Part shown: positions 1 through 64,000 of the stretch, in pieces
Position numbering within the stretch: position 1 is the stretch's first letter
How the letters are laid out: each line of letters begins with the position of its first letter
Assembly (NCBI RefSeq): GCF_041886205.1
Contig: NZ_CP169029.1
Source of the DNA: Escherichia coli
GTDB lineage: Bacteria > Pseudomonadota > Gammaproteobacteria > Enterobacterales > Enterobacteriaceae
Direction: 5' to 3' (one strand)
Length of the DNA stretch: 64,000 nt
The notes under the pieces: generated by a model
Database searches by the model: none
Seen by the model: the letters and a program-made list of their open reading frames with translations, nothing else
Told to the model about the DNA's origin: nothing
Program-made: the position numbers and the translations under genes

Positions 1-1
1 C

Positions 2-739
2 GGCAAAATCAACTGGGGCATCGGCATAGGCCTTGCGGGAAGTACCTACAATAACAATTACCCGGAAGACCAGGCAGTGAAAAACTTTGTTGTGGCGAAT
101 ATCACAGGATCGGATTGTCGGCAGTTGATCCATGTTGAAAATGGTAAACATTTTGTTATTCGTAATATCAAAGCCAGCAATATCACGCCGGATTTCAGTA
201 AGAAAGCAGGTATTGATAACGCGACGGTCGCTATTTACGGTTGTGAGAATTTCGTGATTGATAATATTGAAATGATTAATAGCGCCGGGATGTTAATCGG
301 CTATGGGGTAATTAAAGGCAAATATCTCTCGATACCGCAAAATTTCCGAGTGAATAATATTCAGCTGGATAACACCCATCTTGCTTATAAATTGCGCGGT
401 ATCCAAATCTCCGCCGGGAATGCTGTCTCCTTTGTGGCGCTGACTAACATTGAGATGAAGCGTGCCTCGCTTGAGCTACACAACAAACCGCAACATCTTT
501 TTATGCGAAATATCAAGGTGATGCAGGAATCCTCAGTTGGACCCGCATTGAGCATGAACTTCGACATGCGCAAAGACGTTCGCGGCGTGTTTATGGCGAA
601 AAAAGAAACACTGCTGTCTCTTGCAAATGTTCATGCGGTGAATGAAAGAGGGCAAAGCTCCGTCGATATCGACAGGATTAATCACCATATTGTTAATGTG
701 GAAAAGATTAACTTTAGATTGCCGGAACGGAGAGAGTAG
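2..739 (+). CDS. wcaM: colanic acid biosynthesis protein WcaM, C-terminal part (gene starts upstream of the window)
   Basis: Frame is open from the window edge to the stop at 739; lies immediately upstream of gne/galF as at the colanic-acid/O-antigen junction; repetitive beta-helix-like sequence. Confidence 0.55.
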
Positions 740-896
740 ATTTGCGACCATTCATAAACTTACTGGATATAATGTTCTAAAAGATTATAATCCTCACACT
801 AACTGTTAAAGCTGGGGCTGGGCAGCATTGACTACTCAGGGAAGGTACTCATCTTTATCTTGTGTTTCTTACGTAACAACCAGACTAAAGTGATTT

Positions 897-1892
897 ATGA
901 ACGATAACGTTTTGCTCATAGGAGCTTCCGGATTCGTAGGAACCCGACTACTTGAAACGGCAATTGCTGACTTTAATATCAAGAACCTGGACAAACAGCA
1001 GAGCCACTTTTATCCAGAAATCACACAGATTGGTGATGTTCGTGATCAACAGGCACTCGACCAGGCGTTAGCCGGTTTTGACACTGTTGTGCTACTGGCA
1101 GCGGAACACCGCGATGACGTCAGCCCTACTTCTCTCTATTATGATGTCAACGTTCAGGGTACCCGCAATGTGCTGGCGGCCATGGAAAAAAATGGCGTTA
1201 AAAATATCATCTTTACCAGTTCCGTTGCTGTTTATGGTTTGAACAAACACAACCCTGACGAAAACCATCCACACGATCCCTTCAACCACTACGGCAAAAG
1301 TAAGTGGCAGGCAGAGGAAGTGCTGCGTGAATGGTATAACAAAGCACCAACAGAACGTTCATTAACCATCATCCGTCCTACCGTTATCTTCGGTGAACGG
1401 AACCGCGGTAACGTCTATAACTTGCTGAAACAGATCGCTGGCGGCAAGTTTATGATGGTGGGCGCAGGGACTAACTATAAGTCCATGGCTTATGTTGGAA
1501 ACATTGTTGAGTTTATCAAGTACAAACTGAAGAATGTTGCCGCAGGTTACGAGGTTTATAACTACGTTGATAAGCCAGACCTGAACATGAACCAGTTGGT
1601 TGCTGAAGTTGAACAAAGCCTGAACAAAAAGATCCCTTCTATGCACTTGCCTTACCCACTAGGAATGCTGGGTGGATATTGCTTTGATATCCTGAGCAAA
1701 ATTACGGGCAAAAAATACGCTGTCAGCTCTGTGCGCGTGAAAAAATTCTGCGCAACAACACAGTTTGACGCAACGAAAGTGCATTCTTCAGGTTTTGTGG
1801 CACCGTATACGCTGTCGCAAGGTCTGGATCGAACTCTGCAGTATGAATTCGTCCATGCCAAAAAAGACGACATAACGTTTGTTTCTGAGTAA
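897..1892 (+). CDS. gne: UDP-N-acetylglucosamine 4-epimerase (NAD-dependent epimerase/dehydratase family)
   Basis: 331 aa with N-terminal GxxGxxG Rossmann motif (LLIGASGFVGTRL); located between wcaM and galF as in O55/O157-type strains. Confidence 0.7.
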   Translation: MNDNVLLIGASGFVGTRLLETAIADFNIKNLDKQQSHFYPEITQIGDVRDQQALDQALAGFDTVVLLAAEHRDDVSPTSLYYDVNVQGTRNVLAAMEKNGVKNIIFTSSVAVYGLNKHNPDENHPHDPFNHYGKSKWQAEEVLREWYNKAPTERSLTIIRPTVIFGERNRGNVYNLLKQIAGGKFMMVGAGTNYKSMAYVGNIVEFIKYKLKNVAAGYEVYNYVDKPDLNMNQLVAEVEQSLNKKIPSMHLPYPLGMLGGYCFDILSKITGKKYAVSSVRVKKFCATTQFDATKVHSSGFVAPYTLSQGLDRTLQYEFVHAKKDDITFVSE

Positions 1893-2134
1893 TGCAGACG
1901 AGTCAGAGAAAAAAGGACCAGGTTGGACTACGATTATTCGGAAAGAGGTACTGATTAAATTATCAGTATGTGGATTTCCGAGTAATCCGAGTAACCCAGA
2001 TGCTGATGGTGTGTAGTGTTATCGTAAGGTTTAATCAAAGTTATGCGGAACTAAGCTTTGGTATATAGCCATAACGTTTGGCTAACCTATGGCAATAATT
2101 TACGCACTATCAGCCACTTAGAGGTAGGAAAAGA

Positions 2135-3028
2135 ATGACGAATTTAAAAGCAGTTATACCGGTAGCAGGTCTTGGGATGCATATGTTGCCTGCCACTAAG
2201 GCGATTCCCAAAGAGATGCTACCGATCGTCGACAAGCCAATGATTCAGTACATTGTTGACGAGATTGTGGCTGCAGGGATCAAAGAAATCCTCCTGGTAA
2301 CTCACGCGTCCAAGAACGCAGTCGAAAACCACTTCGACACCTCTTATGAATTAGAATCTCTCCTTGAACAGCGCGTGAAGCGTCAACTACTGGCGGAAGT
2401 ACAATCTATCTGTCCGCCGGGCGTGACCATTATGAACGTGCGTCAGGGTGAACCTTTAGGTTTAGGCCACTCCATTTTATGTGCGCGACCTGCCATTGGT
2501 GACAATCCATTTGTCGTGGTGCTGCCAGACGTTGTGATCGACGACGCCAGCGCCGACCCGTTGCGTTACAACCTTGCTGCCATGATTGCGCGCTTCAATG
2601 AAACGGGCCGTAGCCAGGTGCTGGCAAAACGTATGCCGGGTGACCTCTCTGAATACTCCGTCATCCAGACCAAAGAACCGCTGGATCGTGAAGGTAAAGT
2701 CAGCCGCATTGTTGAATTTATCGAAAAACCGGATCAGCCGCAGACGCTGGACTCAGACATAATGGCCGTTGGTCGCTATGTGCTTTCTGCCGATATTTGG
2801 CCGGAACTTGAACGCACTCAGCCTGGTGCATGGGGACGTATTCAGCTGACTGATGCCATTGCTGAACTGGCGAAAAAACAGTCCGTTGATGCCATGCTGA
2901 TGACAGGTGACAGCTACGACTGCGGTAAAAAAATGGGTTATATGCAGGCGTTTGTGAAGTATGGACTACGCAACTTGAAAGAAGGGGCGAAGTTCCGCAA
3001 AGGTATCGAGAAGCTGTTAAGCGAATAA
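2135..3028 (+). CDS. galF: UTP-glucose-1-phosphate uridylyltransferase paralog GalF
   Basis: 297 aa; conserved GalU/GalF N-terminus ([34 protein letters not shown]); conserved position upstream of the O-antigen cluster. Confidence 0.9.
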
Positions 3029-3257
3029 TGAAAATCTGACCGAATGTAACGGTTGATAAGGAAATAATAACGGCAGTGAAAAACTATAGATCAATAAATA
3101 TCACTGCTGTTGAGCGTTTATAATTAACTATGCTACCAATGAATAAATAGTGTGCAGATATGTATTTTTTGTTTGGTAGTCTTGTTTCTCCCTCTGAATA
3201 ATAAGATAATAAACGCTTGGAGATGATTTTTTTAACATGGATTATCATTTCGTACAC

Positions 3258-3296
3258 TGGTAGCGATTAAGCCAGGGGCGGTAGCGTGCATAAATT
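3258..3296 (+). promoter_or_regulatory. JUMPstart element with ops site (GGCGGTAGCGTG at about 3277-3288) for RfaH-dependent antitermination
   Basis: ops consensus read directly in the galF-wbdN intergenic region, preceded by the tggtagcg direct repeat typical of JUMPstart. Confidence 0.8.
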
Positions 3297-3346
3297 TTAA
3301 TGCTTATCAAAACTATTAGCATTAAAAATATATAAGAAATTCTCAA

Positions 3347-4129
3347 ATGAACAAAGAAACCGTTTCAATAATTATGCCCGTTTACAATGGGGCCAAAACT
3401 ATAATCTCATCAGTAGAATCAATTATACATCAATCTTATCAAGATTTTGTTTTGTATATCATTGACGATTGTAGCACCGATGATACATTTTCATTAATCA
3501 ACAGTCGATACAAAAACAATCAGAAAATAAGAATATTGCGTAACAAGACAAATTTAGGTGTTGCAGAAAGTCGAAATTATGGAATAGAAATGGCCACGGG
3601 GAAATATATTTCTTTTTGTGATGCGGATGATTTGTGGCACGAGAAAAAATTAGAGCGTCAAATCGAAGTGTTAAATAATGAATGTGTAGATGTGGTATGT
3701 TCTAATTATTATGTTATAGATAACAAAAGAAATATTGTTGGCGAAGTTAATGCTCCTCATGTGATAAATTATAGAAAAATGCTCATGAAAAACTACATAG
3801 GGAATTTGACAGGAATCTATAATGCCAACAAATTGGGTAAGTTTTATCAAAAAAAGATTGGTCACGAGGATTATTTGATGTGGCTGGAAATAATTAATAA
3901 AACAAATGGTGCTATTTGTATTCAAGATAATCTGGCGTATTACATGCGTTCAAATAATTCACTATCGGGTAATAAAATTAAAGCTGCAAAATGGACATGG
4001 AGTATATATAGAGAACATTTATATTTGTCCTTTCCAAAAACATTATATTATTTTTTATTATATGCTTCAAATGGAGTCATGAAAAAAATAACACATTCAC
4101 TATTAAGGAGAAAGGAGACTAAAAAGTGA
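3347..4129 (+). CDS. wbdN: family-2 glycosyltransferase (O157 O-unit assembly)
   Basis: 260 aa; GT2 N-terminal motif (VSIIMPVYNG ... IIDDCSTD ... DADD); first gene after JUMPstart; AT-rich. Confidence 0.75.
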   Translation: MNKETVSIIMPVYNGAKTIISSVESIIHQSYQDFVLYIIDDCSTDDTFSLINSRYKNNQKIRILRNKTNLGVAESRNYGIEMATGKYISFCDADDLWHEKKLERQIEVLNNECVDVVCSNYYVIDNKRNIVGEVNAPHVINYRKMLMKNYIGNLTGIYNANKLGKFYQKKIGHEDYLMWLEIINKTNGAICIQDNLAYYMRSNNSLSGNKIKAAKWTWSIYREHLYLSFPKTLYYFLLYASNGVMKKITHSLLRRKETKK

Positions 4130-5310
4130 AGTCAGCGGCTAAGTTGATTTTTTTATTCCTATTTACACTTTATAGTCTCCAGTTGTATGGGGTTATCATA
4201 GATGATCGTATAACAAATTTTGATACAAAGGTATTAACTAGTATTATAATTATATTTCAGATTTTTTTTGTTTTATTATTTTATCTAACGATTATAAATG
4301 AAAGAAAACAGCAGAAAAAATTTATCGTGAACTGGGAGCTAAAGTTAATACTCGTTTTCCTTTTTGTGACTATAGAAATTGCTGCTGTAGTTTTATTTCT
4401 TAAAGAAGGTATTCCTATATTTGATGATGATCCAGGGGGGGCTAAACTTAGAATAGCTGAAGGTAATGGACTTTACATTAGATATATTAAGTATTTTGGT
4501 AATATAGTTGTGTTTGCATTAATTATTCTTTATGATGAGCATAAATTCAAACAGAGGACCATCATATTTGTATATTTTACAACGATTGCTTTATTTGGTT
4601 ATCGTTCTGAATTGGTGTTGCTCATTCTTCAATATATATTGATTACCAATATCCTGTCAAAGGATAACCGTAATCCTAAAATAAAAAGAATAATAGGGTA
4701 TTTTTTATTGGTAGGGGTTGTATGCTCGTTGTTTTATCTAAGTTTAGGACAAGACGGAGAACAAAATGACTCATATAATAATATGTTAAGGATAATTAAT
4801 AGGTTAACAATAGAGCAAGTTGAAAGTGTTCCATATGTTGTTTCTGAATCTATTAAGAACGATTTCTTTCCGACACCAGAGTTAGAAAAGGAATTAAAAG
4901 CAATAATAAATAGAATACAGGGAATAAAGCATCAAGACTTATTTTATGGAGAACGGTTACATAAACAAGTATTTGGAGACATGGGAGCAAATTTTTTATC
5001 AGTTACTACGTATGGAGCAGAACTATTAGTTTTTTTTGGTTTTCTCTGTGTATTCATTATCCCTTTAGGGATATATATACCTTTTTATCTTTTAAAGAGA
5101 ATGAAAAAAACCCATAGCTCGATAAACTGCGCATTCTATTCATATATCATTATGATTTTATTGCAATACTTAGTGGCTGGGAATGCATCGGCCTTCTTTT
5201 TTGGTCCTTTTCTCTCCGTATTGATAATGTGTACTCCTCTGATCTTATTGCATGATACGTTAAAGAGATTATCACAAAATGAAAATATCAGTTATAACTG
5301 TGACTTATAA
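4126..5310 (+). CDS. wzy: O-antigen polymerase Wzy
   Basis: 394 aa, highly hydrophobic multi-spanning membrane protein, very AT-rich, position matches O157 cluster order. Confidence 0.75.
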   Translation: MKSAAKLIFLFLFTLYSLQLYGVIIDDRITNFDTKVLTSIIIIFQIFFVLLFYLTIINERKQQKKFIVNWELKLILVFLFVTIEIAAVVLFLKEGIPIFDDDPGGAKLRIAEGNGLYIRYIKYFGNIVVFALIILYDEHKFKQRTIIFVYFTTIALFGYRSELVLLILQYILITNILSKDNRNPKIKRIIGYFLLVGVVCSLFYLSLGQDGEQNDSYNNMLRIINRLTIEQVESVPYVVSESIKNDFFPTPELEKELKAIINRIQGIKHQDLFYGERLHKQVFGDMGANFLSVTTYGAELLVFFGFLCVFIIPLGIYIPFYLLKRMKKTHSSINCAFYSYIIMILLQYLVAGNASAFFFGPFLSVLIMCTPLILLHDTLKRLSQNENISYNCDL

Positions 5311-6025
5311 TAATGCTGAAGGGTTAGAAAAAACTTTAAGTAGTTTATCAATTTTAAAAATAAAACCTTTTGAGATTATTATAGTTGATGGCGGCTCTAC
5401 AGATGGAACGAATCGTGTCATTAGTAGATTTACTAGTATGAATATTACACATGTTTATGAAAAAGATGAAGGGATATATGATGCGATGAATAAGGGTCGA
5501 ATGTTGGCCAAAGGCGACTTAATACATTATTTAAACGCCGGCGATAGCGTAATTGGAGATATATATAAAAATATCAAAGAGCCATGTTTGATTAAAGTTG
5601 GCCTTTTCGAAAATGATAAACTTCTGGGATTTTCTTCTATAACCCATTCAAATACAGGGTATTGTCATCAAGGGGTGATTTTCCCAAAGAATCATTCAGA
5701 ATATGATCTAAGGTATAAAATATGTGCTGATTATAAGCTTATTCAAGAGGTGTTTCCTGAAGGGTTAAGATCTCTATCTTTGATTACTTCGGGTTATGTA
5801 AAATATGATATGGGGGGAGTATCTTCAAAAAAAAGAATTTTAAGAGATAAAGAGCTTGCCAAAATTATGTTTGAAAAAAACAAAAAAAACCTTATTAAGT
5901 TTATTCCAATTTCAATAATCAAAATTTTATTCCCTGAACGTTTAAGAAGAGTATTGCGGAAAATGCAATATATTTGTCTAACTTTATTCTTCATGAAGAA
6001 TAGTTCACCATATGATAATGAATAA
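5279..6025 (+). CDS. wbdO: family-2 glycosyltransferase
   Basis: 248 aa; GT2 motifs (ISVITVTYNN ... IIIVDGGSTDGT ... DAMNKG); position in O157 order. Confidence 0.75.
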   Translation: MKISVITVTYNNAEGLEKTLSSLSILKIKPFEIIIVDGGSTDGTNRVISRFTSMNITHVYEKDEGIYDAMNKGRMLAKGDLIHYLNAGDSVIGDIYKNIKEPCLIKVGLFENDKLLGFSSITHSNTGYCHQGVIFPKNHSEYDLRYKICADYKLIQEVFPEGLRSLSLITSGYVKYDMGGVSSKKRILRDKELAKIMFEKNKKNLIKFIPISIIKILFPERLRRVLRKMQYICLTLFFMKNSSPYDNE

Positions 6026-7403
6026 AATCAAAAAAATACTTAAATTTTGCACTTTAAAAAAATATGATACATCAAGTGCTTTAGGTAGAGAACAGGAAAG
6101 GTACAGGATTATATCCTTGTCTGTTATTTCAAGTTTGATTAGTAAAATACTCTCACTACTTTCTCTTATATTAACTGTAAGTTTAACTTTACCTTATTTA
6201 GGACAAGAGAGATTTGGTGTATGGATGACTATTACCAGTCTTGGTGCTGCTCTGACATTTTTGGACTTAGGTATAGGAAATGCATTAACAAACAGGATCG
6301 CACATTCATTTGCGTGTGGCAAAAATTTAAAGATGAGTCGGCAAATTAGTGGTGGGCTCACTTTGCTGGCTGGATTATCGTTTGTCATAACTGCAATATG
6401 CTATATTACTTCTGGCATGATTGATTGGCAACTAGTAATAAAAGGTATAAACGAGAATGTGTATGCAGAGTTACAACACTCAATTAAAGTCTTTGTAATC
6501 ATATTTGGACTTGGAATTTATTCAAATGGTGTGCAAAAAGTTTATATGGGAATACAAAAAGCCTATATAAGTAATATTGTTAATGCCATATTTATATTGT
6601 TATCTATTATTACTCTAGTAATATCGTCGAAACTACATGCGGGACTACCAGTTTTAATTGTCAGCACTCTTGGTATTCAATACATATCGGGAATCTATTT
6701 AACAATTAATCTTATTATAAAGCGATTAATAAAGTTTACAAAAGTTAACATACATGCTAAAAGAGAAGCTCCATATTTGATATTAAATGGTTTTTTCTTT
6801 TTTATTTTACAGTTAGGCACTCTGGCAACATGGAGTGGTGATAACTTTATAATATCTATAACATTGGGTGTTACTTATGTTGCTGTTTTTAGCATTACAC
6901 AGAGATTATTTCAAATATCTACGGTCCCTCTTACGATTTATAACATCCCGTTATGGGCTGCTTATGCAGATGCTCATGCACGCAATGATACTCAATTTAT
7001 AAAAAAGACGCTCAGAACATCATTGAAAATAGTGGGTATTTTATCATTCTTATTGGCCTTCATATTAGTAGTGTTCGGTAGTGAAGTCGTTAATATTTGG
7101 ACAGAAGGAAAGATTCAGGTACCTCGAACATTCATAATAGCTTATGCTTTATGGTCTGTTATTGATGCTTTTTCGAATACATTTGCAAGCTTTTTAAATG
7201 GTTTGAACATAGTTAAACAACAAATGCTTGCTGTTGTAACATTGATATTGATCGCAATTCCAGCAAAATACATCATAGTTAGCCATTTTGGGTTAACTGT
7301 TATGTTGTACTGCTTCATTTTTATATATATTGTAAATTACTTTATATGGTATAAATGTAGTTTTAAAAAACATATCGATAGACAGTTAAATATAAGAGGA
7401 TGA
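6012..7403 (+). CDS. wzx: O-antigen flippase Wzx
   Basis: 463 aa polytopic membrane protein with about 12 predicted TM segments; AT-rich; position in O157 order. Confidence 0.75.
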   Translation: MIMNKIKKILKFCTLKKYDTSSALGREQERYRIISLSVISSLISKILSLLSLILTVSLTLPYLGQERFGVWMTITSLGAALTFLDLGIGNALTNRIAHSFACGKNLKMSRQISGGLTLLAGLSFVITAICYITSGMIDWQLVIKGINENVYAELQHSIKVFVIIFGLGIYSNGVQKVYMGIQKAYISNIVNAIFILLSIITLVISSKLHAGLPVLIVSTLGIQYISGIYLTINLIIKRLIKFTKVNIHAKREAPYLILNGFFFFILQLGTLATWSGDNFIISITLGVTYVAVFSITQRLFQISTVPLTIYNIPLWAAYADAHARNDTQFIKKTLRTSLKIVGILSFLLAFILVVFGSEVVNIWTEGKIQVPRTFIIAYALWSVIDAFSNTFASFLNGLNIVKQQMLAVVTLILIAIPAKYIIVSHFGLTVMLYCFIFIYIVNYFIWYKCSFKKHIDRQLNIRG

Positions 7404-7405
7404 AA

Positions 7406-8500
7406 ATGAAATATATACCAGTTTACCAACCGTCATTGACAGGAAAAGAAAAAGAATATGTAAATGAATGTCTGGACTCAACGTGGATTTCATCAAAAGG
7501 AAACTATATTCAGAAGTTTGAAAATAAATTTGCGGAACAAAACCATGTGCAATATGCAACTACTGTAAGTAATGGAACGGTTGCTCTTCATTTAGCTTTG
7601 TTAGCGTTAGGTATATCGGAAGGAGATGAAGTTATTGTTCCAACACTGACATATATAGCATCAGTTAATGCTATAAAATACACAGGAGCCACCCCCATTT
7701 TCGTTGATTCAGATAATGAAACTTGGCAAATGTCTGTTAGTGACATAGAACAAAAAATCACTAATAAAACTAAAGCTATTATGTGTGTCCATTTATACGG
7801 ACATCCATGTGATATGGAACAAATTGTAGAACTGGCCAAAAGTAGAAATTTGTTTGTAATTGAAGATTGCGCTGAAGCCTTTGGTTCTAAATATAAAGGT
7901 AAATATGTGGGAACATTTGGAGATATTTCTACTTTTAGCTTTTTTGGAAATAAAACTATTACTACAGGTGAAGGTGGAATGGTTGTCACGAATGACAAAA
8001 CACTTTATGACCGTTGTTTACATTTTAAAGGCCAAGGATTAGCTGTACATAGGCAATATTGGCATGACGTTATAGGCTACAATTATAGGATGACAAATAT
8101 CTGCGCTGCTATAGGATTAGCCCAGTTAGAACAAGCTGATGATTTTATATCACGAAAACGTGAAATTGCTGATATTTATAAAAAAAATATCAACAGTCTT
8201 GTACAAGTCCACAAGGAAAGTAAAGATGTTTTTCACACTTATTGGATGGTCTCAATTCTAACTAGGACCGCAGAGGAAAGAGAGGAATTAAGGAATCACC
8301 TTGCAGATAAACTCATCGAAACAAGGCCAGTTTTTTACCCTGTCCACACGATGCCAATGTACTCGGAAAAATATCAAAAGCACCCTATAGCTGAGGATCT
8401 TGGTTGGCGTGGAATTAATCTACCTAGTTTCCCCAGCCTATCGAATGAGCAAGTTATTTATATTTGTGAATCTATTAACGAATTTTATAGTGATAAATAG
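7406..8500 (+). CDS. per: GDP-perosamine synthase (GDP-4-keto-6-deoxymannose 4-aminotransferase, DegT/AHBA family)
   Basis: Pyridoxal-phosphate aminotransferase of the DegT family (TTVSNGTVALHLAL ... FSFFGNKTITTGEGG); 364 aa from the MKYIPVYQP start; hallmark of the O157 perosamine pathway. Confidence 0.8.
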   Translation: MKYIPVYQPSLTGKEKEYVNECLDSTWISSKGNYIQKFENKFAEQNHVQYATTVSNGTVALHLALLALGISEGDEVIVPTLTYIASVNAIKYTGATPIFVDSDNETWQMSVSDIEQKITNKTKAIMCVHLYGHPCDMEQIVELAKSRNLFVIEDCAEAFGSKYKGKYVGTFGDISTFSFFGNKTITTGEGGMVVTNDKTLYDRCLHFKGQGLAVHRQYWHDVIGYNYRMTNICAAIGLAQLEQADDFISRKREIADIYKKNINSLVQVHKESKDVFHTYWMVSILTRTAEEREELRNHLADKLIETRPVFYPVHTMPMYSEKYQKHPIAEDLGWRGINLPSFPSLSNEQVIYICESINEFYSDK

Positions 8501-8524
8501 CCTAAAATATTGTAAAGGTCATTC

Positions 8525-9739
8525 ATGAAAATTGCGTTGAATTCAGATGGATTTTACGAGTGGGGCGGTGGAATTGATTTTATTAAATATATTCTGTCAA
8601 TATTAGAAACGAAACCAGAAATATGTATCGATATTCTTTTACCGAGAAATGATATACATTCTCTTATAAGAGAAAAAGCATTTCCTTTTAAAAGTATATT
8701 AAAAGCAATTTTAAAGAGGGAAAGGCCTCGATGGATTTCATTAAATAGATTTAATGAGCAATACTATAGAGATGCCTTTACACAAAATAATATAGAGACG
8801 AATCTTACCTTTATTAAAAGTAAGAGCTCTGCCTTTTATTCATATTTTGATAGTAGCGATTGTGATGTTATTCTTCCTTGCATGCGTGTTCCTTCGGGAA
8901 ATTTGAATAAAAAAGCATGGATTGGTTATATTTATGACTTTCAACACTGTTACTATCCTTCATTTTTTAGTAAGCGAGAAATAGATCAAAGGAATGTGTT
9001 TTTTAAATTGATGCTCAATTGCGCTAACAATATTATTGTTAATGCACATTCAGTTATTACCGATGCAAATAAATATGTTGGGAATTATTCTGCAAAACTA
9101 CATTCTCTTCCATTTAGTCCATGCCCTCAATTAAAATGGTTTGCTGATTACTCTGGTAATATTGCCAAATATAATATTGACAAGGATTATTTTATAATTT
9201 GCAATCAATTTTGGAAACATAAAGATCATGCAACTGCTTTTAGGGCATTTAAAATTTATACTGAATATAATCCTGATGTTTATTTAGTATGCACGGGAGC
9301 TACTCAAGATTATCGATTCCCTGGATATTTTAATGAATTGATGGTTTTGGCAAAAAAGCTCGGAATTGAATCGAAAATTAAGATATTAGGGCATATACCT
9401 AAACTTGAACAAATTGAATTAATCAAAAATTGCATTGCTGTAATACAACCAACCTTATTTGAAGGCGGGCCTGGAGGGGGGGTAACATTTGACGCTATTG
9501 CATTAGGGAAAAAAGTTATACTATCTGACATAGATGTCAATAAAGAAGTTAATTGCGGTGATGTATATTTCTTTCAGGCAAAAAACCATTATTCATTAAA
9601 TGACGCGATGGTAAAAGCTGATGAATCTAAAATTTTTTATGAACCTACAACTCTGATAGAATTGGGTCTCAAAAGACGCAATGCGTGTGCAGATTTTCTT
9701 TTAGATGTTGTGAAACAAGAAATTGAATCCCGATCTTAA
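8525..9739 (+). CDS. wbdP: family-1 (GT4-like) glycosyltransferase
   Basis: 404 aa; C-terminal EGGPGG-type motif of retaining glycosyltransferases; position in O157 order. Confidence 0.7.
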
Positions 9740-9758
9740 TATATTCAAGAGGTATATA

Positions 9759-10877
9759 ATGACTAAAGTCGCTCTTATTACAGGTGTAACTGGACAAGAT
9801 GGATCTTATCTAGCTGAGTTTTTGCTTGATAAAGGGTATGAAGTTCATGGTATCAAACGCCGAGCCTCATCTTTTAATACAGAACGCATAGACCATATTT
9901 ATCAAGATCCACATGGTTCTAACCCAAATTTTCACTTGCACTATGGAGATCTGACTGATTCATCTAACCTCACTAGAATTCTAAAGGAGGTACAGCCAGA
10001 TGAAGTATATAATTTAGCTGCTATGAGTCACGTAGCAGTTTCTTTTGAGTCTCCAGAATATACAGCCGATGTCGATGCAATTGGTACATTACGTTTACTG
10101 GAAGCAATTCGCTTTTTAGGATTGGAAAACAAAACGCGTTTCTATCAAGCTTCAACCTCAGAATTATATGGACTTGTTCAGGAAATCCCTCAAAAAGAAT
10201 CCACCCCTTTTTATCCTCGTTCCCCTTATGCAGTTGCAAAACTTTACGCATATTGGATCACGGTAAATTATCGAGAGTCATATGGTATTTATGCATGTAA
10301 TGGTATATTGTTCAATCATGAATCTCCACGCCGTGGAGAAACGTTTGTAACAAGGAAAATTACTCGAGGACTTGCAAATATTGCACAAGGCTTGGAATCA
10401 TGTTTGTATTTAGGGAATATGGATTCGTTACGAGATTGGGGACATGCAAAAGATTATGTTAGAATGCAATGGTTGATGTTACAACAGGAGCAACCCGAAG
10501 ATTTTGTGATTGCAACAGGAGTCCAATACTCAGTCCGTCAGTTTGTCGAAATGGCAGCAGCACAACTTGGTATTAAGATGAGCTTTGTTGGTAAAGGAAT
10601 CGAAGAAAAAGGCATTGTAGATTCGGTTGAAGGACAGGATGCTCCAGGTGTGAAACCAGGTGATGTCATTGTTGCTGTTGATCCTCGTTATTTCCGACCA
10701 GCTGAAGTTGATACTTTGCTTGGAGATCCGAGCAAAGCTAATCTCAAACTTGGTTGGAGACCAGAAATTACTCTTGCTGAAATGATTTCTGAAATGGTTG
10801 CCAAAGATCTTGAAGCCGCTAAAAAACATTCTCTTTTAAAATCGCATGGTTTTTCTGTAAGCTTAGCTCTGGAATGA
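9759..10877 (+). CDS. gmd: GDP-mannose 4,6-dehydratase
   Basis: 372 aa from [35 protein letters not shown], the canonical Gmd N-terminus. Confidence 0.95.
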
Positions 10878-10879
10878 TG

Positions 10880-11845
10880 ATGAATAAGCAACGTATTTTT
10901 ATTGCTGGTCACCAAGGAATGGTTGGATCAGCTATTACCCGACGCCTCAAACAACGTGATGATGTTGAGTTGGTTTTGCGTACTCGGGATGAATTGAACT
11001 TGTTGGATAGTAGCGCTGTTTTGGATTTTTTTTCTTCACAGAAAATCGACCAGGTTTATTTGGCAGCAGCAAAAGTCGGAGGTATTTTAGCTAACAGTTC
11101 TTATCCTGCCGATTTTATATATGAGAATATAATGATAGAGGCGAATGTCATTCATGCTGCCCACAAAAATAATGTAAATAAACTGCTTTTCCTCGGTTCG
11201 TCGTGTATTTATCCTAAGTTAGCACACCAACCGATTATGGAAGACGAATTATTACAAGGGAAACTTGAGCCAACAAATGAACCTTATGCTATCGCAAAAA
11301 TTGCAGGTATTAAATTATGTGAATCTTATAACCGTCAGTTTGGGCGTGATTACCGTTCAGTAATGCCAACCAATCTTTATGGTCCAAATGACAATTTTCA
11401 TCCAAGTAATTCTCATGTGATTCCGGCGCTTTTGCGCCGCTTTCATGATGCTGTGGAAAACAATTCTCCGAATGTTGTTGTTTGGGGAAGTGGTACTCCA
11501 AAGCGTGAATTCTTACATGTAGATGATATGGCTTCTGCAAGCATTTATGTCATGGAGATGCCATACGATATATGGCAAAAAAATACTAAAGTAATGTTGT
11601 CTCATATCAATATTGGAACAGGTATTGACTGCACGATTTGTGAGCTTGCGGAAACAATAGCAAAAGTTGTAGGTTATAAAGGGCATATTACGTTCGATAC
11701 AACAAAGCCCGATGGAGCCCCTCGAAAACTACTTGATGTAACGCTTCTTCATCAACTAGGTTGGAATCATAAAATTACCCTTCACAAGGGTCTTGAAAAT
11801 ACATACAACTGGTTTCTTGAAAACCAACTTCAATATCGGGGGTAA
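10880..11845 (+). CDS. fcl: GDP-L-fucose synthase family (GDP-4-keto-6-deoxymannose 3,5-epimerase/4-reductase); in the O157 pathway this step feeds perosamine/fucose branch
   Basis: 321 aa; conserved Fcl N-terminus ([16 protein letters not shown]) and short-chain dehydrogenase fold. Confidence 0.9.
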
Positions 11846-11847
11846 TA

Positions 11848-12357
11848 ATGTTTTTACATTCCCAAGACTTTGCCACAATTGTAAGGTCTACTCCTCTTAT
11901 TTCTATAGATTTGATTGTGGAAAACGAGTTTGGCGAAATTTTGCTAGGAAAACGAATCAACCGCCCGGCACAGGGCTATTGGTTCGTTCCTGGTGGTAGG
12001 GTGTTGAAAGATGAAAAATTGCAGACAGCCTTTGAACGATTGACAGAAATCGAACTAGGAATTCGTTTGCCTCTCTCTGTGGGTAAGTTTTATGGTATCT
12101 GGCAGCACTTCTACGAAGACAATAGTATGGGGGGAGACTTTTCAACGCATTATATAGTTATAGCATTCCTTCTTAAATTACAACCAAACATTTTGAAATT
12201 ACCGAAGTCACAACATAATGCTTATTGCTGGCTATCGCGAGCAAAGCTGATAAATGATGACGATGTGCATTATAATTGTCGCGCATATTTTAACAATAAA
12301 ACAAATGATGCGATTGGCTTAGATAATAAGGATATAATATGTCTGATGCGCCAATAA
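11848..12357 (+). CDS. gmm: GDP-mannose mannosyl hydrolase (Nudix)
   Basis: 169 aa; Nudix-like core ([29 protein letters not shown]); follows fcl as in GDP-sugar operons. Confidence 0.85.
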
Positions 12358-13787
12358 TTGCTGTAGTTATGGCCGGTGGTACAGGCAGTCGTCTTTGGCC
12401 ACTTTCTCGTGAACTATATCCAAAGCAGTTTTTACAACTCTCTGGTGATAACACCTTGTTACAAACGACTTTGCTACGACTTTCAGGCCTATCATGTCAA
12501 AAACCATTAGTGATAACAAATGAACAGCATCGCTTTGTTGTGGCTGAACAGTTAAGGGAAATAAATAAATTAAATGGTAATATTATTCTAGAACCATGCG
12601 GGCGAAATACTGCACCAGCAATAGCGATATCTGCGTTTCATGCGTTAAAACGTAATCCTCAGGAAGATCCATTGCTTCTAGTTCTTGCGGCAGACCACGT
12701 TATAGCTAAAGAAAGTGTTTTCTGTGATGCTATTAAAAATGCAACTCCCATCGCTAATCAAGGTAAAATTGTAACGTTTGGAATTATACCAGAATATGCT
12801 GAAACTGGTTATGGGTATATTGAGAGAGGTGAACTATCTGTACCGCTTCAAGGGCATGAAAATACTGGTTTTTATTATGTAAATAAGTTTGTTGAAAAGC
12901 CTAATCGTGAAACCGCAGAATTGTATGTGACTTCTGGTAATCACTATTGGAATAGTGGAATATTCATGTTTAAGGCATCTGTTTATCTTGAGGAATTGAG
13001 AAAATTTAGACCTGACATTTACAATGTTTGTGAACAGGTTGCCTCATCCTCATACATTGATCTAGATTTTATTCGATTATCAAAAGAACAATTTCAAGAT
13101 TGTCCTGCTGAATCTATTGATTTTGCTGTAATGGAAAAAACAGAAAAATGTGTTGTATGCCCTGTTGATATTGGTTGGAGTGACGTTGGATCTTGGCAAT
13201 CGTTATGGGACATTAGTCTAAAATCGAAAACAGGAGATGTATGTAAAGGTGATATATTAACCTATGATACTAAGAATAATTATATCTACTCTGAGTCAGC
13301 GTTGGTAGCCGCCATTGGAATTGAAGATATGGTTATCGTGCAAACTAAAGATGCCGTTCTTGTGTCTAAAAAGAGTGATGTACAGCATGTAAAAAAAATA
13401 GTCGAAATGCTTAAATTGCAGCAACGTACAGAGTATATTAGTCATCGTGAAGTTTTCCGACCATGGGGAAAATTTGATTCGATTGACCAAGGTGAGCGAT
13501 ACAAAGTCAAGAAAATTATTGTGAAACCTGGTGAGGGGCTTTCTTTAAGGATGCATCACCATCGTTCTGAACATTGGATCGTGCTTTCTGGTACAGCAAA
13601 AGTAACCCTTGGCGATAAAACTAAACTAGTCACCGCAAATGAATCGATATACATTCCCCTTGGCGCAGCGTATAGTCTTGAGAATCCGGGCATAATCCCT
13701 CTTAATCTTATTGAAGTCAGTTCAGGGGATTATTTGGGAGAGGATGATATTATAAGACAGAAAGAACGTTACAAACATGAAGATTAA
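12339..13787 (+). CDS. manC: mannose-1-phosphate guanylyltransferase / mannose-6-phosphate isomerase (bifunctional)
   Basis: 482 aa; N-terminal nucleotidyltransferase motif ([22 protein letters not shown]) and C-terminal cupin domain. Confidence 0.95.
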
Positions 13788-13790
13788 CAT

Positions 13791-15161
13791 ATGAAATCTT
13801 TAACCTGCTTTAAAGCCTATGATATTCGCGGGAAATTAGGCGAAGAACTGAATGAAGATATTGCCTGGCGCATTGGGCGTGCCTATGGCGAATTTCTCAA
13901 ACCGAAAACCATTGTTTTAGGCGGTGATGTCCGCCTCACCAGCGAAACCTTAAAACTGGCGCTGGCGAAAGGTTTACAGGATGCGGGCGTCGATGTGCTG
14001 GATATCGGTATGTCCGGCACCGAAGAGATCTATTTCGCCACGTTCCATCTCGGCGTGGATGGCGGCATTGAAGTTACCGCCAGCCATAATCCGATGGATT
14101 ATAACGGCATGAAACTGGTGCGCGAAGGGGCTCGCCCAATCAGCGGTGATACCGGACTGCGCGACGTCCAGCGTCTGGCAGAAGCCAACGACTTTCCTCC
14201 CGTCGATGAAACCAAACGCGGTCGCTATCAGCAAATCAACCTGCGTGACGCTTACGTTGATCACCTGTTCGGTTATATCAATGTCAAAAACCTCACGCCG
14301 CTCAAGCTGGTGATTAACTCCGGGAATGGCGCAGCGGGTCCGGTGGTGGACGCCATTGAAGCCCGCTTTAAAACCCTCGGCGCGCCCGTGGAATTGATCA
14401 AAGTGCACAACACGCCCGACGGCAATTTCCCCAACGGTATTCCTAATCCGCTGCTGCCTGAATGCCGCGACGACACCCGCAATGCGGTCATCAAACACGG
14501 CGCGGATATGGGCATTGCCTTTGATGGCGATTTTGACCGCTGTTTTCTGTTTGACGAAAAAGGGCAGTTTATCGAGGGCTACTACATTGTCGGCCTGCTG
14601 GCAGAAGCGTTCCTCGAAAAAAATCCCGGCGCGAAGATCATCCACGATCCGCGTCTCTCCTGGAACACCGTTGATGTGGTGACTGCCGCAGGCGGCACCC
14701 CGGTAATGTCGAAAACCGGACACGCCTTTATTAAAGAACGTATGCGCAAGGAAGACGCCATCTACGGTGGCGAAATGAGCGCCCACCATTACTTCCGTGA
14801 TTTCGCTTACTGCGACAGCGGCATGATCCCGTGGCTGCTGGTCGCCGAACTGGTGTGCCTGAAAGGAAAAACGCTGGGCGAACTGGTGCGCGACCGGATG
14901 GCTGCGTTTCCGGCAAGCGGTGAGATCAACAGCAAACTGGCGCAACCCGTTGAGGCGATTAATCGCGTCGAACAGCATTTTAGCCGTGAGGCGCTGGCGG
15001 TGGATCGTACCGATGGCATCAGCATGACCTTTGCCGACTGGCGCTTTAACCTGCGCTCTTCCAACACCGAACCGGTGGTGCGGTTGAATGTGGAATCACG
15101 CGGTGATGTAAAGCTAATGGAAAAGAAAACTAAAGCTCTTCTTAAATTGCTAAGTGAGTGA
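13791..15161 (+). CDS. manB: phosphomannomutase
   Basis: 456 aa; phosphohexomutase active-site motif ([13 protein letters not shown]); notably higher GC than neighbouring cluster genes. Confidence 0.95.
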
Positions 15162-15499
15162 TTATTTACATTAATCATTAAGCGTATTTAAGATTATATT
15201 AAAGTAATGTTATTGCGGTATATGATGAATATGTGGGCTTTTTTATGTATAACAACTATACCGCAACTTTATCTAGGAAAAGATTAATAGAAATAAAGTT
15301 TTGTACTGACCAATTTGCATTTCACGTCACGATTGAGACGTTCCTTTGCTTAAGACATTTTTTCATCGCTTATGTAATAACAAATGTGCCTTATATAAAA
15401 AGGAGAACAAAATGGAACTTAAAATAATTGAGACAATAGATTTTTATTATCCCTGTTTACGATATTATAGCCAAAGTTGTATCCTGCATCAGTCCTGCA

Positions 15500-16300
15500 A
15501 TATTTCACGAGTGCTTTGTTAACTGAATACATGTCTGCCATTTTCCAGATGATAACGACGTCATCACAATTGATGGTAAAACACTTCGGCACACTTATGA
15601 CAAGAGTCGTCGCAGAGGAGTGGTTCATGTCATTAGTGTGTTTCAGCAATGCACAGTCTGGTCCTCGGATAGATCAAGACGGATGAGAAACCTAATGCGT
15701 TCACAGTTATTCATGAACTTTCTAAAATGATGGGTATTAAAGGAAAAATAATCATAACTGATGCGATGGCTTGCCAGAAAGATATTGCAGAGAAGATATA
15801 AAAACAGAGATGTGATTATTTATTCGCTGTAAAAGGAAATAAGAGTCGGCTTAATAGAGTCTTTGAGGAGATATTTACGCTGAAAGAATTAAATAATCCA
15901 AAACATAACAGTTACGCAATTAGTGAAAAGAGGCACGGCAGAGACGATGTCCGTCTTCATATTGTTTGAGATGCTCCTGATGAGCTTATTGATTTCACGT
16001 TTGAATGGAAAGGGCTGCAGAATTTATGAATGGCAGTCCACTTTCTCTCAATAATAGCAGAGCAAAAGAAAGAATCCGAAATGACGATCAAATATTATAT
16101 TAGATCTGCTGCTTTAACCGCAGAGAAGTTCGCCACAGTAAATCGAAATCACTGGCGCATGGAGAATAAGTTGCACAGTAGCCTGATGTGGTAATGAATG
16201 AAATCGACTATAATATAAGAAGGCGAGTTGCATTCGAATGATTTTCTAGAATGCGGCACATCGCTACTAATATCTGACAATGATAATGTATTCAAGGCAG
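15500..16300 (+). pseudogene. decayed H-repeat/ISAs1-family transposase remnant (multiple stops and frameshifts)
   Basis: Translation shows ISAs1/H-repeat transposase blocks ([25 protein letters not shown] ... [12 protein letters not shown] ... YLFAVKGN ... [19 protein letters not shown] ... DELIDFTFEWKGL) broken over three frames; sits between manB and wbdR. Confidence 0.75.
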
Positions 16301-16423
16301 GATTATCATGTAAGATGCGAAAAGCAGTCATGGACAGAAACTTCCTAGCGTCAGGCATTGCAGCGTGCGGGCTTTCATAATCTTGCATTGGTTTTGATAA
16401 GATATTTCTTTGGAGATGGGAAA

Positions 16424-17089
16424 ATGAATTTGTATGGTATTTTTGGTGCTGGAAGTTATGGTAGAGAAACAATACCCATTCTAAATCAACAAATAAAGCA
16501 AGAATGTGGTTCTGACTATGCTCTGGTTTTTGTGGATGATGTTTTGGCAGGAAAGAAAGTTAATGGTTTTGAAGTGCTTTCAACCAACTGCTTTCTAAAA
16601 GCCCCTTATTTAAAAAAGTATTTTAATGTTGCTATTGCTAATGATAAGATACGACAGAGAGTGTCTGAGTCAATATTATTACACGGGGTTGAACCAATAA
16701 CTATAAAACATCCAAATAGCGTTGTTTATGATCATACTATGATAGGTAGTGGCGCTATTATTTCTCCCTTTGTTACAATATCTACTAATACTCATATAGG
16801 GAGGTTTTTTCATGCAAACATATACTCATACGTTGCACATGATTGTCAAATAGGAGACTATGTTACATTTGCTCCTGGGGCTAAATGTAATGGATATGTT
16901 GTTATTGAAGACAATGCATATATAGGCTCGGGTGCAGTAATTAAGCAGGGTGTTCCTAATCGCCCACTTATTATTGGCGCGGGAGCCATTATAGGTATGG
17001 GGGCTGTTGTCACTAAAAGTGTTCCTGCCGGTATAACTGTGTGCGGAAATCCAGCAAGAGAAATGAAAAGATCGCCAACATCTATTTAA
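16424..17089 (+). CDS. wbdR: perosamine N-acetyltransferase (left-handed beta-helix/hexapeptide acyltransferase)
   Basis: 221 aa from MNLYGIFGAGSYGRE; hexapeptide-repeat C-terminus (IGSGAVIKQGV ... IGAGAIIGMGAVV); last gene of the O157 cluster. Confidence 0.8.
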   Translation: MNLYGIFGAGSYGRETIPILNQQIKQECGSDYALVFVDDVLAGKKVNGFEVLSTNCFLKAPYLKKYFNVAIANDKIRQRVSESILLHGVEPITIKHPNSVVYDHTMIGSGAIISPFVTISTNTHIGRFFHANIYSYVAHDCQIGDYVTFAPGAKCNGYVVIEDNAYIGSGAVIKQGVPNRPLIIGAGAIIGMGAVVTKSVPAGITVCGNPAREMKRSPTSI

Positions 17090-17289
17090 AGGGAATGCGG
17101 AAACACGTTCCAAATGGGACTAATGTTTAAAATATATATAATTTCGCTAATTTACTAAATTATGGCTTCTTTTTAAGCTATCCTTTACTTAGTTATTACT
17201 GATACAGCATGAAATTTATAATACTCTGATACATTTTTATACGTTATTCAAGCCGCATATCTAGCGGTAACCCCTGACAGGAGTAAACA

Positions 17290-18696
17290 ATGTCAAAGCA
17301 ACAGATCGGCGTAGTCGGTATGGCAGTGATGGGGCGCAACCTAGCGCTCAACATCGAAAGCCGTGGTTATACCGTCTCTATTTTCAACCGCTCCCGTGAG
17401 AAGACGGAAGAAGTGATTGCCGAAAATCCAGGCAAGAAACTGGTTCCTTACTATACGGTGAAAGAGTTTGTTGAATCTCTGGAAACGCCTCGTCGCATCC
17501 TGTTAATGGTGAAAGCAGGTGCAGGCACGGATGCTGCTATTGATTCCCTCAAGCCGTACCTCGATAAAGGTGACATCATCATTGATGGTGGTAACACCTT
17601 CTTCCAGGACACCATTCGTCGTAACCGTGAGCTTTCTGCCGAAGGCTTTAACTTCATCGGTACCGGTGTTTCCGGCGGAGAAGAAGGCGCGCTGAAAGGT
17701 CCTTCCATTATGCCTGGTGGGCAGAAAGAAGCCTATGAACTGGTTGCGCCGATCCTGACCAAAATCGCCGCAGTGGCTGAAGACGGTGAGCCATGCGTTA
17801 CCTATATTGGTGCCGATGGCGCAGGTCACTATGTGAAGATGGTTCACAACGGTATTGAATACGGAGATATGCAACTGATTGCTGAAGCCTATTCTCTGCT
17901 TAAAGGTGGCCTGAACCTCACCAACGAAGAACTGGCGCAGACGTTTACCGAGTGGAATAACGGTGAACTGAGCAGCTACCTGATCGACATCACCAAAGAT
18001 ATCTTCACCAAAAAAGATGAAGACGGTAACTACCTGGTTGATGTGATCCTGGATGAAGCGGCTAACAAAGGTACCGGTAAATGGACCAGCCAGAGCGCAC
18101 TGGATCTCGGCGAACCGCTGTCGCTGATTACCGAGTCTGTGTTTGCACGTTATATCTCTTCTCTGAAAGATCAGCGTGTTGCCGCATCTAAAGTTCTCTC
18201 TGGCCCGCAAGCACAGCCAGCAGGCGACAAGGCTGAGTTCATCGAAAAAGTTCGCCGTGCGCTGTATCTGGGCAAAATCGTTTCTTACGCCCAGGGCTTC
18301 TCTCAGCTGCGTGCTGCGTCTGAAGAGTACAACTGGGATCTGAACTACGGCGAAATCGCGAAGATTTTCCGTGCTGGCTGCATCATTCGTGCGCAGTTCC
18401 TGCAGAAAATTACCGATGCTTATGCCGAAAATCCGCAGATCGCTAACCTGCTGCTGGCTCCGTACTTCAAGCAAATTGCCGATGATTACCAGCAGGCGCT
18501 GCGTGATGTCGTTGCTTATGCGGTACAGAACGGTATCCCGGTTCCGACCTTCGCCGCTGCGGTTGCCTATTACGATAGCTACCGTGCCGCTGTTCTGCCT
18601 GCGAACCTGATCCAGGCACAGCGTGACTATTTCGGTGCACATACTTATAAGCGCATTGATAAAGAAGGTGTGTTCCATACTGAATGGCTGGATTAA
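17290..18696 (+). CDS. gnd: 6-phosphogluconate dehydrogenase (decarboxylating)
   Basis: 468 aa; canonical N-terminus [30 protein letters not shown]. Confidence 0.98.
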
Positions 18697-18723
18697 TCTG
18701 ATTTAACCAACAGTAAAATTGAG

Positions 18724-18754
18724 GCCCGGCGTATATTGCACCGGGCTTTTTTTT
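18724..18754 (+). terminator. rho-independent terminator after gnd
   Basis: GC hairpin gcccgg...ccgggc followed by a run of 8 T. Confidence 0.6.
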
Positions 18755-18935
18755 GCCATTTATCTTATAGACTAAATTTCACTGCTTAATATTAACTTAA
18801 TAAATATCAGCTATTCTTATAAAGAAAATCTGAATTGTTTTTCGTAGCGTTGACCAGCTAATAACGTAGCGTTAAAACATTTAGCTCTTATCAGGATGCT
18901 AAAAACATCATGATTCACAGTTAAGTTAATTCTGA

Positions 18936-20111
<1,176 letters not shown>

Positions 20112-20257
20112 CATCTTGTTATCAGGGCGATTTTCGCCCTGATTGTCTGATGTTCCCTTTGTAATAATTCATTATTTTTATCATTTATCCTATAGCATTC
20201 ATGGCGATTATCGCTAAACTATGGCGACTTAAAATTATTTCGTCCGTTAGGGTAATG

Positions 20258-21235
20258 ATGAGAGTAGAAAATAATAATGTTTCTGGGCAAAACCATGACC
20301 CGGAACAGATTGATTTGATTGATTTACTGGTGCAGTTGTGGCGTGGCAAGATGACAATTATCATCTCTGTCATTGTGGCTATTGCCCTGGCTATAGGGTA
20401 TCTGGCCGTTGCCAAAGAAAAGTGGACTTCCACAGCTATCGTTACTCAACCTGATGTGGGGCAAATCGCTGGTTATAACAATGCCATAAATGTGATTTAT
20501 GGTTCGGCAGCGCCGAAAGTGTCTGAGATCCAGTCGATGTTAATTGGTCGTTTCAGCACGACATTTTCTGCATTAGCGGAAACGCTGGATAATCAGGAAG
20601 AACCTGAAAAACTGACCATTGAGCCTACCGTTAAAAATCAGTCCTTACCTTTAGCGGTTTCTTATGTTGGTGAAACAGCTGAAGGTGCGCAGAAACAGCT
20701 GGCGAAGTATATCCAGCAAGTTGACGACCAGGTAAATGAAGAACTGGAACAAGACCTGAAAGACAACATCGCGCTGCAAATGAAAAACTTGCAGGATTCT
20801 CTGAAGACGCAGGAAGTGGTTGCGCAGGAGCAGAAAGATCTGCGTATCCGTCAGATTCAGGAAGCGTTGCAGTATGCGAATCAGGCGCAGGTGACAAAGC
20901 CGCAGATTCAGCAGACACAGGACGTAACCCAGGATACTATGTTCCTTTTGGGGAGCGAAGCGCTGGAGTCGATGATTAAGCACGAGGCGACTCGTCCGTT
21001 GGTGTTCTCATCAAACTACTATCAGACTCGTCAAAACCTGCTGGATATCGACAATCTTGACGTTGATAAACTTGATATTCATGCTTACCGCTATGTAATG
21101 AAACCGACGTTACCTATTCGTCGCGATAGCCCGAAAAAGGCAATTACCTTGATTCTGGCGGTGCTGCTGGGCGGCATGGTTGGCGCGGGGATTGTGTTGG
21201 GGCGTAACGCTCTGCGTAATTACAACGCGAAGTAA
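20258..21235 (+). CDS. wzzB: O-antigen chain-length determinant (polysaccharide co-polymerase) Wzz
   Basis: About 325 aa from MRVENNNVSGQNHDPEQIDLIDLL; two TM segments flanking a coiled-coil periplasmic domain; C-terminal GGMVGAGIVLGRNALRNY. Confidence 0.95.
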   Translation: MRVENNNVSGQNHDPEQIDLIDLLVQLWRGKMTIIISVIVAIALAIGYLAVAKEKWTSTAIVTQPDVGQIAGYNNAINVIYGSAAPKVSEIQSMLIGRFSTTFSALAETLDNQEEPEKLTIEPTVKNQSLPLAVSYVGETAEGAQKQLAKYIQQVDDQVNEELEQDLKDNIALQMKNLQDSLKTQEVVAQEQKDLRIRQIQEALQYANQAQVTKPQIQQTQDVTQDTMFLLGSEALESMIKHEATRPLVFSSNYYQTRQNLLDIDNLDVDKLDIHAYRYVMKPTLPIRRDSPKKAITLILAVLLGGMVGAGIVLGRNALRNYNAK

Positions 21236-21253
21236 TCTTTGCAGCTTTAAAGA

Positions 21254-21290
21254 AAACGGGCAGGGTGGTGACACCTTGCCCGTTTTTTTT
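21254..21290 (+). terminator. rho-independent terminator after wzz
   Basis: Hairpin aacgggcagggtg...caccttgcccgtt followed by a run of 8 T; a second hairpin (ggatgcga...tcgcatcc) follows at about 21293-21318. Confidence 0.6.
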
Positions 21291-21331
21291 GCCGGATGCG
21301 ACAACAACATCGCATCCGCTTACCCCGCAAC

Positions 21332-21943
21332 TCACTGATGCCGTTTGCGCAGGTTCTCAATCACCGTCGTTAAGTCCAGATCCTGATCCTGCAACAATAC
21401 CAGCAGGTGATACATCAAATCAGATGCCTCGTTGGTCAGCTCAAAGCGGTCATGTACCGTTGCTGCCAGTGCGGTTTCCACGCCTTCTTCGCCCACTTTT
21501 TGCGCAATGCGTTTGGTGCCGCTGGCATACAGTTTGGCAGTGTAAGAGGTTTCCGGGTCGGCAGATTTGCGTTCGGCGAGCAATTGTTCCAGTTGATACA
21601 GGAACAGCCATTGGTGAGCGGTGTCGCCGAAGCAGCTGCTGGTGCCTTTGTGGCAGGTCGGACCGATGGGATTAGCCAGCACTAATAAAGTGTCGTTGTC
21701 GCAGTCCGGTGCAATACTCACCACATTGAGGAAATTGCCCGACGTTTCGCCTTTGGTCCACAGTCGCTGTTTAGTGCGCGAGAAGAAGGTGACTTTGCCG
21801 CTTTCGATGGTTTTGTCTAAGGCTTCCGGGTTCATATAGCCCAGCATTAACACTTCGCCGGATACCGCGTGTTGCACAATCACCGGCATCAGTCCGTCGG
21901 TTTTTTCCCAGTCCAGTTCGCGACGTTGTTGTTCTGTTAACAT
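21332..21943 (-). CDS. hisI: bifunctional phosphoribosyl-AMP cyclohydrolase / phosphoribosyl-ATP pyrophosphatase
   Basis: 203 aa; [38 protein letters not shown], canonical HisIE. Confidence 0.97.
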
Positions 21944-22278
21944 ATCCTGATCTCCACGCCCTGTGTTGCCAGGTACGCTTTTAATTCACCAATATTGATT
22001 ATTTGTTTGTGGAATACGGAAGCTGCCAGCGCGCCGTCAACGTCGGCATCACGGAAGGCTTCGAGGAAGTGTTCCATGGTGCCCGCGCCACCGGAGGCAA
22101 TTAGCGGGACGTGGCAAACTTCACGCACTTTTTTCAGTTGTTCGAGGTCGTAACCGTTACGCACGCCGTCCTGATTCATCATGTTGAGGACGATTTCTCC
22201 GGCACCGCGTTTTTGCACTTCCTGTACCCAGTCGAGCGTTTCCCACTGAGTGACGCGGGTGCGGCTTTCATCGCCCAC
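21937..22278 (-). pseudogene. hisF: hisF, 3' portion only (C-terminal about 113 codons); 5' part replaced by foreign DNA
   Basis: Translation matches the HisF C-terminus ([38 protein letters not shown] ... [17 protein letters not shown]); an in-frame stop lies just upstream of the homology and no HisF N-terminal sequence is present. Confidence 0.85.
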
Positions 22279-22279
22279 A

Positions 22280-27475
<5,196 letters not shown>

Positions 27476-27480
27476 GGCGA

Positions 27481-28380
27481 TCACTCCATCATCTTCTCAA
27501 TCGGCAGGACCAGGATTGAACTGGCACCCAGCGCTTTCAGTTTTTCCATGGTTTCCCAGAACAGGGTTTCGCTGCTGACCATGTGCATCGCTACGCGTTG
27601 TTGGTCACCCGCCAGCGGCAGAATAGTTGGGCGTTCGGCACCTGGCAGCAGGGCGATGACTTCATCCAGACGTTCGGTCGGTGCGTGCATCATGATGTAT
27701 TTTGATTCGCGCGCCTGGATCACACCCTGAATACGGGTCAGCAGTTTGTCGATCAGTTGCTGTTTGGATTCTTCCATTTCGCCATCGCGTTGTATCAGGC
27801 AGGCTTTCGAGCGATAGATAACTTCGACTTCGCGCAGGCCGTTAGCTTCCAGCGTGGCACCGGTGGAAACCAGATCGCAAATCGCATCCGCCAGTCCGGC
27901 ACGCGGGGCGACTTCAACAGAACCGTTCAGTAAGCAGGATTTAAAAGAGATACCTTTCTGGTCGAGATAACGCTTGAGCAGGTGAGGATAAGAGGTGGCG
28001 ATACGTTTACCGTTTAAGGAGAGCGGGCCATCCCAGGCTTCATCAACCGGCGTTGCCAGTGAAAGTCGGCAGCCGCCGAAATCCAGACGACGCAGGGTAA
28101 AGTAGCGTGGATCTTCACCCTGGGCGCGGCGGTTAAGCAGCTCTTCTTCCAGCACGTTTTCGCCGATAATCCCGAGGTCAACCACGCCGTCCATTACCAG
28201 ACCGGGAATGTCGTCGTCACGCACGCGCAGAATATCAATCGGCATGTTTTCTGCCATCGCGATCAGGCGCTGGGTGTGAAGATTGATTTTAATGCCACAG
28301 CGCGCCAGCAATTCGCGTGAGTCATCACTTAAACGGCCGGATTTCTGCATAGCTATGCGTAAACGAGTGTTGTCTGTCAT
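27481..28380 (-). CDS. hisG: ATP phosphoribosyltransferase
   Basis: 299 aa from [34 protein letters not shown]; canonical HisG. Confidence 0.97.
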
Positions 28381-28428
28381 TTTCTTATTCCTCTTTAAAC
28401 CTGTCTGAACCGTTATCAACCGCGCAAT

Positions 28429-28462
28429 AAAAAAGCCCCCGGAAGGTGATCTTCCGGGGGCT
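28429..28462 (-). terminator. his operon attenuator (rho-independent terminator between hisL and hisG)
   Basis: On the minus strand a GC-rich hairpin (agcccccggaag ... cttccgggggct) is followed by a U run, directly downstream of the His-rich leader ORF. Confidence 0.85.
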
Positions 28463-28525
28463 TTCTCATGCGTTCATGCACCACTGGAAGATCTGAATGT
28501 CTTCCAGCACACATCGCCTGAAAGA

Positions 28526-28576
28526 CTAGTCAGGATGATGGTGATGATGGTGGTGTTTAAATTGAACGCGTGTCAT
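28526..28576 (-). CDS. hisL: his operon leader peptide (MTRVQFKHHHHHHHPD)
   Basis: Minus-strand reading gives atgacacgcgttcaatttaaacaccaccatcatcaccatcatcctgactag, seven consecutive His codons. Confidence 0.95.
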   Translation of the reverse strand: MTRVQFKHHHHHHHPD

Positions 28577-28858
28577 AAAAGTCTCTGTGAATGTTTATTC
28601 AACTGATGTCTTTTAACCTAAACCACTTTCACGTTAGAAAGCAAGGGCTTTTTTATATATTTTATGGCGATGGATTTGTTTAATGAATGAGCGGGGAAAG
28701 GAGGGGGCTAAGAGGACTGTCCTCTAAGCTGACGGCACCAAAAATAGCGAAGCCTGGATTTTCGTCTCACTGACAATACCTTGATCTACAAACTAATTAA
28801 TAAATAGTTAATTAACGCCCATCATTGTACAATGAACTGTACAAAAGAGGAGATTGAC

Positions 28859-29110
28859 ATGCGTACAATTAGCTACAGCGAAGCGCGTCAGAATTTGTCG
28901 GCAACAATGATGAAAGCCGTTGAAGATCATGCCCCGATCCTTATTACTCGTCAGAATGGAGAGGCTTGTGTTCTGATGTCACTCGAAGAATACAACTCCC
29001 TGGAGGAGACGGCTTATCTACTGCGTTCCCCCGCTAACGCCCGGAGATTGATGGACTCAATCGATAGCCTGAAATCTGGCAAAGGAACGGAAAAGGACAT
29101 CATTGAGTGA
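28859..29110 (+). CDS. yefM: antitoxin YefM (type II toxin-antitoxin)
   Basis: 83 aa from [41 protein letters not shown]; overlaps the downstream toxin gene by 4 nt. Confidence 0.95.
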
Positions 29111-29361
29111 AACTAATCTGGTCTGAGGAATCATGGGACGATTATCTGTACTGGCAGGAAACAGATAAGCGAATTGTTAAAAAGATCAATGAACTTATCA
29201 AAGATACCCGCAGAACGCCATTTGAAGGTAAGGGGAAGCCAGAACCCCTGAAACATAATTTGTCAGGTTTCTGGTCCCGACGCATTACAGAGGAGCACCG
29301 TCTGGTATACGCGGTTACCGACGATTCACTGCTCATTGCAGCATGTCGTTATCATTATTGA
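29107..29361 (+). CDS. yoeB: toxin YoeB (ribosome-dependent mRNA interferase)
   Basis: 84 aa; [50 protein letters not shown]. Confidence 0.95.
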
Positions 29362-29443
29362 ACAGATTCATTCATAGAATGAATTGTCAGTTTTGATACG
29401 CTAGCGTAGCCTTATAGATCTAAGGTGTATCAGGAGATAACGG

Positions 29444-30268
29444 ATGAAAAAGGTCGCAATTGTCGGGTTAGGGTGGTTAGGCATGCCGCTGGCGATGTCA
29501 CTTTCAGCGCGAGGCTGGCAAGTCACCGGGAGTAAAACCACACAAGATGGTGTCGAAGCGGCCCGAATGAGTGGCATTGATAGCTATCTGCTTCGCATGG
29601 AGCCTGAGTTAGTTTGCGATTCTGACGATCTGGATGCCCTGATGGATGTCGATGCGCTGGTCATTACGCTTCCGGCACGTCGTAGCGGCCCCGGCGATGA
29701 GTTCTATTTACAAGCGGTACAAGAGTTAGTGGATAGCGCGCTGGCCCATCGTATTCCCCGCATTATTTTTACCAGCTCAACATCTGTCTATGGCGACGCG
29801 CAAGGCACGGTGAAAGAAACTACCCCGCGTAATCCGGTAACCAACAGTGGACGAGTATTAGAAGAACTCGAAGACTGGCTGCACAATTTACCCGGTACTT
29901 CGGTCGATATTCTGCGTCTTGCGGGCCTGGTCGGACCGGGGCGTCATCCCGGACGCTTCTTTGCCGGAAAAACCGCGCCTGATGGTGAACATGGTGTTAA
30001 TTTAGTCCATTTAGAAGATGTTATTGGCGCTATCACTCTGTTGTTACAGGCACCTAAAGGCGGACACATCTATAATATATGTGCGCCAGCTCACCCTGCG
30101 CGTAATGTTTTCTATCCGCAGATGGCCCGTTTACTGGGGCTGGAGCCTCCGCAGTTCAGAAATAGTCTGGACAGCGGCAAAGGTAAGATTATTGATGGCA
30201 GTCGGATTTGTAATGAACTGGGATTTGAATACCAGTATCCCGATCCGCTGGTAATGCCGCTGGAGTAA
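29444..30268 (+). CDS. yeeZ: NAD(P)-binding epimerase/dehydratase-family protein YeeZ
   Basis: 274 aa; Rossmann N-terminus (VAIVGLGWLGMPLA); conserved position. Confidence 0.85.
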   Translation: MKKVAIVGLGWLGMPLAMSLSARGWQVTGSKTTQDGVEAARMSGIDSYLLRMEPELVCDSDDLDALMDVDALVITLPARRSGPGDEFYLQAVQELVDSALAHRIPRIIFTSSTSVYGDAQGTVKETTPRNPVTNSGRVLEELEDWLHNLPGTSVDILRLAGLVGPGRHPGRFFAGKTAPDGEHGVNLVHLEDVIGAITLLLQAPKGGHIYNICAPAHPARNVFYPQMARLLGLEPPQFRNSLDSGKGKIIDGSRICNELGFEYQYPDPLVMPLE

Positions 30269-30313
30269 ACGACCACGCCAGCAGGACGCCGCATGCACTG
30301 CAAGGGGGCGTGT

Positions 30314-31243
30314 ATGAAACCACTGCTGGATGTGTTGATGATCCTCGATGCCTTAGAAAAAGAAGGCAGTTTTGCGGCGGCGTCGGCCAAACTCTATAAG
30401 ACGCCGTCCGCTCTGAGTTACACCGTTCACAAGCTGGAAAGCGACCTTAATATTCAATTGCTTGATCGTAGCGGACACCGCGCTAAATTCACCCGCACCG
30501 GAAAAATGTTATTAGAGAAAGGGCGGGAAGTTCTGCATACCGTGCGAGAACTGGAAAAGCAGGCGATCAAACTGCATGAAGGCTGGGAAAACGAACTGGT
30601 GATTGGCGTGGACGACACGTTTCCTTTTTCTCTGCTTGCGCCACTCATTGAAGCTTTTTATCAACATCATAGCGTGACGCGCCTGAAGTTTATCAATGGC
30701 GTACTCGGTGGTTCATGGGATGCCCTGACTCAGGGGCGAGCGGATATTATTGTTGGCGCGATGCATGAGCCACCATCTTCCAGTGAGTTTGGTTTCTCGC
30801 GGTTGGGCGATCTGGAACAAGTCTTTGCGGTAGCGCCTCATCATCCGTTAGCCCTGGAAGAAGAACCGTTAAACCGTCGTATCATTAAGCGATATCGGGC
30901 GATTGTGGTGGGGGACACTGCGCAGGCCGGCGCTTCTACGGCCTCACAACTTCTCGACGAACAAGAAGCCATTACCGTCTTCGATTTTAAAACCAAGCTA
31001 GAGCTGCAAATTAGCGGCCTCGGCTGCGGCTATTTACCCCGTTATCTGGCGCAACGTTTTCTCGATAGTGGCGCGTTAATCGAGAAGAAAGTGGTCGCCC
31101 AAACTCTCTTTGAACCCGTCTGGATTGGCTGGAACGAACAGACCGCAGGCCTTGCCAGCGGCTGGTGGCGAGATGAAATTTTAGCAAATAGTGCGATCGC
31201 CGGTGTTTATGCAAAATCTGATGACGGAAAATCAGCCATTTAA
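30314..31243 (+). CDS. yeeY: LysR-family transcriptional regulator YeeY
   Basis: About 309 aa from MKPLLDVLMILDALEKEGSFAAASAKLYKTPSALSYTVHKLE; LysR HTH plus substrate-binding domain. Confidence 0.85.
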   Translation: MKPLLDVLMILDALEKEGSFAAASAKLYKTPSALSYTVHKLESDLNIQLLDRSGHRAKFTRTGKMLLEKGREVLHTVRELEKQAIKLHEGWENELVIGVDDTFPFSLLAPLIEAFYQHHSVTRLKFINGVLGGSWDALTQGRADIIVGAMHEPPSSSEFGFSRLGDLEQVFAVAPHHPLALEEEPLNRRIIKRYRAIVVGDTAQAGASTASQLLDEQEAITVFDFKTKLELQISGLGCGYLPRYLAQRFLDSGALIEKKVVAQTLFEPVWIGWNEQTAGLASGWWRDEILANSAIAGVYAKSDDGKSAI

Positions 31244-31509
31244 AGAAAAATTATTATGACAAGCCTCTCATTCTCTTGTCATTTCCCCCCCATTTAGGCA
31301 CAATGCGCCGCTGTCAAAAAATGACTAAAAACCGACGTTTCATCAGCGTCGGTTATTTTTTGCTTCAAACCAATCATTCATACCAAGAGGCCGGGCTTCG
31401 TACCGGATAGATATTTACTAAAAATCGACAGTTGTTGTCGCTGAGGAATCCAAAAAAATGGGGCAATTTTTTGCTTACGCGACGGTTATCACCGTAAAGG
31501 AGAATGACC

Positions 31510-32868
31510 ATGTCGCATAACGTTACTCCAAACACCTCTCGCGTGGAATTGCGTAAAACGCTTACGTTAGTTCCGGTTGTAATGATGGGTCTTGCCTATA
31601 TGCAGCCGATGACGCTGTTTGATACTTTTGGTATCGTTTCAGGCCTCACGGATGGTCATGTGCCGACAGCCTATGCGTTCGCATTGATTGCGATCCTGTT
31701 TACGGCTCTGAGCTACGGGAAGCTGGTTCGCCGCTATCCTTCTGCTGGCTCTGCATACACTTACGCCCAGAAATCCATTAGCCCGACTGTCGGCTTTATG
31801 GTGGGTTGGTCTTCTCTGCTCGACTATCTGTTCGCGCCGATGATCAACATTCTGCTGGCGAAAATTTATTTTGAAGCTCTGGTGCCTTCCATCCCATCGT
31901 GGATGTTTGTGGTGGCGCTGGTGGCCTTTATGACCGCCTTTAACCTGCGTAGTCTGAAATCCGTAGCGAACTTCAACACTGTAATCGTCGTGTTGCAGGT
32001 AGTGCTGATCGCGGTGATTCTGGGCATGGTTGTTTATGGCGTATTTGAAGGTGAAGGCGCTGGTACGCTGGCGAGCACTCGTCCATTCTGGTCTGGCGAT
32101 GCGCATGTTATCCCGATGATTACCGGGGCGACAATCCTATGCTTCTCCTTTACCGGCTTTGACGGCATCAGCAACCTGTCGGAAGAAACCAAAGATGCAG
32201 AGCGCGTGATCCCGCGTGCGATTTTCCTGACCGCGCTGATTGGCGGCATGATCTTCATCTTTGCAACTTACTTCCTGCAGCTGTACTTCCCGGATATCTC
32301 TCGCTTTAAAGATCCGGATGCGTCACAGCCTGAAATCATGCTGTATGTTGCAGGTAAAGCATTCCAGGTTGGTGCGCTGATCTTCTCCACCATTACCGTA
32401 CTGGCGTCCGGTATGGCGGCGCATGCAGGCGTTGCGCGTCTGATGTACGTAATGGGGCGTGACGGCGTATTCCCGAAAAGCTTCTTCGGTTATGTACACC
32501 CGAAATGGCGTACTCCGGCGATGAACATCATCCTGGTTGGCGCGATTGCCTTGCTGGCAATCAACTTCGACCTGGTAATGGCTACAGCGCTGATCAACTT
32601 TGGTGCGTTGGTGGCGTTCACCTTCGTTAACCTGTCGGTCATCTCGCAGTTCTGGATCCGTGAGAAGCGTAACAAGACGCTGAAAGATCACTTCCAGTAT
32701 CTGTTCCTGCCGATGTGTGGTGCGCTGACCGTTGGTGCGCTGTGGGTTAACCTGGAAGAAAGCTCAATGGTTCTGGGTCTGATCTGGGCGGCTATCGGTC
32801 TGATTTACCTGGCTTGCGTCACCAAGAGTTTCCGTAATCCGGTTCCGCAGTACGAAGACGTAGCGTAA
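31510..32868 (+). CDS. plaP: putrescine importer PlaP (APC-family amino acid/polyamine permease)
   Basis: 452 aa from [33 protein letters not shown]; 12-TM APC transporter. Confidence 0.9.
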
Positions 32869-33046
32869 TCATCTTTTGTAATAATAAACCGGAGTCGAAT
32901 GAATATTGGGCTCCGGTTTTTTTATTCTTTTTTATCGACATCCTCATTAATAACCATTTGTTCTAATTTAGAGAATTTGGTTATTGGTCTGCATTCCACC
33001 AGTCATGAATAATTTCCCTATTAACATTCATCTGGTTAATTAATTT

Positions 33047-34105
33047 ATGTTTTCAATGATATTAAGCGGGCTAATTTGTGGTGCTCTGCTGGGATTTGTC
33101 ATGCAGCGTGGGCGTTTTTGCCTGACAGGTGGTTTTCGCGATATGTATATCGCGAAAAATAATCGCATGTTTTACGCCTTGCTGATTGCAATTTCGGTAC
33201 AAAGCGTGGGGGTTTTTGCGTTAATTCAGGCGGGCCTACTGACTTACGAAGCCGGGGCGTTCCCGTGGCTTGGTACTGTTATAGGTGGGTATATCTTCGG
33301 GCTGGGAATTGTTCTGGCGGGTGGATGTGCCACCGGGACCTGGTATCGCGCGGGTGAGGGATTGATCGGCAGTTGGATCGCGCTTTTCACTTATATGGTG
33401 ATGAGTGCGGTGATGCGTTCTCCACATGTCAGTGGTTTAAATCAAACCTTGCAGCACTACAGTACTGAACATAACTCCATTGCCGAGACGTTTAATCTGT
33501 CTGTGTGGCCGTTGATTGCCGTTTTGCTGGTGATAACTTTCTGGGTGGTGATGAAAGAGTTGAAGAAGCCAAAACTCAAAGTCGCGACCTTACCGCCGCG
33601 CCGAACCGGGATCGCTCATATTCTGTTTGAAAAACGCTGGCATCCCTTTGTCACTGCTGTACTCATCGGTTTGATTGCGCTTTTAGCCTGGCCCCTGAGT
33701 GAAGCAACCGGACGCATGTTTGGGTTAGGAATCACTTCCCCAACGGCCAATATTCTGCAATTTCTGGTCGCGGGTGACGTGAAATACATTAACTGGGGCG
33801 TTTTCCTGGTGTTAGGGATCTTCGTGGGGTCATTTATTGCAGCCAAAGCGAGCCGTGAGTTCCGCGTTCGCGCAGCTGATGCACAAACAACATTACGTAG
33901 CGGGTTAGGTGGTGTACTGATGGGCTTCGGTGCCAGTATTGCAGGTGGTTGCTCTATCGGTAATGGACTGGTTATGACTGCAATGATGACCTGGCAGGGC
34001 TGGATTGACCTTGTATTTATGATTCTCGGAGTCTGGACTGCGTCCTGGCTTGTGTATGTTCGACCGCAGCGTAAGGCGCGACTGGCAACTGCTGCGGCAA
34101 ATTAA
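33047..34105 (+). CDS. yeeE: thiosulfate transporter YeeE/TsuA (YeeE/YedE family)
   Basis: 352 aa polytopic membrane protein with conserved Cys-containing motifs (GRFCLTGG, AGGCATG, AGGCSIGNG). Confidence 0.9.
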   Translation: MFSMILSGLICGALLGFVMQRGRFCLTGGFRDMYIAKNNRMFYALLIAISVQSVGVFALIQAGLLTYEAGAFPWLGTVIGGYIFGLGIVLAGGCATGTWYRAGEGLIGSWIALFTYMVMSAVMRSPHVSGLNQTLQHYSTEHNSIAETFNLSVWPLIAVLLVITFWVVMKELKKPKLKVATLPPRRTGIAHILFEKRWHPFVTAVLIGLIALLAWPLSEATGRMFGLGITSPTANILQFLVAGDVKYINWGVFLVLGIFVGSFIAAKASREFRVRAADAQTTLRSGLGGVLMGFGASIAGGCSIGNGLVMTAMMTWQGWIDLVFMILGVWTASWLVYVRPQRKARLATAAAN

Positions 34106-34118
34106 GTAAGGTGTAAAG

Positions 34119-34346
34119 ATGGCGATTAAAAAGCTGGATGTGGTGACGCAGGTCTGTCCGTTTCCACTCATAGAAGCAAAAGCAGCACTGGCAGGAATGG
34201 CCAGCGGCGATGAGTTGGTAATTGAGTTTGATTGCACCCAGGCAACAGAAGCAATCCCACAATGGGCGGCAGAAGAAGGACATGCCATCACCGATTATCA
34301 GCAGATTGGCGATGCTGCGTGGAGCATCACCGTTCAAAAAGCCTGA
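34119..34346 (+). CDS. yeeD: TusA-like sulfurtransferase YeeD/TsuB
   Basis: 75 aa with the TusA CPxP motif (VCPFPLIEAKAALAGM). Confidence 0.9.
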   Translation: MAIKKLDVVTQVCPFPLIEAKAALAGMASGDELVIEFDCTQATEAIPQWAAEEGHAITDYQQIGDAAWSITVQKA

Positions 34347-34388
34347 CCCAACATTGTCCTCCGCCGTATCAGTGGCGGAGGCTTCAAA

Positions 34389-35816
34389 CTAGACGATCTC
34401 TTCCGCGTACTGCCAAAGCGCTTTTAACAGCGCCACTTTTTCTTTATCGTCGGCATACTGCTGCGCCAGCATCTGAATCTCTTCTGCATAGCCTTGTAAA
34501 AACTCGGGTGTGAATACCTGGCGGCGGTGCTCCAGCCAACGTTGCTGCTCGGCATAATCCAGCGTCCCCGGGAAGTTGCGCGCCCGATAATTGAACAACA
34601 GCTTTTCAATCCGTTTATCAACAAAAGTGATATCCAGTGCCGGTAAATTACGCGGCTCGGTTTCCAGCACAATTTTCATTGCTGCACGATCGGCGTCACT
34701 GAAAAAGCCGTTATAAAGCTGTGCATCCACGTTATCTGAAGGCGTAAACGGTTCGGCTTCCGCGAATATCGCCACCACTTTTTCGCGCACTTGCGGATTT
34801 TCACGCAGAATTTTCAGGTTATTGAGGCAATGCTGACGATTAATTCCCAGTCGGTCGGCATCTTCCGGGCGTAGCGTATTCGCCTGGGCCAGCACCGGAC
34901 ATTTATTGATATGCACCAGCTTAACCGGAACGGCGGCGTTATCGCCAAGATCGGTTTTTGCGGTATATAAACGCTCGCGCAATGTGTCGCTATCCAGTTC
35001 CAGTAATGGCGAAATGTCTCCTGCCAAATCCACCATAATTACGGCATTGCGATTTTCAGGATGCCACGCCAGCGGTGCCACCCAGCTGGTATTGCCGCGC
35101 CATGCCCCAAACATTCCGGAAACGTGCACCAGGGGTTTCATCTGCGGAACATCAATCAACGCCATCAGTTTGTGTTTATTACGATGGGTAAAGAGATATT
35201 CAAACAGGCGTGGCTGACGCGTTTTTACCAGTTTCGCCATCGCAATAGTGGCGTACACATCAGCCATCGCATCGTGGGCGTTGCTATGTTCAATTCCATT
35301 CGCTTTGGTTAAATGCTCAAGGCGAAAGCTCGGTAGACCGTCATCATTTTCAGGCCAGTTTATTCCTTCCGGGCGCAGGGCATAACAGGCACGCATAACA
35401 TCCAGTAAATCCCAGCGCGAGTTATCATGCTGCCAGCTCCAGGCGTAAGGATCGTAGAAATTACGATAAAAAACGTTGCGTGTGACTTCGTCGTCGAAAC
35501 GCACATTGTTGTAGCCCAGAATACAGGTCTTCGGTACGTTAAAAAGCGAGTGAATACGGGCGGCAAACGCGGCTTCGTTTTCTCCTTTCGCCCGTGCTTC
35601 CTGCGGGGTAATACCGGTAATTAATACTGCTCCAGGCTGGGGCAAATAGTCATCCGCGGGCTTGCAGTAAAAGACTTCGGGTTCGCCGATGACATTGAAT
35701 TCGTTATCAGTGCGAATGGCTGCGAACTGTGCAGGGCGATCTAACGCGGGGTGCGTTCCAAAGGTTTCGTAATCGTGAAACAAAAAGGTAGATTGTTGCT
35801 TACCGTCATTCATCAT
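34389..35816 (-). CDS. sbcB: exodeoxyribonuclease I
   Basis: 475 aa from MMNDGKQQSTFLFHDYETFGTHPALDRPAQFAAIRTD (DnaQ-like exonuclease motif). Confidence 0.95.
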   Translation of the reverse strand: MMNDGKQQSTFLFHDYETFGTHPALDRPAQFAAIRTDNEFNVIGEPEVFYCKPADDYLPQPGAVLITGITPQEARAKGENEAAFAARIHSLFNVPKTCILGYNNVRFDDEVTRNVFYRNFYDPYAWSWQHDNSRWDLLDVMRACYALRPEGINWPENDDGLPSFRLEHLTKANGIEHSNAHDAMADVYATIAMAKLVKTRQPRLFEYLFTHRNKHKLMALIDVPQMKPLVHVSGMFGAWRGNTSWVAPLAWHPENRNAVIMVDLAGDISPLLELDSDTLRERLYTAKTDLGDNAAVPVKLVHINKCPVLAQANTLRPEDADRLGINRQHCLNNLKILRENPQVREKVVAIFAEAEPFTPSDNVDAQLYNGFFSDADRAAMKIVLETEPRNLPALDITFVDKRIEKLLFNYRARNFPGTLDYAEQQRWLEHRRQVFTPEFLQGYAEEIQMLAQQYADDKEKVALLKALWQYAEEIV

Positions 35817-36018
35817 TAGGTTAAATCCGTTATTTCTGCTGTCTGCCAGAGTATCAAATATCACCGTGCTAATCAGCTTTAGCGCGACAATTTGGCAGCG
35901 AGTGACAACAGATCATGTCAGATAAAAATGAGATAGTAGTCACATTTTCTTGCACTTTATTCCAGCCAGTTCATAAGTATTTCCGTAAAAAGAACAGCTA
36001 TTTGAAACACCTGAGGGT

Positions 36019-37191
36019 TTGCTGTTGAAACGCCGTCTTATTATTGCTGCTTCTTTGTTCGTTTTTAATTTATCGTCTGGTTTTGCGGCGGAAAACATTC
36101 CTTTTTCACCTCAGCCTCCAGAGATTCATGCCGGGTCCTGGGTATTGATGGATTACACCACCGGTCAGATTCTCACCGCGGGTAATGAGCATCAACAGCG
36201 CAATCCCGCCAGCCTGACAAAGCTGATGACGGGCTATGTCGTGGATCGCGCTATCGATAGTCATCGCATTACGCCAGACGATATTGTCACCGTGGGGCGT
36301 GATGCGTGGGCGAAAGATAATCCGGTGTTTGTCGGTTCTTCACTGATGTTTTTGAAAGAGGGCGATCGCGTATCGGTACGTGATTTAAGCCGAGGTTTAA
36401 TTGTGGATTCCGGAAATGACGCGTGTGTTGCTCTGGCTGACTATATTGCCGGTGGGCAACGGCAGTTTGTTGAAATGATGAACAACTATGCCGAGAAGCT
36501 GCATCTCAAGGATACGCATTTTGAAACAGTGCATGGTCTGGATGCACCTGGCCAGCATAGCTCGGCTTATGATTTAGCTGTGCTTTCTCGCGCTATCATC
36601 CACGGCGAGCCCGAGTTTTATCATATGTACAGTGAGAAAAGTCTCACCTGGAACGGTATCACCCAGCAAAACCGTAACGGATTATTGTGGGATAAAACCA
36701 TGAATGTTGACGGCCTGAAAACGGGTCATACTTCTGGTGCCGGGTTTAATCTCATTGCTTCGGCTGTAGATGGGCAGCATCGTCTCATTGCAGTGATAAT
36801 GGGGGCTGACAGTGCAAAAGGTCGTGAGGAAGAGGCAAGAAAATTACTGCGTTGGGGGCAACAAAACTTTACTACGGTGCAAATTTTGCACCGTGGGAAA
36901 AAGGTCGGAACGGAACGCATCTGGTATGGCGATAAAGAAAATATCGACCTGGGAACGGAACAAGAGTTCTGGATGGTGCTACCGAAAGCCGAAATTCCAC
37001 ATATCAAAGCCAAATATACCCTTGATGGTAAAGAGCTCACCGCGCCAATTAGCGCCCATCAGCGGGTAGGGGAAATTGAACTTTACGACCGTGATAAACA
37101 GGTGGCGCACTGGCCGCTGGTTACCCTGGAATCTGTCGGGGAAGGCAGCATGTTTTCTCGCCTGAGTGATTATTTCCACCATAAGGCCTGA
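36019..37191 (+). CDS. dacD: D-alanyl-D-alanine carboxypeptidase DacD (PBP6b)
   Basis: About 390 aa; signal peptide, SxxK motif (ASLTKLMT), SGN and KTG motifs of class-C PBPs; exact start codon uncertain. Confidence 0.9.
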   Translation: MLLKRRLIIAASLFVFNLSSGFAAENIPFSPQPPEIHAGSWVLMDYTTGQILTAGNEHQQRNPASLTKLMTGYVVDRAIDSHRITPDDIVTVGRDAWAKDNPVFVGSSLMFLKEGDRVSVRDLSRGLIVDSGNDACVALADYIAGGQRQFVEMMNNYAEKLHLKDTHFETVHGLDAPGQHSSAYDLAVLSRAIIHGEPEFYHMYSEKSLTWNGITQQNRNGLLWDKTMNVDGLKTGHTSGAGFNLIASAVDGQHRLIAVIMGADSAKGREEEARKLLRWGQQNFTTVQILHRGKKVGTERIWYGDKENIDLGTEQEFWMVLPKAEIPHIKAKYTLDGKELTAPISAHQRVGEIELYDRDKQVAHWPLVTLESVGEGSMFSRLSDYFHHKA

Positions 37192-37308
37192 CCTTTCTTT
37201 GCAGCAGACTGGCAGGAGTGCGAGTCTGCTCGCATAATCAACACTCATTCCTTGTGGTTTTAATATTGCAACTATACTGTATATAAAAACAGTATTAATG
37301 GAGGCGTC

Positions 37309-37782
37309 ATGAACTACGAGATTAAGCAGGAAGATAAACGTACCGTTGCAGGTTTCCATCTCGTTGGCCCGTGGGAGCAGACGGTAAAGAAAGGTTTTGA
37401 GCAGTTGATGATGTGGGTAGATAACAAAAATATTGTGCCGAAGGAGTGGGTTGCTGTCTATTACGACAATCCAGATGAAACACCCGCCGAAAAATTACGC
37501 TGCGACACCGTCGTGACGGTACCGAATAACTTTACGCTCCCCGAAAACAGTGAGGGCGTCATTCTGACAGAAATTTCAGGTGGTCAGTATGCGGTTGCGG
37601 TGGCTCGTGTAGTCGGTGATGATTTTGCTAAACCCTGGTATCAGTTCTTTAATAGCCTCTTGCAGGACAGTGCTTATGAAATGTTACCAAAGCCCTGCTT
37701 CGAGGTTTATTTGAACAATGGCGCGGAAGATGGGTACTGGGATATCGAAATGTATGTTGCGGTGCAGCCAAAACATCACTAA
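37309..37782 (+). CDS. sbmC: DNA gyrase inhibitor SbmC (GyrI)
   Basis: 157 aa; [37 protein letters not shown]. Confidence 0.95.
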
Positions 37783-37980
37783 TTCATCTCAGGGCGGTGT
37801 GTTAACGCGATGACCACTCTTTTTTTTGAAAGCGAAAAGAGTAAGATGCGCCTTTCAATTTTTTCGCTCCTGCCGGGAAATTACACTGTTCCCGGTTTGT
37901 CCGTCGGATAATTCAGAGGCGCGCCTTCTGGCCGACAGATGAGTTATGAGCGCTTTTAATCTTCATTACGGAGTTTCTGC

Positions 37981-39039
37981 GTGCGTGCCGATAAGTCATT
38001 AAGCCCGTTTGAAATCCGGGTATACCGCCATTACCGCATTGTGCATGGTACTCGGGTCGCGCTGGCATTCCTGCTCACTTTTCTCATTATCCGCCTGTTT
38101 ACTATCCCGGAAAGTACCTGGCCGCTGGTCACCATGGTGGTGATTATGGGGCCAATCTCGTTCTGGGGGAACGTTGTCCCTCGCGCATTCGAACGTATTG
38201 GCGGTACGGTGTTGGGGTCGATTTTAGGTCTTATCGCTCTGCAACTGGAGTTAATCTCGTTACCGCTGATGTTAGTCTGGTGCGCGGCGGCTATGTTTCT
38301 TTGCGGTTGGCTGGCGCTGGGCAAGAAACCGTATCAAGGTTTATTGATTGGGGTGACGCTGGCAATTGTTGTTGGTTCCCCGACAGGTGAAATTAATACG
38401 GCGTTATGGCGAAGCGGCGATGTGATCCTCGGCTCTTTACTGGCAATGTTGTTTACCGGTATCTGGCCACAACGGGCGTTCATCCACTGGCGCATTCAAC
38501 TGGCAAAAAGTCTGACCGAGTATAATCGGGTCTATCAATCTGCATTCTCACCGAACTTACTCGAACGCCCGCGTCTGGAAAGCCATCTACAAAAACTCCT
38601 GACCGATGCCGTGAAAATGCGTGGGCTGATTGCGCCCGCCAGCAAAGAAACCCGTATTCCAAAATCGATATATGAAGGTATCCAGACCATTAATCGCAAT
38701 CTGGTTTGTATGCTGGAGTTGCAAATCAATGCATACTGGGCCACGCGCCCCAGCCATTTCGTGTTATTGAACGCGCAAAAACTTCGTGATACCCAGCATA
38801 TGATGCAGCAAATACTGCTGAGCCTTGTTCATGCGCTGTACGAAGGTAATCCGCAGCCGGTTTTTGCCAATACGGAAAAATTGAACGATGCTGTGGAAGA
38901 GCTGCGTCAGTTGCTGAATAACCACCATGACCTGAAGGTTGTGGAAACACCAATCTATGGTTATGTGTGGCTGAACATGGAAACGGCACATCAGCTTGAG
39001 TTGCTATCGAATCTGATTTGCCGGGCCTTGCGCAAATAA
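37981..39039 (+). CDS. yeeA: inner membrane protein YeeA (FUSC-like)
   Basis: 352 aa with N-terminal multi-TM region; conserved position between sbmC and yeeX. Confidence 0.85.
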   Translation: MRADKSLSPFEIRVYRHYRIVHGTRVALAFLLTFLIIRLFTIPESTWPLVTMVVIMGPISFWGNVVPRAFERIGGTVLGSILGLIALQLELISLPLMLVWCAAAMFLCGWLALGKKPYQGLLIGVTLAIVVGSPTGEINTALWRSGDVILGSLLAMLFTGIWPQRAFIHWRIQLAKSLTEYNRVYQSAFSPNLLERPRLESHLQKLLTDAVKMRGLIAPASKETRIPKSIYEGIQTINRNLVCMLELQINAYWATRPSHFVLLNAQKLRDTQHMMQQILLSLVHALYEGNPQPVFANTEKLNDAVEELRQLLNNHHDLKVVETPIYGYVWLNMETAHQLELLSNLICRALRK

Positions 39040-39210
39040 TTCCTGAACTTCAGAATCATCTTGCTGCTGCTTCGATTCAGCAAGGATAAAGGGTATGATA
39101 GTGAAAAGGGATAAAAGCATTGTCATCTGCGGCAGCTATGAGTAATGTTGGCCCTAACGAATAGCGGTTGCTTAAACGAATCCGACTCTCACATTATCAG
39201 GGGTATAAAA

Positions 39211-39540
39211 ATGGAAACTACCAAGCCTTCATTCCAGGACGTACTGGAATTTGTTCGTCTGTTCCGTCGTAAGAACAAACTGCAACGTGAAATTCAGGAC
39301 GTTGAGAAAAAGATCCGTGACAACCAGAAGCGCGTCCTGTTGCTGGACAACCTGAGCGATTACATCAAGCCAGGGATGAGCGTTGAAGCAATCCAGGGCA
39401 TCATCGCCAGCATGAAAGGTGACTATGAAGATCGCGTTGACGATTACATCATCAAAAATGCCGAGCTCTCCAAAGAACGCCGCGATATCTCCAAAAAGCT
39501 GAAAGCTATGGGCGAAATGAAAAACGGCGAAGCGAAGTAA
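39211..39540 (+). CDS. yeeX: UPF0265 family protein YeeX
   Basis: 109 aa from [41 protein letters not shown]; the ORF-track upstream extension is rejected. Confidence 0.9.
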
Positions 39541-39640
39541 TTCCCGTTTTATTCAATGAGGGTTGCCCGGCAACCCTCATTGCTCATTGATTCTTATCTG
39601 TGTATCACCGTCATCATTCTCATCTGAGAACCAATCGAAA

Positions 39641-39890
39641 TTAACAACAGCCTTCTTCTGTATGCAGCAAGGCAAAAAGTTCTGTAACTCCATTGTTATT
39701 AACTGCACTGGTTACTAACACGTTGTGCGCTCCAGCTTCCCGTAACCAACTTTTCACCAAAGATATTTGTTCCATGCTGGCTAAATCTGCTTTGGTTACT
39801 ACTCCAATGACCGGGTGATTCATGGCCCGGTAGGGCGTTTTTACCTCTAATTCCTGCTTCAGCGCTGAGATTCCTGCTTGTTGCCGGAAA
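39641..39890 (-). pseudogene. C-terminal gene fragment (possibly small GTPase-like); 5' end replaced by an IS66 remnant
   Basis: ORF 39641..39997 has a C-terminal part (VIGVVTKADLASMEQISLVKSWLREAGAHNVLVTSAVNNNGVTELFALL) that reads as a protein fragment, while its N-terminal part is encoded antisense to an IS66 transposase fragment. Confidence 0.4.
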
Positions 39891-39892
39891 AG

Positions 39893-40052
39893 CAGGCACC
39901 TGCCGTCTGAACGGTATCGATCCGGAAGCGTATCTGCGCCATATTCTGAGCATACTGCCGGAATGGCCCTCCAACCGTGTTGACGAACTCCTGCCATGGA
40001 ACGTAGTTCTCACCAATAAATAAGCGTCAATACGGTGCTCCGTTGACGCTTA
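39893..40052 (+). mobile_element. IS66-family right-end remnant (3' end of transposase gene plus terminal inverted repeat)
   Basis: Plus-strand translation GTCRLNGIDPEAYLRHILSILPEWPSNRVDELLPWNVVLTNK* matches the C-terminus of the intact IS66-family transposase at 57043..58614 ([33 protein letters not shown]); followed by caatacggtgctccgttgacgcttac, resembling that copy's terminal repeat. Confidence 0.75.
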
Positions 40053-40437
40053 CTTTAATCCGTTTTCTGAGCTTAGATTTTTCTGTTCCTACCCAGACCG
40101 TGGATTTGGAATTCATTTTTTGTCAGGTCAATGCTAATCGTTAAAACGGCCATAACGCACCTCCACTGGAAGGTTTATCAGTAATATCCTACCGTTGCTT
40201 CATGGTCGGGGCGTCCATTCCATTATTATCGGTTTTCCTTTCTGTTTATAAATGAAAACGCCAGCTGTATTCAGGCTGGCGTCAGGGGAAATGAAGCCTG
40301 TTGAGTGAGATTCACCGGTTCTGGTGCAGAAGCTGCAGATGGCGCAGGGTAAGGACATCTTCTCTTGCCTGCTTAATACAGGACAACAGTGCTGTTTCTG
40401 TGGTTAATGGTACTATACCCTGCATCACTGCATTGTC

Positions 40438-40632
40438 TTACAGCAACTGGTGAGGGCTGGCATAAGTTGCCGGTGTTTCGGTAGAGTCACGGTCATCCAC
40501 CACGCGGAGTGAATAACCTTTTTCAGCGGCCTTATTAATCAGTTCAGTGATATTAACACCATCAATGTCAACGACAATGTGCCCCATATCCAGCGCCTGT
40601 ACGTTAACGCTGTCGGCTTCCAGTGTCATCAT
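40438..40632 (-). CDS. hypothetical 64-aa protein
   Basis: ATG preceded by a strong Shine-Dalgarno (ggaggcgaaatgatg on the coding strand); compositionally typical coding sequence; function unknown to me. Confidence 0.45.
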   Translation of the reverse strand: MMTLEADSVNVQALDMGHIVVDIDGVNITELINKAAEKGYSLRVVDDRDSTETPATYASPHQLL

Positions 40633-40749
40633 TTCGCCTCCGGATACTTACCCAGGGTAATGTTATTTACCGTTCTGTAATTGTCGCGGGTCATCAGGCC
40701 GGTCGCCCTGCGAGCCCGGAGGATATCGATGCTGTTTATTAACTGAGAG

Positions 40750-41459
40750 CGGGTATGGGCGCTGCTTCGCAGACAGGCAGAACTTGATGGTATGCCTGCG
40801 ATCAATGCCAAACGTGTTTACCGGATCATGCGCCAGAATGCGCTGTTGCTTGAGCGAAAACCTGCTGTACCGCCATCGAAACGGGCACATACAGGCAGAG
40901 TGGCCGTGAAAGAAAGCAATCAGCGATGGTGCTCTGACGGGTTCGAGTTCTGCTGTGATAACGGAGAGAGACTGCGTGTCACGTTCGCGCTGGACTGCTG
41001 TGATCGTGAGGCACTGCACTGGGCGGTCACTACCGGCGGCTTCAACAGTGAAACAGTACAGGACGTCATGCTGGGAGCGGTGGAACGCCGCTTCGGCAAC
41101 GATCTTCCGTCGTCTCCAGTGGAGTGGCTGACGGATAATGGTTCATGCTACCGGGCTAATGAAACACGCCAGTTCGCCCGGATGTTGGGACTTGAACCGA
41201 AGAACACGGCGGTGCGGAGTCCGGAGAGTAACGGAATAGCAGAGAGCTTCGTGAAAACGATAAAGCGTGACTACATCAGTATCATGCCCAAACCAGACGG
41301 GTTAACGGCAGCAAAGAACCTTGCAGAGGCGTTCGAGCATTATAACGAATGGCATCCGCATAGTGCGCTGGGTTATCGCTCGCCACGGGAATATCTGCGG
41401 CAGCGGGCTTGTAATGGGTTAAGTGATAACAGATGTCTGGAAATATAGGGGCAAATCCA
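40750..41459 (+). mobile_element. insD: truncated IS2 (3' about 710 bp: C-terminal 218 codons of InsD/OrfB plus right terminal repeat)
   Basis: ORF 40792..41448 translates to the IS2 OrfB C-terminus ([53 protein letters not shown]...); upstream in-frame [14 protein letters not shown] is preceded by a stop; IS2 end ...ggggcaaatcca at about 41459. Confidence 0.9.
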
Positions 41460-41792
41460 GCCACGAATGCGGATTTGTTTACGGCCTGCCAAGGAGTTGT
41501 CTGTTATCTCTACTCCGGGGATGTCCTGCAAATTATCGGCTATGGAGGCATTGGTGGAGTTCTGCAATGTTTGTTGGTCAATAACCTGTATAGTCGCCGG
41601 GCTTTCCCAAAGGTTGCTTGCCGAACGATTCGTGGTCACGACGAGCGTCTCTTCGTTGCTGATTTTTGTTTCTGAAGAAGTTGCGGTTGCAGTAGAAACT
41701 ATCCCAGAAATGCATAATGACAGAGTGGAAAGGATATAAATTCGACAAGGTATATTATATAACATTTCATCCCTCATTAATACAAAGTACAA
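41460..41792 (-). pseudogene. yoeA: N-terminal fragment of a TonB-dependent outer-membrane receptor gene, truncated by IS2 (yoeA-like)
   Basis: ORF 41373..41792 minus begins with a signal peptide and plug-domain motifs (ETLVVTTNRSASNLWESPATIQVIDQQTLQ ... DNLQDIPGVEITDNSLAGRKQIRIRG) and then runs into the IS2 end. Confidence 0.75.
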
Positions 41793-41968
41793 ATGATTGC
41801 TGTAATGATAATTATTTTCATTTATGTTCTCATATATCTATAATTATTGTCATCTTCATAAATTGTAAATATCAAACATTTTTGACCTTAATCATGTTTT
41901 TTGATAGATATTTTACGACTGAACATATCCGTCGTTTCCTCTGACTCGTGTCAGTCGGTCTCTGGTTG

Positions 41969-42010
41969 TATCCACGGACCGCACTCTTGACATAAGAGTG
42001 CGGTCCGTGG
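41969..42010. repeat. 42-bp near-perfect palindrome (ccacggaccgcactctt gaca taagagtgcggtccgtgg)
   Basis: Read directly; 17-bp arms around a 4-nt loop, located just upstream of the yoeA-like fragment. Confidence 0.7.
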
Positions 42011-43436
42011 AAAACGGAGTTGAAAAAATGGTGTCTGAAAGAAGGTACCATCATTGTGATGACAAATACTTTGGCGTGGATAATGTAATTAATTGCTGAA
42101 ATTGACCGTATATGCGGTAAGACTCATATCAGTACCAGGTCCGGTTAATTGCTGATACTAATATAAACTTTTTACAAAAGGATGAATGCAGAAGGTTACT
42201 CTAATGGCCAGAGTGATGACAATGATGGTCAGACGTTGACCTGCAGAAACTGCATTTTAATTGGTCTATAAAGTCTGCAAGAGGAATCAGGGTCAGATCA
42301 GTGAGTCTTATCGCGGCCCGAAGCTATGACTGAAAGAAGGCTGGATACAGAATTGCAACAATTTGGCAATGTCAGAACACAGAAGCTTTGCAAGCAGGTG
42401 AAAGGTTATGTCTAGCAAAAGGAGTATATCAGAATATATCTACTGATGTACAAAACACAACAATAGCTTCATGATATATAAATACGTGATGACGAGTGGT
42501 ACTCCGCATGGTTATTTAACTTCTCAGCACCACTAATGATCCTGAGCAACTTCGTATTTGGGCCATTACCATGGAGTAGAAAGCTGTGTCTGAGAATGCA
42601 GAATTTGAGAAAAGAATTCGCTTTCTTGGAGAGCTTCTGAAAATGGCACGCTAACAACGTTTTGTTAAAAAATGTGAATCACTTGCCGGGGCTGCATTTT
42701 CTATTCGAGGAGAATGTTGACGTAGATATTACAGAAATCTCAGCGCATCAGGATAAACTGCTACCTTAGGTCAACCACCAAAAGAAAATACAATACGTCC
42801 AGTTTGTATGCCTTTAATAACACATCTTCTAAATGTTGAAGAATTATCCCGCCTGCTGAAGAACGTTGCTCTGAGTGTGATAAACCTTTTTATTCTTGAT
42901 GATGTCAGCGAGAAGATGGAATATATCCCCGACTGGGTCGTGGTTACCCGGTTAAACATCTGGTGGCGCTAATAAATCTGGCAAGTCACATTCTGTTGAA
43001 TGCTGTGACAGTGCCTTACCGAGAGAGCGAAATTGTGGTGTTCTAGTGCATAGTCGCCACCATTCCGGATAATTCTATTACGTTGTTTTACAAGTTCTTT
43101 TACAGCGCAGATCTGTCGCTGACGTTGAATCAATAGCCTGGATTTCAGAACACAATGCCCGTTTGCTGGTTGTTCCGGCAGTAGCATTAATTCATTATCT
43201 GAATGAAATGTGTCAATCCACAGAAACCGCTGTCAATGACGCATTTTGTCGGACGTTAACACGAGAAAGTCTGGCTATTCCGTAATGCCATCTTATTTCG
43301 TAATGGATTGAGAATGCTGGATTTTTAATTATATTACGCGCAGTATTAATCGCGTAAATGTTTTGCGGTCAGCAACGGTGGGGGATCCATTGTTCTGTTC
43401 AATGAATACCATCATACATTTGAATCAGGAGTCGGT

Positions 43437-43982
43437 ATGATGATTTTGGTGACGGGGGGCGCACGGAGCGGGAAGAGTCGCCACGCAGAGGCGCTTATTG
43501 GGGACTCTTCACAGGTTCTGTATATCGCTACCTCGCAAATCCTTGATGATGAGATGGCTGCACGGATAGAACATCATCGGCAAGGCCGCCCGGAGCACTG
43601 GCGCACAGTGGAGCGCTGGCAACATCTTGATGAATTAATTCATGCAGACATTAACCCGAATGAGGTTGTGTTGCTTGAATGCGTTACCACAATGGTGACT
43701 AATCTGTTGTTTGATTATGGCGGCGATAAAGACCCTGATGAATGGGATTATCAGGCGATGGAACAGGCGATTAATGCTGAGATTCAGTCGTTGATTGCTG
43801 CCTGCCAACGTTGCCCCGCAAAGGTTGTATTAGTGACTAACGAAGTGGGAATGGGGATTGTGCCGGAGAGTCGTCTGGCACGACATTTTCGTGATATTGC
43901 CGGGCGGGTAAATCAGCAGTTGGCCGCTGCGGCAAATGAAGTATGGCTGGTGGTTTCGGGTATTGGAGTAAAAATCAAATGA
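43437..43982 (+). CDS. cobU: adenosylcobinamide kinase / adenosylcobinamide-phosphate guanylyltransferase
   Basis: 181 aa; P-loop [18 protein letters not shown]. Confidence 0.95.
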
Positions 43983-44722
43983 GTAAATTATTTTGGGCGA
44001 TGCTCTCATTTATTACGCGTCTGCCTGTACCGCGTCGCTGGTCCCAGGGACTGGATTTCGAGCATTATTCTCGCGGTATTATTACTTTTCCTTTGATTGG
44101 ATTATTGCTTGGCGCGATTAGCGGGCTGGTCTTCATGGTGCTGCAGGCATGGTGTGGCGCACCACTGGCGGCACTGTTTAGCGTACTTGTGCTGGTGCTG
44201 ATGACCGGGGGATTCCATCTGGACGGCCTCGCTGATACCTGTGATGGCGTATTTTCTGCACGTAGCCGCGATCGCATGTTGGAAATCATGCGTGATAGCC
44301 GTTTAGGCACCCACGGCGGTCTGGCATTGATTTTTGTGGTACTGGCAAAGATTCTGGTGTTAAGCGAGTTGGCTCTGCGTGGCGAATCGATCCTTGCATC
44401 GCTGGCGGCAGCATGTGCGGTCAGCCGCGGGACTGCCGCATTATTGATGTATCGTCATCGTTATGCGCGGGAAGAAGGGCTTGGCAATGTGTTCATTGGC
44501 AAAATTGATGGGCGACAAACCTGCGTCACACTCGGCTTAGCCGCTATTTTTGCTGCCGTATTATTGCCGGGTATGCATGGTGTGGCTGCTATGGTGGTGA
44601 CGATGGTGGCGATTTTCATCCTCGGTCAGCTTCTCAAACGTACGCTGGGCGGGCAAACGGGCGATACGCTGGGAGCAGCCATAGAGCTTGGTGAACTGGT
44701 CTTCCTGCTGGCACTGCTATAA
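43979..44722 (+). CDS. cobS: adenosylcobinamide-GDP ribazoletransferase (cobalamin synthase)
   Basis: 247 aa from [18 protein letters not shown]; polytopic membrane protein; overlaps the cobU stop. Confidence 0.95.
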
Positions 44723-44733
44723 AGAGACGTGAG

Positions 44734-45813
44734 ATGCAAATACTTGCCGATTTACTGAATACGATCCCAGCCATCGATTCTACCGCTATGTCGCGTGCAC
44801 AACGGCATATTGACGGGTTACTCAAACCTGTTGGTAGCCTGGGAAAGCTGGAGGTGCTTGCCATACAACTGGCAGGAATGCCGGGGTTGAATGGCATACC
44901 GCATGTGGGCAAAAAAGCGGTACTGGTTATGTGTGCCGATCACGGCGTCTGGGAGGAAGGGGTCGCTATTTCTCCAAAAGAAGTGACAGCCATACAGGCT
45001 GAAAATATGACCCGTGGAACAACCGGCGTGTGTGTGCTGGCAGAACAAGCGGGCGCTAACGTCCACGTAATTGATGTTGGTATTGATACTGCTGAGCCTA
45101 TCCCCGGGCTTATCAACATGCATGTCGCACGAGGTAGCGGCAATATTGCTTCAGCTCCGGCAATGAGTCGCCGTCAGGCTGAAAAGTTGCTTTTGGACGT
45201 CATATGTTATACGCAGGAGCTGGCAAAAAACGGTGTCACGCTGTTTGGTGTAGGTGAACTGGGGATGGCAAACACGACACCGGCAGCAGCAATAGTCAGC
45301 ACAATCACTGGCCGGAATCCTGAAGAAGTGGTTGGGATTGGCGCAAACCTGCCGACAGATAAACTGGCTAATAAAATTGATGTTGTGCGTCGGGCGATTA
45401 CGTTGAATCAACCAAATCCTCAGGATGGTGTTGATGTCCTGGCAAAAGTGGGTGGATTTGATTTGGTCGGAATAGCTGGAGTGATGTTAGGTGCTGCTTC
45501 CTGCGGTTTACCCGTGTTGCTGGATGGATTTCTTTCTTATGCTGCTGCGCTCGCAGCCTGCCAGATGTCTCCTGCGATCAAACCGTATCTCATTCCTTCT
45601 CACCTGTCGGCAGAAAAAGGCGCGCGTATAGCGCTCTCGCATTTGGGGCTGGAGCCTTATCTCAATATGGAGATGCGTTTAGGTGAGGGGAGTGGCGCAG
45701 CTCTGGCGATGCCCATCATCGAAGCTGCCTGTGCGATATACAACAACATGGGCGAACTTGCTGCCAGTAATATTGTTCTACCGGGGAATACGACTTCTGA
45801 TTTGAACAGTTAA
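44734..45813 (+). CDS. cobT: nicotinate-nucleotide--dimethylbenzimidazole phosphoribosyltransferase
   Basis: 359 aa; [40 protein letters not shown]. Confidence 0.95.
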
Positions 45814-45877
45814 AAACGAAAAGTCTGATAAAAGCTATACTTAACGGATAGCTTTCGCGGCATAGGAAAGGGACATG

Positions 45878-46810
45878 ATGCGTCGTGTAAATATTCTTTG
45901 CTCATTTGCTCTGCTTTTTGCCAGCCATACTAGCCTGGCGGTAACTTATCCATTACCTCCAGAGGGTAGCCGTTTAGTGGGGCAGTCGTTTACTGTAACT
46001 GTTCCTGATCACAATACCCAGCCGCTGGAGACTTTTGCCGCACAATACGGGCAAGGGTTAAGTAACATGCTGGAAGCGAACCCGGGCGCTGATGTTTTTT
46101 TGCCGAAGTCTGGCTCGCAACTCACCATTCCGCAGCAACTGATTTTGCCCGACACTGTTCGTAAAGGGATTGTTGTTAACGTCGCTGAGATGCGTCTTTA
46201 TTACTACCCACCAGACAGTAATACTGTGGAAGTCTTTCCTATTGGTATCGGCCAGGCTGGGCGAGAAACCCCGCGTAACTGGGTGACTACCGTTGAACGT
46301 AAACAAGAAGCTCCAACCTGGACGCCAACGCCGAACACTCGGCGCGAATATGCGAAACGAGGGGAGAGTTTGCCCGCATTTGTTCCTGCGGGCCCCGATA
46401 ATCCCATGGGGCTGTACGCGATTTATATTGGCAGGTTGTATGCCATCCATGGTACCAATGCCAATTTTGGTATTGGGCTCCGGGTAAGTCAGGGCTGTAT
46501 TCGTCTGCGCAATGACGATATCAAATATCTGTTTGATAATGTTCCTGTTGGGACGCGTGTGCAAATTATCGACCAGCCAGTAAAATACACCACTGAACCA
46601 GATGGCTCGAACTGGCTGGAAGTTCATGAGCCGTTGTCGCGCAATCGTGCAGAATATGAGTCTGACCGAAAAGTGCCATTGCCGGTAACCCCATCTTTGC
46701 GGGCGTTTATCAACGGGCAAGAAGTTGATGTAAATCGCGCAAATGCTGCGTTGCAACGTCGATCGGGAATGCCTGTGCAAATTAGTTCTGGTTCAAGACA
46801 GATGTTTTAA
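45878..46810 (+). CDS. ldtA: L,D-transpeptidase (YkuD domain) ErfK/LdtA
   Basis: About 310 aa; signal peptide and catalytic motif ([24 protein letters not shown]). Confidence 0.9.
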
Positions 46811-46835
46811 GAGCGTTGGTAATTAGAAAGCAAAA

Positions 46836-46860
46836 AGCCTGCTAGAAAGCAGGCTTTTTT
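46836..46860 (+). terminator. rho-independent (likely bidirectional) terminator between erfK and tRNA-Asn
   Basis: Hairpin agcctgct agaa agcaggct flanked by an A run and a T run. Confidence 0.7.
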
Positions 46861-46865
46861 GAATT

Positions 46866-46941
46866 TGGCTCCTCTGACTGGACTCGAACCAGTGACATAC
46901 GGATTAACAGTCCGCCGTTCTACCGACTGAACTACAGAGGA
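46866..46941 (-). tRNA. asnV: tRNA-Asn (GUU anticodon)
   Basis: Reverse complement reads as the E. coli tRNA-Asn sequence (tcctctgtagttcagtcggtagaacggcggactgttaatccgtatgtcactggttcgagtccagtcagaggagcca); gene name assigned from position next to nac/erfK. Confidence 0.95.
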
Positions 46942-47267
46942 ATCGTGTGAACGGGGCGCATATTAATGGCAGTGCATGGTGATGTCAAAGGGTGAAATGC
47001 ATTTTTTTGTTTGTTTGCTGTCAATTTCAACAAAGTGGTGAGCTTTCAATCTTATTGGGTAATGAACCATCGTGGTGCATACCCTCCTTTTATAGGGCAG
47101 GGGAACGCGACAGCTGATTAAAGGAGCAAATGACGAATCTATCATAATCTCTTATTTGACAGTTGGTTAGCTTGTACATCAACACCAAAATAAAACTGGC
47201 AAGCATCTTGCAATCTGGTTGTAAGTAATGGCGGCACTTGGGCCGATTCTTAAAAACCGGAGGCAAC

Positions 47268-48185
47268 ATGAACTTCAGACGCCTGAAATACTTCGTAAAA
47301 ATTGTAGATATTGGTAGCCTGACCCAGGCTGCTGAAGTATTGCATATCGCACAACCAGCGCTCAGCCAGCAGGTTGCCACACTGGAAGGTGAGTTAAATC
47401 AACAACTTTTGATCCGTACAAAGCGGGGCGTTACACCAACAGACGCCGGAAAAATTCTCTATACCCATGCGCGGGCCATTTTACGTCAGTGTGAACAGGC
47501 CCAACTGGCGGTGCATAACGTTGGTCAGGCATTATCGGGGCAAGTCTCGATTGGCTTTGCACCAGGAACCGCTGCGTCATCCATCACCATGCCCTTATTA
47601 CAGGCGGTTCGCGCTGAATTTCCGGAGATCGTTATCTATCTTCATGAAAATAGTGGTGCAGTGCTTAACGAAAAATTGATAAATCACCAACTCGATATGG
47701 CGGTGATTTATGAGCATTCCCCTGTGGCTGGTGTATCCAGTCAGGCTTTGCTGAAAGAAGATCTTTTTCTGGTAGGAACTCAAGATTGCCCGGGGCAAAG
47801 CGTTGATGTGAATGCTATTGCGCAAATGAACCTCTTTCTCCCCAGTGATTACAGTGCTATTAGACTTCGTGTTGATGAGGCTTTTTCCCTACGGCGACTC
47901 ACGGCAAAAGTTATTGGTGAAATTGAGTCTATTGCCACGCTTACCGCAGCGATTGCCAGCGGCATGGGCGTTGCAGTATTACCCGAATCGGCCGCGCGTT
48001 CGTTATGTGGCGCAGTAAATGGGTGGATGTCACGCATTACCACTCCTTCCATGAGTCTCTCTTTGTCATTAAATTTACCCGCCAGAGCGAACTTATCGCC
48101 ACAGGCACAGGCAGTGAAAGAGTTGTTAATGTCAGTGATTAGTTCTCCAGTGATGGAAAAAAGGCAGTGGCAATTGGTGAGCTAA
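47268..48185 (+). CDS. nac: nitrogen assimilation control protein (LysR family)
   Basis: 305 aa from MNFRRLKYFVKIVDIGSLTQAAEVLHIAQPALSQQVATLE. Confidence 0.9.
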   Translation: MNFRRLKYFVKIVDIGSLTQAAEVLHIAQPALSQQVATLEGELNQQLLIRTKRGVTPTDAGKILYTHARAILRQCEQAQLAVHNVGQALSGQVSIGFAPGTAASSITMPLLQAVRAEFPEIVIYLHENSGAVLNEKLINHQLDMAVIYEHSPVAGVSSQALLKEDLFLVGTQDCPGQSVDVNAIAQMNLFLPSDYSAIRLRVDEAFSLRRLTAKVIGEIESIATLTAAIASGMGVAVLPESAARSLCGAVNGWMSRITTPSMSLSLSLNLPARANLSPQAQAVKELLMSVISSPVMEKRQWQLVS

Positions 48186-48286
48186 GTGTTATATCGGGAT
48201 GGAATAAGATGCGGGTTTTTATTATTTGTTATGCCGGGCATTAGACTTTAACAATAACGGGAAATCTGAACTGCCCGGAGTTTACC

Positions 48287-49237
48287 GTGAATTTCCAACA
48301 ACTAAAGATAATCCGCGAGGCTGCACGTCAGGATTACAACCTGACAGAGGTTGCGAATATGCTTTTTACCTCACAGTCAGGCGTCAGCCGTCATATTCGG
48401 GAACTGGAGGATGAACTTGGCATCGAAATATTTGTTCGACGAGGTAAGCGACTGCTGGGCATGACTGAACCGGGCAAAGCATTACTGGTCATTGCAGAAC
48501 GTATTCTGAATGAAGCCAGTAATGTTCGTCGGCTTGCAGACCTGTTTACCAACGATACGTCTGGCGTTCTCACTATTGCAACGACGCATACTCAGGCACG
48601 TTATAGCTTGCCAGAGGTCATTAAAGCTTTTCGCGAACTTTTCCCGGAGGTTCGGCTCGAGCTAATCCAGGGGACGCCACAGGAAATTGCGACATTGTTG
48701 CAAAATGGCGAAGCTGATATTGGTATCGCCAGCGAGCGTTTGAGTAATGACCCGCAGCTCGTCGCCTTCCCGTGGTTTCGTTGGCACCATAGTTTGCTTG
48801 TTCCACACGATCATCCCTTGACGCAAATTTCACCATTGACGCTGGAATCAATAGCGAAGTGGCCGTTAATCACTTACCGACAGGGGATTACGGGGCGCTC
48901 ACGTATTGATGACGCATTTGCCCGCAAAGGTTTGCTGGCAGATATTGTATTAAGTGCGCAGGATTCTGATGTCATTAAAACCTATGTTGCTCTTGGGCTT
49001 GGGATCGGATTAGTTGCCGAGCAATCCAGTGGCGAACAAGAGGAAGAGAATTTAATCCGCCTGGATACGCGGCATCTTTTTGATGCTAATACTGTCTGGT
49101 TGGGACTGAAGCGAGGACAACTTCAGCGTAACTATGTCTGGCGCTTTCTGGAACTTTGTAATGCAGGACTGTCAGTTGAGGATATCAAGCGGCAGGTGAT
49201 GGAAAGCAGTGAAGAGGGAATTGATTATCAGATATAG
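48287..49237 (+). CDS. cbl: CysB-like LysR-family regulator Cbl (sulfonate-sulfur utilisation)
   Basis: 316 aa; MNFQQLKIIREAARQDYNLTEVANMLFTSQSGVSRHIRELEDELGIEIF. Confidence 0.9.
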   Translation: MNFQQLKIIREAARQDYNLTEVANMLFTSQSGVSRHIRELEDELGIEIFVRRGKRLLGMTEPGKALLVIAERILNEASNVRRLADLFTNDTSGVLTIATTHTQARYSLPEVIKAFRELFPEVRLELIQGTPQEIATLLQNGEADIGIASERLSNDPQLVAFPWFRWHHSLLVPHDHPLTQISPLTLESIAKWPLITYRQGITGRSRIDDAFARKGLLADIVLSAQDSDVIKTYVALGLGIGLVAEQSSGEQEEENLIRLDTRHLFDANTVWLGLKRGQLQRNYVWRFLELCNAGLSVEDIKRQVMESSEEGIDYQI

Positions 49238-49242
49238 CAAAA

Positions 49243-49267
49243 ATCCCGCTATAAAAGCGGGCTTTTC
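49243..49267 (+). terminator. rho-independent terminator after cbl
   Basis: Hairpin cccgct ataaa agcggg followed by cttttc. Confidence 0.6.
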
Positions 49268-49274
49268 AGGAATT

Positions 49275-49350
49275 TGGCTCCTCTGACTGGACTCGAACCA
49301 GTGACATACGGATTAACAGTCCGCCGTTCTACCGACTGAACTACAGAGGA
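49275..49350 (-). tRNA. asnU: tRNA-Asn (GUU anticodon)
   Basis: Identical 76-nt tRNA-Asn sequence on the minus strand; name assigned from position between cbl and yeeO. Confidence 0.95.
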
Positions 49351-49510
49351 ATCGTTGTTGAGGCACATCTTAACGGCGAAAAATCTTTTGTCAAACCCGA
49401 TTTATAAATTCCCCTACTGTTTGCCGTTTCTATCAACAGTTTGTTGCATTTGCAGACAATTTGTTGGCGAAAATCTTTGCAGCTTTGCTGATTCTCCCTC
49501 ATTATTTGAA

Positions 49511-50998
49511 ATGTGGTTTCACTTTCTGCAATTAAGGTCGGCTTTGAATATCTCCTCTGCTTTACGCCAGGTTGTTCACGGCACTCGCTGGCACGCTAAA
49601 CGCAAGAGCTACAAAGTGTTGTTCTGGCGCGAGATAACCCCGCTTGCTGTTCCTATCTTCATGGAGAATGCCTGTGTCCTGTTGATGGGGGTTCTGAGCA
49701 CTTTTCTGGTCAGCTGGCTGGGAAAAGATGCGATGGCCGGCGTGGGATTGGCGGACAGCTTCAATATGGTCATTATGGCTTTTTTTGCTGCTATCGATCT
49801 TGGTACTACTGTCGTTGTGGCATTTAGTCTCGGTAAGCGGGATCGACGACGAGCGAGGGTGGCGACGCGGCAGTCATTGGTGATCATGACGTTGTTTGCC
49901 GTACTGTTGGCAACGCTTATTCATCATTTTGGCGAACAAATTATTGATTTCGTCGCGGGTGATGCCACGACAGAAGTTAAAGCACTGGCGTTGACTTATC
50001 TGGAGCTGACGGTACTCAGTTATCCAGCAGCTGCCATCACTCTTATTGGTAGCGGGGCACTTCGTGGTGCAGGGAATACGAAAATACCGCTATTGATTAA
50101 CGGTAGCCTGAATATTCTTAATATTATTATTAGCGGCATATTGATTTACGGCCTTTTCTCCTGGCCGGGACTGGAATTTGTCGGGGCAGGGCTGGGTTTA
50201 ACCATTTCTCGTTATATTGGCGCAGTTGCAATTTTGTGGGTGCTGGCGATTGGTTTTAATCCTGCGCTAAGGATTTCGTTAAAGAGCTATTTTAAACCGC
50301 TGAATTTTAGCATTATCTGGGAAGTCATGGGGATTGGTATTCCCGCGAGTGTCGAATCAGTGTTATTTACCAGTGGTCGGTTATTAACCCAAATGTTCGT
50401 TGCCGGGATGGGGACCAGTGTTATTGCCGGAAATTTTATCGCGTTTTCAATTGCGGCTCTTATCAACTTACCCGGAAGTGCGCTCGGCTCTGCTTCTACG
50501 ATCATTACAGGCCGAAGGTTGGGGGTAGGGCAGATAGCGCAAGCAGAGATTCAGTTGCGGCATGTGTTCTGGCTTTCCACTCTTGGATTAACGGCCATCG
50601 CCTGGCTAACGGCTCCCTTTGCCGGGGTTATGGCATCGTTTTACACCCAGGATCCACAGGTTAAACATGTCGTTGTGATTCTGATTTGGCTAAATGCTTT
50701 ATTTATGCCTATTTGGTCCGCCTCATGGGTGCTACCCGCTGGATTTAAAGGTGCTCGTGATGCCCGTTACGCCATGTGGGTTTCGATGTTGAGCATGTGG
50801 GGTTGTCGGGTTGTAGTCGGTTATGTGCTGGGAATCATGCTTGGCTGGGGTGTGGTTGGTGTCTGGATGGGAATGTTTGCCGACTGGGCTGTGCGGGCCG
50901 TGCTGTTTTACTGGCGAATGGTTACTGGACGTTGGCTATGGAAATACCCTCGACCCGAGCCGCAAAAGTGTGAAAAAAAGCCAGTTGTGTCGGAATAA
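49511..50998 (+). CDS. yeeO: MATE-family multidrug/flavin efflux transporter YeeO
   Basis: About 495 aa from MWFHFLQ; 12-TM MATE protein; the ORF-track start at 49355 abuts the tRNA and is rejected. Confidence 0.85.
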   Translation: MWFHFLQLRSALNISSALRQVVHGTRWHAKRKSYKVLFWREITPLAVPIFMENACVLLMGVLSTFLVSWLGKDAMAGVGLADSFNMVIMAFFAAIDLGTTVVVAFSLGKRDRRRARVATRQSLVIMTLFAVLLATLIHHFGEQIIDFVAGDATTEVKALALTYLELTVLSYPAAAITLIGSGALRGAGNTKIPLLINGSLNILNIIISGILIYGLFSWPGLEFVGAGLGLTISRYIGAVAILWVLAIGFNPALRISLKSYFKPLNFSIIWEVMGIGIPASVESVLFTSGRLLTQMFVAGMGTSVIAGNFIAFSIAALINLPGSALGSASTIITGRRLGVGQIAQAEIQLRHVFWLSTLGLTAIAWLTAPFAGVMASFYTQDPQVKHVVVILIWLNALFMPIWSASWVLPAGFKGARDARYAMWVSMLSMWGCRVVVGYVLGIMLGWGVVGVWMGMFADWAVRAVLFYWRMVTGRWLWKYPRPEPQKCEKKPVVSE

Positions 50999-51098
50999 AC
51001 GACAAAATGCAGATTATTTCAGCAAACGATTTCAAATTTAAAAAACAGGCTTTGACATTGTGGGTGGGCATCGCTAATATTCGCCTCGTTCTCACGAT

Positions 51099-51174
51099 TC
51101 CTCTGTAGTTCAGTCGGTAGAACGGCGGACTGTTAATCCGTATGTCACTGGTTCGAGTCCAGTCAGAGGAGCCA
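51099..51174 (+). tRNA. asnW: tRNA-Asn (GUU anticodon)
   Basis: Plus-strand tcctctgtagttcagtcggtagaacggcggactgttaatccgtatgtcactggttcgagtccagtcagaggagcca; followed by two hairpins (about 51181-51210 and 51237-51275). Confidence 0.95.
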
Positions 51175-51626
51175 AATTTTAGTTTTGAGACATCTCTATG
51201 AGTCTCAAAACAGTTAAAAAATAAAAATTATTTTTACCCGGTTACCTTGTAAAAAAGTGACCGGGTTTTTTGATTTCTGTGTTTCGTGCGCTTAATCGAG
51301 TCTCACGCTTCAGTGAGCAAATTGTCCCTCCCCAACAGACATCACGATTCGCAAGGTCAAAAACTCTGTTCCATGAAGTACCGTACAAAGATAAAGAGAA
51401 AAATGCCTTATGCGGGATGTCGCTATCGCGTCTTTATCGGGAAACTATGCGTAATTGCCACTTTGCCTTCTGTAATCAGAAAAAGAAGAACTGGAATTTT
51501 AATAAATATTATTTCTCTGGGAACGGGGGGGTATAATCAATATGACGAGTTGAATATTATATTTTTTATAAGAATTATATGAGATTAAAGAAATCTGCCG
51601 TAAAGACAGATTTCTTTAAAAGATAA

Positions 51627-52343
51627 TTAGAGATTTGCGACGTTATGATAAACTTTTTGTACATCGTCGTCATCTTCAAGGGCATCAACAAGCCCTTCAA
51701 AGATTTCTAAATCTTCTGGGGAAAGCTCAACTTCAGATTGAGCAATCATTTCTAATTCTGTTGTTGAGAACTCAGTGATTCCAGCTGCTTTTAGAGCCGC
51801 GATTCCTTTATGAAGGTCAGTAGGTTCAGTATAAATAACAATGTTACCTTCTTCTTCAGTCACATCACGAACATCAACTTCAGCTTCAAGTAAAATTTCA
51901 AAAATATGGTCAGGGTCTGTCCCTTTAAATACAATCACACCCGTATTGTCAAACATATAGCTGACAGAACCTGCCGCTCCGATATTGCCGCCTTTTTTAT
52001 TGAAAATTGTGCGAACGTTAGCAATCGTACGGTTAACATTTGAAGTCAATGTCTCGGCGATAATCATTGAGCCATTAGGACCAAAGCCTTCATAACGTCC
52101 CTGCACGAACGTTTCATCTCCGCCGCCTTTGGCTTTATCAATTGCTTTATCAATAACGTGCTTTGGAACTTGTGCCTGCTTTGCACGTTCAATAACGAAT
52201 TTTAAAGATGTGTTTAATTCTGGATCGGGTTCACCTTGTTTAGCAGCAGCATAGATTTCTACACCGAATTTTGCATAAATTTTAGACGTTGCACCGTCTT
52301 TAGCCGTTTTTTTAGCAACAATATTGGCCCATTTACGTCCCAC
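51627..52343 (-). CDS. yeeN: YebC/PmpR-family transcriptional regulator YeeN
   Basis: 238 aa; [42 protein letters not shown]. Confidence 0.9.
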
Positions 52344-52685
52344 TGGAATGATCTCCTCGAAAATTTATTTACATTACTGGTAAATCGTTAACATGTGTTA
52401 ATTCAGCATATTATATCATAACAGGAAAAATCTCGTCTATTAGAAATAAAAATATTCTAAAGCCATAATCTTATATTTAATTTTATAAAAACTTATATTG
52501 TTGGCGGGATTTTTTATAATTGTGTTTTGAAAGCATACTTGCTTTTAATATGTGGAAATCATTAAGACGATAATAAAACTCGTATCCGCCCAAGGAAGCA
52601 AACAGCCCACGATTATTGCAGGCTATTTGCCAGGTGTCTTACTTACTCCTTCACATCTATTTCTGATAAGAAGGTTCAGAACTTA

Positions 52686-54140
52686 TTATCGGAACGGCGG
52701 CTCATTAAAGGTTCGTAATTTACGCGAATGCAGTCGGTCGCCTTCTGCGCGCAGCAAATCGATCGCCCGAATGCCAATTTGCAGATGTTCGGAAATAGCG
52801 CCTTCATAAAAACGGTTAGCCTGGCCGGGAAGTTTAATCTCGCCATGCAACGGTTTATCTGAAACACACAGTAGTGTCCCGTATGGCACGCGGAAACGAT
52901 ATCCTTGCGCGGCAATGGTTGCACTTTCCATATCAATTGCTACGGCCCGGCTTAAGTTAAAACGAAGTGCAGAAGCTGAGTAACGTAATTCCCAGTTCCT
53001 GTCATCTGTGGTTACCACAGTACCAGTACGTAGCCGCTGTTTGACTTCCTCACCGGGCCTGCCGCTCACCAGCTTGGTGGCGTCATAAAGCGCACGTTGC
53101 ACTTCAGCAATGCTCGGAATAGGAATATCGGGCGGCAGAACCGCATCAAGAACGTGGTCATCGCGTAAATAAGCGTGTGCAAGTACATAATCGCCAATGG
53201 CCTGACTTTCACGTAATCCGCCACAGTGACCAATCATCAACCAGACATCCGGGCGTAGCACTGCCAGATGATCGCAGATGGTTTTAGCATTTGACGGTCC
53301 CACGCCAATATTCACCAGAGTAATACCCTGACCATCGGCGGTAATTAAATGCCATGCTGGCATCTGATGTTTTTTCCATGCAAGGTCGGAAATGGCTTCT
53401 TCTGGCGCTTCGGTTTCGGCGGTGATCCAGTTCCCGCCAGCACAAGAAAGGGCAATGTAGGGACTATCAGGATCGAGGATCTGGCTGCATCCCCAACGAA
53501 CGAATTCATCCACATAACGTGTGTAGTTGGTAAACAAGACGAACGGCTGAAAATGTTCAACTGGCGTACCGGTATAATGGCGCAACCGTGCGAGGGAAAA
53601 ATCGACGCGGCGCGCATCAAAATGCGATAGCGGGGAGAATTCAGTTGGATGATAAATGCCGTCTGCAGTTTCATCGCCAATTTGCGCCAGTTCTGTTGTC
53701 GGGAAGTAGCGAGTTAACCCAGCGCTCATTGAGCGATCAAGTGTCAATTCAGAGCCATCGATGACATAAGGATAAGGGATTTCATGCTGCGAGGGTTGCA
53801 CTGAGATATGCGCACCATAATCCTGATACAGCAACGTAAGTTGTTCATTAAGATACGAACGAAAGAGAGTAGGGCGAGTAATCGTGGTGGTGTAGCTGCC
53901 TGCGTGGGTAAAGCGACCAAATGCGCGCGTTTTGGGGGGATTGGTTGTGCTACCGTCCCAGGTTACGGTCAGTGATGGATAGACAAAAAGACCTTGTTTG
54001 CGGGCGTTTTCATCAGGTAATTCGCCACTTGTAATATAGTTGCCAATGGCGTTGCGTAATGCGACTACAGATTGCTCATACAGCGCGTCGAGTTTATCCA
54101 GTGCCTGAGCTGGGGTCAGGCCGGAGCCCTTATTATTCAT
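52686..54140 (-). CDS. amn: AMP nucleosidase
   Basis: 484 aa from MNNKGSGLTPAQALDKLDALYEQSVVALRNAIGNY; the longer ORF-track N-terminal extension is rejected. Confidence 0.95.
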   Translation of the reverse strand: MNNKGSGLTPAQALDKLDALYEQSVVALRNAIGNYITSGELPDENARKQGLFVYPSLTVTWDGSTTNPPKTRAFGRFTHAGSYTTTITRPTLFRSYLNEQLTLLYQDYGAHISVQPSQHEIPYPYVIDGSELTLDRSMSAGLTRYFPTTELAQIGDETADGIYHPTEFSPLSHFDARRVDFSLARLRHYTGTPVEHFQPFVLFTNYTRYVDEFVRWGCSQILDPDSPYIALSCAGGNWITAETEAPEEAISDLAWKKHQMPAWHLITADGQGITLVNIGVGPSNAKTICDHLAVLRPDVWLMIGHCGGLRESQAIGDYVLAHAYLRDDHVLDAVLPPDIPIPSIAEVQRALYDATKLVSGRPGEEVKQRLRTGTVVTTDDRNWELRYSASALRFNLSRAVAIDMESATIAAQGYRFRVPYGTLLCVSDKPLHGEIKLPGQANRFYEGAISEHLQIGIRAIDLLRAEGDRLHSRKLRTFNEPPFR

Positions 54141-54241
54141 GTGTGTCTCCTGTTCCATACAATTACCGCACATCCGATAGTATGTCACAGAAATGTGAAA
54201 CAAAAGTGTAAGGCGAAGATCGGATGATCTTCGCCAGGCTA

Positions 54242-55558
54242 TCAAGCGCGTTGACTGTCTTTCATCAACAAAGCGGTCATTGCGGAAATCAGGCATCCAG
54301 CCAGCAAATAAATGGCGACGCTATGCCAGTTCCCGGCAAAGTAAGTGATGAGTGCAGCGGCAATAAAAGGTGTAAATCCACCGCCAACCACACTGGCAAC
54401 CTGATAACCGACTCCAGCGCCACTATAGCGATAACTGGCACCAAACATTTCGGTAAACATCGGTTGTTGCACACACACCACCATGTCATGCGCAATGTTT
54501 GCCAGCATTATGGAGAAGAAAACTATCCAGAAAATAGATTGTGCTTCAAGCGCCATAAAGAAAGGAAATGCGCTCAACGTTCCGATTAACGTACCTGTGA
54601 TATAAACCCTACGGCGACCAAAACGATCGGCAAGCCAGGCAAAACAGGGAATTGTCAGGCAGCTTAATCCACCTACCAGCAAACCAATATTAAGGAAAAG
54701 TTCGCGCGGTAGCCCCATATTCTGGGTTGAATAATTAAGTGCAAAGGCAGTAACGATGTACATCGTCAGCAATTCGCACAGTCGTAGCGCAATAATCTTC
54801 AGGAAAGCACCGGGATGTCGTAACAGCGCTTCGATAACCGGGATGCGTTTTTTCGCGGCAGCTTGATAATGTTGCTGTTGTTCAAATTCCGCGGACTCCT
54901 CCATGCCATTGCGCACCCACAATGCTCCCAGTACCAGTACGATGCTAAACAGGAAAGGAATGCGCCAGCCCCAGCTTAAAAACTGTTCGTCAGTCGTCAT
55001 CATACTGATCAATGAAACCAGTCCGGTTGAAAGCAGTAAACCTACACCGTAGCCAACTTGTACACCGCTACTGTAAAAGGCTTTTTTATTTTTCGGTGCA
55101 CTTTCAACGGAAAGCAACGCCGCGCCTCCCCATTCGCCGCCGACTGCAAATCCCTGAATGGCACGCAGTGTCACCAGCAAAATAGGTGCCCACCACCCAA
55201 TGGTCGAGAATGAAGGAAGAATACCAATCAAGGCTGTCGCGATGCCCATCATCCAGACGGTCAGCATTAACATGCGCTTACGTCCCAGTCGGTCGCCAAA
55301 GTGACCGAAAATGACACCGCCGAGCGGACGGAAAAGAAATCCGACGCCAAAGGTAGCAAATGCGGCGAGCGTTCCCATCGCCGGGCTTACTTGCGGGAAA
55401 AACTCGCGATTAAACACCAGTGCGGCGGTGATGCCATAGAGTAAAAAATCATACCAGTCGACGACGGCACCAGCGAAGCTGCCTAACGCAGCTCGTCGGG
55501 CGCGACTTAACGAAAGCGTCCCTTCATCGGGACGAGTGGAGATGAGCGTGGAGTCCAT
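54242..55558 (-). CDS. shiA: shikimate:H+ symporter (MFS)
   Basis: 438 aa; MFS signature motifs (GHFGDRLGRKRML ... GWRIPFL); conserved position next to amn. Confidence 0.9.
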   Translation of the reverse strand: MDSTLISTRPDEGTLSLSRARRAALGSFAGAVVDWYDFLLYGITAALVFNREFFPQVSPAMGTLAAFATFGVGFLFRPLGGVIFGHFGDRLGRKRMLMLTVWMMGIATALIGILPSFSTIGWWAPILLVTLRAIQGFAVGGEWGGAALLSVESAPKNKKAFYSSGVQVGYGVGLLLSTGLVSLISMMTTDEQFLSWGWRIPFLFSIVLVLGALWVRNGMEESAEFEQQQHYQAAAKKRIPVIEALLRHPGAFLKIIALRLCELLTMYIVTAFALNYSTQNMGLPRELFLNIGLLVGGLSCLTIPCFAWLADRFGRRRVYITGTLIGTLSAFPFFMALEAQSIFWIVFFSIMLANIAHDMVVCVQQPMFTEMFGASYRYSGAGVGYQVASVVGGGFTPFIAAALITYFAGNWHSVAIYLLAGCLISAMTALLMKDSQRA

Positions 55559-55872
55559 AATGATCCTGTTTGTACTGTCTTTTTATAATTAGTATGGAAA
55601 AGGTAACTCACATTGCCGTCGATCTATAAACGAACCTTATGAGACTACCTCGACAGAGCGCATCTGCAAATGATTTTATGGCTGATTAGCGGCAACATGA
55701 AAAATTCGATGGAAGATGAAAGCGCAGGAGTTGCTGGTGTTGTTTAAGGATTAAGCAGAGGACCCACAGGTTAGAGATATGAAACATAAAAGTCCGCATA
55801 TGCACAAAATGGCACCCTGATGAGTCTGATAGACTGCATTGCATTATAACCAGTAGGGAGGCGAGGTTAGGT

Positions 55873-55945
55873 ATGTTTTTAGCATCATTGTTGAGACGTA
55901 TTGCATTTAGTTACTACGATTATAAAGCTTATAATTTCAATATTG
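55873..55945 (+). pseudogene. yeeL: 5' end of a family-9 (heptosyltransferase-like) glycosyltransferase gene, yeeL-like, interrupted by IS66 insertion
   Basis: ATG with SD gggagg; MFLASLLRRIAFSYYDYKAYNFNI is in frame, across the IS and its target duplication, with the ORF downstream of the IS. Confidence 0.65.
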
Positions 55946-55998
55946 GTAACCGGCTCATTTAAACCGTCTGGTCTGTTTCCTCCGGCTCTACAAAAATA

Positions 55999-56676
55999 AT
56001 GTCCATCATTTTTAATGGACACTATCGTATGAAACACCGGACCTGGATCACTGAAGCTTTACGTCTTCACTTTGAAGAACATTTACCCCGGGTTGTGGCC
56101 GGGCGTCGCCTGGGTGTACCAAAATCAACAGTTTGTAGTATGTTCGTGCGCTTTCGGAGAGCTGGCCTTTCGTGGCCTTTGCCCGCAGGCATGTCGGAGC
56201 AGGAACTTGATGCCTGCCTTTACGGACAATTTTCCACGGTACCAGTCGTACGTCCTGAAAGCACCGTTATATCCGAAGCCCCCGTGGTAAAAAAACGTCC
56301 CCGGCGGCCCAACTTCCCTTATGAGTTTAAAATCGCCTTAGTGGAGCAGTCACTGCAGCCCGGAGCCTGTGTGGCGCAGATCGCCCGGGAAAACGGAATC
56401 AACGATAACCTGCTCTTCAACTGGCGCCATCAATACCGGAAAGGTGGCCTGCTGCCTTCCGGAAAAAATATGCCGGCACTGCTTCCCGTGACGTTAACGC
56501 CGGAGCCGGATAATAAAATCCCGGCCCCCGCACAGGAACCAGAGCAGATAAATACACCGTCCGACAGTCTGTGTTGTGAGCTGGTTCTGCCGGCCGGAAC
56601 TCTCAGGCTTAAAGGTAAACTGACGCCGGCGTTATTACAGACACTTATCCGCGAAATAAAAGGGAGCAGCCACTGA
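55999..56676 (+). CDS. IS66-family accessory protein (orf1, HTH-containing); true start uncertain
   Basis: First ORF of the element; stop overlaps the start of orf2 (ATGA). Confidence 0.6.
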   Translation: MSIIFNGHYRMKHRTWITEALRLHFEEHLPRVVAGRRLGVPKSTVCSMFVRFRRAGLSWPLPAGMSEQELDACLYGQFSTVPVVRPESTVISEAPVVKKRPRRPNFPYEFKIALVEQSLQPGACVAQIARENGINDNLLFNWRHQYRKGGLLPSGKNMPALLPVTLTPEPDNKIPAPAQEPEQINTPSDSLCCELVLPAGTLRLKGKLTPALLQTLIREIKGSSH

Positions 56677-57023
56677 TGATATCTCTCCCTGCAGGTTCGC
56701 GTATCTGGCTGGTTGCAGGTATCACCGATATGCGAAATGGCTTTAACGGCCTGGCATCAAAAGTTCAGAACGTCCTGAAGGATGACCCGTTCTCCGGACA
56801 CCTGTTCATCTTCCGCGGACGCCGGGGTGACCAGATAAAAGTGTTGTGGGCTGACAGTGACGGACTGTGCCTCTTCACCAAACGCCTGGAGCGGGGCCGC
56901 TTCGTCTGGCCAGTCACCCGTGACGGCAAGGTGCACCTTACTCCGGCTCAGTTATCCATGCTTCTTGAAGGTATCAACTGGAAGCACCCGAAACGAACGG
57001 AACGCGCTGGAATCCGCATATAA
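56676..57023 (+). CDS. IS66-family Orf2 (TnpB-like)
   Basis: 115 aa; MISLPAGSRIWLVAGITDMRNGFNGLA, characteristic IS66 Orf2. Confidence 0.85.
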   Translation: MISLPAGSRIWLVAGITDMRNGFNGLASKVQNVLKDDPFSGHLFIFRGRRGDQIKVLWADSDGLCLFTKRLERGRFVWPVTRDGKVHLTPAQLSMLLEGINWKHPKRTERAGIRI

Positions 57024-57042
57024 CCCGTTGTAAAGTGAGGAT

Positions 57043-58614
57043 ATGGACACCTCACTTGCTCATGAGAACGCCCGCCTGCGGGCACTGTTGCAGACGCAAC
57101 AGGACACCATCCGCCAGATGGCTGAATACAACCGCCTGCTCTCACAGCGGGTGGCGGCTTATGCTTCCGAAATCAACCGGCTGAAGGCGCTGGTTGCGAA
57201 ACTGCAACGTATGCAGTTCGGTAAAAGCTCAGAAAAACTTCGTGCAAAAACCGAACGGCAGATACAGGAAGCACAGGAGCGAATCAGCGCACTTCAGGAA
57301 GAAATGGCGGAAACGCTGGGTGAGCAATATGACCCGGTACTGCCATCCGCCCTGCGCCAGTCTTCAGCCCGTAAACCGTTACCGGCCTCACTTCCCCGTG
57401 AAACCCGGGTTATCCGGCCGGAAGAGGAATGCTGTCCTGCCTGTGGTGGTGAACTCAGTTCTCTGGGATGTGATGTGTCAGAGCAACTGGAGCTTATCAG
57501 CAGCGCCTTTAAGGTTATCGAAACACAACGTCCGAAACAGGCCTGTTGCCGGTGCGACCATATCGTGCAGGCACCAGTACCTTCAAAACCCATTGCACGC
57601 AGTTATGCCGGAGCGGGGCTTCTGGCCCATGTTGTCACCGGGAAATATGCAGACCATCTGCCGTTATACCGCCAGTCAGAAATATACCGTCGTCAGGGAG
57701 TGGAGCTGAGCCGTGCCACACTGGGGCGCTGGACAGGTGCTGTTGCTGAACTGCTGGAGCCGCTGTATGACGTCCTGCGCCAGTATGTGCTGATGCCCGG
57801 TAAAGTCCATGCTGATGATATCCCCGTCCCGGTCCAGGAGCCGGGCAGCGGTAAAACCCGGACAGCCCGGCTGTGGGTCTACGTCCGTGATGACCGTAAC
57901 GCCGGTTCACAGATGCCCCCGGCGGTCTGGTTCGCGTACAGTCCGGACCGGAAAGGTATCCATCCACAAAATCACCTGGCCGGTTACAGCGGTGTGCTTC
58001 AGGCCGATGCTTACGGTGGTTACCGGGCGTTATACGAATCCGGCAGAATAACGGAAGCCGCGTGTATGGCTCATGCCCGGAGAAAAATCCACGATGTGCA
58101 TGCAAGAGCGTCCACCTACATCACCACGGAAGCCCTGCAGCGTATCGGTGAACTGTATGCCATCGAGGCAGAGGTCCGGGGCTGTTCAGCAGAACAGCGT
58201 CTGGCGGCAAGAAAAGCCAGAGCCGCGCCACTGATGCAGTCACTGTATGACTGGATACAGCAACAGATGAAAACACTGTCGCGTCACTCAGATACGGCAA
58301 AAGCGTTCGCATACCTGCTGAAACAGTGGGATGCACTGAACGTGTACTGCAGTAATGGCTGGGTGGAAATCGACAACAACATCGCAGAGAACGCCTTACG
58401 GGGAGTGGCCGTAGGCCGGAAAAACTGGATGTTCGCGGGTTCCGACAGCGGTGGTGAACATGCGGCGGTGTTGTACTCGCTGATCGGCACATGCCGTCTG
58501 AACAATGTGGAGCCAGAAAAGTGGCTGCGTTACGTCATTGAACATATCCAGGACTGGCCGGCAAACCGGGTACGCGATCTGTTGCCCTGGAAAGTTGATC
58601 TGAGCTCTCAGTAA
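57043..58614 (+). CDS. IS66-family transposase (TnpC)
   Basis: 523 aa; N-terminal leucine zipper, CxxC...CxxC zinc-binding motif (CCPACGG ... CCRCD), conserved DDE region. Confidence 0.9.
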
Positions 58615-58643
58615 ATATCAATACGGTTCTGACGAGTCGCTTA

Positions 58644-59284
58644 CCAATATTGAAAAAACAGACTTTGTTGTCATCCATATTCCCGATCAGATTGGCGATG
58701 CTATGGCCATCTTTCCTGTTATTCGGGCGCTTGAATTGCATAAAATTAAGCATCTTTTAATTGTAACGTCGACAATTAATTTAGAAGTCTTTAATGCGCT
58801 TAAACTTGAACAGACTAAATTAACATTAGTCACAATGACTATGCAGGATCACGCAACATTAAAAGAAATAAAAGATTTAGCAAAGAACATAACACAGCAA
58901 TACGGTACGCCGGATCTTTGCATTGAGGGGATGCGTAAAAAGAACCTGAAAACGATGTTATTTATCAGTCAGTTGAAAGCAAAAACGAATTTTCAGGTTG
59001 TTGGTATAACCATGAATTGCTTCTCCCCTTTGTGCAAGAACGCGTCCCGTATGGATCAGAAACTCCGGGCTCCCGTACCTATGACATGGGCATTTATGAT
59101 GCGTGAGGCGGGTTTTCCAGCAGTCAGGCCAATATATGAATTGCCACTAAGTGAGGATGTACTCGATGAGGTGCGCGAGGAAATGCGATCGTTAGGATCT
59201 TACATTGCGTTCAATTTAGAAGGTAGCTCGCAGGAACGTACATTTTCATTATCGATTGCAGAAAATCTAATAGCAAAAATTTAA
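58644..59284 (+). pseudogene. yeeL: yeeL-like glycosyltransferase-9 pseudogene, central part (resumes after the IS66 insertion)
   Basis: In-frame continuation ...NIEKTDFVVIHIPDQIGDAMAIFPVIRALEL..., reminiscent of heptosyltransferase N-terminal domain. Confidence 0.6.
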
Positions 59285-59305
59285 AGTGAAACAGATATAC
59301 CAATA

Positions 59306-59632
59306 GTGATCGTTCATGGACCCAAAGGTGAAGATAAAGCCAGGGCATTAGTGGATTGTTATAATAATGTCTACCGTTTATCCTTACCACCCTCGATTAA
59401 ACGTTCAGCAGCAATCATAAAAGATGCTTATATCGCAATAACTCCTGACACCTCAATATTACATATGGCAAGTGCCTATAATACCCCTGTTGTTGCAATT
59501 TATGCTGATTACAAAACGCGATGGCCCGCAATGGCCGATGTCTCGGAGTCAGTCGTCGTTGGGCAAAAAATTGACAATATAAGTCTGGATGAATTCGCAA
59601 AGGCATTAAAAAGTGTTTTGGCGAGAATATGA
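59306..59632 (+). pseudogene. yeeL: yeeL-like glycosyltransferase-9 pseudogene, C-terminal part (separated from the preceding part by stop/frameshift)
   Basis: C-terminal GT9 motif (ITPDTSILHMASAYNTPVVAIY); separate ORF 22 nt after the previous stop. Confidence 0.6.
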
Positions 59633-59893
59633 GACAGTACTTATGCATAGTAATGCCGATCTGTTATGAACGGTGGTGTCATCAATACTCTGAGGCTGGT
59701 CAATCATCACAGAAAACCAGCCTTTAGATCAAAGCAGTACTCACCGAAAATGATCATAGTCACATCGAACGCGATTCTGGCGGTGCCGCATTTTTATTTA
59801 TTCATTTTCTGTGAGAGAAGGGCTAGTTCTGTAGAGGGAATGTAAAAAAGAGTGCCCCGAATGGAACACTCTTTAAGAAATTATAACGGAAAA

Positions 59894-62800
59894 TCACAGG
59901 TTTTTATAACATGTCGCATAAGCAAACCCAAGCTTTTCAAATACGCTTTGATCACCTGTTGCCAGGGAAACTACGTATTGTTCGCTTGAGTTTGCGGGAC
60001 TAGATGACCAATACATATTTGATTGAAAACCAGCGTCAGTCGTGTAATGCCCCATATCTCCCCATTCACTGTACAGTGACCCGATGCCTCGGGAACTACA
60101 GTGGTTTAAATAGTTTGCTCTGGGGAGCGTGTAGCCATTGCTGCTGCAAAAATTTTCAGCAAGGCTGTATATCATGAAAGCCTCGCCGGCGTTCACCCAC
60201 CAACTCTTCACACGGATTTCGTATACATAGCTAGGGCCTCCTGATTTTGGCGTCGCCGTAATCCTTTCCGAATTGCTGCCGACATTTTTAAATGTCACTT
60301 TACCGGTAGCATCAACATCGACCCAGGAGGCAGAGCTTGAAAACTCATAATCAGCCGCCGTTTTTCCTGGGGCAAAGTTGTCATTATTCAACTGATAATA
60401 CGCCCCGGTGAACCCCTGCGAAGGGAATGTAGTTGTCGGTAGGTCAGTACCATTGACTGATACTGTACCGCTCATTATTTTGTCTTCTGCGCGAGTGAAT
60501 TGTATTGTGGTACTCAGACCAGCTTGATGAACACCATTCAATACAGGGATCAGCGTTGCGATACCCTCTCCGCCTCCTGTAATAGTGGCTTTGTAATCAC
60601 CGTTGATATTTAGACTGTAATCAATTGCGCTAATTTTTATATAGGGCACGTTAGTACCTGATTGCACAAATTCCATCCCTTCAGAAACTTTGATCGGATT
60701 GCCTGATATATCGTGCAGAACAAGACGTAATTCAGCACTATCGGTATAGTCCCCTTTCAGTGATGACCGATTGCTCTTAAGGACGGACTGCGAGGTGTCT
60801 GCCGGGCCAGCCACCAGCGTTATATCTACTGTTTGCATTCCACCAGCGGTCGTGACTGCGCTTACCGTGACGCTACCTGTCATCGCTCCTTTCACGCTTG
60901 TTGTCGCGATTCCGTTTTGATCGGTCACCGCTGTTAATGACGTTAATGTGGCAGAGCCGCTTTTTAAGGCGAAGTACACAGTGAGACCTTCGATCAGGTT
61001 ACCACTGCCATCCTCAACCGTTGCCTTTAAGGTACTTAAATCAGTGTTGGTGGCGGCGATAGTCGATGGATCAGCGATAAAGCTAGCAACATGGGCGGTG
61101 CTTGAGTTGCCAGTGACTTTCACGGTTGTCTGTGTCTGTATTGTTACGCCGTTATGGAAAGATGCAGTCACCGTATATGTACCGACTTTATTGCTGGTCA
61201 AAACGACTGGAGCCTGACCTGAAGAGTTAGTTCTCACTTTTCCGCCACTTAACGTCGCCCCTTCTGGCGTTACGCTAAAGTTGATGACCTGACCCTCCAC
61301 TGGAGTGCCATTTGCAGAGGTTAGCGTTGCCGTCAGAGTAGCGCCTGTAGGGGCATAGACACCGATAAGCGGACTGGACGCCGTGAGTGTCAGTTTTTCA
61401 TCAATAGCCTCCAGTTGTTTCTCAAGTGAGGCTCCATTCGGCAGGGATGCTTTCACCATATACGAACCGTTTCTTTCGGGCGTCATGGTGACCTCGGCTA
61501 CACCCTGCGTATTAGTAGAGACCGTATTCTGGCTGATGATCATTTGCGAGGATGGCTCTGCACTGAATGTCACGGGTTGATGCGCAACCGGGTTGCCAAA
61601 CTGGTCGTTAACGTGAGCTTTAACTGCTACGTCTTGTGCGACCATTACCTGACCTTCCGGTATCTCCAGACTGGTAATCGTCGCAGAATTAACATCTGCA
61701 CTGGCATTCAGTAATCGCGAGATGACTTCAGTAGGTTTATCTGCCAGAGAGGCTGAAACTGTTTTCAGTCCGACCTCGGTGCTTGTCACAAGAATTTCAG
61801 CGAAACCCCGATCATCCGTTTCAACGCTGGTGCTGCTTAGCGTGACGGAGGTTCCGCGGAAATTAACTTTTATGCCTTCTACCGGGTTGCCGTTAGCGTC
61901 AGTGACGCTTGCCGTCATGGTTGCGCCCTCGGTCGTGCTGACGACGAATGAGTATACAGAGGTTAAGGAGGCTAGTTTTGCGGTACCAGCATCGGCAATC
62001 AAAGTCACCTGTTTCGTATCACTGACACCATAATTGTTCACGCTAACTGTCACGGGGTAGGTGCCGGATTTTGTACCGCTCAGTGTAACTTCAGCCTTGC
62101 CGTTGATATCAGTAATGGCGGAACCGCCTTGTCCGAGAGTAAAGCTTGCGCTCACATCTGCCGGTAGCGTGAATGTCACCGCCTCATTGGCTAACGGGTT
62201 GCCGTTTCCATCAGTCACTGTTGCCTGCAGCCTGGTCATCCCGACGTTATTAGCGATAAAATTGTCCTCGGTAACGTTAAGATTAACCTGTGCAGTGAGC
62301 GTATCCGCAATAAAGTTCACCACCAACTGCTCACTCTTACCGCCAGTCATCGATGCTGTAACAGTATGAGCGCCTGCTTTTGTACCTTTCAGCGTGACTT
62401 TCGCTTTGCCTTCAGCATCAGTAATCACTTTACCGCCATCGCTCAGCGTGAAGTTCGCCTTCACATCTTCCGGCAGAGTAAATGTTACCTCAGTGTTGGC
62501 TATCGCATTGCCCTCTGTATCAGCGACTGTTGCTGTTAGTGTCGTGAGATCGTTATTGTCGGCAATCACCGGATCCTTCGAGGCTGCCAGCGTGATTTCA
62601 GCATTCGCGACGTTCGGCACATAGGTCACTGTTTGTTGCATCGAATCGCCATTTTCGAGGGTTGCCGTCAATTGATAAACCCCGGCTTTTGTAGCGGTAA
62701 AGCTTGCGTAAAAATTGCCGTCGTGGTTGGTAGTATATATAGCGTTATTACTGGGGGTCACGCCTTCACTTGGTGAAACGCTGAGGGTTACCTCCTGCTG

Positions 62801-64000
62801 GGGGACACCGTTGCCGTAATTATCCTTCACCTCAATATACAGACTGGTTGTCTCGCCTGCGGAGACTGTATCAAAAAGTGCCTGTAGCAAGGTGAGATGT
62901 GCCGTAGACGCATCAGCGTTGACATTAATTGATGTGCTAAGCGTGGAGCTACCATTTTCCAGACTGGCCTCAACGGTATCCGGTCTCGCTCCTGATTCTA
63001 TCGAGGAGCGGGTATTGGTATAAGTGACGGTAGCCTTACCCTGTTCGTTCGTCACGGCTTGACCGCCGTTCGTCATTTCGGCTGTCGCTGCGTTGCTGGT
63101 GAAGTTCACAGTCACACCTTTCACCGGAAAGCCATTATTATCAACGACTGTGGCGGTGATGACGCTGCCGGAGCTGTTCTGCGGGGTACCGGCGATTATG
63201 CTGTCTGGGACAGGCGTCAACTCGATAATTTTTGCCGCCGCTGTGTCGCCAATAAAATGCACAGTTTTGTTGTCGCTGGCACCATTATTAGCCAGTGATG
63301 CAGTAACCGTCTTCTCACCAAAGGCAACGCCTGCGAGAGTGGCCTGCGCGATGCCAGACTCGTTGGTATTACTTACTCCCGGGGTCAGGGTGAGTCCTGA
63401 AGAGGCTGAGCTGAATGTTACCGGAAGATTATTCACCTCATTGTCGAACTGATCTTTAACCGTTGCAGTTAGCGTTGCGCTATCGACGCCATTACCTGTG
63501 ATCTCATCTTTTGATATCTGCAGGACAACCTGAGCCGAGGCTTTGTCCGCCACAAATGTTACCGGCTGCGAATCACTGGTATTGTTATTACCCAGCGTTG
63601 CGGTAACCGTATGCGTGCCCGCTTTTTTACCTTTCAGCGTGACATGCGCTTCCCCATTGGCCTGAGTGATGGCAATACCGTTATTTTCAAGGGTAAAGTT
63701 TGCCGCAACGTCCTGTGGCATGGTGAAGTTTACCGTTATCCCCGCCACCGGATGATTCGACGGATCTTTCACTGTTGCTGTCAGAGTTGTCTCATCCACG
63801 CCATTCCCAATGATTTCCGCTTTCGATGTTTGCAAAACGACAACCGCTCTGTCTTTATCCGCCACAAACGTCATTGGCTGTGCATCGCTGACATTGCTGT
63901 TAGCCAGACGAGCCATGATCATATGCGTGCCCGCTAACGTGCCGGTCAGGGAGGCGATTGCAACCCCGTTACTATCCGTCATGCCTTTTCCTCCGTTGCT
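59894..64000 (-). CDS. yeeJ: inverse-autotransporter-type adhesin YeeJ, C-terminal about 1368 codons (gene continues beyond the window end)
   Basis: Long array of about 100-aa bacterial Ig-like (Big_1) repeats (recurring VTATLGNN..SD..PVTFVADK and TLKGTKAGTHTVTA blocks) and a C-terminal lectin-like domain; frame stays open to the window edge. Confidence 0.85.
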   Translation of the reverse strand, partial: SNGGKGMTDSNGVAIASLTGTLAGTHMIMARLANSNVSDAQPMTFVADKDRAVVVLQTSKAEIIGNGVDETTLTATVKDPSNHPVAGITVNFTMPQDVAANFTLENNGIAITQANGEAHVTLKGKKAGTHTVTATLGNNNTSDSQPVTFVADKASAQVVLQISKDEITGNGVDSATLTATVKDQFDNEVNNLPVTFSSASSGLTLTPGVSNTNESGIAQATLAGVAFGEKTVTASLANNGASDNKTVHFIGDTAAAKIIELTPVPDSIIAGTPQNSSGSVITATVVDNNGFPVKGVTVNFTSNAATAEMTNGGQAVTNEQGKATVTYTNTRSSIESGARPDTVEASLENGSSTLSTSINVNADASTAHLTLLQALFDTVSAGETTSLYIEVKDNYGNGVPQQEVTLSVSPSEGVTPSNNAIYTTNHDGNFYASFTATKAGVYQLTATLENGDSMQQTVTYVPNVANAEITLAASKDPVIADNNDLTTLTATVADTEGNAIANTEVTFTLPEDVKANFTLSDGGKVITDAEGKAKVTLKGTKAGAHTVTASMTGGKSEQLVVNFIADTLTAQVNLNVTEDNFIANNVGMTRLQATVTDGNGNPLANEAVTFTLPADVSASFTLGQGGSAITDINGKAEVTLSGTKSGTYPVTVSVNNYGVSDTKQVTLIADAGTAKLASLTSVYSFVVSTTEGATMTASVTDANGNPVEGIKVNFRGTSVTLSSTSVETDDRGFAEILVTSTEVGLKTVSASLADKPTEVISRLLNASADVNSATITSLEIPEGQVMVAQDVAVKAHVNDQFGNPVAHQPVTFSAEPSSQMIISQNTVSTNTQGVAEVTMTPERNGSYMVKASLPNGASLEKQLEAIDEKLTLTASSPLIGVYAPTGATLTATLTSANGTPVEGQVINFSVTPEGATLSGGKVRTNSSGQAPVVLTSNKVGTYTVTASFHNGVTIQTQTTVKVTGNSSTAHVASFIADPSTIAATNTDLSTLKATVEDGSGNLIEGLTVYFALKSGSATLTSLTAVTDQNGIATTSVKGAMTGSVTVSAVTTAGGMQTVDITLVAGPADTSQSVLKSNRSSLKGDYTDSAELRLVLHDISGNPIKVSEGMEFVQSGTNVPYIKISAIDYSLNINGDYKATITGGGEGIATLIPVLNGVHQAGLSTTIQFTRAEDKIMSGTVSVNGTDLPTTTFPSQGFTGAYYQLNNDNFAPGKTAADYEFSSSASWVDVDATGKVTFKNVGSNSERITATPKSGGPSYVYEIRVKSWWVNAGEAFMIYSLAENFCSSNGYTLPRANYLNHCSSRGIGSLYSEWGDMGHYTTDAGFQSNMYWSSSPANSSEQYVVSLATGDQSVFEKLGFAYATCYKNL

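Follow-up and report, generated by a model that had tools for sequence, protein, structure and literature searches.

The closest described relatives of the locus analysed here belong to the CbtA/CbeA (YeeV/YeeU) type IV toxin-antitoxin system of Escherichia coli, in which yeeW is encoded in the same operon and overlaps the stop of the toxin gene with its start. In K-12 MG1655, yeeW (b2006; UniProt YEEW_ECOLI) is the last gene behind yeeR-yeeS-yeeT-cbeA-cbtA in the cryptic prophage CP4-44, and its product is distinct from both the toxin and the described antitoxin of the pair. Tripartite toxin-antitoxin operons have third components, e.g. the SecB-like chaperone of TAC systems, and yeeW resembles these as an extra conserved cistron tied to a toxin-antitoxin pair; we treat this functional analogy as a lead only. 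The transcription unit has been described as yeeRST-cbeA-cbtA-yeeW (PMC7660256), and yeeW is counted among the uncharacterised K-12 genes (PMC11551758). We found no functional study of yeeW in the literature, in which many text matches to 'yeeW' concern other things, and no mechanism emerged from a transposon-screen listing or from a GWAS on the yeeW-yeeX intergenic region. At the level of the protein family, DUF5983 is always found downstream of CbtA and was listed as a downstream 'partner' in a 2023 survey (PMC10790755); likewise, DUF5983-containing proteins are consistently encoded beside cbtA/cbeA (bioRxiv 10.64898/2026.06.09.728211).

Here, we analysed a small open reading frame at positions 40438-40632 (minus strand) of a stretch of E. 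coli DNA of 64,000 nucleotides (the window), which a first-pass annotation had reported from the letters alone as a gene of no assignable function. The frame is genuine: it begins with ATG, comprises 64 codons plus stop, and its translation matches the quoted one exactly. Its composition is indeed as normal as had been noted, with 48.7% GC vs 45.9% in the whole window. Identification rests on the open reading frame list, the translation, Pfam and the match to K-12. The product has the same length as K-12 YeeW and is identical to it in 63 of 64 residues, N38K being the sole change, and each of the two variants is recorded on at least 1000 contigs. Pfam assigns the protein to PF25638 (DUF5983_N) with 99.5 bits (E = 7.8e-29; gathering score 27 bits), the match covering residues 1-54 and model positions 1-56. 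The domain proper corresponds to residues 1-46 (40495-40632, minus strand) and is followed by a Pro/Thr/Ser-rich tail with predicted disorder (residues 47-64; 40441-40494, minus strand). The locus agrees as well. K-12 2077808-2081572 aligns collinearly with the window at 98.8%, and in a megablast search of 5,426 complete E. coli genomes, positions 40100-40764 matched at 99.5%, likewise collinearly, loci whose annotation lists a DUF957 pseudogene, 'yeeW: DUF5983 family protein' and cbtA. The open reading frame is hence no new gene but the known, annotated yeeW, near-identical to its K-12 orthologue and at the same locus. The earlier remark that no function could be assigned from the sequence was fair as to function, while the gene now has both a name and a Pfam family. 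A ribosomal role was discarded: the name 'ribosomal protein P1/L12E' given to some copies by JGI is unsupported, with TIGR03685 reaching 12.9 bits where 100 are required (E = 0.1), and ribosomal matches in Foldseek have E values of 0.5 or more.

Downstream of yeeW, K-12 and the window are alike, with a DUF957 remnant, yoeD/yoeF, tmaR, yeeA, sbmC and dacD. Upstream they differ: K-12 carries intact cbtA, cbeA, yeeRST and flu, whereas in the window the last 127 nt of cbtA are fused to an IS2 fragment. The toxin-antitoxin module is thus wrecked; a tblastn search of the 64-kb window with K-12 CbeA gave no match, and searches with the other members of the cluster recovered a cbtA fragment (approximately residues 84-124) and residues 36-65 of DUF957 only. 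The yeeW copy in the window is an already known gene in a degraded context, which is ordinary for an E. coli/Shigella-type chromosome. As a side observation, window positions 20000-40700 match the best complete E. coli genomes at about 97.9% identity over 89% coverage.

The start region of yeeW lies within the toxin gene. The frame upstream of it ends in GKYPEAK and a stop codon, which translation and tblastn identify as the C-terminus of CbtA, and the TGA stop of cbtA and the ATG of yeeW have four nucleotides in common (ATGA, 40629-40632, minus strand). What is left of cbtA, approximately residues 84-124 plus stop, occupies 127 nt (40629-40755, minus strand), the 5' two thirds being gone; the K-12 BLAST match that runs through this remnant ends at 40764. 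In strain D2, a remnant of the same kind is annotated as 'cbtA, missing N-terminus'. The Shine-Dalgarno motif GGAGG (40637-40641, minus strand) is embedded in cbtA codons for Pro-Glu-Ala. As yeeW begins with two methionine codons, the motif stands 4 nt ahead of the first ATG and 7 nt ahead of the second, so that the canonical motif reported earlier is present, but the reported distance of 6-7 nt is true for the second ATG only. We compared the window with 11 reference loci, a set drawn from E. coli as well as from metagenome and read-assembly contigs that contains both N-domain-only and full-length genes. All 12 loci show the ATGA start with a Shine-Dalgarno-like motif 4-7 nt ahead; in 10 of them this motif is GGAGG, L008 has GGAG and L009 a run of G. 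The gene coordinates of L004, L008, L009, L010 and L017-L020 likewise show the cbtA stop and the start of the next gene sharing 4 nt. This conserved anatomy suggests that in intact operons yeeW would be translated in step with cbtA, and with the overlap and the Shine-Dalgarno motif both inside cbtA, YeeW would therefore be made by ribosomes that have just left the toxin frame. Since motif and overlap are conserved and borne by cbtA, the 'strong' ribosome-binding site of the first-pass annotation appears to be an inherited trait of a toxin-coupled start. Neither motif nor start codon gives any sign of an independent or IS-created gene. A chimeric frame of 60 codons with a TTG start (40629-40811, minus strand) consists of antisense IS2 and the cbtA 3' remnant and ends at the ATGA junction; no Shine-Dalgarno motif was seen in the sequence upstream of it, and it is of mechanical relevance only.

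The present state of the locus can be traced by comparing both sides of the junction with K-12. Window positions 37000-40764 correspond to K-12 2081572-2077808 and positions 40750-43046 to K-12 2069650-2067354, so that the BLAST segments from the two K-12 flanks overlap at 40750-40764; CGGGTAnnGGCGCTG is common to both flanks. In the three-way comparison, the window reads as cbtA through CGGGTA (40750-40755) and then as insD, this perfect microhomology of 6 bp sitting within an imperfect match of 13/15 positions. The comparison thus establishes a deletion of 8,172 bp relative to K-12 that joined cbtA to the interior of the IS2 gene insD. On the IS side, it took insC, the 5' part of insD, yoeA fragment 2, yeeP and isrC; on the operon side, flu, yeeR, yeeS, yeeT, cbeA and about the first two thirds of cbtA were lost, and the operon promoter region also lies within the deleted stretch. 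Of IS2, the 3' 704 bp remain (40756-41459, plus strand, antisense to yeeW), with the 3' part of insD (open reading frame 40792-41448) and the right end, which abuts yoeA; the remnant matches K-12 IS2F (2068941-2069650) at 99.9%. The upstream region of yeeW does run into a truncated IS2, as had been stated. The gene itself does not lie inside an IS scar: the 127-nt cbtA remnant parts it from IS2, and the IS2 remnant faces it in opposite orientation with an internal insD breakpoint and not with an IS end or terminal inverted repeat. Therefore, yeeW adjoins the scar, and the supposed IS scar marks one side of the 8.2-kb microhomology deletion that destroyed a toxin-antitoxin operon.

The cbtA/IS2 junction is spanned by no complete E. 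coli genome of our collection. Strain D2 (NZ_CP010137, 3255-3256 of the extracted locus L003) has the identical cbtA breakpoint after CGGGTA, with 203 bp more of IS2 gone (window 40755-40959), reflecting either a second small deletion that started exactly at the junction or an independent event at the same cbtA site. Further along, the window lacks the IS5 copy (IS5H/insH6) that separates yoeG from yeeH in K-12; the flanks of this site are contiguous at 43043-43046, where the BLAST segments overlap by 4 bp. Several listed open reading frames (60, 118 and 139 aa) (40629-41019 and 41373-41792, minus strand) cross the cbtA/IS2 and IS2/yoeA joints; these are chimeric rearrangement products and not genes.

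After such a deletion, expression is likely to be poor. A consensus scan, limited to sites close to the sigma-70 consensus, found no promoter-like site on the minus strand from 40633 to 41800. Upstream matches on this strand are confined to 41805-41875, ahead of yoeA fragment 1, a TonB-dependent receptor plug pseudogene (41460-41765, minus strand; collinear with K-12 2068635-2068940). These matches are the only candidate origin of read-through transcription into yeeW, and a transcript from there would have to cross about 1.1 kb, made up of the yoeA fragment, the antisense IS2 and what is left of cbtA. By eye, a 19-mer at 41801-41819 (minus strand) resembles a Fur box, agreeing with GATAATGATAATCATTATC in about 14/19 positions; it overlaps with the promoter-like sites ahead of the yoeA fragment, and read-through from this side might then be iron-regulated.

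These observations combine as follows. The gene is the last cistron of the yeeRST-cbeA-cbtA-yeeW operon of the CP4-44-type cryptic island. The 8,172-bp deletion at the 6-bp microhomology joined cbtA at about codon 84 to the interior of insD and stripped the locus of its promoter region, of flu and yeeR/S/T, of the antitoxin gene cbeA and of two thirds of cbtA. With operon promoter and partners deleted, yeeW is a truncated orphan with neither a partner in cis nor a recognisable promoter of its own. Any YeeW would depend on read-through from the yoeA promoter over 1.1 kb, including the antisense IS2, and on initiation driven by the Shine-Dalgarno motif. Our proposal for why the frame is still intact is that it is short and that the loss is recent. 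Most likely, therefore, the yeeW copy in the window is a relic, silent or weakly read through, without a selected function, and we are fairly confident of this interpretation.

The word 'truncated' refers to the family to which YeeW belongs. A HMMER search with YeeW among 1.84 billion representative sequences returned 100 proteins, several of which are 145-163 aa long; the long relatives carry PF25638 together with PF19419 ('DUF5983 C-terminal domain'). When a full-length E. coli member was used as query instead, 994 proteins were found. Among the best 120 of these full-length matches, 118 have exactly 163 aa and the other two 161 and 162 aa, with 163-aa members in Salmonella, Enterobacter, Serratia, Citrobacter, Klebsiella, Yersinia, Pantoea, Kluyvera and others. 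Full-length DUF5983 proteins ('Aec77', 163 aa) begin with a small N-domain, which a Pro-rich linker joins to a C-domain of about 100 aa. Their genes stand in the order cbeA-cbtA-DUF5983-DUF957-DUF4942, an arrangement matched at a coverage of at least 80% in 3699 of the 5426 E. coli genomes. They share with yeeW the homologous N-domain (44-70% identity), the place behind cbtA, the ATGA overlap, the Shine-Dalgarno motif and DUF957 as the next gene. In contrast, the linker and the C-domain motifs CSTAHIT, SEWI.YTGSGYL and HLDA..E.LPGF.TFDW are missing from YeeW; PF19419 finds no match in the protein, whose frame ends at codon 64, and tblastn with the full-length protein matches residues 5-64 alone in the window.

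The alignment of YeeW with the full-length proteins covers their residues 1 to about 47 and goes no further. In the DNA, close full-length loci cease to resemble the window at 40493-40495, and similarity returns in the region of the DUF957 start codon. Approximately 345 nt encoding linker and C-domain have been swapped for about 75 nt, which encode the tail DRDSTETPATYASPHQLL with its stop codon and a spacer. We considered that the tail might be the product of an internal deletion within a full-length gene, but local alignment of the tail with the full-length linker and C-domain gave no significant similarity, scoring no better than shuffled controls. We therefore term the event a replacement and not a simple internal deletion. 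YeeW is accordingly an N-domain-only member of the DUF5983 family with an unrelated, disordered tail of 18 residues. Its 67-aa sister copies are annotated by PGAP as 'DUF5983 family protein, incomplete, missing C-terminus' and sometimes as pseudogenes. It had been remarked that the frame might turn out to be a fragment of a larger disrupted gene or to lack conservation in related genomes. Given the N-domain-only architecture and the PGAP calls, the former is true in the evolutionary sense, YeeW being the N-domain of a 163-aa family, while the latter is contradicted by its distribution.

The short form is old and common and no rare accident. A look at conservation and synteny, as the first-pass annotation had advised, found the frame with its tail in 4067 of the 5426 complete E. 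coli genomes (at least 80% coverage), i.e. in about three quarters of those searched; the median number of places in a genome is two. It occurs at the CP4-44 site as 64-aa and 67-aa alleles and also in an island beside yghD/gspL, there with intact cbtA and intact DUF957, and most protein clusters keep a length of 64-68 aa. Compared with the 67/68-aa alleles of the same chromosomal site (L011, L015 and L018), the K-12-type protein (MMTLEAD...) is missing four codons (KLAL), owing to a 12-nt in-frame deletion directly after the start (window 40620-40632). The DUF5983 N-domain of one distant lineage (about 50% identity; seen on one Logan contig, L021, positions 2606-2971, protein P0208) continues in frame into DUF957-like sequence without a C-domain, which suggests that loss of the C-domain is recurrent.

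Could the short protein nevertheless have a function of its own? YeeW might be a standalone mini-protein whose N-domain binds a partner, be it a toxin of the CbtA family, CbeA or another island protein, and which would modulate type IV toxin-antitoxin activity, in the window in trans on paralogous cbtA copies. We regard this as improbable, yet it is the strongest competitor of the relic interpretation. It draws on the wide distribution of the N-domain-only form with its mostly intact frame, on its presence at more than one island site alongside intact cbtA and DUF957, on the independent distant lineage that also lacks the C-domain, and on the naming of DUF5983 as downstream 'partner' of CbtA in the genome survey (PMC10790755). 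Selection on the N-domain can be read in both directions. By the Nei-Gojobori method, applied to 42 N-domain codons with small counts (3-12 changes per class, 4-12 per comparison), dN/dS was 0.09-0.15 among full-length genes, 0.35-0.63 among N-domain-only alleles and 0.23-0.52 between N-domain-only alleles and the closest full-length gene. All values are below 1, but constraint on the short form is 3-5 fold weaker than on the full-length genes, which is suggestive of relaxed though not absent constraint.

AlphaFold2 (AF2), run for YeeW on an alignment of 46 sequences, gave block-mean pLDDT values of 91-94 for residues 1-40 and of 45-48 for the tail, and predicted an N-domain with a beta-hairpin (8-13 and 19-24) and a helix (28-38). 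In the full-length protein, the alpha/beta C-domain was predicted confidently (pLDDT 80-91) and the N-domain was weak. The N-domain values above 90 speak for a folded mini-protein; however, high pLDDT on short sequences is a known pitfall, against which a 2026 preprint on spurious proteins cautions (bioRxiv 10.64898/2026.06.09.728211). The databases add little in favour of a standalone role. PADLOC had no match for YeeW, full-length DUF5983, DUF957 or CbtA; NCBIfam and PHROGs held no informative family for either YeeW or its full-length relative, the sole match being that of phrog_5003 ('unknown function') to the C-domain; the family profile found nothing among PDB sequences, and no likeness in sequence or fold to solved structures was seen; and hhalign detected no relationship of the family profile to CbeA or YeeT. 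Together with the treatment of sister copies as pseudogenes by PGAP and the loss of promoter and cis partners in the window, these results weigh against a standalone function.

A more far-reaching version, which we put forward as speculation and consider less probable still, is that DUF5983 would be the third component of CbtA/CbeA-type modules, produced in step with the toxin by way of the ATGA junction, and N-domain-only YeeW a selected mini-version that would still bind the partner, in the window in trans. If this were true, YeeW could act e.g. as a decoy, as a second antitoxin or as a regulator of the toxin level. At the family level, strong purifying selection acts on a 163-aa protein that has no recognisable fold and that across Enterobacterales is linked to CbtA, apparently at the level of translation. 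For studying the role of DUF5983, the truncated orphan copy in the window is a poor place.

The interpretation implied by the first-pass annotation, in which a small gene associated with the IS would newly owe its expression to the truncated IS2, fares considerably worse, and we judge it very unlikely. IS elements can create outward promoters, and the IS2 remnant lies just 124 nt upstream of the yeeW start codon. However, its boundary towards yeeW is the breakpoint inside insD, where there is no terminal inverted repeat, the promoter scan found no minus-strand match within the remnant, and gene, Shine-Dalgarno motif and start codon predate the IS event, being identical in genomes without it. 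Of the earlier suggestion that the promoter may be supplied or disrupted by the IS, the disturbance is borne out in that the native operon promoter region is deleted, while supply by IS2 is not. The idea that yeeW is a spurious frame, a non-coding leftover that stays open by chance, can be dismissed almost entirely: for all its shortness and its tail without homology to full-length genes, its match to a curated Pfam domain scores 99.5 bits where 27 suffice, purifying selection on that domain is strong in the full-length genes, and the ATGA start with its Shine-Dalgarno-like motif is present in all loci compared.

The downstream end of the operon completes the description of the locus. The gene following yeeW is a DUF957 remnant that comprises the C-terminal 30 codons (40312-40404, minus strand), as delimited by tblastn (residues 36-65) and by alignment to the intact genes of L017 and L020. 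In the CP4-44 lineage, an internal deletion of 85 nt took the 5' half of this gene, and the remnant is annotated as a pseudogene in L001 and L003. Beyond it, between the DUF957 remnant and the leftover Shine-Dalgarno motif and start of the lost DUF4942 gene, lies a terminator-like hairpin, ACGCCAGC...GCUGGCGU, followed by UUUUCAUUU (40249-40282, minus strand; RNA fold -17.8 kcal/mol, z = -3.7). The hairpin itself spans 40258-40282 ahead of the U tract, and its sequence is kept in all aligned loci. It was not picked up by a simple terminator scan, and Rfam and repeat searches of the region returned nothing relevant; judged by fold and position, it is the probable 3' end of the operon transcript. 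In a further E. coli genome (NZ_LR882052, locus L016, 3001-3158), the last 65 nt of the yeeW region and the DUF957 remnant survive and abut a pseudogene of the Hha/YmoA family, which represents another rearranged version of the island.

Follow-up and report, generated by a model that had tools for sequence, protein, structure and literature searches.

A perfect palindrome in the tail of a dead IS110-family element of Escherichia coli, probably completed by template switching at or after gene death

Why does a ~1.2-kb stretch of E. coli chromosome without intact genes carry a perfect palindrome, and should that palindrome be read as a regulatory site, a terminator, a dispersed repeat or the residue of a mutational event? 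The stretch belongs to a K-12-like segment, reversed relative to MG1655, which we analysed as a window of 64,000 nucleotides and which presents, from left to right, IS2, an N-terminal fragment of yoeA, the ~1.2 kb in question, a cbi remnant and cobUST. The yoeA fragment (41460-41765, - strand) is a pseudogene of an hma-like TonB-dependent receptor, its left side cut by IS2, and the MG1655 annotation places two pseudogenes within the gap, of which yoeH (b4641) maps to window positions 41981-42139 on the + strand and starts within the left arm of the palindrome. An initial annotation of this DNA associated the palindrome with the truncated receptor and with the breakpoint that IS2 makes in yoeA; the palindrome, separated by 206 bp from the start codon of yoeA (41765, - strand), sits in another pseudogene, yoeH, and the breakpoint, ~520 bp away, has no link to it. 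That annotation did not consider the palindrome as a mutational product within a decayed gene, which is the reading that we come to favor here.

An inverted-repeat search defines two 18-nt arms, at 41971-41988 (TCCACGGACCGCACTCTT) and 41994-42011 (AAGAGTGCGGTCCGTGGA), which are 100% complementary and flank a 5-nt spacer, GACAT (41989-41993); in MG1655 the structure corresponds to positions 2,068,389-2,068,429. The near-perfect palindrome originally described at 41969-42010, with a 17-bp stem, is thereby confirmed as a real structure whose arms do pair, at 18 of 18 positions, while its coordinates were off by 1-2 nt and its stem is in fact 18 bp long. It is the longest perfect hairpin of the 64-kb window, where the runners-up measure 14 bp and the maxima of 30 shuffles 8-11 bp, and neither arm has a second copy in the window at up to three mismatches. 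Folding of both strands, proposed at the outset as a check, yields a strong hairpin each way: the + strand RNA is predicted to form a 19-bp stem (one G.U pair at the loop) within a longer imperfect one, the 101-nt context reaching -50.3 kcal/mol (z = -8.6 vs. shuffles), and the corresponding - strand context reaches -44.3 kcal/mol (z = -7.8), in line with the suggested capacity for a strong RNA or DNA hairpin. The palindrome is flanked by AAAACGGAG on the + strand and ATACAACC on the - strand; as already remarked in setting it apart from terminators, neither strand has a T run after it, and a terminator scan makes no call there, just as Rfam covariance models give no match at E <= 1 across 38000-46000. 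The next-longest perfect hairpins in the window, at 39554-39582 and 28432-28464, have 14-bp stems, and the latter, with AAA and TTT on its flanks, resembles a bidirectional terminator.

Homology places the palindrome in the 5'-truncated, ~420-bp tail of a dead IS110-family (IS1111-like) element, the pseudogene yoeH. A DNA profile of five full-length relatives gives a single contiguous match at 41979-42397 (model positions 987-1414, E = 2.8e-44, nhmmer), and a profile of the C-terminal coding region alone matches 41969-42142 (E = 1.5e-9, nhmmer). The transposase C-terminal remnant itself spans 41979-42148 on the + strand, some 55 codons interrupted by stops at 41993-41995 and 42086-42088 and closed by the original stop codon at 42146-42148, and its homology may extend to 41969 if a 10-nt deletion is allowed. 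Its frame-0 translation, ALLTxECGPWKTELKK..., is 47% identical over 53 aa (E = 4e-11, BLASTP) to residues 285-337 of the transposase in reference sequence L007, an IS110-family RNA-guided transposase (NF033542 at E = 1.5e-99, PF01548, PF02371), and in the same frame ...YPRTALLT*ECGPWKTELKKWCLKEGTIIVMTNTLAWIM*LIAEIDRICGKTHISTRSG* aligns with the relatives' C-terminus ...IHGARAAALLTKEPGPWITELKKRRPASVAIVAMANKLARTVWAIAAHGRKYDKNHVSIRPY*. The non-coding right end of the same element follows at 42149-42397 (+ strand), 67-78% identical to those of intact relatives and lacking its last ~15 nt; right-end homology at this identity level covers window positions 42107-42393 in comparison with L007, L009, L026-L031 and L036. 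With profiles from eight relatives, the left-end profile finds no match and the N-terminal profile gives E = 9, a chance level equal to that of matches elsewhere; judged by this homology, the DEDD catalytic N-terminal domain and the left end are missing and the window copy is truncated. yoeH has been described as a non-functional transposase (PMC12363166). On the other side, hma-type flanking sequence is recognisable as far as 41943, which puts the truncation edge at most ~25 nt from the base of the stem.

Rightward of the palindrome, the DNA resembles many enterobacterial plasmid sequences and resolves into the IS110-family element and an IS66-family one, the latter being a decayed fragment at 42395-42950 (+ strand; end of tnpB and start of tnpC) lying directly against the truncated IS110-family right end. 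It is ~70% identical to IS66-family elements and adjoins 42945-43133, a fragment labelled in RefSeq as an 'IS4 family transposase'; because its neighbor is IS66-like, that label may be wrong. An intact IS110-family copy on plasmid pRHB15-C23_2 (L007 1887-3313), in which ends of 136 nt (left) and 271 nt (right) enclose the gene of a 339-aa transposase, is itself located within an IS66-family tnpC gene (by comparison with L008), and the remnant in the window likewise abuts IS66-family sequence, at another IS66 position, which hints at a target preference or a repeated association. The 271-nt right ends of the clade (L007 3043-3313; L026-L031) are 75-90% identical, compared with only 58-68% for the transposases, as would be expected for the right-end bridge/seek RNA of IS1111-type elements; the window keeps all of the right end except its last ~15 nt, and Rfam has no match for it. 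At the left end of relatives (L026, L028, L031, L032 and L033, ~1410-1500) we observe a long-range stem, GTGGAGCCTCGCAG ... CTGGAGACTCCAC, which reaches to 2-4 nt from the ATG, sequesters the GGAG ribosome-binding site and carries apparently compensatory changes, e.g. GAGCC/GACTC vs. GATCC/GGATC. A reading of the palindrome as such a left-end leader, with a 'KYFGVD' at ~42059 as N-terminal remnant, was rejected on the blank left-end profile, the N-terminal E of 9 and the C-terminal homology in the correct frame. Two further readings were likewise discarded: insertion of an IS110-type element beside a pre-existing palindrome, since both arms lie inside the transposase homology, and a MITE or IS terminal inverted repeats, in view of the single copy, the 5-nt spacer and the coding-derived arms.

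Alignment with intact relatives assigns each arm to particular codons. The right arm corresponds to the (K)-E-C-G-P-W codons of the remnant, at a site where relatives conserve GGnCCrTGGA within K-E-P-G-P-W, and has TGC in place of their Pro codon (CCT). In the left arm, the outer 8 nt match the relatives' I-H-G codons and the inner GCACTCTT(G), read as GCA CTC TTG, retains the A-L-L that relatives encode as GCA TTA CTG; given a 10-nt deletion in this arm, its outer part and flank, TGTATCCACGGA, agree at 11 of 12 positions with the (F)-I-H-G codons TTTATCCACGGA of relative L030. The relatives' I-H-G (ATy-CAy-GG) and P-W-I (CCr-TGG-AT) codons are themselves inverted complements, with ~37 unpaired nt between them. 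Their longest perfect stem is 5 bp vs. 18 bp in the window, their outer seven pairs comprise 4-6 Watson-Crick and 0-2 G.T pairs, and only 3-4 of the eight alignable interior pairs are complementary, compared with all eight in the window. RNAalifold draws an outer 10-bp stem in six of six close relatives, with zero compensatory double changes and a covariation term of ~0; in many wider relatives the stem is missing, and its presence tracks the I-H-G and P-W-I codons. Because compensatory changes are absent and so many wider relatives go without it, the weak stem of the relatives looks like a by-product of the protein sequence.

What distinguishes the window copy is a 10-nt deletion that, together with clustered substitutions, yields perfect pairing, the differences from relatives all raising complementarity. 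Random drift from the relatives' sequence, simulated with 32% substitutions and one deletion, reached a stem of at least 14 bp in none of 20,000 runs. The motif IHGAR is kept in most of ~24 wider relatives; in the window the I-H-G codons are followed by the 10-nt gap and a change of frame, the A-R codons are gone, and I-H-G and G-P-W stand in different frames. A TAA at 41993-41995, opened by the final T of the spacer at its boundary with the right arm, replaces a Lys codon (AAA/AAG in relatives), and a second TAA at 42086 replaces a Trp codon. The lost A-R, the differing frames and the stops make the perfect palindrome incompatible with a working gene. A word-indexed protein search found no intact member of the same IS lineage, an exhaustive HMMER search returned two fragments only, at 50% identity, and a metagenome scan for the coding pattern K-E-x-G-P-W-K-T-E-L-K-K, built to exclude the E. 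coli pseudogene, gave no matches.

Across 5,426 complete E. coli genomes, the palindrome is matched in about 2,755, always at one locus per genome (the '2 places' counted in each are the two strands of one palindrome), and ~2,670 are without the locus. The whole palindrome is present in 2,211 genomes, as perfect copies in ~1,770, which span several phylogroups, and with one mismatch in ~440; in ~544 others the homology begins only at 41978, inside the left arm, with the outer left arm (41971-41977) missing. The sole mismatch genome that was read, strain uk_P46212 (L004), carries C41982T, a change that still allows G.U pairing in the + strand RNA, and the label ST131 is common among the matches at 98% identity. 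The palindrome is conserved no better than its flanks, and in these counts, with a common uncompensated SNP and a locus lost many times, we find no indication of purifying selection. A scan of one genome from each of ~100,000 species for the degenerate core ACCGNACTCTTN{3,7}AAGAGTNCGGT gave no enterobacterial match in other species and only eight matches overall, all in unrelated metagenome-assembled genomes, which we read as chance. No paper contains the arm sequence save one unrelated paper on grapevine. A dispersed REP/BIME-type repeat, for which the initial annotation had advised a genome-wide search, was rejected on copy number: each genome has a single locus, and there is no other copy in the window.

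In light of these observations, we consider it probable that a quasi-palindrome in the dead IS110-family transposase tail was perfected by template switching at or after gene death and is now passively carried. The starting point would have been a weak quasi-palindrome like that of the relatives, supplied by the I-H-G and P-W-I codons. During replication, the nascent strand would have folded on the outer inverted repeat and copied the interior of one arm from the other, and such a switch would yield the 10-nt deletion and the clustered substitutions together, leaving 18 paired positions and a 5-nt loop. The event would be timed at or after gene death because the invariant A-R of IHGAR is lost, the frame is shifted and a TAA lies at the edge of the loop. 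In E. coli, the conversion of quasi-palindromes into perfect ones by template switching is documented (PMC7202029), and the same process has been put forward as a corrector of imperfect inverted repeats in the course of evolution (PMC5941160); it appears to be the most economical mechanism for the changes in the window. It is important to note that the presumed ancestral state is taken from relatives only ~50% identical in this segment, that the copying direction is ambiguous, and that one single switch does not account for all the differences, so two or more events may be required. The outer left arm may instead be an inverted (fold-back) copy of the right arm arising at the point of truncation, a reading prompted by the full-length profile, which aligns only from 41979. 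The ~1,770 perfect copies across several phylogroups are what neutrality predicts at E. coli levels of divergence, and would also be compatible with maintenance by selection. A yoeH deletion is listed among the mutations of an ofloxacin evolution study (PMC12363166); fluoroquinolones are reported to stimulate quasi-palindrome template switching (PMC7202029).

Whatever its origin, the hairpin is probably transcribed today as part of the yoeH RNA and, though passive, would be able to fold its 19-bp stem there. A sigma-70 promoter-like site at 41815-41844 on the + strand (TTTTCA-18-TATAAT) reads rightward through the palindrome, whose start is ~127 nt downstream, and matches in hexamers and spacing the constitutive 'yoeH' promoter reported by Shimada et al. 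in 2014 (PMC3946193); it is this match that makes transcription of the hairpin probable. Sense and antisense yoeH RNAs have been detected, the antisense only in the absence of RNase III, and the effect of RNase III on yoeH has been attributed to pairing between the two rather than to this hairpin (PMC6847712). The promoter-like site overlaps, on the opposite strand, a Fur-box-like sequence, gtaatgataattattttcatt, at 41803-41823, upstream of the yoeA/hma start. Strain uk_P46212, a B2 strain with an intact receptor gene, has gtaatgataattattatcatt at the corresponding position (L004 4866-4886), the closer match to the Fur consensus.

Three other accounts would give the palindrome, now or in the past, a function of its own. 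It might be a native RNA or DNA structure of the IS lineage, inherited by the remnant, that for instance governs how the downstream bridge/seek RNA is expressed or processed. All six close relatives do fold a stem-loop at this place, the 10-bp outer stem surviving through G.U changes, and the hairpin precedes, by ~150 nt, a right end whose conservation exceeds that of the protein; the same outer stem, however, has no compensatory double changes, follows the I-H-G and P-W-I codons and is missing in many wider relatives, and the perfect form requires a frameshifting 10-nt deletion that removes the A-R of IHGAR and carries a stop codon, so that we hold inheritance of a native structure to be unlikely. 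We find it similarly improbable that the hairpin was exapted as an RNA element of the yoeH transcript, whether for RNase III cleavage, for stability or as a barrier insulating the divergent hma/yoeA promoter region. Such a role could draw on the reported constitutive sigma-70 promoter, on the RNase III-sensitive antisense partner of the yoeH RNA (PMC6847712) and on the ST131 variant C41982T, which retains a G.U pair on the + strand RNA, but the published RNase III effect is ascribed to sense/antisense pairing, the sequence is no better conserved than its surroundings, and it is mismatched without compensation, shortened at 41971-41977 or gone altogether in ~440, ~544 and ~2,670 genomes, respectively.

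A regulatory function in cis fares worse still. The palindrome lies ~130-170 bp upstream of the Fur-box-like yoeA promoter region, a location that would suit an operator of the TonB-dependent receptor gene yoeA/hma, and an intrinsic terminator could likewise be imagined; yet both arms stem from IS transposase codons, a T run is wanting on either strand, 18-bp arms go well beyond typical operator half-sites, and a plasmid-borne hma copy is without the palindrome, its homology stopping at 41943. We regard the operator or terminator reading as largely refuted already and its truth as highly improbable; the regulator binding site entertained by the initial annotation is disfavored as a dedicated site because both arms are former IS110-family transposase coding sequence. 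We see nothing to suggest that the palindrome has been selected to act as an operator, a terminator or a repeat element.

REARRANGEMENTS at the palindrome, in the form of insertions and deletions, raises a further possibility, one compatible with perfection by template switching and bearing on its consequences: that the hairpin or cruciform is a structure-dependent hot spot for IS insertions and deletion endpoints. The comparison with other strains that had been recommended does place IS insertions and one deletion endpoint inside the palindrome. IS3 is found at 41978/79 (L022, L023), tied to the loss of everything leftward to php, including the hma-type receptor gene, which corresponds to yoeA in intact form; an IS2 copy occupies the loop, flanked by a 5-bp target duplication, TGACA (L025); and IS1 lies at 42000/01 (L003), with further IS3-family junctions at ~41943, ~41950 and ~42024. 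When 101 bp with the palindrome at their centre served as query, the match was broken in 549 of 2,760 genomes, as against 3 of 3,554 and 7 of 3,878 for two control segments. Nearly all of the 549, however, descend from a single IS3 event, to which genomes of the L002 type also belong, their IS3 having later been deleted almost entirely through the 9-bp microhomology TCCATATTA, which php has in common with the right inverted repeat of IS3. The scar of that deletion, 14 nt of the IS3 right inverted repeat and a GATCA duplication beside the half-palindrome, is borne by ~544 genomes (L002 4960-5005 compared with L022 1460-1510 and L021 950-990). Although IS1, IS2 and IS3 each occur inside the same 41 bp in different strains, independent events number roughly 3-6 near the palindrome vs. 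at most 3 and at most 7 in the controls, a difference that is not significant, and sampling was biased toward the palindrome. We accordingly entertain the hot spot only as a tentative possibility, and it seems more doubtful that the palindrome is a genuine structure-dependent target capturing unrelated IS elements, IS2 exactly in its loop. Of the recombinogenic hairpin first envisaged near the IS2 breakpoint, the part that survives is the presence of IS junctions inside the palindrome in other strains; the connection with the yoeA breakpoint falls away. If structure-dependent capture were true, the locus would offer a natural chromosomal model for hairpin- or cruciform-directed transposition and for the removal of the neighboring hma island by IS elements, and this possible role as an IS target is the sole mildly novel lead of the analysis, a small one, on structure-directed transposition.

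Together, these results describe a structure that is genuine and striking, has an ordinary explanation, and is neither a regulator site, a terminator nor a member of a known repeat family. An eye-catching feature of the K-12 CP4-44 region can be explained by gene decay and should not be taken for a regulatory element of yoeA/hma. If perfected as we propose, the palindrome would constitute a clean natural case in which an inverted repeat within coding sequence reached perfection only once the gene was dead, in keeping with the proposed shaping of bacterial inverted repeats by template switching.

The locus can be compared with four kinds of known system. The IS110/IS1111 family comprises RNA-guided DEDD transposases with a bridge or seek RNA (PMC11208160), and the remnant matches the transposase C-terminus and long non-coding right end of its IS1111-like clade, whose intact members have left and right ends of 136 and 271 nt; it differs in keeping only the last ~420 bp, with the catalytic domains, the left end and the final ~15 nt gone, and the palindrome is no feature of the family. 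With rho-independent terminators it shares a G+C-rich stem-loop, whereas its stem of 18-19 bp, the lack of a U tract on either strand and of an intact gene ending beside it set it apart. Like REP/BIME and other dispersed extragenic palindromes of E. coli, it is ~40 bp long, lies in a region without intact genes and has IS elements inserted in it, but it is single-copy and coding-derived, with arms that are perfect rather than imperfect. It also bears no resemblance to the REP consensus. A further parallel is offered by the quasi-palindrome mutations of the Ripley model, studied with thyA and lacZ reporters (PMC7202029, PMC5941160): the present event is reconstructed from ~50%-identical relatives, and its converted tract of ~11 bp plus a 10-nt deletion would be larger than usual reporter events and would leave some differences unexplained by a single switch. 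In both, the setting is E. coli and an imperfect repeat, here the weak inverted repeat that the relatives supply, is made perfect by clustered substitutions together with an indel.

Follow-up and report, generated by a model that had tools for sequence, protein, structure and literature searches.

The locus described here is almost certainly the core Escherichia coli asnV-asnU-asnW cluster, in the majority, K-12-type order and with all three of its attachment sites empty. It lies within the window, the 64,000-nucleotide stretch of DNA that we analyzed. The species has four identical tRNA-Asn(GUU) genes, of which asnV, asnU and asnW are three, and together with the fourth, asnT, they would provide the sole Asn isoacceptor. 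In the closest relative, HH194M, asnT lies about 3.3 kb past the end of the window and has no integrase beside it. In its K-12-like arrangement the cluster is ordinary and well known; in other strains, islands, inversions or deletions occur at these genes.

Three identical tRNA-Asn genes and their neighbors

According to ARAGORN the 64-kb window has three tRNA genes and no more, each of them a tRNA-Asn with the anticodon GTT, and Rfam RF00005 matches the same three loci with 72.6 bits each, compared to a gathering score of 29 (Table 1). The cloverleaf fold of all three genes is recognized by both tRNA models. The 76-nt sequences are identical to the last letter. Each has its anticodon at position 34-36 and ends in GGAGCCA, so that the 3' CCA is encoded. 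Exact identity among the copies continues 4-6 nt into each flank, which gives exact repeats of 85-86 bp. A preliminary description of this DNA had placed three identical tRNA-Asn genes at the same positions and on the same strands, and ARAGORN, Rfam and letter-for-letter comparison all agree with it. The annotation of near-identical genomes likewise agrees with its statement that the genes are interleaved with nac, cbl and yeeO. The neighbors on the 3' sides, according to the annotation, are ldtA for asnV, cbl for asnU and yeeN for asnW, the last of these separated from the tRNA gene by an AT-rich spacer of 452 bp.

Perfect identity along 76 nt could also arise as an assembly or duplication artefact. 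However, the sequence on either side of every copy is unique, and thousands of independently finished genomes show the same arrangement, the median being four tRNA-Asn places per complete E. coli genome. The probability that the copies are an artefact is thus negligible.

Table 1 Features of the asn cluster and its surroundings (positions in the window)
Feature	Position	Strand	Evidence
ldtA (erfK), conserved neighbor at the 3' side of asnV	45875..46810	+	Mapped annotation from HH194M and TA8571, genomes with 99.9% identity
asnV intrinsic terminator, 12-bp stem then T run	46832..46859	-	Terminator scan; homologous to the asnU terminator
asnV, tRNA-Asn(GUU), 76 nt, encoded CCA	46866..46941	-	ARAGORN; Rfam RF00005, 72.6 bits; identity to the other two copies
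asnV promoter-like site, TTGACA-17-TAATAT	46960..46988	-	Promoter scan, 10/12 matches
nac, LysR-type nitrogen assimilation regulator	47268..48185	+	Annotation transfer from HH194M
cbl, LysR-type regulator	48287..49237	+	Annotation transfer from HH194M
asnU intrinsic terminator	49245..49261	-	Terminator scan
asnU, tRNA-Asn(GUU)	49275..49350	-	ARAGORN; Rfam; identity to the other copies
asnU promoter-like site, TTGACA-16-TAAGAT	49367..49394	-	Promoter scan
yeeO, MATE efflux transporter, between the inverted asnU/asnW pair	49511..50998	+	Annotation transfer from HH194M
asnW promoter-like site, TTGACA-17-TAATAT	51052..51080	+	Promoter scan
asnW, tRNA-Asn(GUU)	51099..51174	+	ARAGORN; Rfam; identity to the other copies
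asnW 3' hairpins: palindromic 51182-51211; GC-rich stem 51236-51266 then U6, probable terminator	51182..51272	+	RNA fold
yeeN, YebC_II-type paralogue, neighbor at the 3' side of asnW	51627..52343	-	Annotation; composition

Promoters and terminators

Judging from the sequence, the asn genes are probably transcribed separately, each as a single-gene unit that starts at a sigma-70-type promoter of its own and ends at its own rho-independent terminator. The promoter scan gives promoter-like matches at all three genes, while the overall number of matches in the region is not above that in shuffles. All four asn genes conserve TTGACA and the -10 region. On the 3' side, asnV and asnU share a terminator, whereas the 3' flank of asnW is unrelated to it and that of asnT is also unique. 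The claim that a terminator directly follows each gene holds for asnV and asnU, where a canonical terminator is found within about 7-15 nt, but not for asnW, where a separate hairpin (51182-51211) comes first and is followed by a GC-rich stem with U6 (51236-51272). The RNA fold of this hairpin region has a free energy of -34.5 kcal/mol (z = -6.4).

Junctions and islands among E. coli genomes

The 6.6-kb region is colinear with many E. coli chromosomes, at 99.9% identity and 100% coverage, and in 4,858 of the 5,426 complete E. coli genomes that we surveyed at least 80% of it is covered in one place. Under an 80% coverage rule, by which a junction with an insertion of up to about 1 kb can still pass, the empty junction is intact in 4,664 genomes for asnV (86%), 5,176 for asnU (95%) and 4,970 for asnW (92%).

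The 3' end of each asn gene serves as attB for P4-type tyrosine integrases, which the pks island, HPI/ICE elements and further islands carry. The pks island is seen at an asn site in Nissle, SCU-101 and HH97, with the HPI additionally present in Nissle and HH97, and other islands occupy asn sites in EH53, TW01221 and PapRG-06-5. These direct sightings bear out the view that asn tRNA genes serve as integration sites for genomic islands, in agreement with the literature, where they are an integration hotspot with pks in asnW, asnV or asnU (PMC8209727, PMC8461471). An occupied asn site is also seen in 2016C-3878.

Empty attachment sites in the window

A tblastn search of the window with three asn-associated P4-type integrases returns only noise (E >= 2.3), i.e. 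no integrase homologue. The 17-nt 3' end of the tRNA, with up to three mismatches allowed, occurs in the window only inside the three full genes, with no orphan copy, and blastn-short, queried with the final 25 or 45 nt of the gene, gives no other meaningful match there. As a positive control, the same 17-mer test detects an orphan att copy beside ldtA in the occupied strains SCU-101 and EH53. The junctions in the window are contiguous, with no strain-variable foreign DNA between any tRNA gene and its conserved neighbor. Since the window has neither an integrase nor an extra tRNA 3' end, the proposal that all three sites are unoccupied is supported, and no combination of an att duplicate and an integrase remnant was found in the window beside any of the three copies. 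The strain thus lacks the pks island and every other island at asnV, asnU or asnW. Its order is of the ancestral type. For this window itself the cluster matters little.

"Unoccupied" applies strictly relative to present-day E. coli, as the low-GC 3' flank of asnW could be a very old acquisition. If so, asnW would not be truly empty, and the stretch 51175-52685, from the 3' end of the tRNA to the amn stop and including yeeN, would be a decayed ancient island that has lost its integrase and direct repeat. The GC content is 36% across these 1.5 kb, beginning at the exact 3' end of the tRNA, compared to 49-50% in yeeO and amn, and the flank is unlike the terminator common to asnV and asnU. In addition, YeeN is of the YebC_II subtype; S. 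pyogenes encodes a single YebC subtype, and E. coli has YebC_I too (PMC12234827). However, the searches described above gave neither an integrase homologue nor an att repeat in the window, and the asnW-yeeN junction is conserved in the 4,970 genomes already counted, so the low-GC yeeN stretch is not strain-variable. Salmonella Typhimurium also encodes yeeN (PMC12234827), which implies that any acquisition predates the species and that the yeeN stretch by now belongs to the core genome. Nor does a unique flank in itself point to an old island, as the 3' flank of asnT is also unique. We do not count the low-GC stretch as evidence of occupancy and keep it solely as a low-confidence rival, improbable next to an asnW site that is empty.

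A degenerate island at 39.6-43.3 kb, flanked by tmaR and cobU, was a further candidate for an asnV-linked island, which we rejected: intact core cobUST and ldtA intervene, and there is no integrase. It sits between pduV and cbiP remnants, which is the position of the pdu/cbi cluster in pdu-bearing strains.

Recombination between the asn repeats

Perfect repeats of 85-86 bp within 4.3 kb would be substrates for homologous recombination, presumably RecA-dependent. In the inverted pairs, recombination between asnU and asnW would flip yeeO alone, and between asnV and asnW it would flip a whole block of 4,309 bp, which is exactly the span of the cluster described here. In the direct pair, recombination between asnV and asnU would delete nac-cbl. 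The window itself has undergone no inversion and no nac-cbl deletion.

We searched the 5,426 genomes for recombinant junctions with 1.15-kb junction constructs. The breakpoints of the rearranged forms fall within the tRNA repeats, and the rearrangement classes may overlap. Comparison of the orientation of yeeO between strains shows that it alone is inverted in 34 genomes (junction yeeO 5'/tRNA/yeeN), spread over several sequence classes. The earlier suggestion that the asnU/asnW pair is a substrate for inversion is thus confirmed. The 4,309-bp asnV-asnW segment is inverted in 265 genomes (junction nac-upstream/tRNA/yeeN), almost always together with the pks island; SE15 is the single genome that has its inverted junction free of an island. 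A third recombinant junction, ldtA/tRNA/yeeO 5', is found in 35 genomes. At least one genome has a clean nac-cbl deletion of 2,409 bp, the product of asnV and asnU. The preliminary description had overlooked the commoner, already published asnV-asnW inversion, and also the nac-cbl deletions from the direct asnV/asnU pair. Ou et al. 2006 are said to have first noted the orientation difference. Earlier papers have already described the integration hotspot as well as the 4,309-bp inversion, the latter in PMC8209727 and PMC8461471, and the asnW/asnV inversion arises within UTI89 cultures without overexpression of a Fim recombinase (PMC6458436). For the yeeO-only inversion and the nac-cbl deletion we found no report in the literature.

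As the asn repeats invert in nature, even within cultures, any one genome could have flipped, or flipped and reverted, and the order in the window could itself derive from an earlier inversion between asn copies. This order is, however, common to about 86-95% of genomes per junction, K-12 included, and the alternatives are rare (34 and 265 genomes), with the larger inversion tied nearly always to pks carriage and its island-free form confined to SE15. A derived order is accordingly very unlikely compared to an ancestral one.

It is conceivable, though we put it forward only tentatively, that the three asn copies form a small natural recombination module, in which orientation decides the flank faced by each att site and hence which islands are fixed, and which recurrently yields the yeeO-only inversion and the nac-cbl deletion. 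If this is true, low-frequency flipped and deleted subpopulations would be expected in a culture of the strain. The survey shows that in wild E. coli tRNA repeats of 85 bp suffice for recurrent inversions and for the loss of nac and cbl by deletion, a natural double regulator knockout. The locus is also a convenient typing marker, since a junction PCR or junction search gives island occupancy and orientation together.

Comparison with known systems

The cluster equals the E. coli K-12 locus ldtA/erfK-asnV-nac-cbl-asnU-yeeO-asnW-yeeN in the order and strands of its genes, in the tRNA sequence and in the flanks. K-12 records are 99.7-100% identical to the junction queries from the window, and there is no difference within the span of the cluster. 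Outside this span, the strain differs from K-12 in an ISCro1 in yeeL and in the tmaR-cobU island, which is reduced to about 3.6 kb.

B2 strains with the pks island in configuration 1A / class Ic, for example Nissle 1917 (Auvray 2021, PMC8209727; Wami 2021, PMC8461471), use the same three asn genes and share the 4,309-bp block, but there the block is inverted. These strains carry a P4-type integrase and the 54-kb pks island between the yeeO-proximal tRNA gene and ldtA, and next to ldtA they have a 17-nt orphan att copy; all of this is absent from the window. The HPI of Yersinia and E. coli uses the same family of attB, the 3' end of tRNA-Asn; in E. coli it sits next to yeeJ at asnT (Nissle, HH97), and asnT lies past the end of the window.

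The asn segment also resembles programmed switches such as fimS, hyxS, ipuS and phage invertase segments, in which a segment bounded by inverted repeats occurs in both orientations in the population. Here exact inverted repeats of 85-86 bp surround the segment and both orientations are found among genomes, and the asnW/asnV inversion turned up in the same screen as the programmed switches (PMC6458436). Unlike in those switches, whole tRNA genes form the repeats here, and the segment re-aims no promoter. Annotation and tblastn with the asn-site integrases reveal no dedicated recombinase in or beside it. From their positions, the promoters of yeeO, nac, cbl and the tRNA genes all travel with their genes, and all genes are predicted to stay expressed in either orientation. 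The asn inversion behaves as general homologous recombination and not as a switch.

Results

According to ARAGORN the whole window contains just three tRNA genes, all tRNA-Asn(GTT), and the coordinates, strands and names given to them in the preliminary description are all correct by ARAGORN, Rfam and annotation. The three genes are the same over all 76 nt, and the exact match extends 4-6 nt into the flanks of each, so that the perfect repeats measure 85-86 bp. The 6.6 kb around the cluster aligns over 100% of its length with 99.9% identity to many E. coli chromosomes, and the queries that span its junctions match K-12 records at 99.7-100% identity. The annotated order in the closest genomes, TA8571 and HH194M, is cobU-cobS-cobT-ldtA-tRNA-Asn(-)-nac-cbl-tRNA-Asn(-)-yeeO-tRNA-Asn(+)-yeeN-amn-shiA-yeeL-yeeJ. 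The locus is the K-12 asnV-asnU-asnW region on the opposite strand; we take these names to be those of K-12, as also asnT for the fourth copy, which lies about 3.3 kb past the window end as placed in HH194M. The observation is confirmed and its interpretation supported: the cluster is the canonical set of asn tRNA genes already described in E. coli, and it carries no island, which is its commonest state.

Features of the asn tRNA cluster and of the rest of the window
Feature	Position	Strand	Motif or evidence
asnV, tRNA-Asn(GTT)	46866-46941	-	ARAGORN; Rfam tRNA model, 72.6 bits
asnU, tRNA-Asn(GTT)	49275-49350	-	ARAGORN; Rfam tRNA model, 72.6 bits
asnW, tRNA-Asn(GTT)	51099-51174	+	ARAGORN; Rfam tRNA model, 72.6 bits
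asnV promoter, consensus-like		-	TTGACA-17-TAATAT; sequence scan
asnU promoter, consensus-like		-	TTGACA-16-TAAGAT; sequence scan
asnW promoter, consensus-like		+	TTGACA-17-TAATAT; sequence scan
asnW palindromic hairpin	51182-51211	+	RNA fold
asnW GC-rich stem and U6	51236-51272	+	RNA fold
Low-GC stretch with yeeN	51175-52685		36% GC
Low-GC window start	1-16000		36-39% GC
JUMPstart RNA element	3251-3288		
His leader	28427-28550		
sRNA STnc240	31289-31363		
tmaR (yeeX)-cobU island	39642-43285		
ISCro1, 2.7 kb	55946-58644		
8-bp flanks of ISCro1	55938-55945, 58645-58652		

Canonical terminators, homologous to each other, lie about 7-15 nt 3' of asnV and asnU, and the 3' structure of asnW folds with -34.5 kcal/mol (z = -6.4). 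Since each gene has a promoter-like site, with elements conserved across all four asn genes when flanks are compared, and a terminator-like hairpin, the three look like independent single-gene transcription units. GC skew is +0.053 on the plus strand across the whole window, which marks this as the leading strand; asnV and asnU are therefore head-on to replication and asnW co-directional. In a relative asnT (L003 21485-21560) is also head-on, so that asnW is the only co-directional copy of the four; a mostly head-on orientation is unusual for tRNA genes.

All three genes had been described as unoccupied, and neither an att duplicate nor an integrase remnant is present beside any of them in the window. 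A tblastn search of the whole window with three P4-type integrases, from the occupied asn sites of Nissle (pks, the colibactin island), TW01221 and 2016C-3878, returned only noise (best E = 2.3). The last 17 nt of the tRNA, which we take to be the att core of the high-pathogenicity island (HPI), occur in the window with up to three mismatches only within the asn genes, and blastn-short queries made of the final 25 or 45 nt of the tRNA gave no other meaningful match there. The 17-mer can detect an att remnant, because it found perfect orphan copies about 55 bp after ldtA in two occupied genomes: one marks the distal end of the pks island in SCU-101, the other the end of a different island in EH53. 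The asnV, asnU and asnW sites are empty.

The 1.5 kb that separates asnW from the stop of amn, including yeeN, might still be a very old acquisition at the asnW att site. GC is 36% in this stretch, against about 49-50% in its neighbors, and 40% in the yeeN coding sequence; the low-GC stretch starts directly after the last base of asnW and reaches as far as the amn stop. However, it contains neither an integrase nor an att repeat, 92% of genomes have the asnW junction intact, and Salmonella has yeeN as well (PMC12234827), which makes such an origin unlikely. An ancient acquisition may have brought yeeN as a YebC_II-type paralogue; it would leave the verdict of empty sites in present-day E. coli unchanged.

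Occupancy was surveyed in 5,426 complete E. coli genomes with 1-kb queries spanning each empty junction, scored as intact if at least 80% of the query was covered in one place. The asnV junction (ldtA side) is intact in 4,664 genomes (86%), the asnU junction (cbl side) in 5,176 (95%) and the asnW junction (yeeN side) in 4,970 (92%). Subtracting recombinant classes leaves roughly 460 broken junctions at asnV, 180 at asnU and 155 at asnW, rough figures as classes can overlap; these are presumably islands in standard orientation. The yeeO-proximal tRNA is occupied by an integrase and the pks island in Nissle, SCU-101 and HH97; Nissle and HH97 also have the HPI beside a yeeJ remnant. An integrase follows the tRNA after yeeO in 2016C-3878, and at asnV there is a RepL/H-NS island in EH53 and a PTS/hxlB island in PapRG-06-5. 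TW01221 is occupied at both asnV and asnU (L008 5329-18404) by two different islands: the asnV island has an RHS element and an integrase that is disrupted, and the asnU island, with DUF6387, H-NS and RepL, belongs to the family of the asnV island in EH53.

Recombinant junctions were sought in the same genomes with synthetic queries built from the window sequence. The proposal that asnU and asnW form an inversion substrate is borne out by the yeeO 5'/tRNA/yeeN junction of a yeeO-only inversion in 34 genomes, spanning several identity classes (99.8% down to 96.9%), with the reciprocal cbl/tRNA/yeeO 3' junction in the same strains; in LCP22S3_I2 the breakpoints lie within the tRNA repeats. The nac-upstream/tRNA/yeeN junction of a whole-block inversion between asnV and asnW, which flips the 4,309-bp segment that is exactly the span of the cluster, occurs in 265 genomes. 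This inversion also alters the head-on/co-directional balance of the asn genes. An island, which was pks in each inverted genome examined for it, almost always accompanies the inversion, since SE15 (L013 7501-12953) is the only genome with an inverted block, no island at ldtA and hence the ldtA/tRNA/yeeO 3' junction. SE15 did not rearrange by a simple exchange between tRNA genes, because a partial duplicate of about 1 kb of the yeeO 3' end adjoins its tRNA and yeeN. The ldtA/tRNA/yeeO 5' junction, with nac-cbl absent between ldtA and yeeO, is found in 35 genomes. In the natural blood isolate AH20K059 (L011 5501-7400), recombination between the direct repeats at asnV and asnU has cleanly removed 2,409 bp with nac, cbl and one tRNA-Asn, and three asn copies remain in the genome; the other genomes with this junction are more complex.

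Elsewhere in the window, the IS66-family element ISCro1 (tnpA, tnpB, transposase) interrupts the glycosyltransferase-9 pseudogene yeeL. Its two 8-bp flanks align to a single stretch of TA8571, where the site is empty, and this indicates an 8-bp target duplication. HH194M, the closest relative, has the same IS about 155 bp away in yeeL, and the 9-kb stretch with ISCro1 in yeeL is at least 80% covered in one place in only 9 of the 5,426 genomes. The island between tmaR and cobU, judged by its yeeS/yeeT/cbeA/cbtA/yeeW genes, resembles the CP4-44 of K-12, but is cut down here to pieces that total about 3.6 kb. They comprise yeeW, truncated cbtA, part of an IS3-family transposase, a fragment of a TonB receptor, and remnants of pduV, an IS4 element and cbiP. 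None of these pieces is an integrase or is linked to asnV; at the same place HH194M carries about 30 kb. The JUMPstart element in the low-GC first 16 kb of the window fits a gene cluster for O-antigen or another surface polysaccharide, located before the his operon in window coordinates.

Discussion

The analysis shows three identical genes, each between flanks of its own, att sites that are empty and, in other genomes, rearranged forms with breakpoints located in the repeats. The rearrangements probably arise by general homologous recombination between the 85-86-bp repeats, as the block neither contains nor adjoins a recombinase gene and the inversion known from the literature is independent of Fim recombinases. 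Since each tRNA promoter would move together with the flank that holds it, and yeeO, nac and cbl would have promoters of their own, inversions should be nearly neutral for expression. They would change the 3' flank faced by each att site and the orientation of each gene relative to replication.

Neither the role of these genes as an integration hotspot nor the large inversion is new. The preliminary description of asn tRNA genes as island integration sites agrees with the occupancy in genomes with broken junctions and with published work: pks integrates into asnW, asnV or asnU, whose sequences are 100% identical (Auvray et al. 2021, PMC8209727). Inversion of the 4,309-bp region, our whole-block inversion, is reported there as well; Wami et al. 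(2021, PMC8461471) describe it as affecting yeeO-tRNA(Asn)-cbl-gltC, and an asnW/asnV inversion arose in UTI89 cultures without Fim recombinase overexpression in the SVRE study (PMC6458436), which credits the orientation difference between CFT073 and UTI89 to Ou et al. 2006. Full-text literature searches found no description of the yeeO-only inversion or the nac-cbl deletion, which suggests that both may be unreported. To the known picture the present analysis adds these two minor recombinant forms and the frequencies, over 5,426 genomes, at which each state occurs.

Follow-up and report, generated by a model that had tools for sequence, protein, structure and literature searches.

The window analyzed here is a stretch of 64,000 nucleotides of Escherichia coli DNA. 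Between positions 55,873 and 59,632 it carries a yeeL gene split by an insertion sequence, the features of which are as follows (positions are those of the window).

55873..55945, + strand: yeeL 5' fragment, covering codons 1-24 and base 1 of codon 25; ATG at 55873; matches K-12 yeeL at 100% identity as far as the insertion point
55938..55945, no strand: left copy of the target-site duplication, CAATATTG, corresponding to yeeL nucleotides 66-73
55946..58644, + strand (same orientation as yeeL): ISCro1 (IS66 family), intact copy, 2,699 bp; 100% match to annotated copies, ends as in 17 others
55946..55967, + strand: left terminal inverted repeat, GTAACCGGCTCATTTAAACCGT; 16/22 against the reverse complement of the right end
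55999..56676, + strand: tnpA, 225-aa helix-turn-helix accessory protein; Pfam HTH_Tnp_1 55 bits, NCBIfam NF038385 IS66_access_TnpA 296 bits (cut-off 150)
56676..57023, + strand: tnpB, 115-aa IS66 Orf2-type accessory protein; Pfam TnpB_IS66 136 bits, NCBIfam NF033819 129 bits (cut-off 50)
57043..58614, + strand: tnpC, 523-aa DDE transposase; NCBIfam NF033517 478 bits (cut-off 180), Pfam IS66 domains
58623..58644, - strand: right terminal inverted repeat, the reverse complement of which is GTAAGCGACTCGTCAGAACCGT; 16/22 against the left end
58645..58652, no strand: right copy of the target-site duplication, CAATATTG, an 8-mer identical to the left copy
58653..59632, + strand: yeeL 3' part, beginning with the remainder of codon 25 and ending with the TGA at 59630-59632; in frame with the 5' fragment once 55946-58652 is removed
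59282..59284, + strand: nonsense codon TAA at yeeL codon 235, in frame; CAA (Gln) in intact alleles, the same TAA in K-12

Structure and identity of the element

The first-pass annotation, made from the sequence alone, described an intact IS66-family element with three ORFs, and each part of that description held. The ORFs are arranged in the order tnpA-tnpB-tnpC, all three are full length, and their products exceeded the curated IS66 cut-offs; the family assignment follows from the NF038385, NF033819 and NF033517 scores together with the Pfam IS66 domains. TnpC contained LZ_Tnp_IS66, zf-IS66, DDE_Tnp_IS66 (PF03050, 344 bits, profile positions 1-283 of 284) and DDE_Tnp_IS66_C. As read from the sequence, the ATG of tnpB overlaps the TGA of tnpA by one base (TGATG at 56674-56678), and the start of tnpC follows 19 nt past the tnpB stop.

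Re-inspection of the flanks identified identical 8-mers at 55938-55945 and 58645-58652, in agreement with the perfect 8-bp direct repeat originally reported. The probability of finding the same 8-mer on both flanks by chance is ~1.5e-5 (4^-8), and a target duplication of 8 bp is the length stated for the IS66 family (PMC6778807). The element had been assigned to positions 55946-58643. While the left end stands, the right end was placed one base short and lies at 58644; were it at 58643, the flanking 8-mers would not match. The terminal inverted repeats are imperfect, as proposed (16 of 22 positions match); each starts with GTAA, which is typical of terminal repeats in this family. Another 17 full-length ISCro1-like copies, located in the same interval of other genomes, had start and end bases identical to those of the window copy, and each was flanked by its own perfect 8-bp duplication.

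Across its full 2,699 bp, the window element was 100% identical to many E. coli chromosomal and plasmid copies, which NCBI labels 'IS66-like element ISCro1 family transposase'. Based on the annotation of these identical copies, the element can be named ISCro1. Since such copies are spread over many chromosomes and plasmids (they are present on 1,399 plasmids and at numerous chromosomal sites), exactly this element sequence appears to have been active recently.

IS66-family elements are often fragments: among 5,426 E. coli genomes, 3,017 had some match to the element, but complete or almost complete copies (80% or more of its length) were present in just 1,492. We nevertheless give almost no credence to the view that the window copy is a defective relic that is no longer self-mobile, as its three ORFs are full length and score past curated cut-offs, both terminal repeats are present, and it is 100% identical to copies on many chromosomes and plasmids. 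In the closely related element IS679, all three genes are reportedly needed for transposition, and IS679 is likewise said to combine the tnpA-tnpB-tnpC organization with GTAA-type ends and an 8-bp duplication, as found in the window element. From its intact ORFs and ends and its identity to widespread copies, the window copy of ISCro1 is predicted to be able to transpose autonomously.

The yeeL target gene

ISCro1 is inserted after yeeL nucleotide 73, within the first 25 codons. Annotation places shiA and yeeJ on either side of the gene, as in K-12; this position and the sequence identity after excision (see below) indicate orthology with K-12 yeeL. The initial view of the interrupted gene as a yeeL-like glycosyltransferase-9 gene was borne out by this location and by a Glyco_transf_9 domain that scored 30.2 bits in the window C-terminal fragment and 29.5 bits in an intact allele (Pfam cut-off 22). 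With the equivalog models of heptosyltransferases I and II, the scores were 37.8 (cut-off 185) and 19.6 (cut-off 135), respectively. Because these latter values fall far under their cut-offs, yeeL is, judged by profile scores, a distant and weak member of glycosyltransferase family 9 and not WaaC or WaaF.

In addition to the insertion, yeeL was thought to carry a separate downstream break, with a stop at 59284 and a restart at 59306. The stop codon ending at 59284 is real, whereas the supposed restart is simply the GTG that comes next in that frame. A frameshift was ruled out as the second lesion, which is a single in-frame CAA to TAA change (Q235*). The yeeL gene of K-12 is annotated 'internal stop' and contains the same TAA at codon 235. 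Among the loci that we fetched, codon 235 is TAA in K-12 and 8 others that lack the window insertion, and CAA in 10; strain L021 has an annotated intact allele of 350 aa (WP_000477884.1).

The suggestion that yeeL was probably a pseudogene beforehand thus gains support, as Q235* is common to K-12 and many strains without the insertion. Since K-12 shares the TAA at codon 235, this comparison of alleles places pseudogenization of yeeL (Q235*) before the ISCro1 insertion. With yeeL already dead in the K-12 lineage, the insertion would have carried no functional cost, and no phenotype would be expected of it. With respect to annotation, yeeL is better merged into a single pseudogene that takes in both fragments and the internal stop.

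Origin of the insertion

Removal of the element together with one copy of the repeat yields a continuous reading frame, as had been claimed, and alignment of the restored shiA-yeeL-yeeJ region revealed 1 mismatch in 3,208 bp compared to K-12 (MG1655). Strains 510016, L73 and 2452 have empty sites that agree with the restored interval at 1,628 of 1,628 positions. As excision restores an uninterrupted locus, the insertion was precise.

Comparison with other strains had been recommended as a check on strain specificity. None of 5,426 complete RefSeq E. coli genomes contained a contiguous match across either junction, nor did any metagenome contig match a 40-mer junction query exactly; every one of the two-piece junction matches was an ISCro1 copy elsewhere in the interval. 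Absence of the exact junction from these genomes and contigs indicates that the insertion is strain-specific, meaning that it is unseen in 5,426 other genomes, a collection that does not include the source strain. For the O-antigen region of the window, identity to these genomes reaches 98.8% at most. We infer that the insertion is recent and specific to the source strain lineage, for which the yeeL::ISCro1 junction could serve as a unique marker.

Elsewhere in the window, positions 22276-25423 comprise an abnormal, degraded non-coding stretch of 3.1 kb in place of his genes, the flanks of which are 100% normal. A simple shuffle was ruled out for this segment, since its base and dinucleotide counts differ from those of the native sequence and it is still collinear with the his genes. 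Because of this degraded stretch, the record is not clean everywhere, and some artifact in it is conceivable.

Both the degraded his segment and the absence of the exact junction from other genomes and metagenome contigs could be taken to mean that the insertion itself is non-biological, the product of an assembly misjoin or an edit of the record. We consider this extremely unlikely. A misjoin between repeats would create no target duplication, whereas the one observed is perfect and fits the sequence pattern of other sites (see below); moreover, the element ends are those of 17 independent full-length copies, the flanks show 100% identity with natural empty sites, and the collection searched simply lacks the source strain.

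We likewise questioned whether the yeeL::ISCro1 allele reached this lineage already formed, through homologous recombination from another strain, and not by transposition within it. The region adjoins the often-recombining O-antigen/his segment, and in the window an O157-type O-antigen cluster sits alongside a K-12-like backbone, both of which are compatible with import. However, no donor with the window junction exists among the 5,426 genomes, and, with 99.9% identity, the flanks correspond to the K-12-like backbone also found in the 16 kb before them. Import therefore strikes us as very unlikely, and an imported allele would still stem from the same transposition event.

Very probably, then, one autonomous copy of ISCro1 transposed into yeeL after nucleotide 73, in parallel with the gene. 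The target was cut with an 8-bp stagger, and gap repair duplicated CAATATTG. By analogy with IS679, TnpC is expected to catalyze transposition with assistance from TnpA and TnpB. Such an insertion is an ordinary event, and the element is catalogued and already known.

Insertion sequences between shiA and yeeJ, and related systems

The interval between shiA and yeeJ is 1.6 kb long and AT-rich, and it accumulates insertion sequences. Using a chimeric query that contained both possible element ends, we identified ISCro1-like copies at 20 distinct sites spread over 1.4 kb. Ten of these sites are in + orientation and 10 in -, ruling out an orientation bias of ISCro1 in the interval. An equally designed control search of the neighboring 1.5 kb of yeeJ found no ISCro1-like site. 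The yeeJ gene is itself often a pseudogene, yet this control was devoid of such sites.

The ISCro1 duplications in the interval follow a weak NNWNNWNN pattern, with A/T at position 3 in 20 of 20 and at position 6 in 19 of 20 (binomial probability 5e-8, background 0.36), and the window duplication CAATATTG is consistent with it. The site used in the window may thus reflect a local preference, whereby ISCro1 repeatedly enters the AT-rich and dispensable shiA-yeeJ interval at A/T-rich NNWNNWNN 8-mers. The idea of a hotspot for ISCro1 only is weakened by the presence of IS1 (IS1A, IS1X2), IS3, ISKpn26 and ISEc48 in the same interval.

With slightly less than even confidence, we suggest that shiA-yeeL-yeeJ is a true regional target of ISCro1, beyond mere tolerance of insertions, in which the two-fold symmetric NNWNNWNN preference, and perhaps local DNA structure or coating by nucleoid proteins, may guide the element. 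If so, the window insertion would represent one more landing on this pad. Our literature search did not find a published description of shiA-yeeL-yeeJ as a regional ISCro1 target, and we know of very little experimental work on target choice in the IS66 family. An interval that collects ISCro1 and other elements at A/T-rich 8-mers is accordingly of modest interest for target choice in this family.

Regarding the gene, K-12 yeeL is a pseudogene with the same internal stop as window yeeL but contains no insertion sequence. Regarding the element, ISCro1 takes its name from Citrobacter rodentium ICC168, in which 24 copies are present (PMC3072379). The window element has the same three-gene layout and 8-bp duplication and does not detectably differ from the copies annotated as ISCro1; only the insertion site is new. 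In the ST131 strain EC958, the length of ISCro1 is given as 2,824 bp (PMC8764528), compared to 2,699 bp between the target duplications in the window.

IS679 of E. coli plasmid pB171 is an experimentally studied member of the IS66 family (Han et al. 2001, as cited in PMC6778807). It is a separate ISfinder entry from ISCro1, and C. rodentium is listed with both; an IS679-annotated copy (in H135) aligned to the terminal 800-bp stretches of the window element with 97.8% identity over 76% of the query. ISEc8 of E. coli O157:H7 belongs to the same family and has the same gene order as the window element but is just 85-89% identical to it over the alignable parts, indicating that it is a distinct element.

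With respect to the interval, the closest parallel in our comparison is the region upstream of afaA in E. coli ST131, where ISCro1, IS1 and another insertion sequence have inserted and for which the authors use the term hotspot (PMC8764528). As in the shiA-yeeJ interval, several insertion sequences, including ISCro1 and IS1, occur in that region. In contrast, the afa insertions share one common position and change adhesin expression, while those between shiA and yeeJ are distributed across 1.4 kb of a dispensable gene.

Boundaries and identity of the element in yeeL

We delimited the element by reading both junctions directly in the window. The left junction passes from ...TATAATTTCAATATTG into GTAACCGG..., and the right from ...GAGTCGCTTAC into CAATATTGAAAAAAC... 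The perfect 8-bp direct repeat claimed in the first-pass annotation is indeed present on both flanks (CAATATTG, at 55938-55945 and again at 58645-58652), which places the element at 55946-58644 (2,699 bp) and shows that the right end first assigned, 58643, was 1 base short. Duplications of 8 bp are a hallmark of the IS66 family (PMC6778807). Both element ends begin with GTAA, and the terminal inverted repeats, described from the outset as imperfect, match at 16 of their first 22 positions. The three reading frames already recognized within the element are as follows.

Reading frames of the element (name, window coordinates, product length, Pfam content)
ORF1 (tnpA), 55999-56676, 225 aa, HTH_Tnp_1
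ORF2 (tnpB), 56676-57023, 115 aa, TnpB_IS66
ORF3 (tnpC), 57043-58614, 523 aa, full IS66 set: LZ_Tnp_IS66, zf-IS66, DDE_Tnp_IS66 (344 bits, full profile length) and DDE_Tnp_IS66_C

Against NCBIfam equivalog models, ORF1 scored 296 bits with IS66_access_TnpA (cut-off 150), ORF2 129 bits with IS66_TnpB (cut-off 50) and ORF3 478 bits with transpos_IS66 (cut-off 180); Pfam domains and equivalog models for all three ORFs thus support the original IS66-family assignment. The tnpA stop overlaps the tnpB start in the motif TGATG, and 19 nt separate the tnpB stop from the tnpC start.

Among 5,426 complete RefSeq E. coli genomes, many copies, on chromosomes and on plasmids alike, match the element at 100% identity along its full 2,699 bp; the NCBI label for them is 'IS66-like element ISCro1 family transposase', and tnpA and tnpB are named beside it. 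Judged by this identity, the element is ISCro1, sitting in a K-12-type yeeL pseudogene. That this copy is defective is unlikely, given that its ORFs and ends are intact and its sequence is identical to that of widespread copies.

The restored yeeL gene and the history of the insertion

Excision of 55946-58652 in silico joined 55873-55945 to 58653-59632 in frame, yielding the continuous reading frame, and the same protein, that the first-pass annotation had quoted. Alignment with homologous loci agreed with this reconstruction: the restored shiA-yeeL-yeeJ sequence differs from that of K-12 MG1655 by 1 base in 3,208, and over the restored 1,628-bp interval there is 100% identity with the uninterrupted loci of strains 510016, L73 and 2452, indicating that insertion was precise. 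By profile score, the yeeL product belongs, if weakly, to glycosyltransferase family 9 (30 bits, cut-off 22); it falls far under the heptosyltransferase I and II models.

Of the mechanism, three things are directly visible: how the element is built, the signature of a staggered cut of 8 bp, and the precision with which the element was inserted. TnpC would catalyse transposition, with TnpA and TnpB assisting; for IS679, Han et al. reportedly found in 2001 that transposition requires all three genes.

Junction-spanning queries returned no contiguous match across either junction in the 5,426 complete RefSeq E. coli genomes, a collection without the source strain, and an exact 40-mer over the left junction was absent from metagenome contigs. 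The insertion, whose strain specificity had been raised as a question, is therefore present in none of these 5,426 genomes. Recombination might instead have brought in a ready-made yeeL::ISCro1 allele, but no donor carrying the junction was found in the same collection, and we regard such an import as very improbable. Local transposition is probably recent, as indicated by the perfect duplication together with the 100% identity to other copies, and was presumably neutral.

The source of the window is an O157, non-H7 strain outside the 5,426 genomes. Its O-antigen cluster (about 3347-15161) is of O157 type, the best identity being 98.8%, to O157:H16 genomes, and its backbone is K-12-like (99.9% identity over 40000-55945). 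The Ag43/YeeR-containing segment, which in K-12 lies inside the region matching 40000-55945, is missing.

The downstream break previously described in yeeL was correct in part. The stop at 59284 is real, being an in-frame TAA (59282-59284) at codon 235, where intact alleles have CAA, whereas what was taken for a restart at 59306 is only the following GTG of that frame. A frameshift was ruled out as the second lesion, which is a single C-to-T nonsense change. The same TAA occurs in K-12 yeeL, which is flagged 'internal stop'. Among 17 other shiA-yeeJ loci fetched from E. coli genomes in which codon 235 was readable, 8 had TAA and 9 had CAA; CAA is also found in the locus of strain JNEC-KY171 (L021), where an intact 350-aa yeeL (WP_000477884.1) is annotated at 3328-4380. 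Given CAA in that locus and 9 others, yeeL is not a pseudogene species-wide. With a widespread nonsense allele and a unique insertion, it follows that the nonsense change came first, confirming the suspicion that yeeL was already a pseudogene when the element arrived.

Elsewhere in the window, an abnormal segment of 3,148 bp with stops in all frames (22276-25423) replaces 3,133 bp of native his sequence, comprising the 5' part of hisF, the whole of hisA, hisH and hisB, and hisC at its 3' end, between flanks 100% identical to normal E. coli. It is collinear with the his genes at mostly about 58% identity with many small (1-3 bp) indels, rising to 71-81% in the last 750 bp or so, and what remains at the protein level is weak similarity to HisB and HisC alone. 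Shuffled versions of the segment gave no alignment to the his genes. A shuffle of the native his sequence was itself ruled out as its origin, as CG dinucleotides changed from 277 to 151 and TG from 175 to 294. The segment has the look of an artefact or of artificial degradation, with no natural explanation at hand. Although its presence lends something to the idea that the insertion too is artefactual, the yeeL junctions bear every mark of real transposition, and we give that idea next to no credence.

ISCro1 sites across the shiA-yeeJ interval

Two-piece matches of the junction queries proved to be ISCro1 copies at other places in the shiA-yeeJ interval, a 1.6-kb stretch that in the window, with the element inside it, occupies 55559-59893. 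Loci giving such matches were fetched, a chimeric query (flank plus both possible element ends) was then applied, and further matches were fetched. Including the window, E. coli genomes held ISCro1 or close variants (95-100% identity) at 20 distinct sites, 10 in each orientation, spanning K-12 locus coordinates 1233 to 2615 (yeeL, 1436-2488). A perfect 8-bp duplication was found at 18 of the 20, the window's included; the remaining 2 were readable on one side only. No other genome mapped used the window's exact site, and the nearest copies lay 11 bp upstream and 7 bp downstream, both in opposite orientation. Insertions were observed in 21 genomes, compared to an expected 3.6 for the interval (Poisson 2.5e-10) when all 10,926 chromosomal element matches are treated as independent ISCro1 insertions. 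The adjacent yeeJ control flank, probed with an identical query design, had no insertion in 1.5 kb.

Two of these positions have features of their own. In strain fS25a (L011, 3408-7207), 7 bp downstream of the window's site and in opposite orientation, a truncated ISCro1 (element positions 1343-2699) abuts a second copy, a nested or tandem arrangement. Strains B19374 and CUVET21-37 (L018 and L019, both 3712-6410) share an insertion position, probably shared also by search match H151, despite differing shiA and yeeJ alleles; their duplications differ by one base (TGTTATTT vs TGATATTT). This position represents either an old shared insertion or one site used repeatedly.

The duplications are A/T-rich: their GC averages 28%, and that of the interval is 40% (permutation p = 0.002). 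Position 3 was A/T in 20/20 sites and position 6 in 19/20 (NNWNNWNN), and the two mirror one another about the centre of the 8-bp target; for both jointly, with a background of 0.36, the binomial probability is 5e-8 for positions picked after seeing the data. These sequences hint at a weak symmetric target pattern, defined post hoc at a single locus.

Measured in 300-bp windows, the interval has 35-46% GC, an AT-rich island flanked by genes near 50% GC. In 407 of the 5,343 genomes that have it, no one place spans 80% or more of its length. In various strains IS1 (IS1A, IS1X2), IS3, ISKpn26 and ISEc48 also interrupt yeeL or its flanks (L008 8049-8746, L009 5641-6338, L012 6720-7189, L020 6880-7294 and matches H244-H246), making the interval a general sink for insertion sequences. 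In one fetched locus (L004), shiA is interrupted by IS5. Taken together, the most economical reading is that this AT-rich locus is dispensable and attracts insertion sequences as well as tolerating them, targeting and tolerance being inseparable in these data.

Relation to known ISCro1 copies

Of the 5,426 E. coli genomes, 1,492 hold copies with 80% or more of the element, and such copies are also present on 1,399 plasmids. Any element match was found in 2,449 plasmid records, most from Escherichia, followed by Shigella, Salmonella and Klebsiella. ISCro1 takes its name from Citrobacter rodentium ICC168, where it is present in 24 copies (PMC3072379); another published occurrence is in the afa promoter of E. 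coli ST131 (PMC8764528). Both ISCro1 and the K-12-type yeeL pseudogene were thus already known, and the insertion site alone is new.

Follow-up and report, generated by a model that had tools for sequence, protein, structure and literature searches.

The segment studied here, positions 59894-64000 on the minus strand of the window (the whole stretch of Escherichia coli DNA that was analysed, 64,000 nucleotides long), contains the final 1368 codons of yeeJ together with its stop codon. The reading frame is a single one and stays open to the window edge at 64000, the 5' 2970 nt of the gene lying beyond the window end; the plus-strand translation of the same interval is full of stops. The segment is 99.9-100% identical to the annotated yeeJ genes of BW25113 and CFSAN061772, and the gene of K-12 strain BW25113 (99.9%) is annotated as 'inverse autotransporter adhesin YeeJ'. 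At least 99% identity to the segment was observed in 823 complete records, the K-12 reference strains among them, and the comparison locus L001 differs from it by one nucleotide and one amino acid over the shared 4107 nt. The near-identical sequence occupies a conserved chromosomal position, asnT-yeeJ-yeeL-shiA-amn, as expected of orthologs; the downstream order yeeL-shiA-amn is kept, and the flanks are collinear with L001 and a second locus, L002, except for a 2.7-kb IS insertion. An ISCro1 insertion is present in the neighbouring yeeL pseudogene of the window's strain. The gene name yeeJ, proposed in a preliminary description of this DNA, is right, given the identity to the BW25113 gene and the same gene neighbourhood. 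yeeJ encodes a type Ve (inverse autotransporter) adhesin, and what the segment covers is the distal part of its passenger, in the 'short' K-12-type allele of 2358 residues. Its features are as follows.

59894..64000, minus strand: 3' part of yeeJ, 4107 nt, 58% of the gene (codons 991-2358 of the 2358-codon K-12-type gene)
63863..64000, minus strand: last 46 residues of Ig-like domain D5, which the window edge truncates (own HMM)
63551..63841, minus strand: Ig-like (Big_1) domain D6, a hybrid (own HMM; X/Y identity tables)
63762-63784, minus strand: junction of the short allele, CTGACAGCAACAGTGAAAGATCC, encoding LTATVKDP, with the X-type/Y-type crossover inside
63251..63529, minus strand: Ig-like domain D7 (Pfam, own HMM)
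62921..63226, minus strand: Ig-like domain D8 (Pfam, own HMM)
62618..62893, minus strand: Ig-like domain D9 (Pfam, own HMM)
62309..62596, minus strand: Ig-like domain D10, the best Pfam Big_1 stretch (Pfam, own HMM)
61997..62287, minus strand: Ig-like domain D11, forming the closest pair with D10 (own HMM)
61715..61972, minus strand: Ig-like domain D12 (own HMM)
61403..61675, minus strand: Ig-like domain D13 (own HMM)
61118..61393, minus strand: Ig-like domain D14 (own HMM)
60812..61087, minus strand: Ig-like domain D15 (own HMM)
60500..60787, minus strand: Ig-like domain D16, the most divergent (own HMM)
60191..60481, minus strand: invasin D4-like Ig domain, forming the first half of the C-terminal adhesion module (profile and fold)
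59897..60190, minus strand: C-type-lectin-like tip domain, as invasin D5 and intimin D3 (profile and fold)
59894-59896, minus strand: stop codon of yeeJ

An iterated HMM of our own delineated 16 Ig-like domains in the full-length protein, and the part encoded in the window includes 11 complete Big_1 Ig-like domains (D6-D16) and the tail of a twelfth (D5). Pfam assigns Big_1 (E = 2.7e-165, 11 stretches) and Invasin_D3 (E = 3.4e-89, 10 stretches) to the same product, which has a periodicity of about 100-104 residues with the autocorrelation maximum at lag 104 (z = 5.2). A passenger built of tandem Big_1 or invasin-D3-type Ig-like domains, characteristic of type Ve autotransporters, is therefore present, and the Big_1-type repeats of about 100 residues had been correctly recognized beforehand. 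They had also been called near-identical, which they are not: pairwise amino-acid identity among the window domains averages 29% and reaches 51% at most (D10/D11), falling to 15-21% between D16 and the others, and the codon-aligned nucleotide identity has a mean of 42% and a maximum of 59% (again D10/D11). Of the two blocks quoted as recurring, VTATLGNN.TSDSQPVTFVADK was found once, with 8/22 substitutions at the next-best site, and KVTLKGTKAGTHTVTA has no exact occurrence, one site carrying 1 substitution and one carrying 2. What the Ig domains have in common is the fold and not the sequence.

By family profile and modelled fold, the C-terminus is a module of the invasin D4-D5/intimin type in which an Ig domain is joined to a C-type-lectin-like one, in agreement with the lectin-like domain suggested in the preliminary description. 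Single-sequence Pfam matches are below the cut-offs, with Invasin_D4 just so (E = 2.6e-5, 25.1 bits against 27) and Intimin_C at E = 2.5e-4 (21.9 bits). Single-sequence searches of solved structures gave one weak intimin match for the whole fragment (E = 4.2e-5) and chance matches only for the C-terminal 215 residues (malonyl-CoA decarboxylase, E about 0.7). The family profile matches residues 290-475 of invasin (1CWV) with E = 2.4e-36 and intimin with E = 1.6e-7. The AlphaFold2 model of the module, obtained with diverse homologues from a search of 1.84 billion representative proteins, has a mean pLDDT of 94.5, and Foldseek superimposes it on 1CWV with a TM-score of 0.78 (rmsd 2.6 A, E = 3.8e-14); intimin 1F00 (TM-score 0.67), 2ZQK and 3NCX match as well. 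An AlphaFold2 model from a shallow alignment of 15 close relatives had a pLDDT of 41 and was discarded. Judged by conserved columns, cysteines C132 and C211 of the tip domain, numbered along the 215-residue segment, are nearly invariant. Both profile and fold thus identify the Ig and C-type-lectin-like superdomain found in type Ve adhesins (invasin D4-D5, intimin D2-D3).

For the N-terminus, outside the window, L001 served as a stand-in because of its single nucleotide difference over the shared 4107 nt. The full-length L001 gene encodes the IAT beta-barrel (PF11924; IAT_beta E = 9.4e-114); LysM was not detected in it by Pfam at E<=1e-3, and the LysM of YeeJ has been reported from Prosite (PMC5595812). 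No YeeJ-specific NCBIfam model passed its cut-off, and the matches to paralogue models (IatC, YrIlm, Ilp and intimin) were all below theirs. Against a cut-off of 1400 bits, the intimin equivalog NF033627 gave the window protein 113 bits and full-length YeeJ 432 bits, so that YeeJ is a paralogue of intimin and not intimin itself. A weak match to TIGR04134 was judged to be due to chance.

At the DNA level, the domain array had been described as long imperfect tandem repeats. Our data do not bear this out: Tandem Repeats Finder (minimum score 30) reports no tandem repeat inside yeeJ at 59894-64000, and a repeat search of the segment gave only imperfect matches of 15-35 nt, at chance level, with no head-to-tail copies detectable as a tandem array. 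A blastn self-comparison yielded two weak off-diagonal matches, one of 70% over 179 nt at offset 312, which is the best internal DNA similarity, and one of 83% over 59 nt at offset 1245; the DNA autocorrelation at lag 312 has a z of only 3.7. Exact direct repeats reach 16 nt at most, as against 11-15 nt in other stretches of the window that are equally long and 11.7 on average when the codons are shuffled, and no exact repeat longer than 14 nt links the segment with the rest of the window or occurs as an inverted repeat. Efficient RecA-dependent exchange needs roughly 23-27 nt according to published estimates, and typical assembler k-mers are longer than 16. Because the domains are so divergent, no repeat is long enough for efficient homologous recombination or assembly collapse; the 16-nt maximum therefore makes a collapse of this allele implausible, and the claim that it is prone to expansion, contraction or short-read collapse is unsupported.

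The number of domains does differ between strains, as had been anticipated, but what varies is one two-domain cassette and not the whole array. The cassette measures 609 bp, encodes domain X of 99 residues and then domain Y of 104, and stands directly after D5; among strains a varying copy number was found only for this unit. Other strains have 1, 2 or 3 cassettes, corresponding to 17, 19 or 21 Ig domains, compared with 16 in the window allele; the gene measures 7077 bp in the K-12 type, 7399 bp in AH65, 7983 bp in O157 and 8613 bp in O166:H15. Among the intact and near-intact alleles compared, no length difference mapped within D7-D16, and the variation between strains lies entirely in one cassette near 63.4-64.0 kb of the window. 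In the cassette alleles, identity among copies is 82-99% for X and 97-100% for Y. X and Y alternate and neighbouring domains are about 38% identical, an order that keeps identical domains from adjoining. The long alleles do contain DNA repeats: at offset 609, O157 matches itself over 825 nt (83.5% identity) and O166 over 1431 nt (90.8%), and exact repeats of 74 and 161 nt, respectively, occur at the same offset.

The contiguous K-12-type arrangement was found in 1671 of the 5426 complete genomes. Allele frequencies were estimated from 60 sampled rows of search output, spread over the 2914 genomes with the region, the alleles being counted by match span in the record; counting by query coverage proved unreliable, since overlapping BLAST pieces get joined. 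About 30 genomes of this sample have the K-12 type, about 26 have two cassettes, one has three and one or two have a single cassette. Three cassettes occur in at least 29 genomes, and more than three were not seen among the best 60 records.

Domain D6 of the window allele is an in-frame hybrid with an X head and a Y tail: the cassette domain X of the long alleles is matched over the first 27 or so residues, and domain Y over the remainder. On the 5' side of the junction, the K-12 and O157 alleles agree at 95.8% of positions when aligned at the same coordinates and at 28.9% when aligned at +906, and on the 3' side the values are 33% and 94.8%, respectively; in the crossover interval the alleles compared share only about 2-11 identical nt. 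The window allele most likely arose by deletion, a direction set only by parsimony among the E. coli alleles compared. The in-frame deletion would have fused the head of X to the tail of Y at the conserved LTATVKDP, across a very short identity, whether by replication slippage, illegitimate recombination or gene conversion, removing 297 bp relative to a one-cassette allele or 906 bp relative to a two-cassette allele.

Conversely, the 16-domain K-12-type allele could be ancestral, with D6 an ordinary domain and the longer alleles formed by insertion or duplication. The Y domains, 82-85% identical to K-12 D6, would fit this order of events, but the body of X has no close counterpart in K-12, where its nearest relatives (D6 and D7) are only 53-54% identical to it, and the long alleles are therefore not buildable by duplicating K-12 sequence. 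Moreover, the switch of D6 from matching O157 at the same coordinates to matching it at +906, within 23 nt, is the signature of a recombinant, and a one-cassette allele, D5-X-Y-D7, exists. We consider K-12 ancestry unlikely on these grounds.

Less probable still is the proposal that the entire Ig array of the window consists of long, imperfect tandem repeats in the DNA, easily expanded or contracted and easily collapsed by assemblers; our results largely refute it. The protein is indeed periodic, the length of yeeJ varies among strains, and mis-assembly was raised as a possible source of the apparent yeeJ frameshifts in some genes (PMC5595812). Against this, Tandem Repeats Finder finds no match, nucleotide identity between domains is as low as given above, the longest exact repeat is under the recombination and k-mer lengths mentioned, the identical sequence recurs in hundreds of independently finished genomes, and all length differences among the intact and near-intact alleles fall in one cassette and none in D7-D16. 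The probability that the short allele is itself an assembly artefact, a collapsed X-Y cassette array, is close to nil. The exact repeats of O157 and O166 could trouble very short reads, but the same junction is found in the 1671 complete genomes, K-12 reference strains included, PCR screening has told the two yeeJ size variants apart experimentally (PMC5595812), and a collapse would not give a clean fusion of X head and Y tail at a site sharing so few nucleotides. Overall, we hold it very likely that the explanation as a whole is correct: a short K-12-type yeeJ with a divergent Ig chain, one variable cassette and a hybrid D6 formed probably by deletion.

By analogy with the invasin and intimin structures and from the literature, the N-terminal beta-barrel would anchor YeeJ in the outer membrane and export the passenger, and the Ig chain may serve as a long stiff stalk holding the lectin-like tip off the cell surface. 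Expression of YeeJ promotes biofilm formation (PMC5595812, PMC6714894), and in the 2017 study YeeJ did not detectably adhere to any cell line or matrix protein tried (PMC5595812). It is a doubtful but conceivable proposition that the cassettes tune the functional length of the protein, together with an allele series not previously described in this form. If so, each cassette would add two Ig domains to the stalk, helping the lectin-like tip to clear surface layers such as O-antigen or capsule, and K-12-like lineages would have the shortest form of the stalk. The same reading takes the common K-12-type allele to be a deletion derivative with a chimeric D6.

Publications already cover the gene, its Big_1 array and the lectin-like tip and report that length variants exist, and as it stands the finding is an ordinary one that matters little. 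The published description covers two variants only, and we found no further description of yeeJ repeat alleles in later papers; the additions made here are the single 609-bp cassette, at least four allelic states and the hybrid Ig domain of K-12, the allele series and the hybrid junction being observed directly. This yeeJ allele can be trusted in assemblies. More generally, the periodicity of protein domains does not imply a repetitive, unstable gene, nucleotide identity between domains being about 42% here. The allele series is of use for yeeJ typing, for association studies, where variant calls around the cassette are alignment-sensitive, and for engineering YeeJ for surface display.

Among known systems, the nearest is YeeJ of K-12 MG1655 (b1978), the short variant 'yeeJ MG1655' of Martinez-Gil et al. 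2017 (PMC5595812), with 99.9% nucleotide identity over all 4107 nt, the same downstream neighbours and the same layout of a Big_1 array and a lectin-like C-terminus; there is no difference of substance, ISCro1 in yeeL being extra in the window's strain. The published count for YeeJ is one Invasin_D3 and 13 Big_1 domains (PMC5595812), compared with 16 Ig-like domains by iterated HMM and one invasin D4-like Ig here. The long variant, 'yeeJ UMN026', differs from the MG1655 one by 906 bp (PMC5595812). This 7983-bp form, also carried by O157:H7, is orthologous at the same locus and collinear outside the cassette, the O157:H7 allele being 97.8% identical to the window upstream of the junction and 95.3% downstream. 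It has two X-Y cassettes, 19 Ig domains and the 74-nt exact DNA repeat, Y1 and Y2 being 97% identical in protein, whereas the window allele possesses a single X/Y hybrid domain, and its DNA repeats do not exceed 16 nt. UpaH-type adhesins are likewise large surface proteins of repeated domains, and repeat-driven mis-assembly has been documented for UpaH (PMC5595812); however, those genes carry almost identical DNA-level repeats, in contrast to the yeeJ allele of the window. Finally, Yersinia pseudotuberculosis invasin (1CWV) and EPEC/EHEC intimin (1F00, 2ZQK) are inverse autotransporter adhesins in which an Ig stalk ends in a lectin-like superdomain, but the sequence identity of these solved structures to the YeeJ C-terminus is only 18-24%. 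YeeJ is not known to bind integrin or Tir. The stalk of YeeJ is by far the longer one, with 16 Ig domains against 4 Ig-like domains ahead of the lectin-like D5 in invasin and about 3-4 in intimin.

Segment 59894-64000 belongs to yeeJ, as the preliminary description had stated, and the gene lies on the minus strand. By translation, the plus strand of this segment is riddled with stop codons, and a minus-strand frame of 1368 codons stays open from the window edge at 64000 to a stop at 59894-59896; since it is open at the edge, yeeJ extends beyond 64000, leaving just the 3' 58% of the gene inside the window. When the segment was searched by megablast in 5,426 complete genomes of E. coli, 823 records matched at 99% or more, and it is 99.9-100% identical in K-12 BW25113, CFSAN061772 and many others, with the matching feature annotated as "yeeJ: inverse autotransporter adhesin YeeJ". 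In these genomes the complete gene spans 7077 bp (2358 codons), and window coordinates equal 66971 minus the yeeJ gene position. The gene has tRNA-Asn and mtfA as neighbours on one flank and yeeL (a pseudogene), shiA and amn on the opposite flank, and the window is collinear with the BW25113 and CFSAN061772 locus except for a 2.7-kb insertion in yeeL. Both yeeJ and its architecture are already known.

The assignment of the repeats to the Big_1 type was confirmed by Pfam, where the window protein matched Big_1 in 11 stretches (E=2.7e-165) and the related Invasin_D3 in 10. An HMM iterated on YeeJ itself resolved 16 Ig-like domains in the full-length protein (residues 535-2157), numbered D1-D16 from the N-terminus, of which D6-D16 lie complete in the window, preceded by the 46 C-terminal residues of D5. 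The domains are far from near-identical, as they had been called: between pairs of domains within the window, mean amino-acid identity is 29%, with a maximum of 51% (D10/D11), and mean codon-aligned nucleotide identity is 42%, with a maximum of 59%. Of the two motif blocks described as recurring, one occurs once, its next-best site being eight substitutions away, and the other never occurs exactly. Protein autocorrelation peaks at lags of 104 (z=5.2), 415 and 518 residues, the last being the strongest (z=8.2). D4, D6, D7, D10 and D11 form a sub-family with 38-51% mutual identity, and D6 and D10 share 83% nucleotide identity over 59 nt (63593-63651 and 62348-62406). Taken together, the lag-518 and lag-415 peaks, the sub-family and the D6/D10 match hint at an older multi-domain duplication within the array, relating the D5-D6 and D10-D11 regions (window 62000-64000).

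The long imperfect tandem repeats expected at the DNA level were not observed. Tandem Repeats Finder detected no tandem array in yeeJ, find_repeats yielded only imperfect matches of 15-35 nt, blastn self-comparison of the segment gave two weak matches (70% over 179 nt and 83% over 59 nt), and DNA autocorrelation at lag 312 reached just z=3.7. No exact direct repeat in the segment is longer than 16 nt, the corresponding maximum in control segments being 11-15 nt; inverted repeats, and words that also occur elsewhere in the window, reach at most 14 nt. In E. coli, RecA-dependent exchange becomes efficient at roughly 23-27 nt of identity or above, and assembler k-mers are longer than 16. By these thresholds, a 16-nt maximum provides the window allele with no substrate for efficient RecA-dependent recombination or assembly collapse, and the suspected assembly risk does not apply to it.

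The suggestion that repeat number varies between strains was correct, as the alleles compared carry 16-21 Ig domains, but the reason is different and lies in one local cassette. Direct comparison of alleles showed that the variable part of yeeJ is a single 609-bp cassette located after D5 and consisting of two Ig-like domains, X (99 residues) followed by Y (104 residues).

Allelic states of yeeJ: length, X-Y content and number of Ig domains
K-12 type (window): 7077 bp; one hybrid X/Y domain; 16 Ig domains
AH65 (frameshifted): 7399 bp; one X-Y cassette; 17 Ig domains
O157:H7 / UMN026 type: 7983 bp; two X-Y cassettes; 19 Ig domains
O166:H15 type: 8613 bp; three X-Y cassettes; 21 Ig domains

Within multi-cassette alleles the copies are near-identical (Y 97-100%, X 82-99% identity), with exact DNA repeats at offset 609 of 74 nt in O157 and 161 nt in O166, and adjoining domains remain about 38% identical because X and Y alternate. 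Strain variability of yeeJ has already been published in outline: the MG1655 and UMN026 variants were reported to differ by 906 bp, or three Big domains (PMC5595812). The present analysis adds modestly to that account, with a cassette model comprising four allelic states and a hybrid origin for the K-12 D6.

The K-12-type D6 begins with VVLQTSKAEIIGNGVDETTLTATVKDP, identical to the head of X, and goes on as SNHPVAGITVNF..., matching the body of Y. Between K-12 and O157, gene positions 2900-3186 are 95.8% identical at equal coordinates and 28.9% at +906, and positions 3210-3500 are 33% identical at equal coordinates and 94.8% at +906. The switch from X to Y falls within CTGACAGCAACAGTGAAAGATCC (window 63762-63784); in this interval the X and Y sequence types agree over no more than a few bases in a row. 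Nothing in the K-12 allele closely resembles the body of X (best matches 53-54%), so the long alleles are not derivable from K-12 by duplication. The most parsimonious reading of these alignments is that the K-12 allele arose when an in-frame deletion removed 297 bp from a one-cassette parent or 906 bp from a two-cassette parent. Such a deletion may have proceeded via very short homology in register with the Ig fold, leaving the hybrid D6. All contiguous K-12-type matches in the sample align as one 3001-nt piece (97.1-100% identity), and this uniformity fits a single old event as the source of the junction.

The contiguous K-12-type arrangement is present in 1671 of the 5426 complete genomes. 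Sixty genomes, sampled across the 2914 that carry the cassette region, comprised about 30 K-12-type, about 26 two-cassette, one three-cassette and one or two one-cassette alleles. Three-cassette alleles occur in at least 29 genomes, and no allele with more than three cassettes was found among the best 60 records. Many alleles are pseudogenes with frameshifts, internal stops or IS3 insertions, and about 40% of sampled genomes retain only a yeeJ remnant; these remnants agree with the description in PMC5595812. At the one remnant locus inspected (L004), the remnant adjoins the yersiniabactin high-pathogenicity island (fyuA, ybt) at tRNA-Asn. The polymorphism thus amounts to a small set of stable allelic classes and is not that of a hypervariable repeat. 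Examples of decay in other strains (L004, L007, H41, H106) include IS3-family insertions in yeeJ, one of them in an O157:H7 strain, and a 4757-bp pseudogene (L007) lacking roughly gene positions 716-3198.

The insertion that interrupts collinearity lies just downstream of yeeJ, in the yeeL pseudogene (glycosyltransferase family 9):

55946-58644: IS66-family element of 2699 bp, annotated as ISCro1 in matching genomes
58580-59632, plus strand: yeeL, convergent with yeeJ and split by the IS

ISCro1 encodes tnpA (225 aa), tnpB (115 aa) and a transposase (523 aa), has imperfect terminal inverted repeats beginning GTAA, and is bordered by an 8-bp target duplication, CAATATTG, at 55938-55945 and 58645-58652. 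The insertion is missing from K-12 BW25113 and CFSAN061772, and an identical one (100% identity) is present in strain HH194M from a migratory bird (NZ_CP101513.1). In K-12-type genomes yeeL is a pseudogene with an internal stop; an intact 350-residue GT9 protein of the heptosyltransferase family is encoded in O157:H7, APEC O78, O166:H15, AH65 and NN5. Dedicated heptosyltransferases modify some autotransporter adhesins. Elsewhere in the window, 51075-51181 matches the region's other tRNA-Asn genes over 85-107 nt at 97-100% identity; these belong to the multi-copy asn tRNA family already known around yeeO.

YeeJ is exposed on the cell surface, binds peptidoglycan through its LysM domain and promotes biofilm formation when overexpressed (PMC5595812, PMC6714894). 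The MG1655 and UMN026 variants were functionally alike in biofilm assays, and YeeJ was not seen to adhere to any of the cell lines or matrix proteins tested (PMC5595812). The domain architecture, predicted tip fold, DNA divergence, and allele series with its junction were derived in the present analysis. For the C-terminal 215 residues, single-sequence Pfam scores for Invasin_D4 and Intimin_C were suggestive and under the cut-offs. Searching these residues against 1.84 billion representative proteins yielded 326 homologues, and a 47-sequence alignment showed invariant F39, P40, A47, W114, W160 and G161 and nearly invariant C132 and C211. The profile built from it matched residues 290-475 (D4-D5) of invasin 1CWV at E=2.4e-36 and intimin at E=1.6e-7. 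The AlphaFold2 model (pLDDT 94.5) was matched by Foldseek to invasin 1CWV (TM-score 0.78, rmsd 2.6 A) and also to intimin 1F00, 2ZQK and 3NCX. Profile, model and fold matches together support the lectin-like domain proposed earlier, more precisely as a predicted Ig plus C-type-lectin-like superdomain (window 59897-60481). From the invasin and intimin structures we infer that the Ig chain would act as a rigid stalk presenting this lectin-like tip far from the outer membrane, with a reach that may be altered by the number of cassettes.
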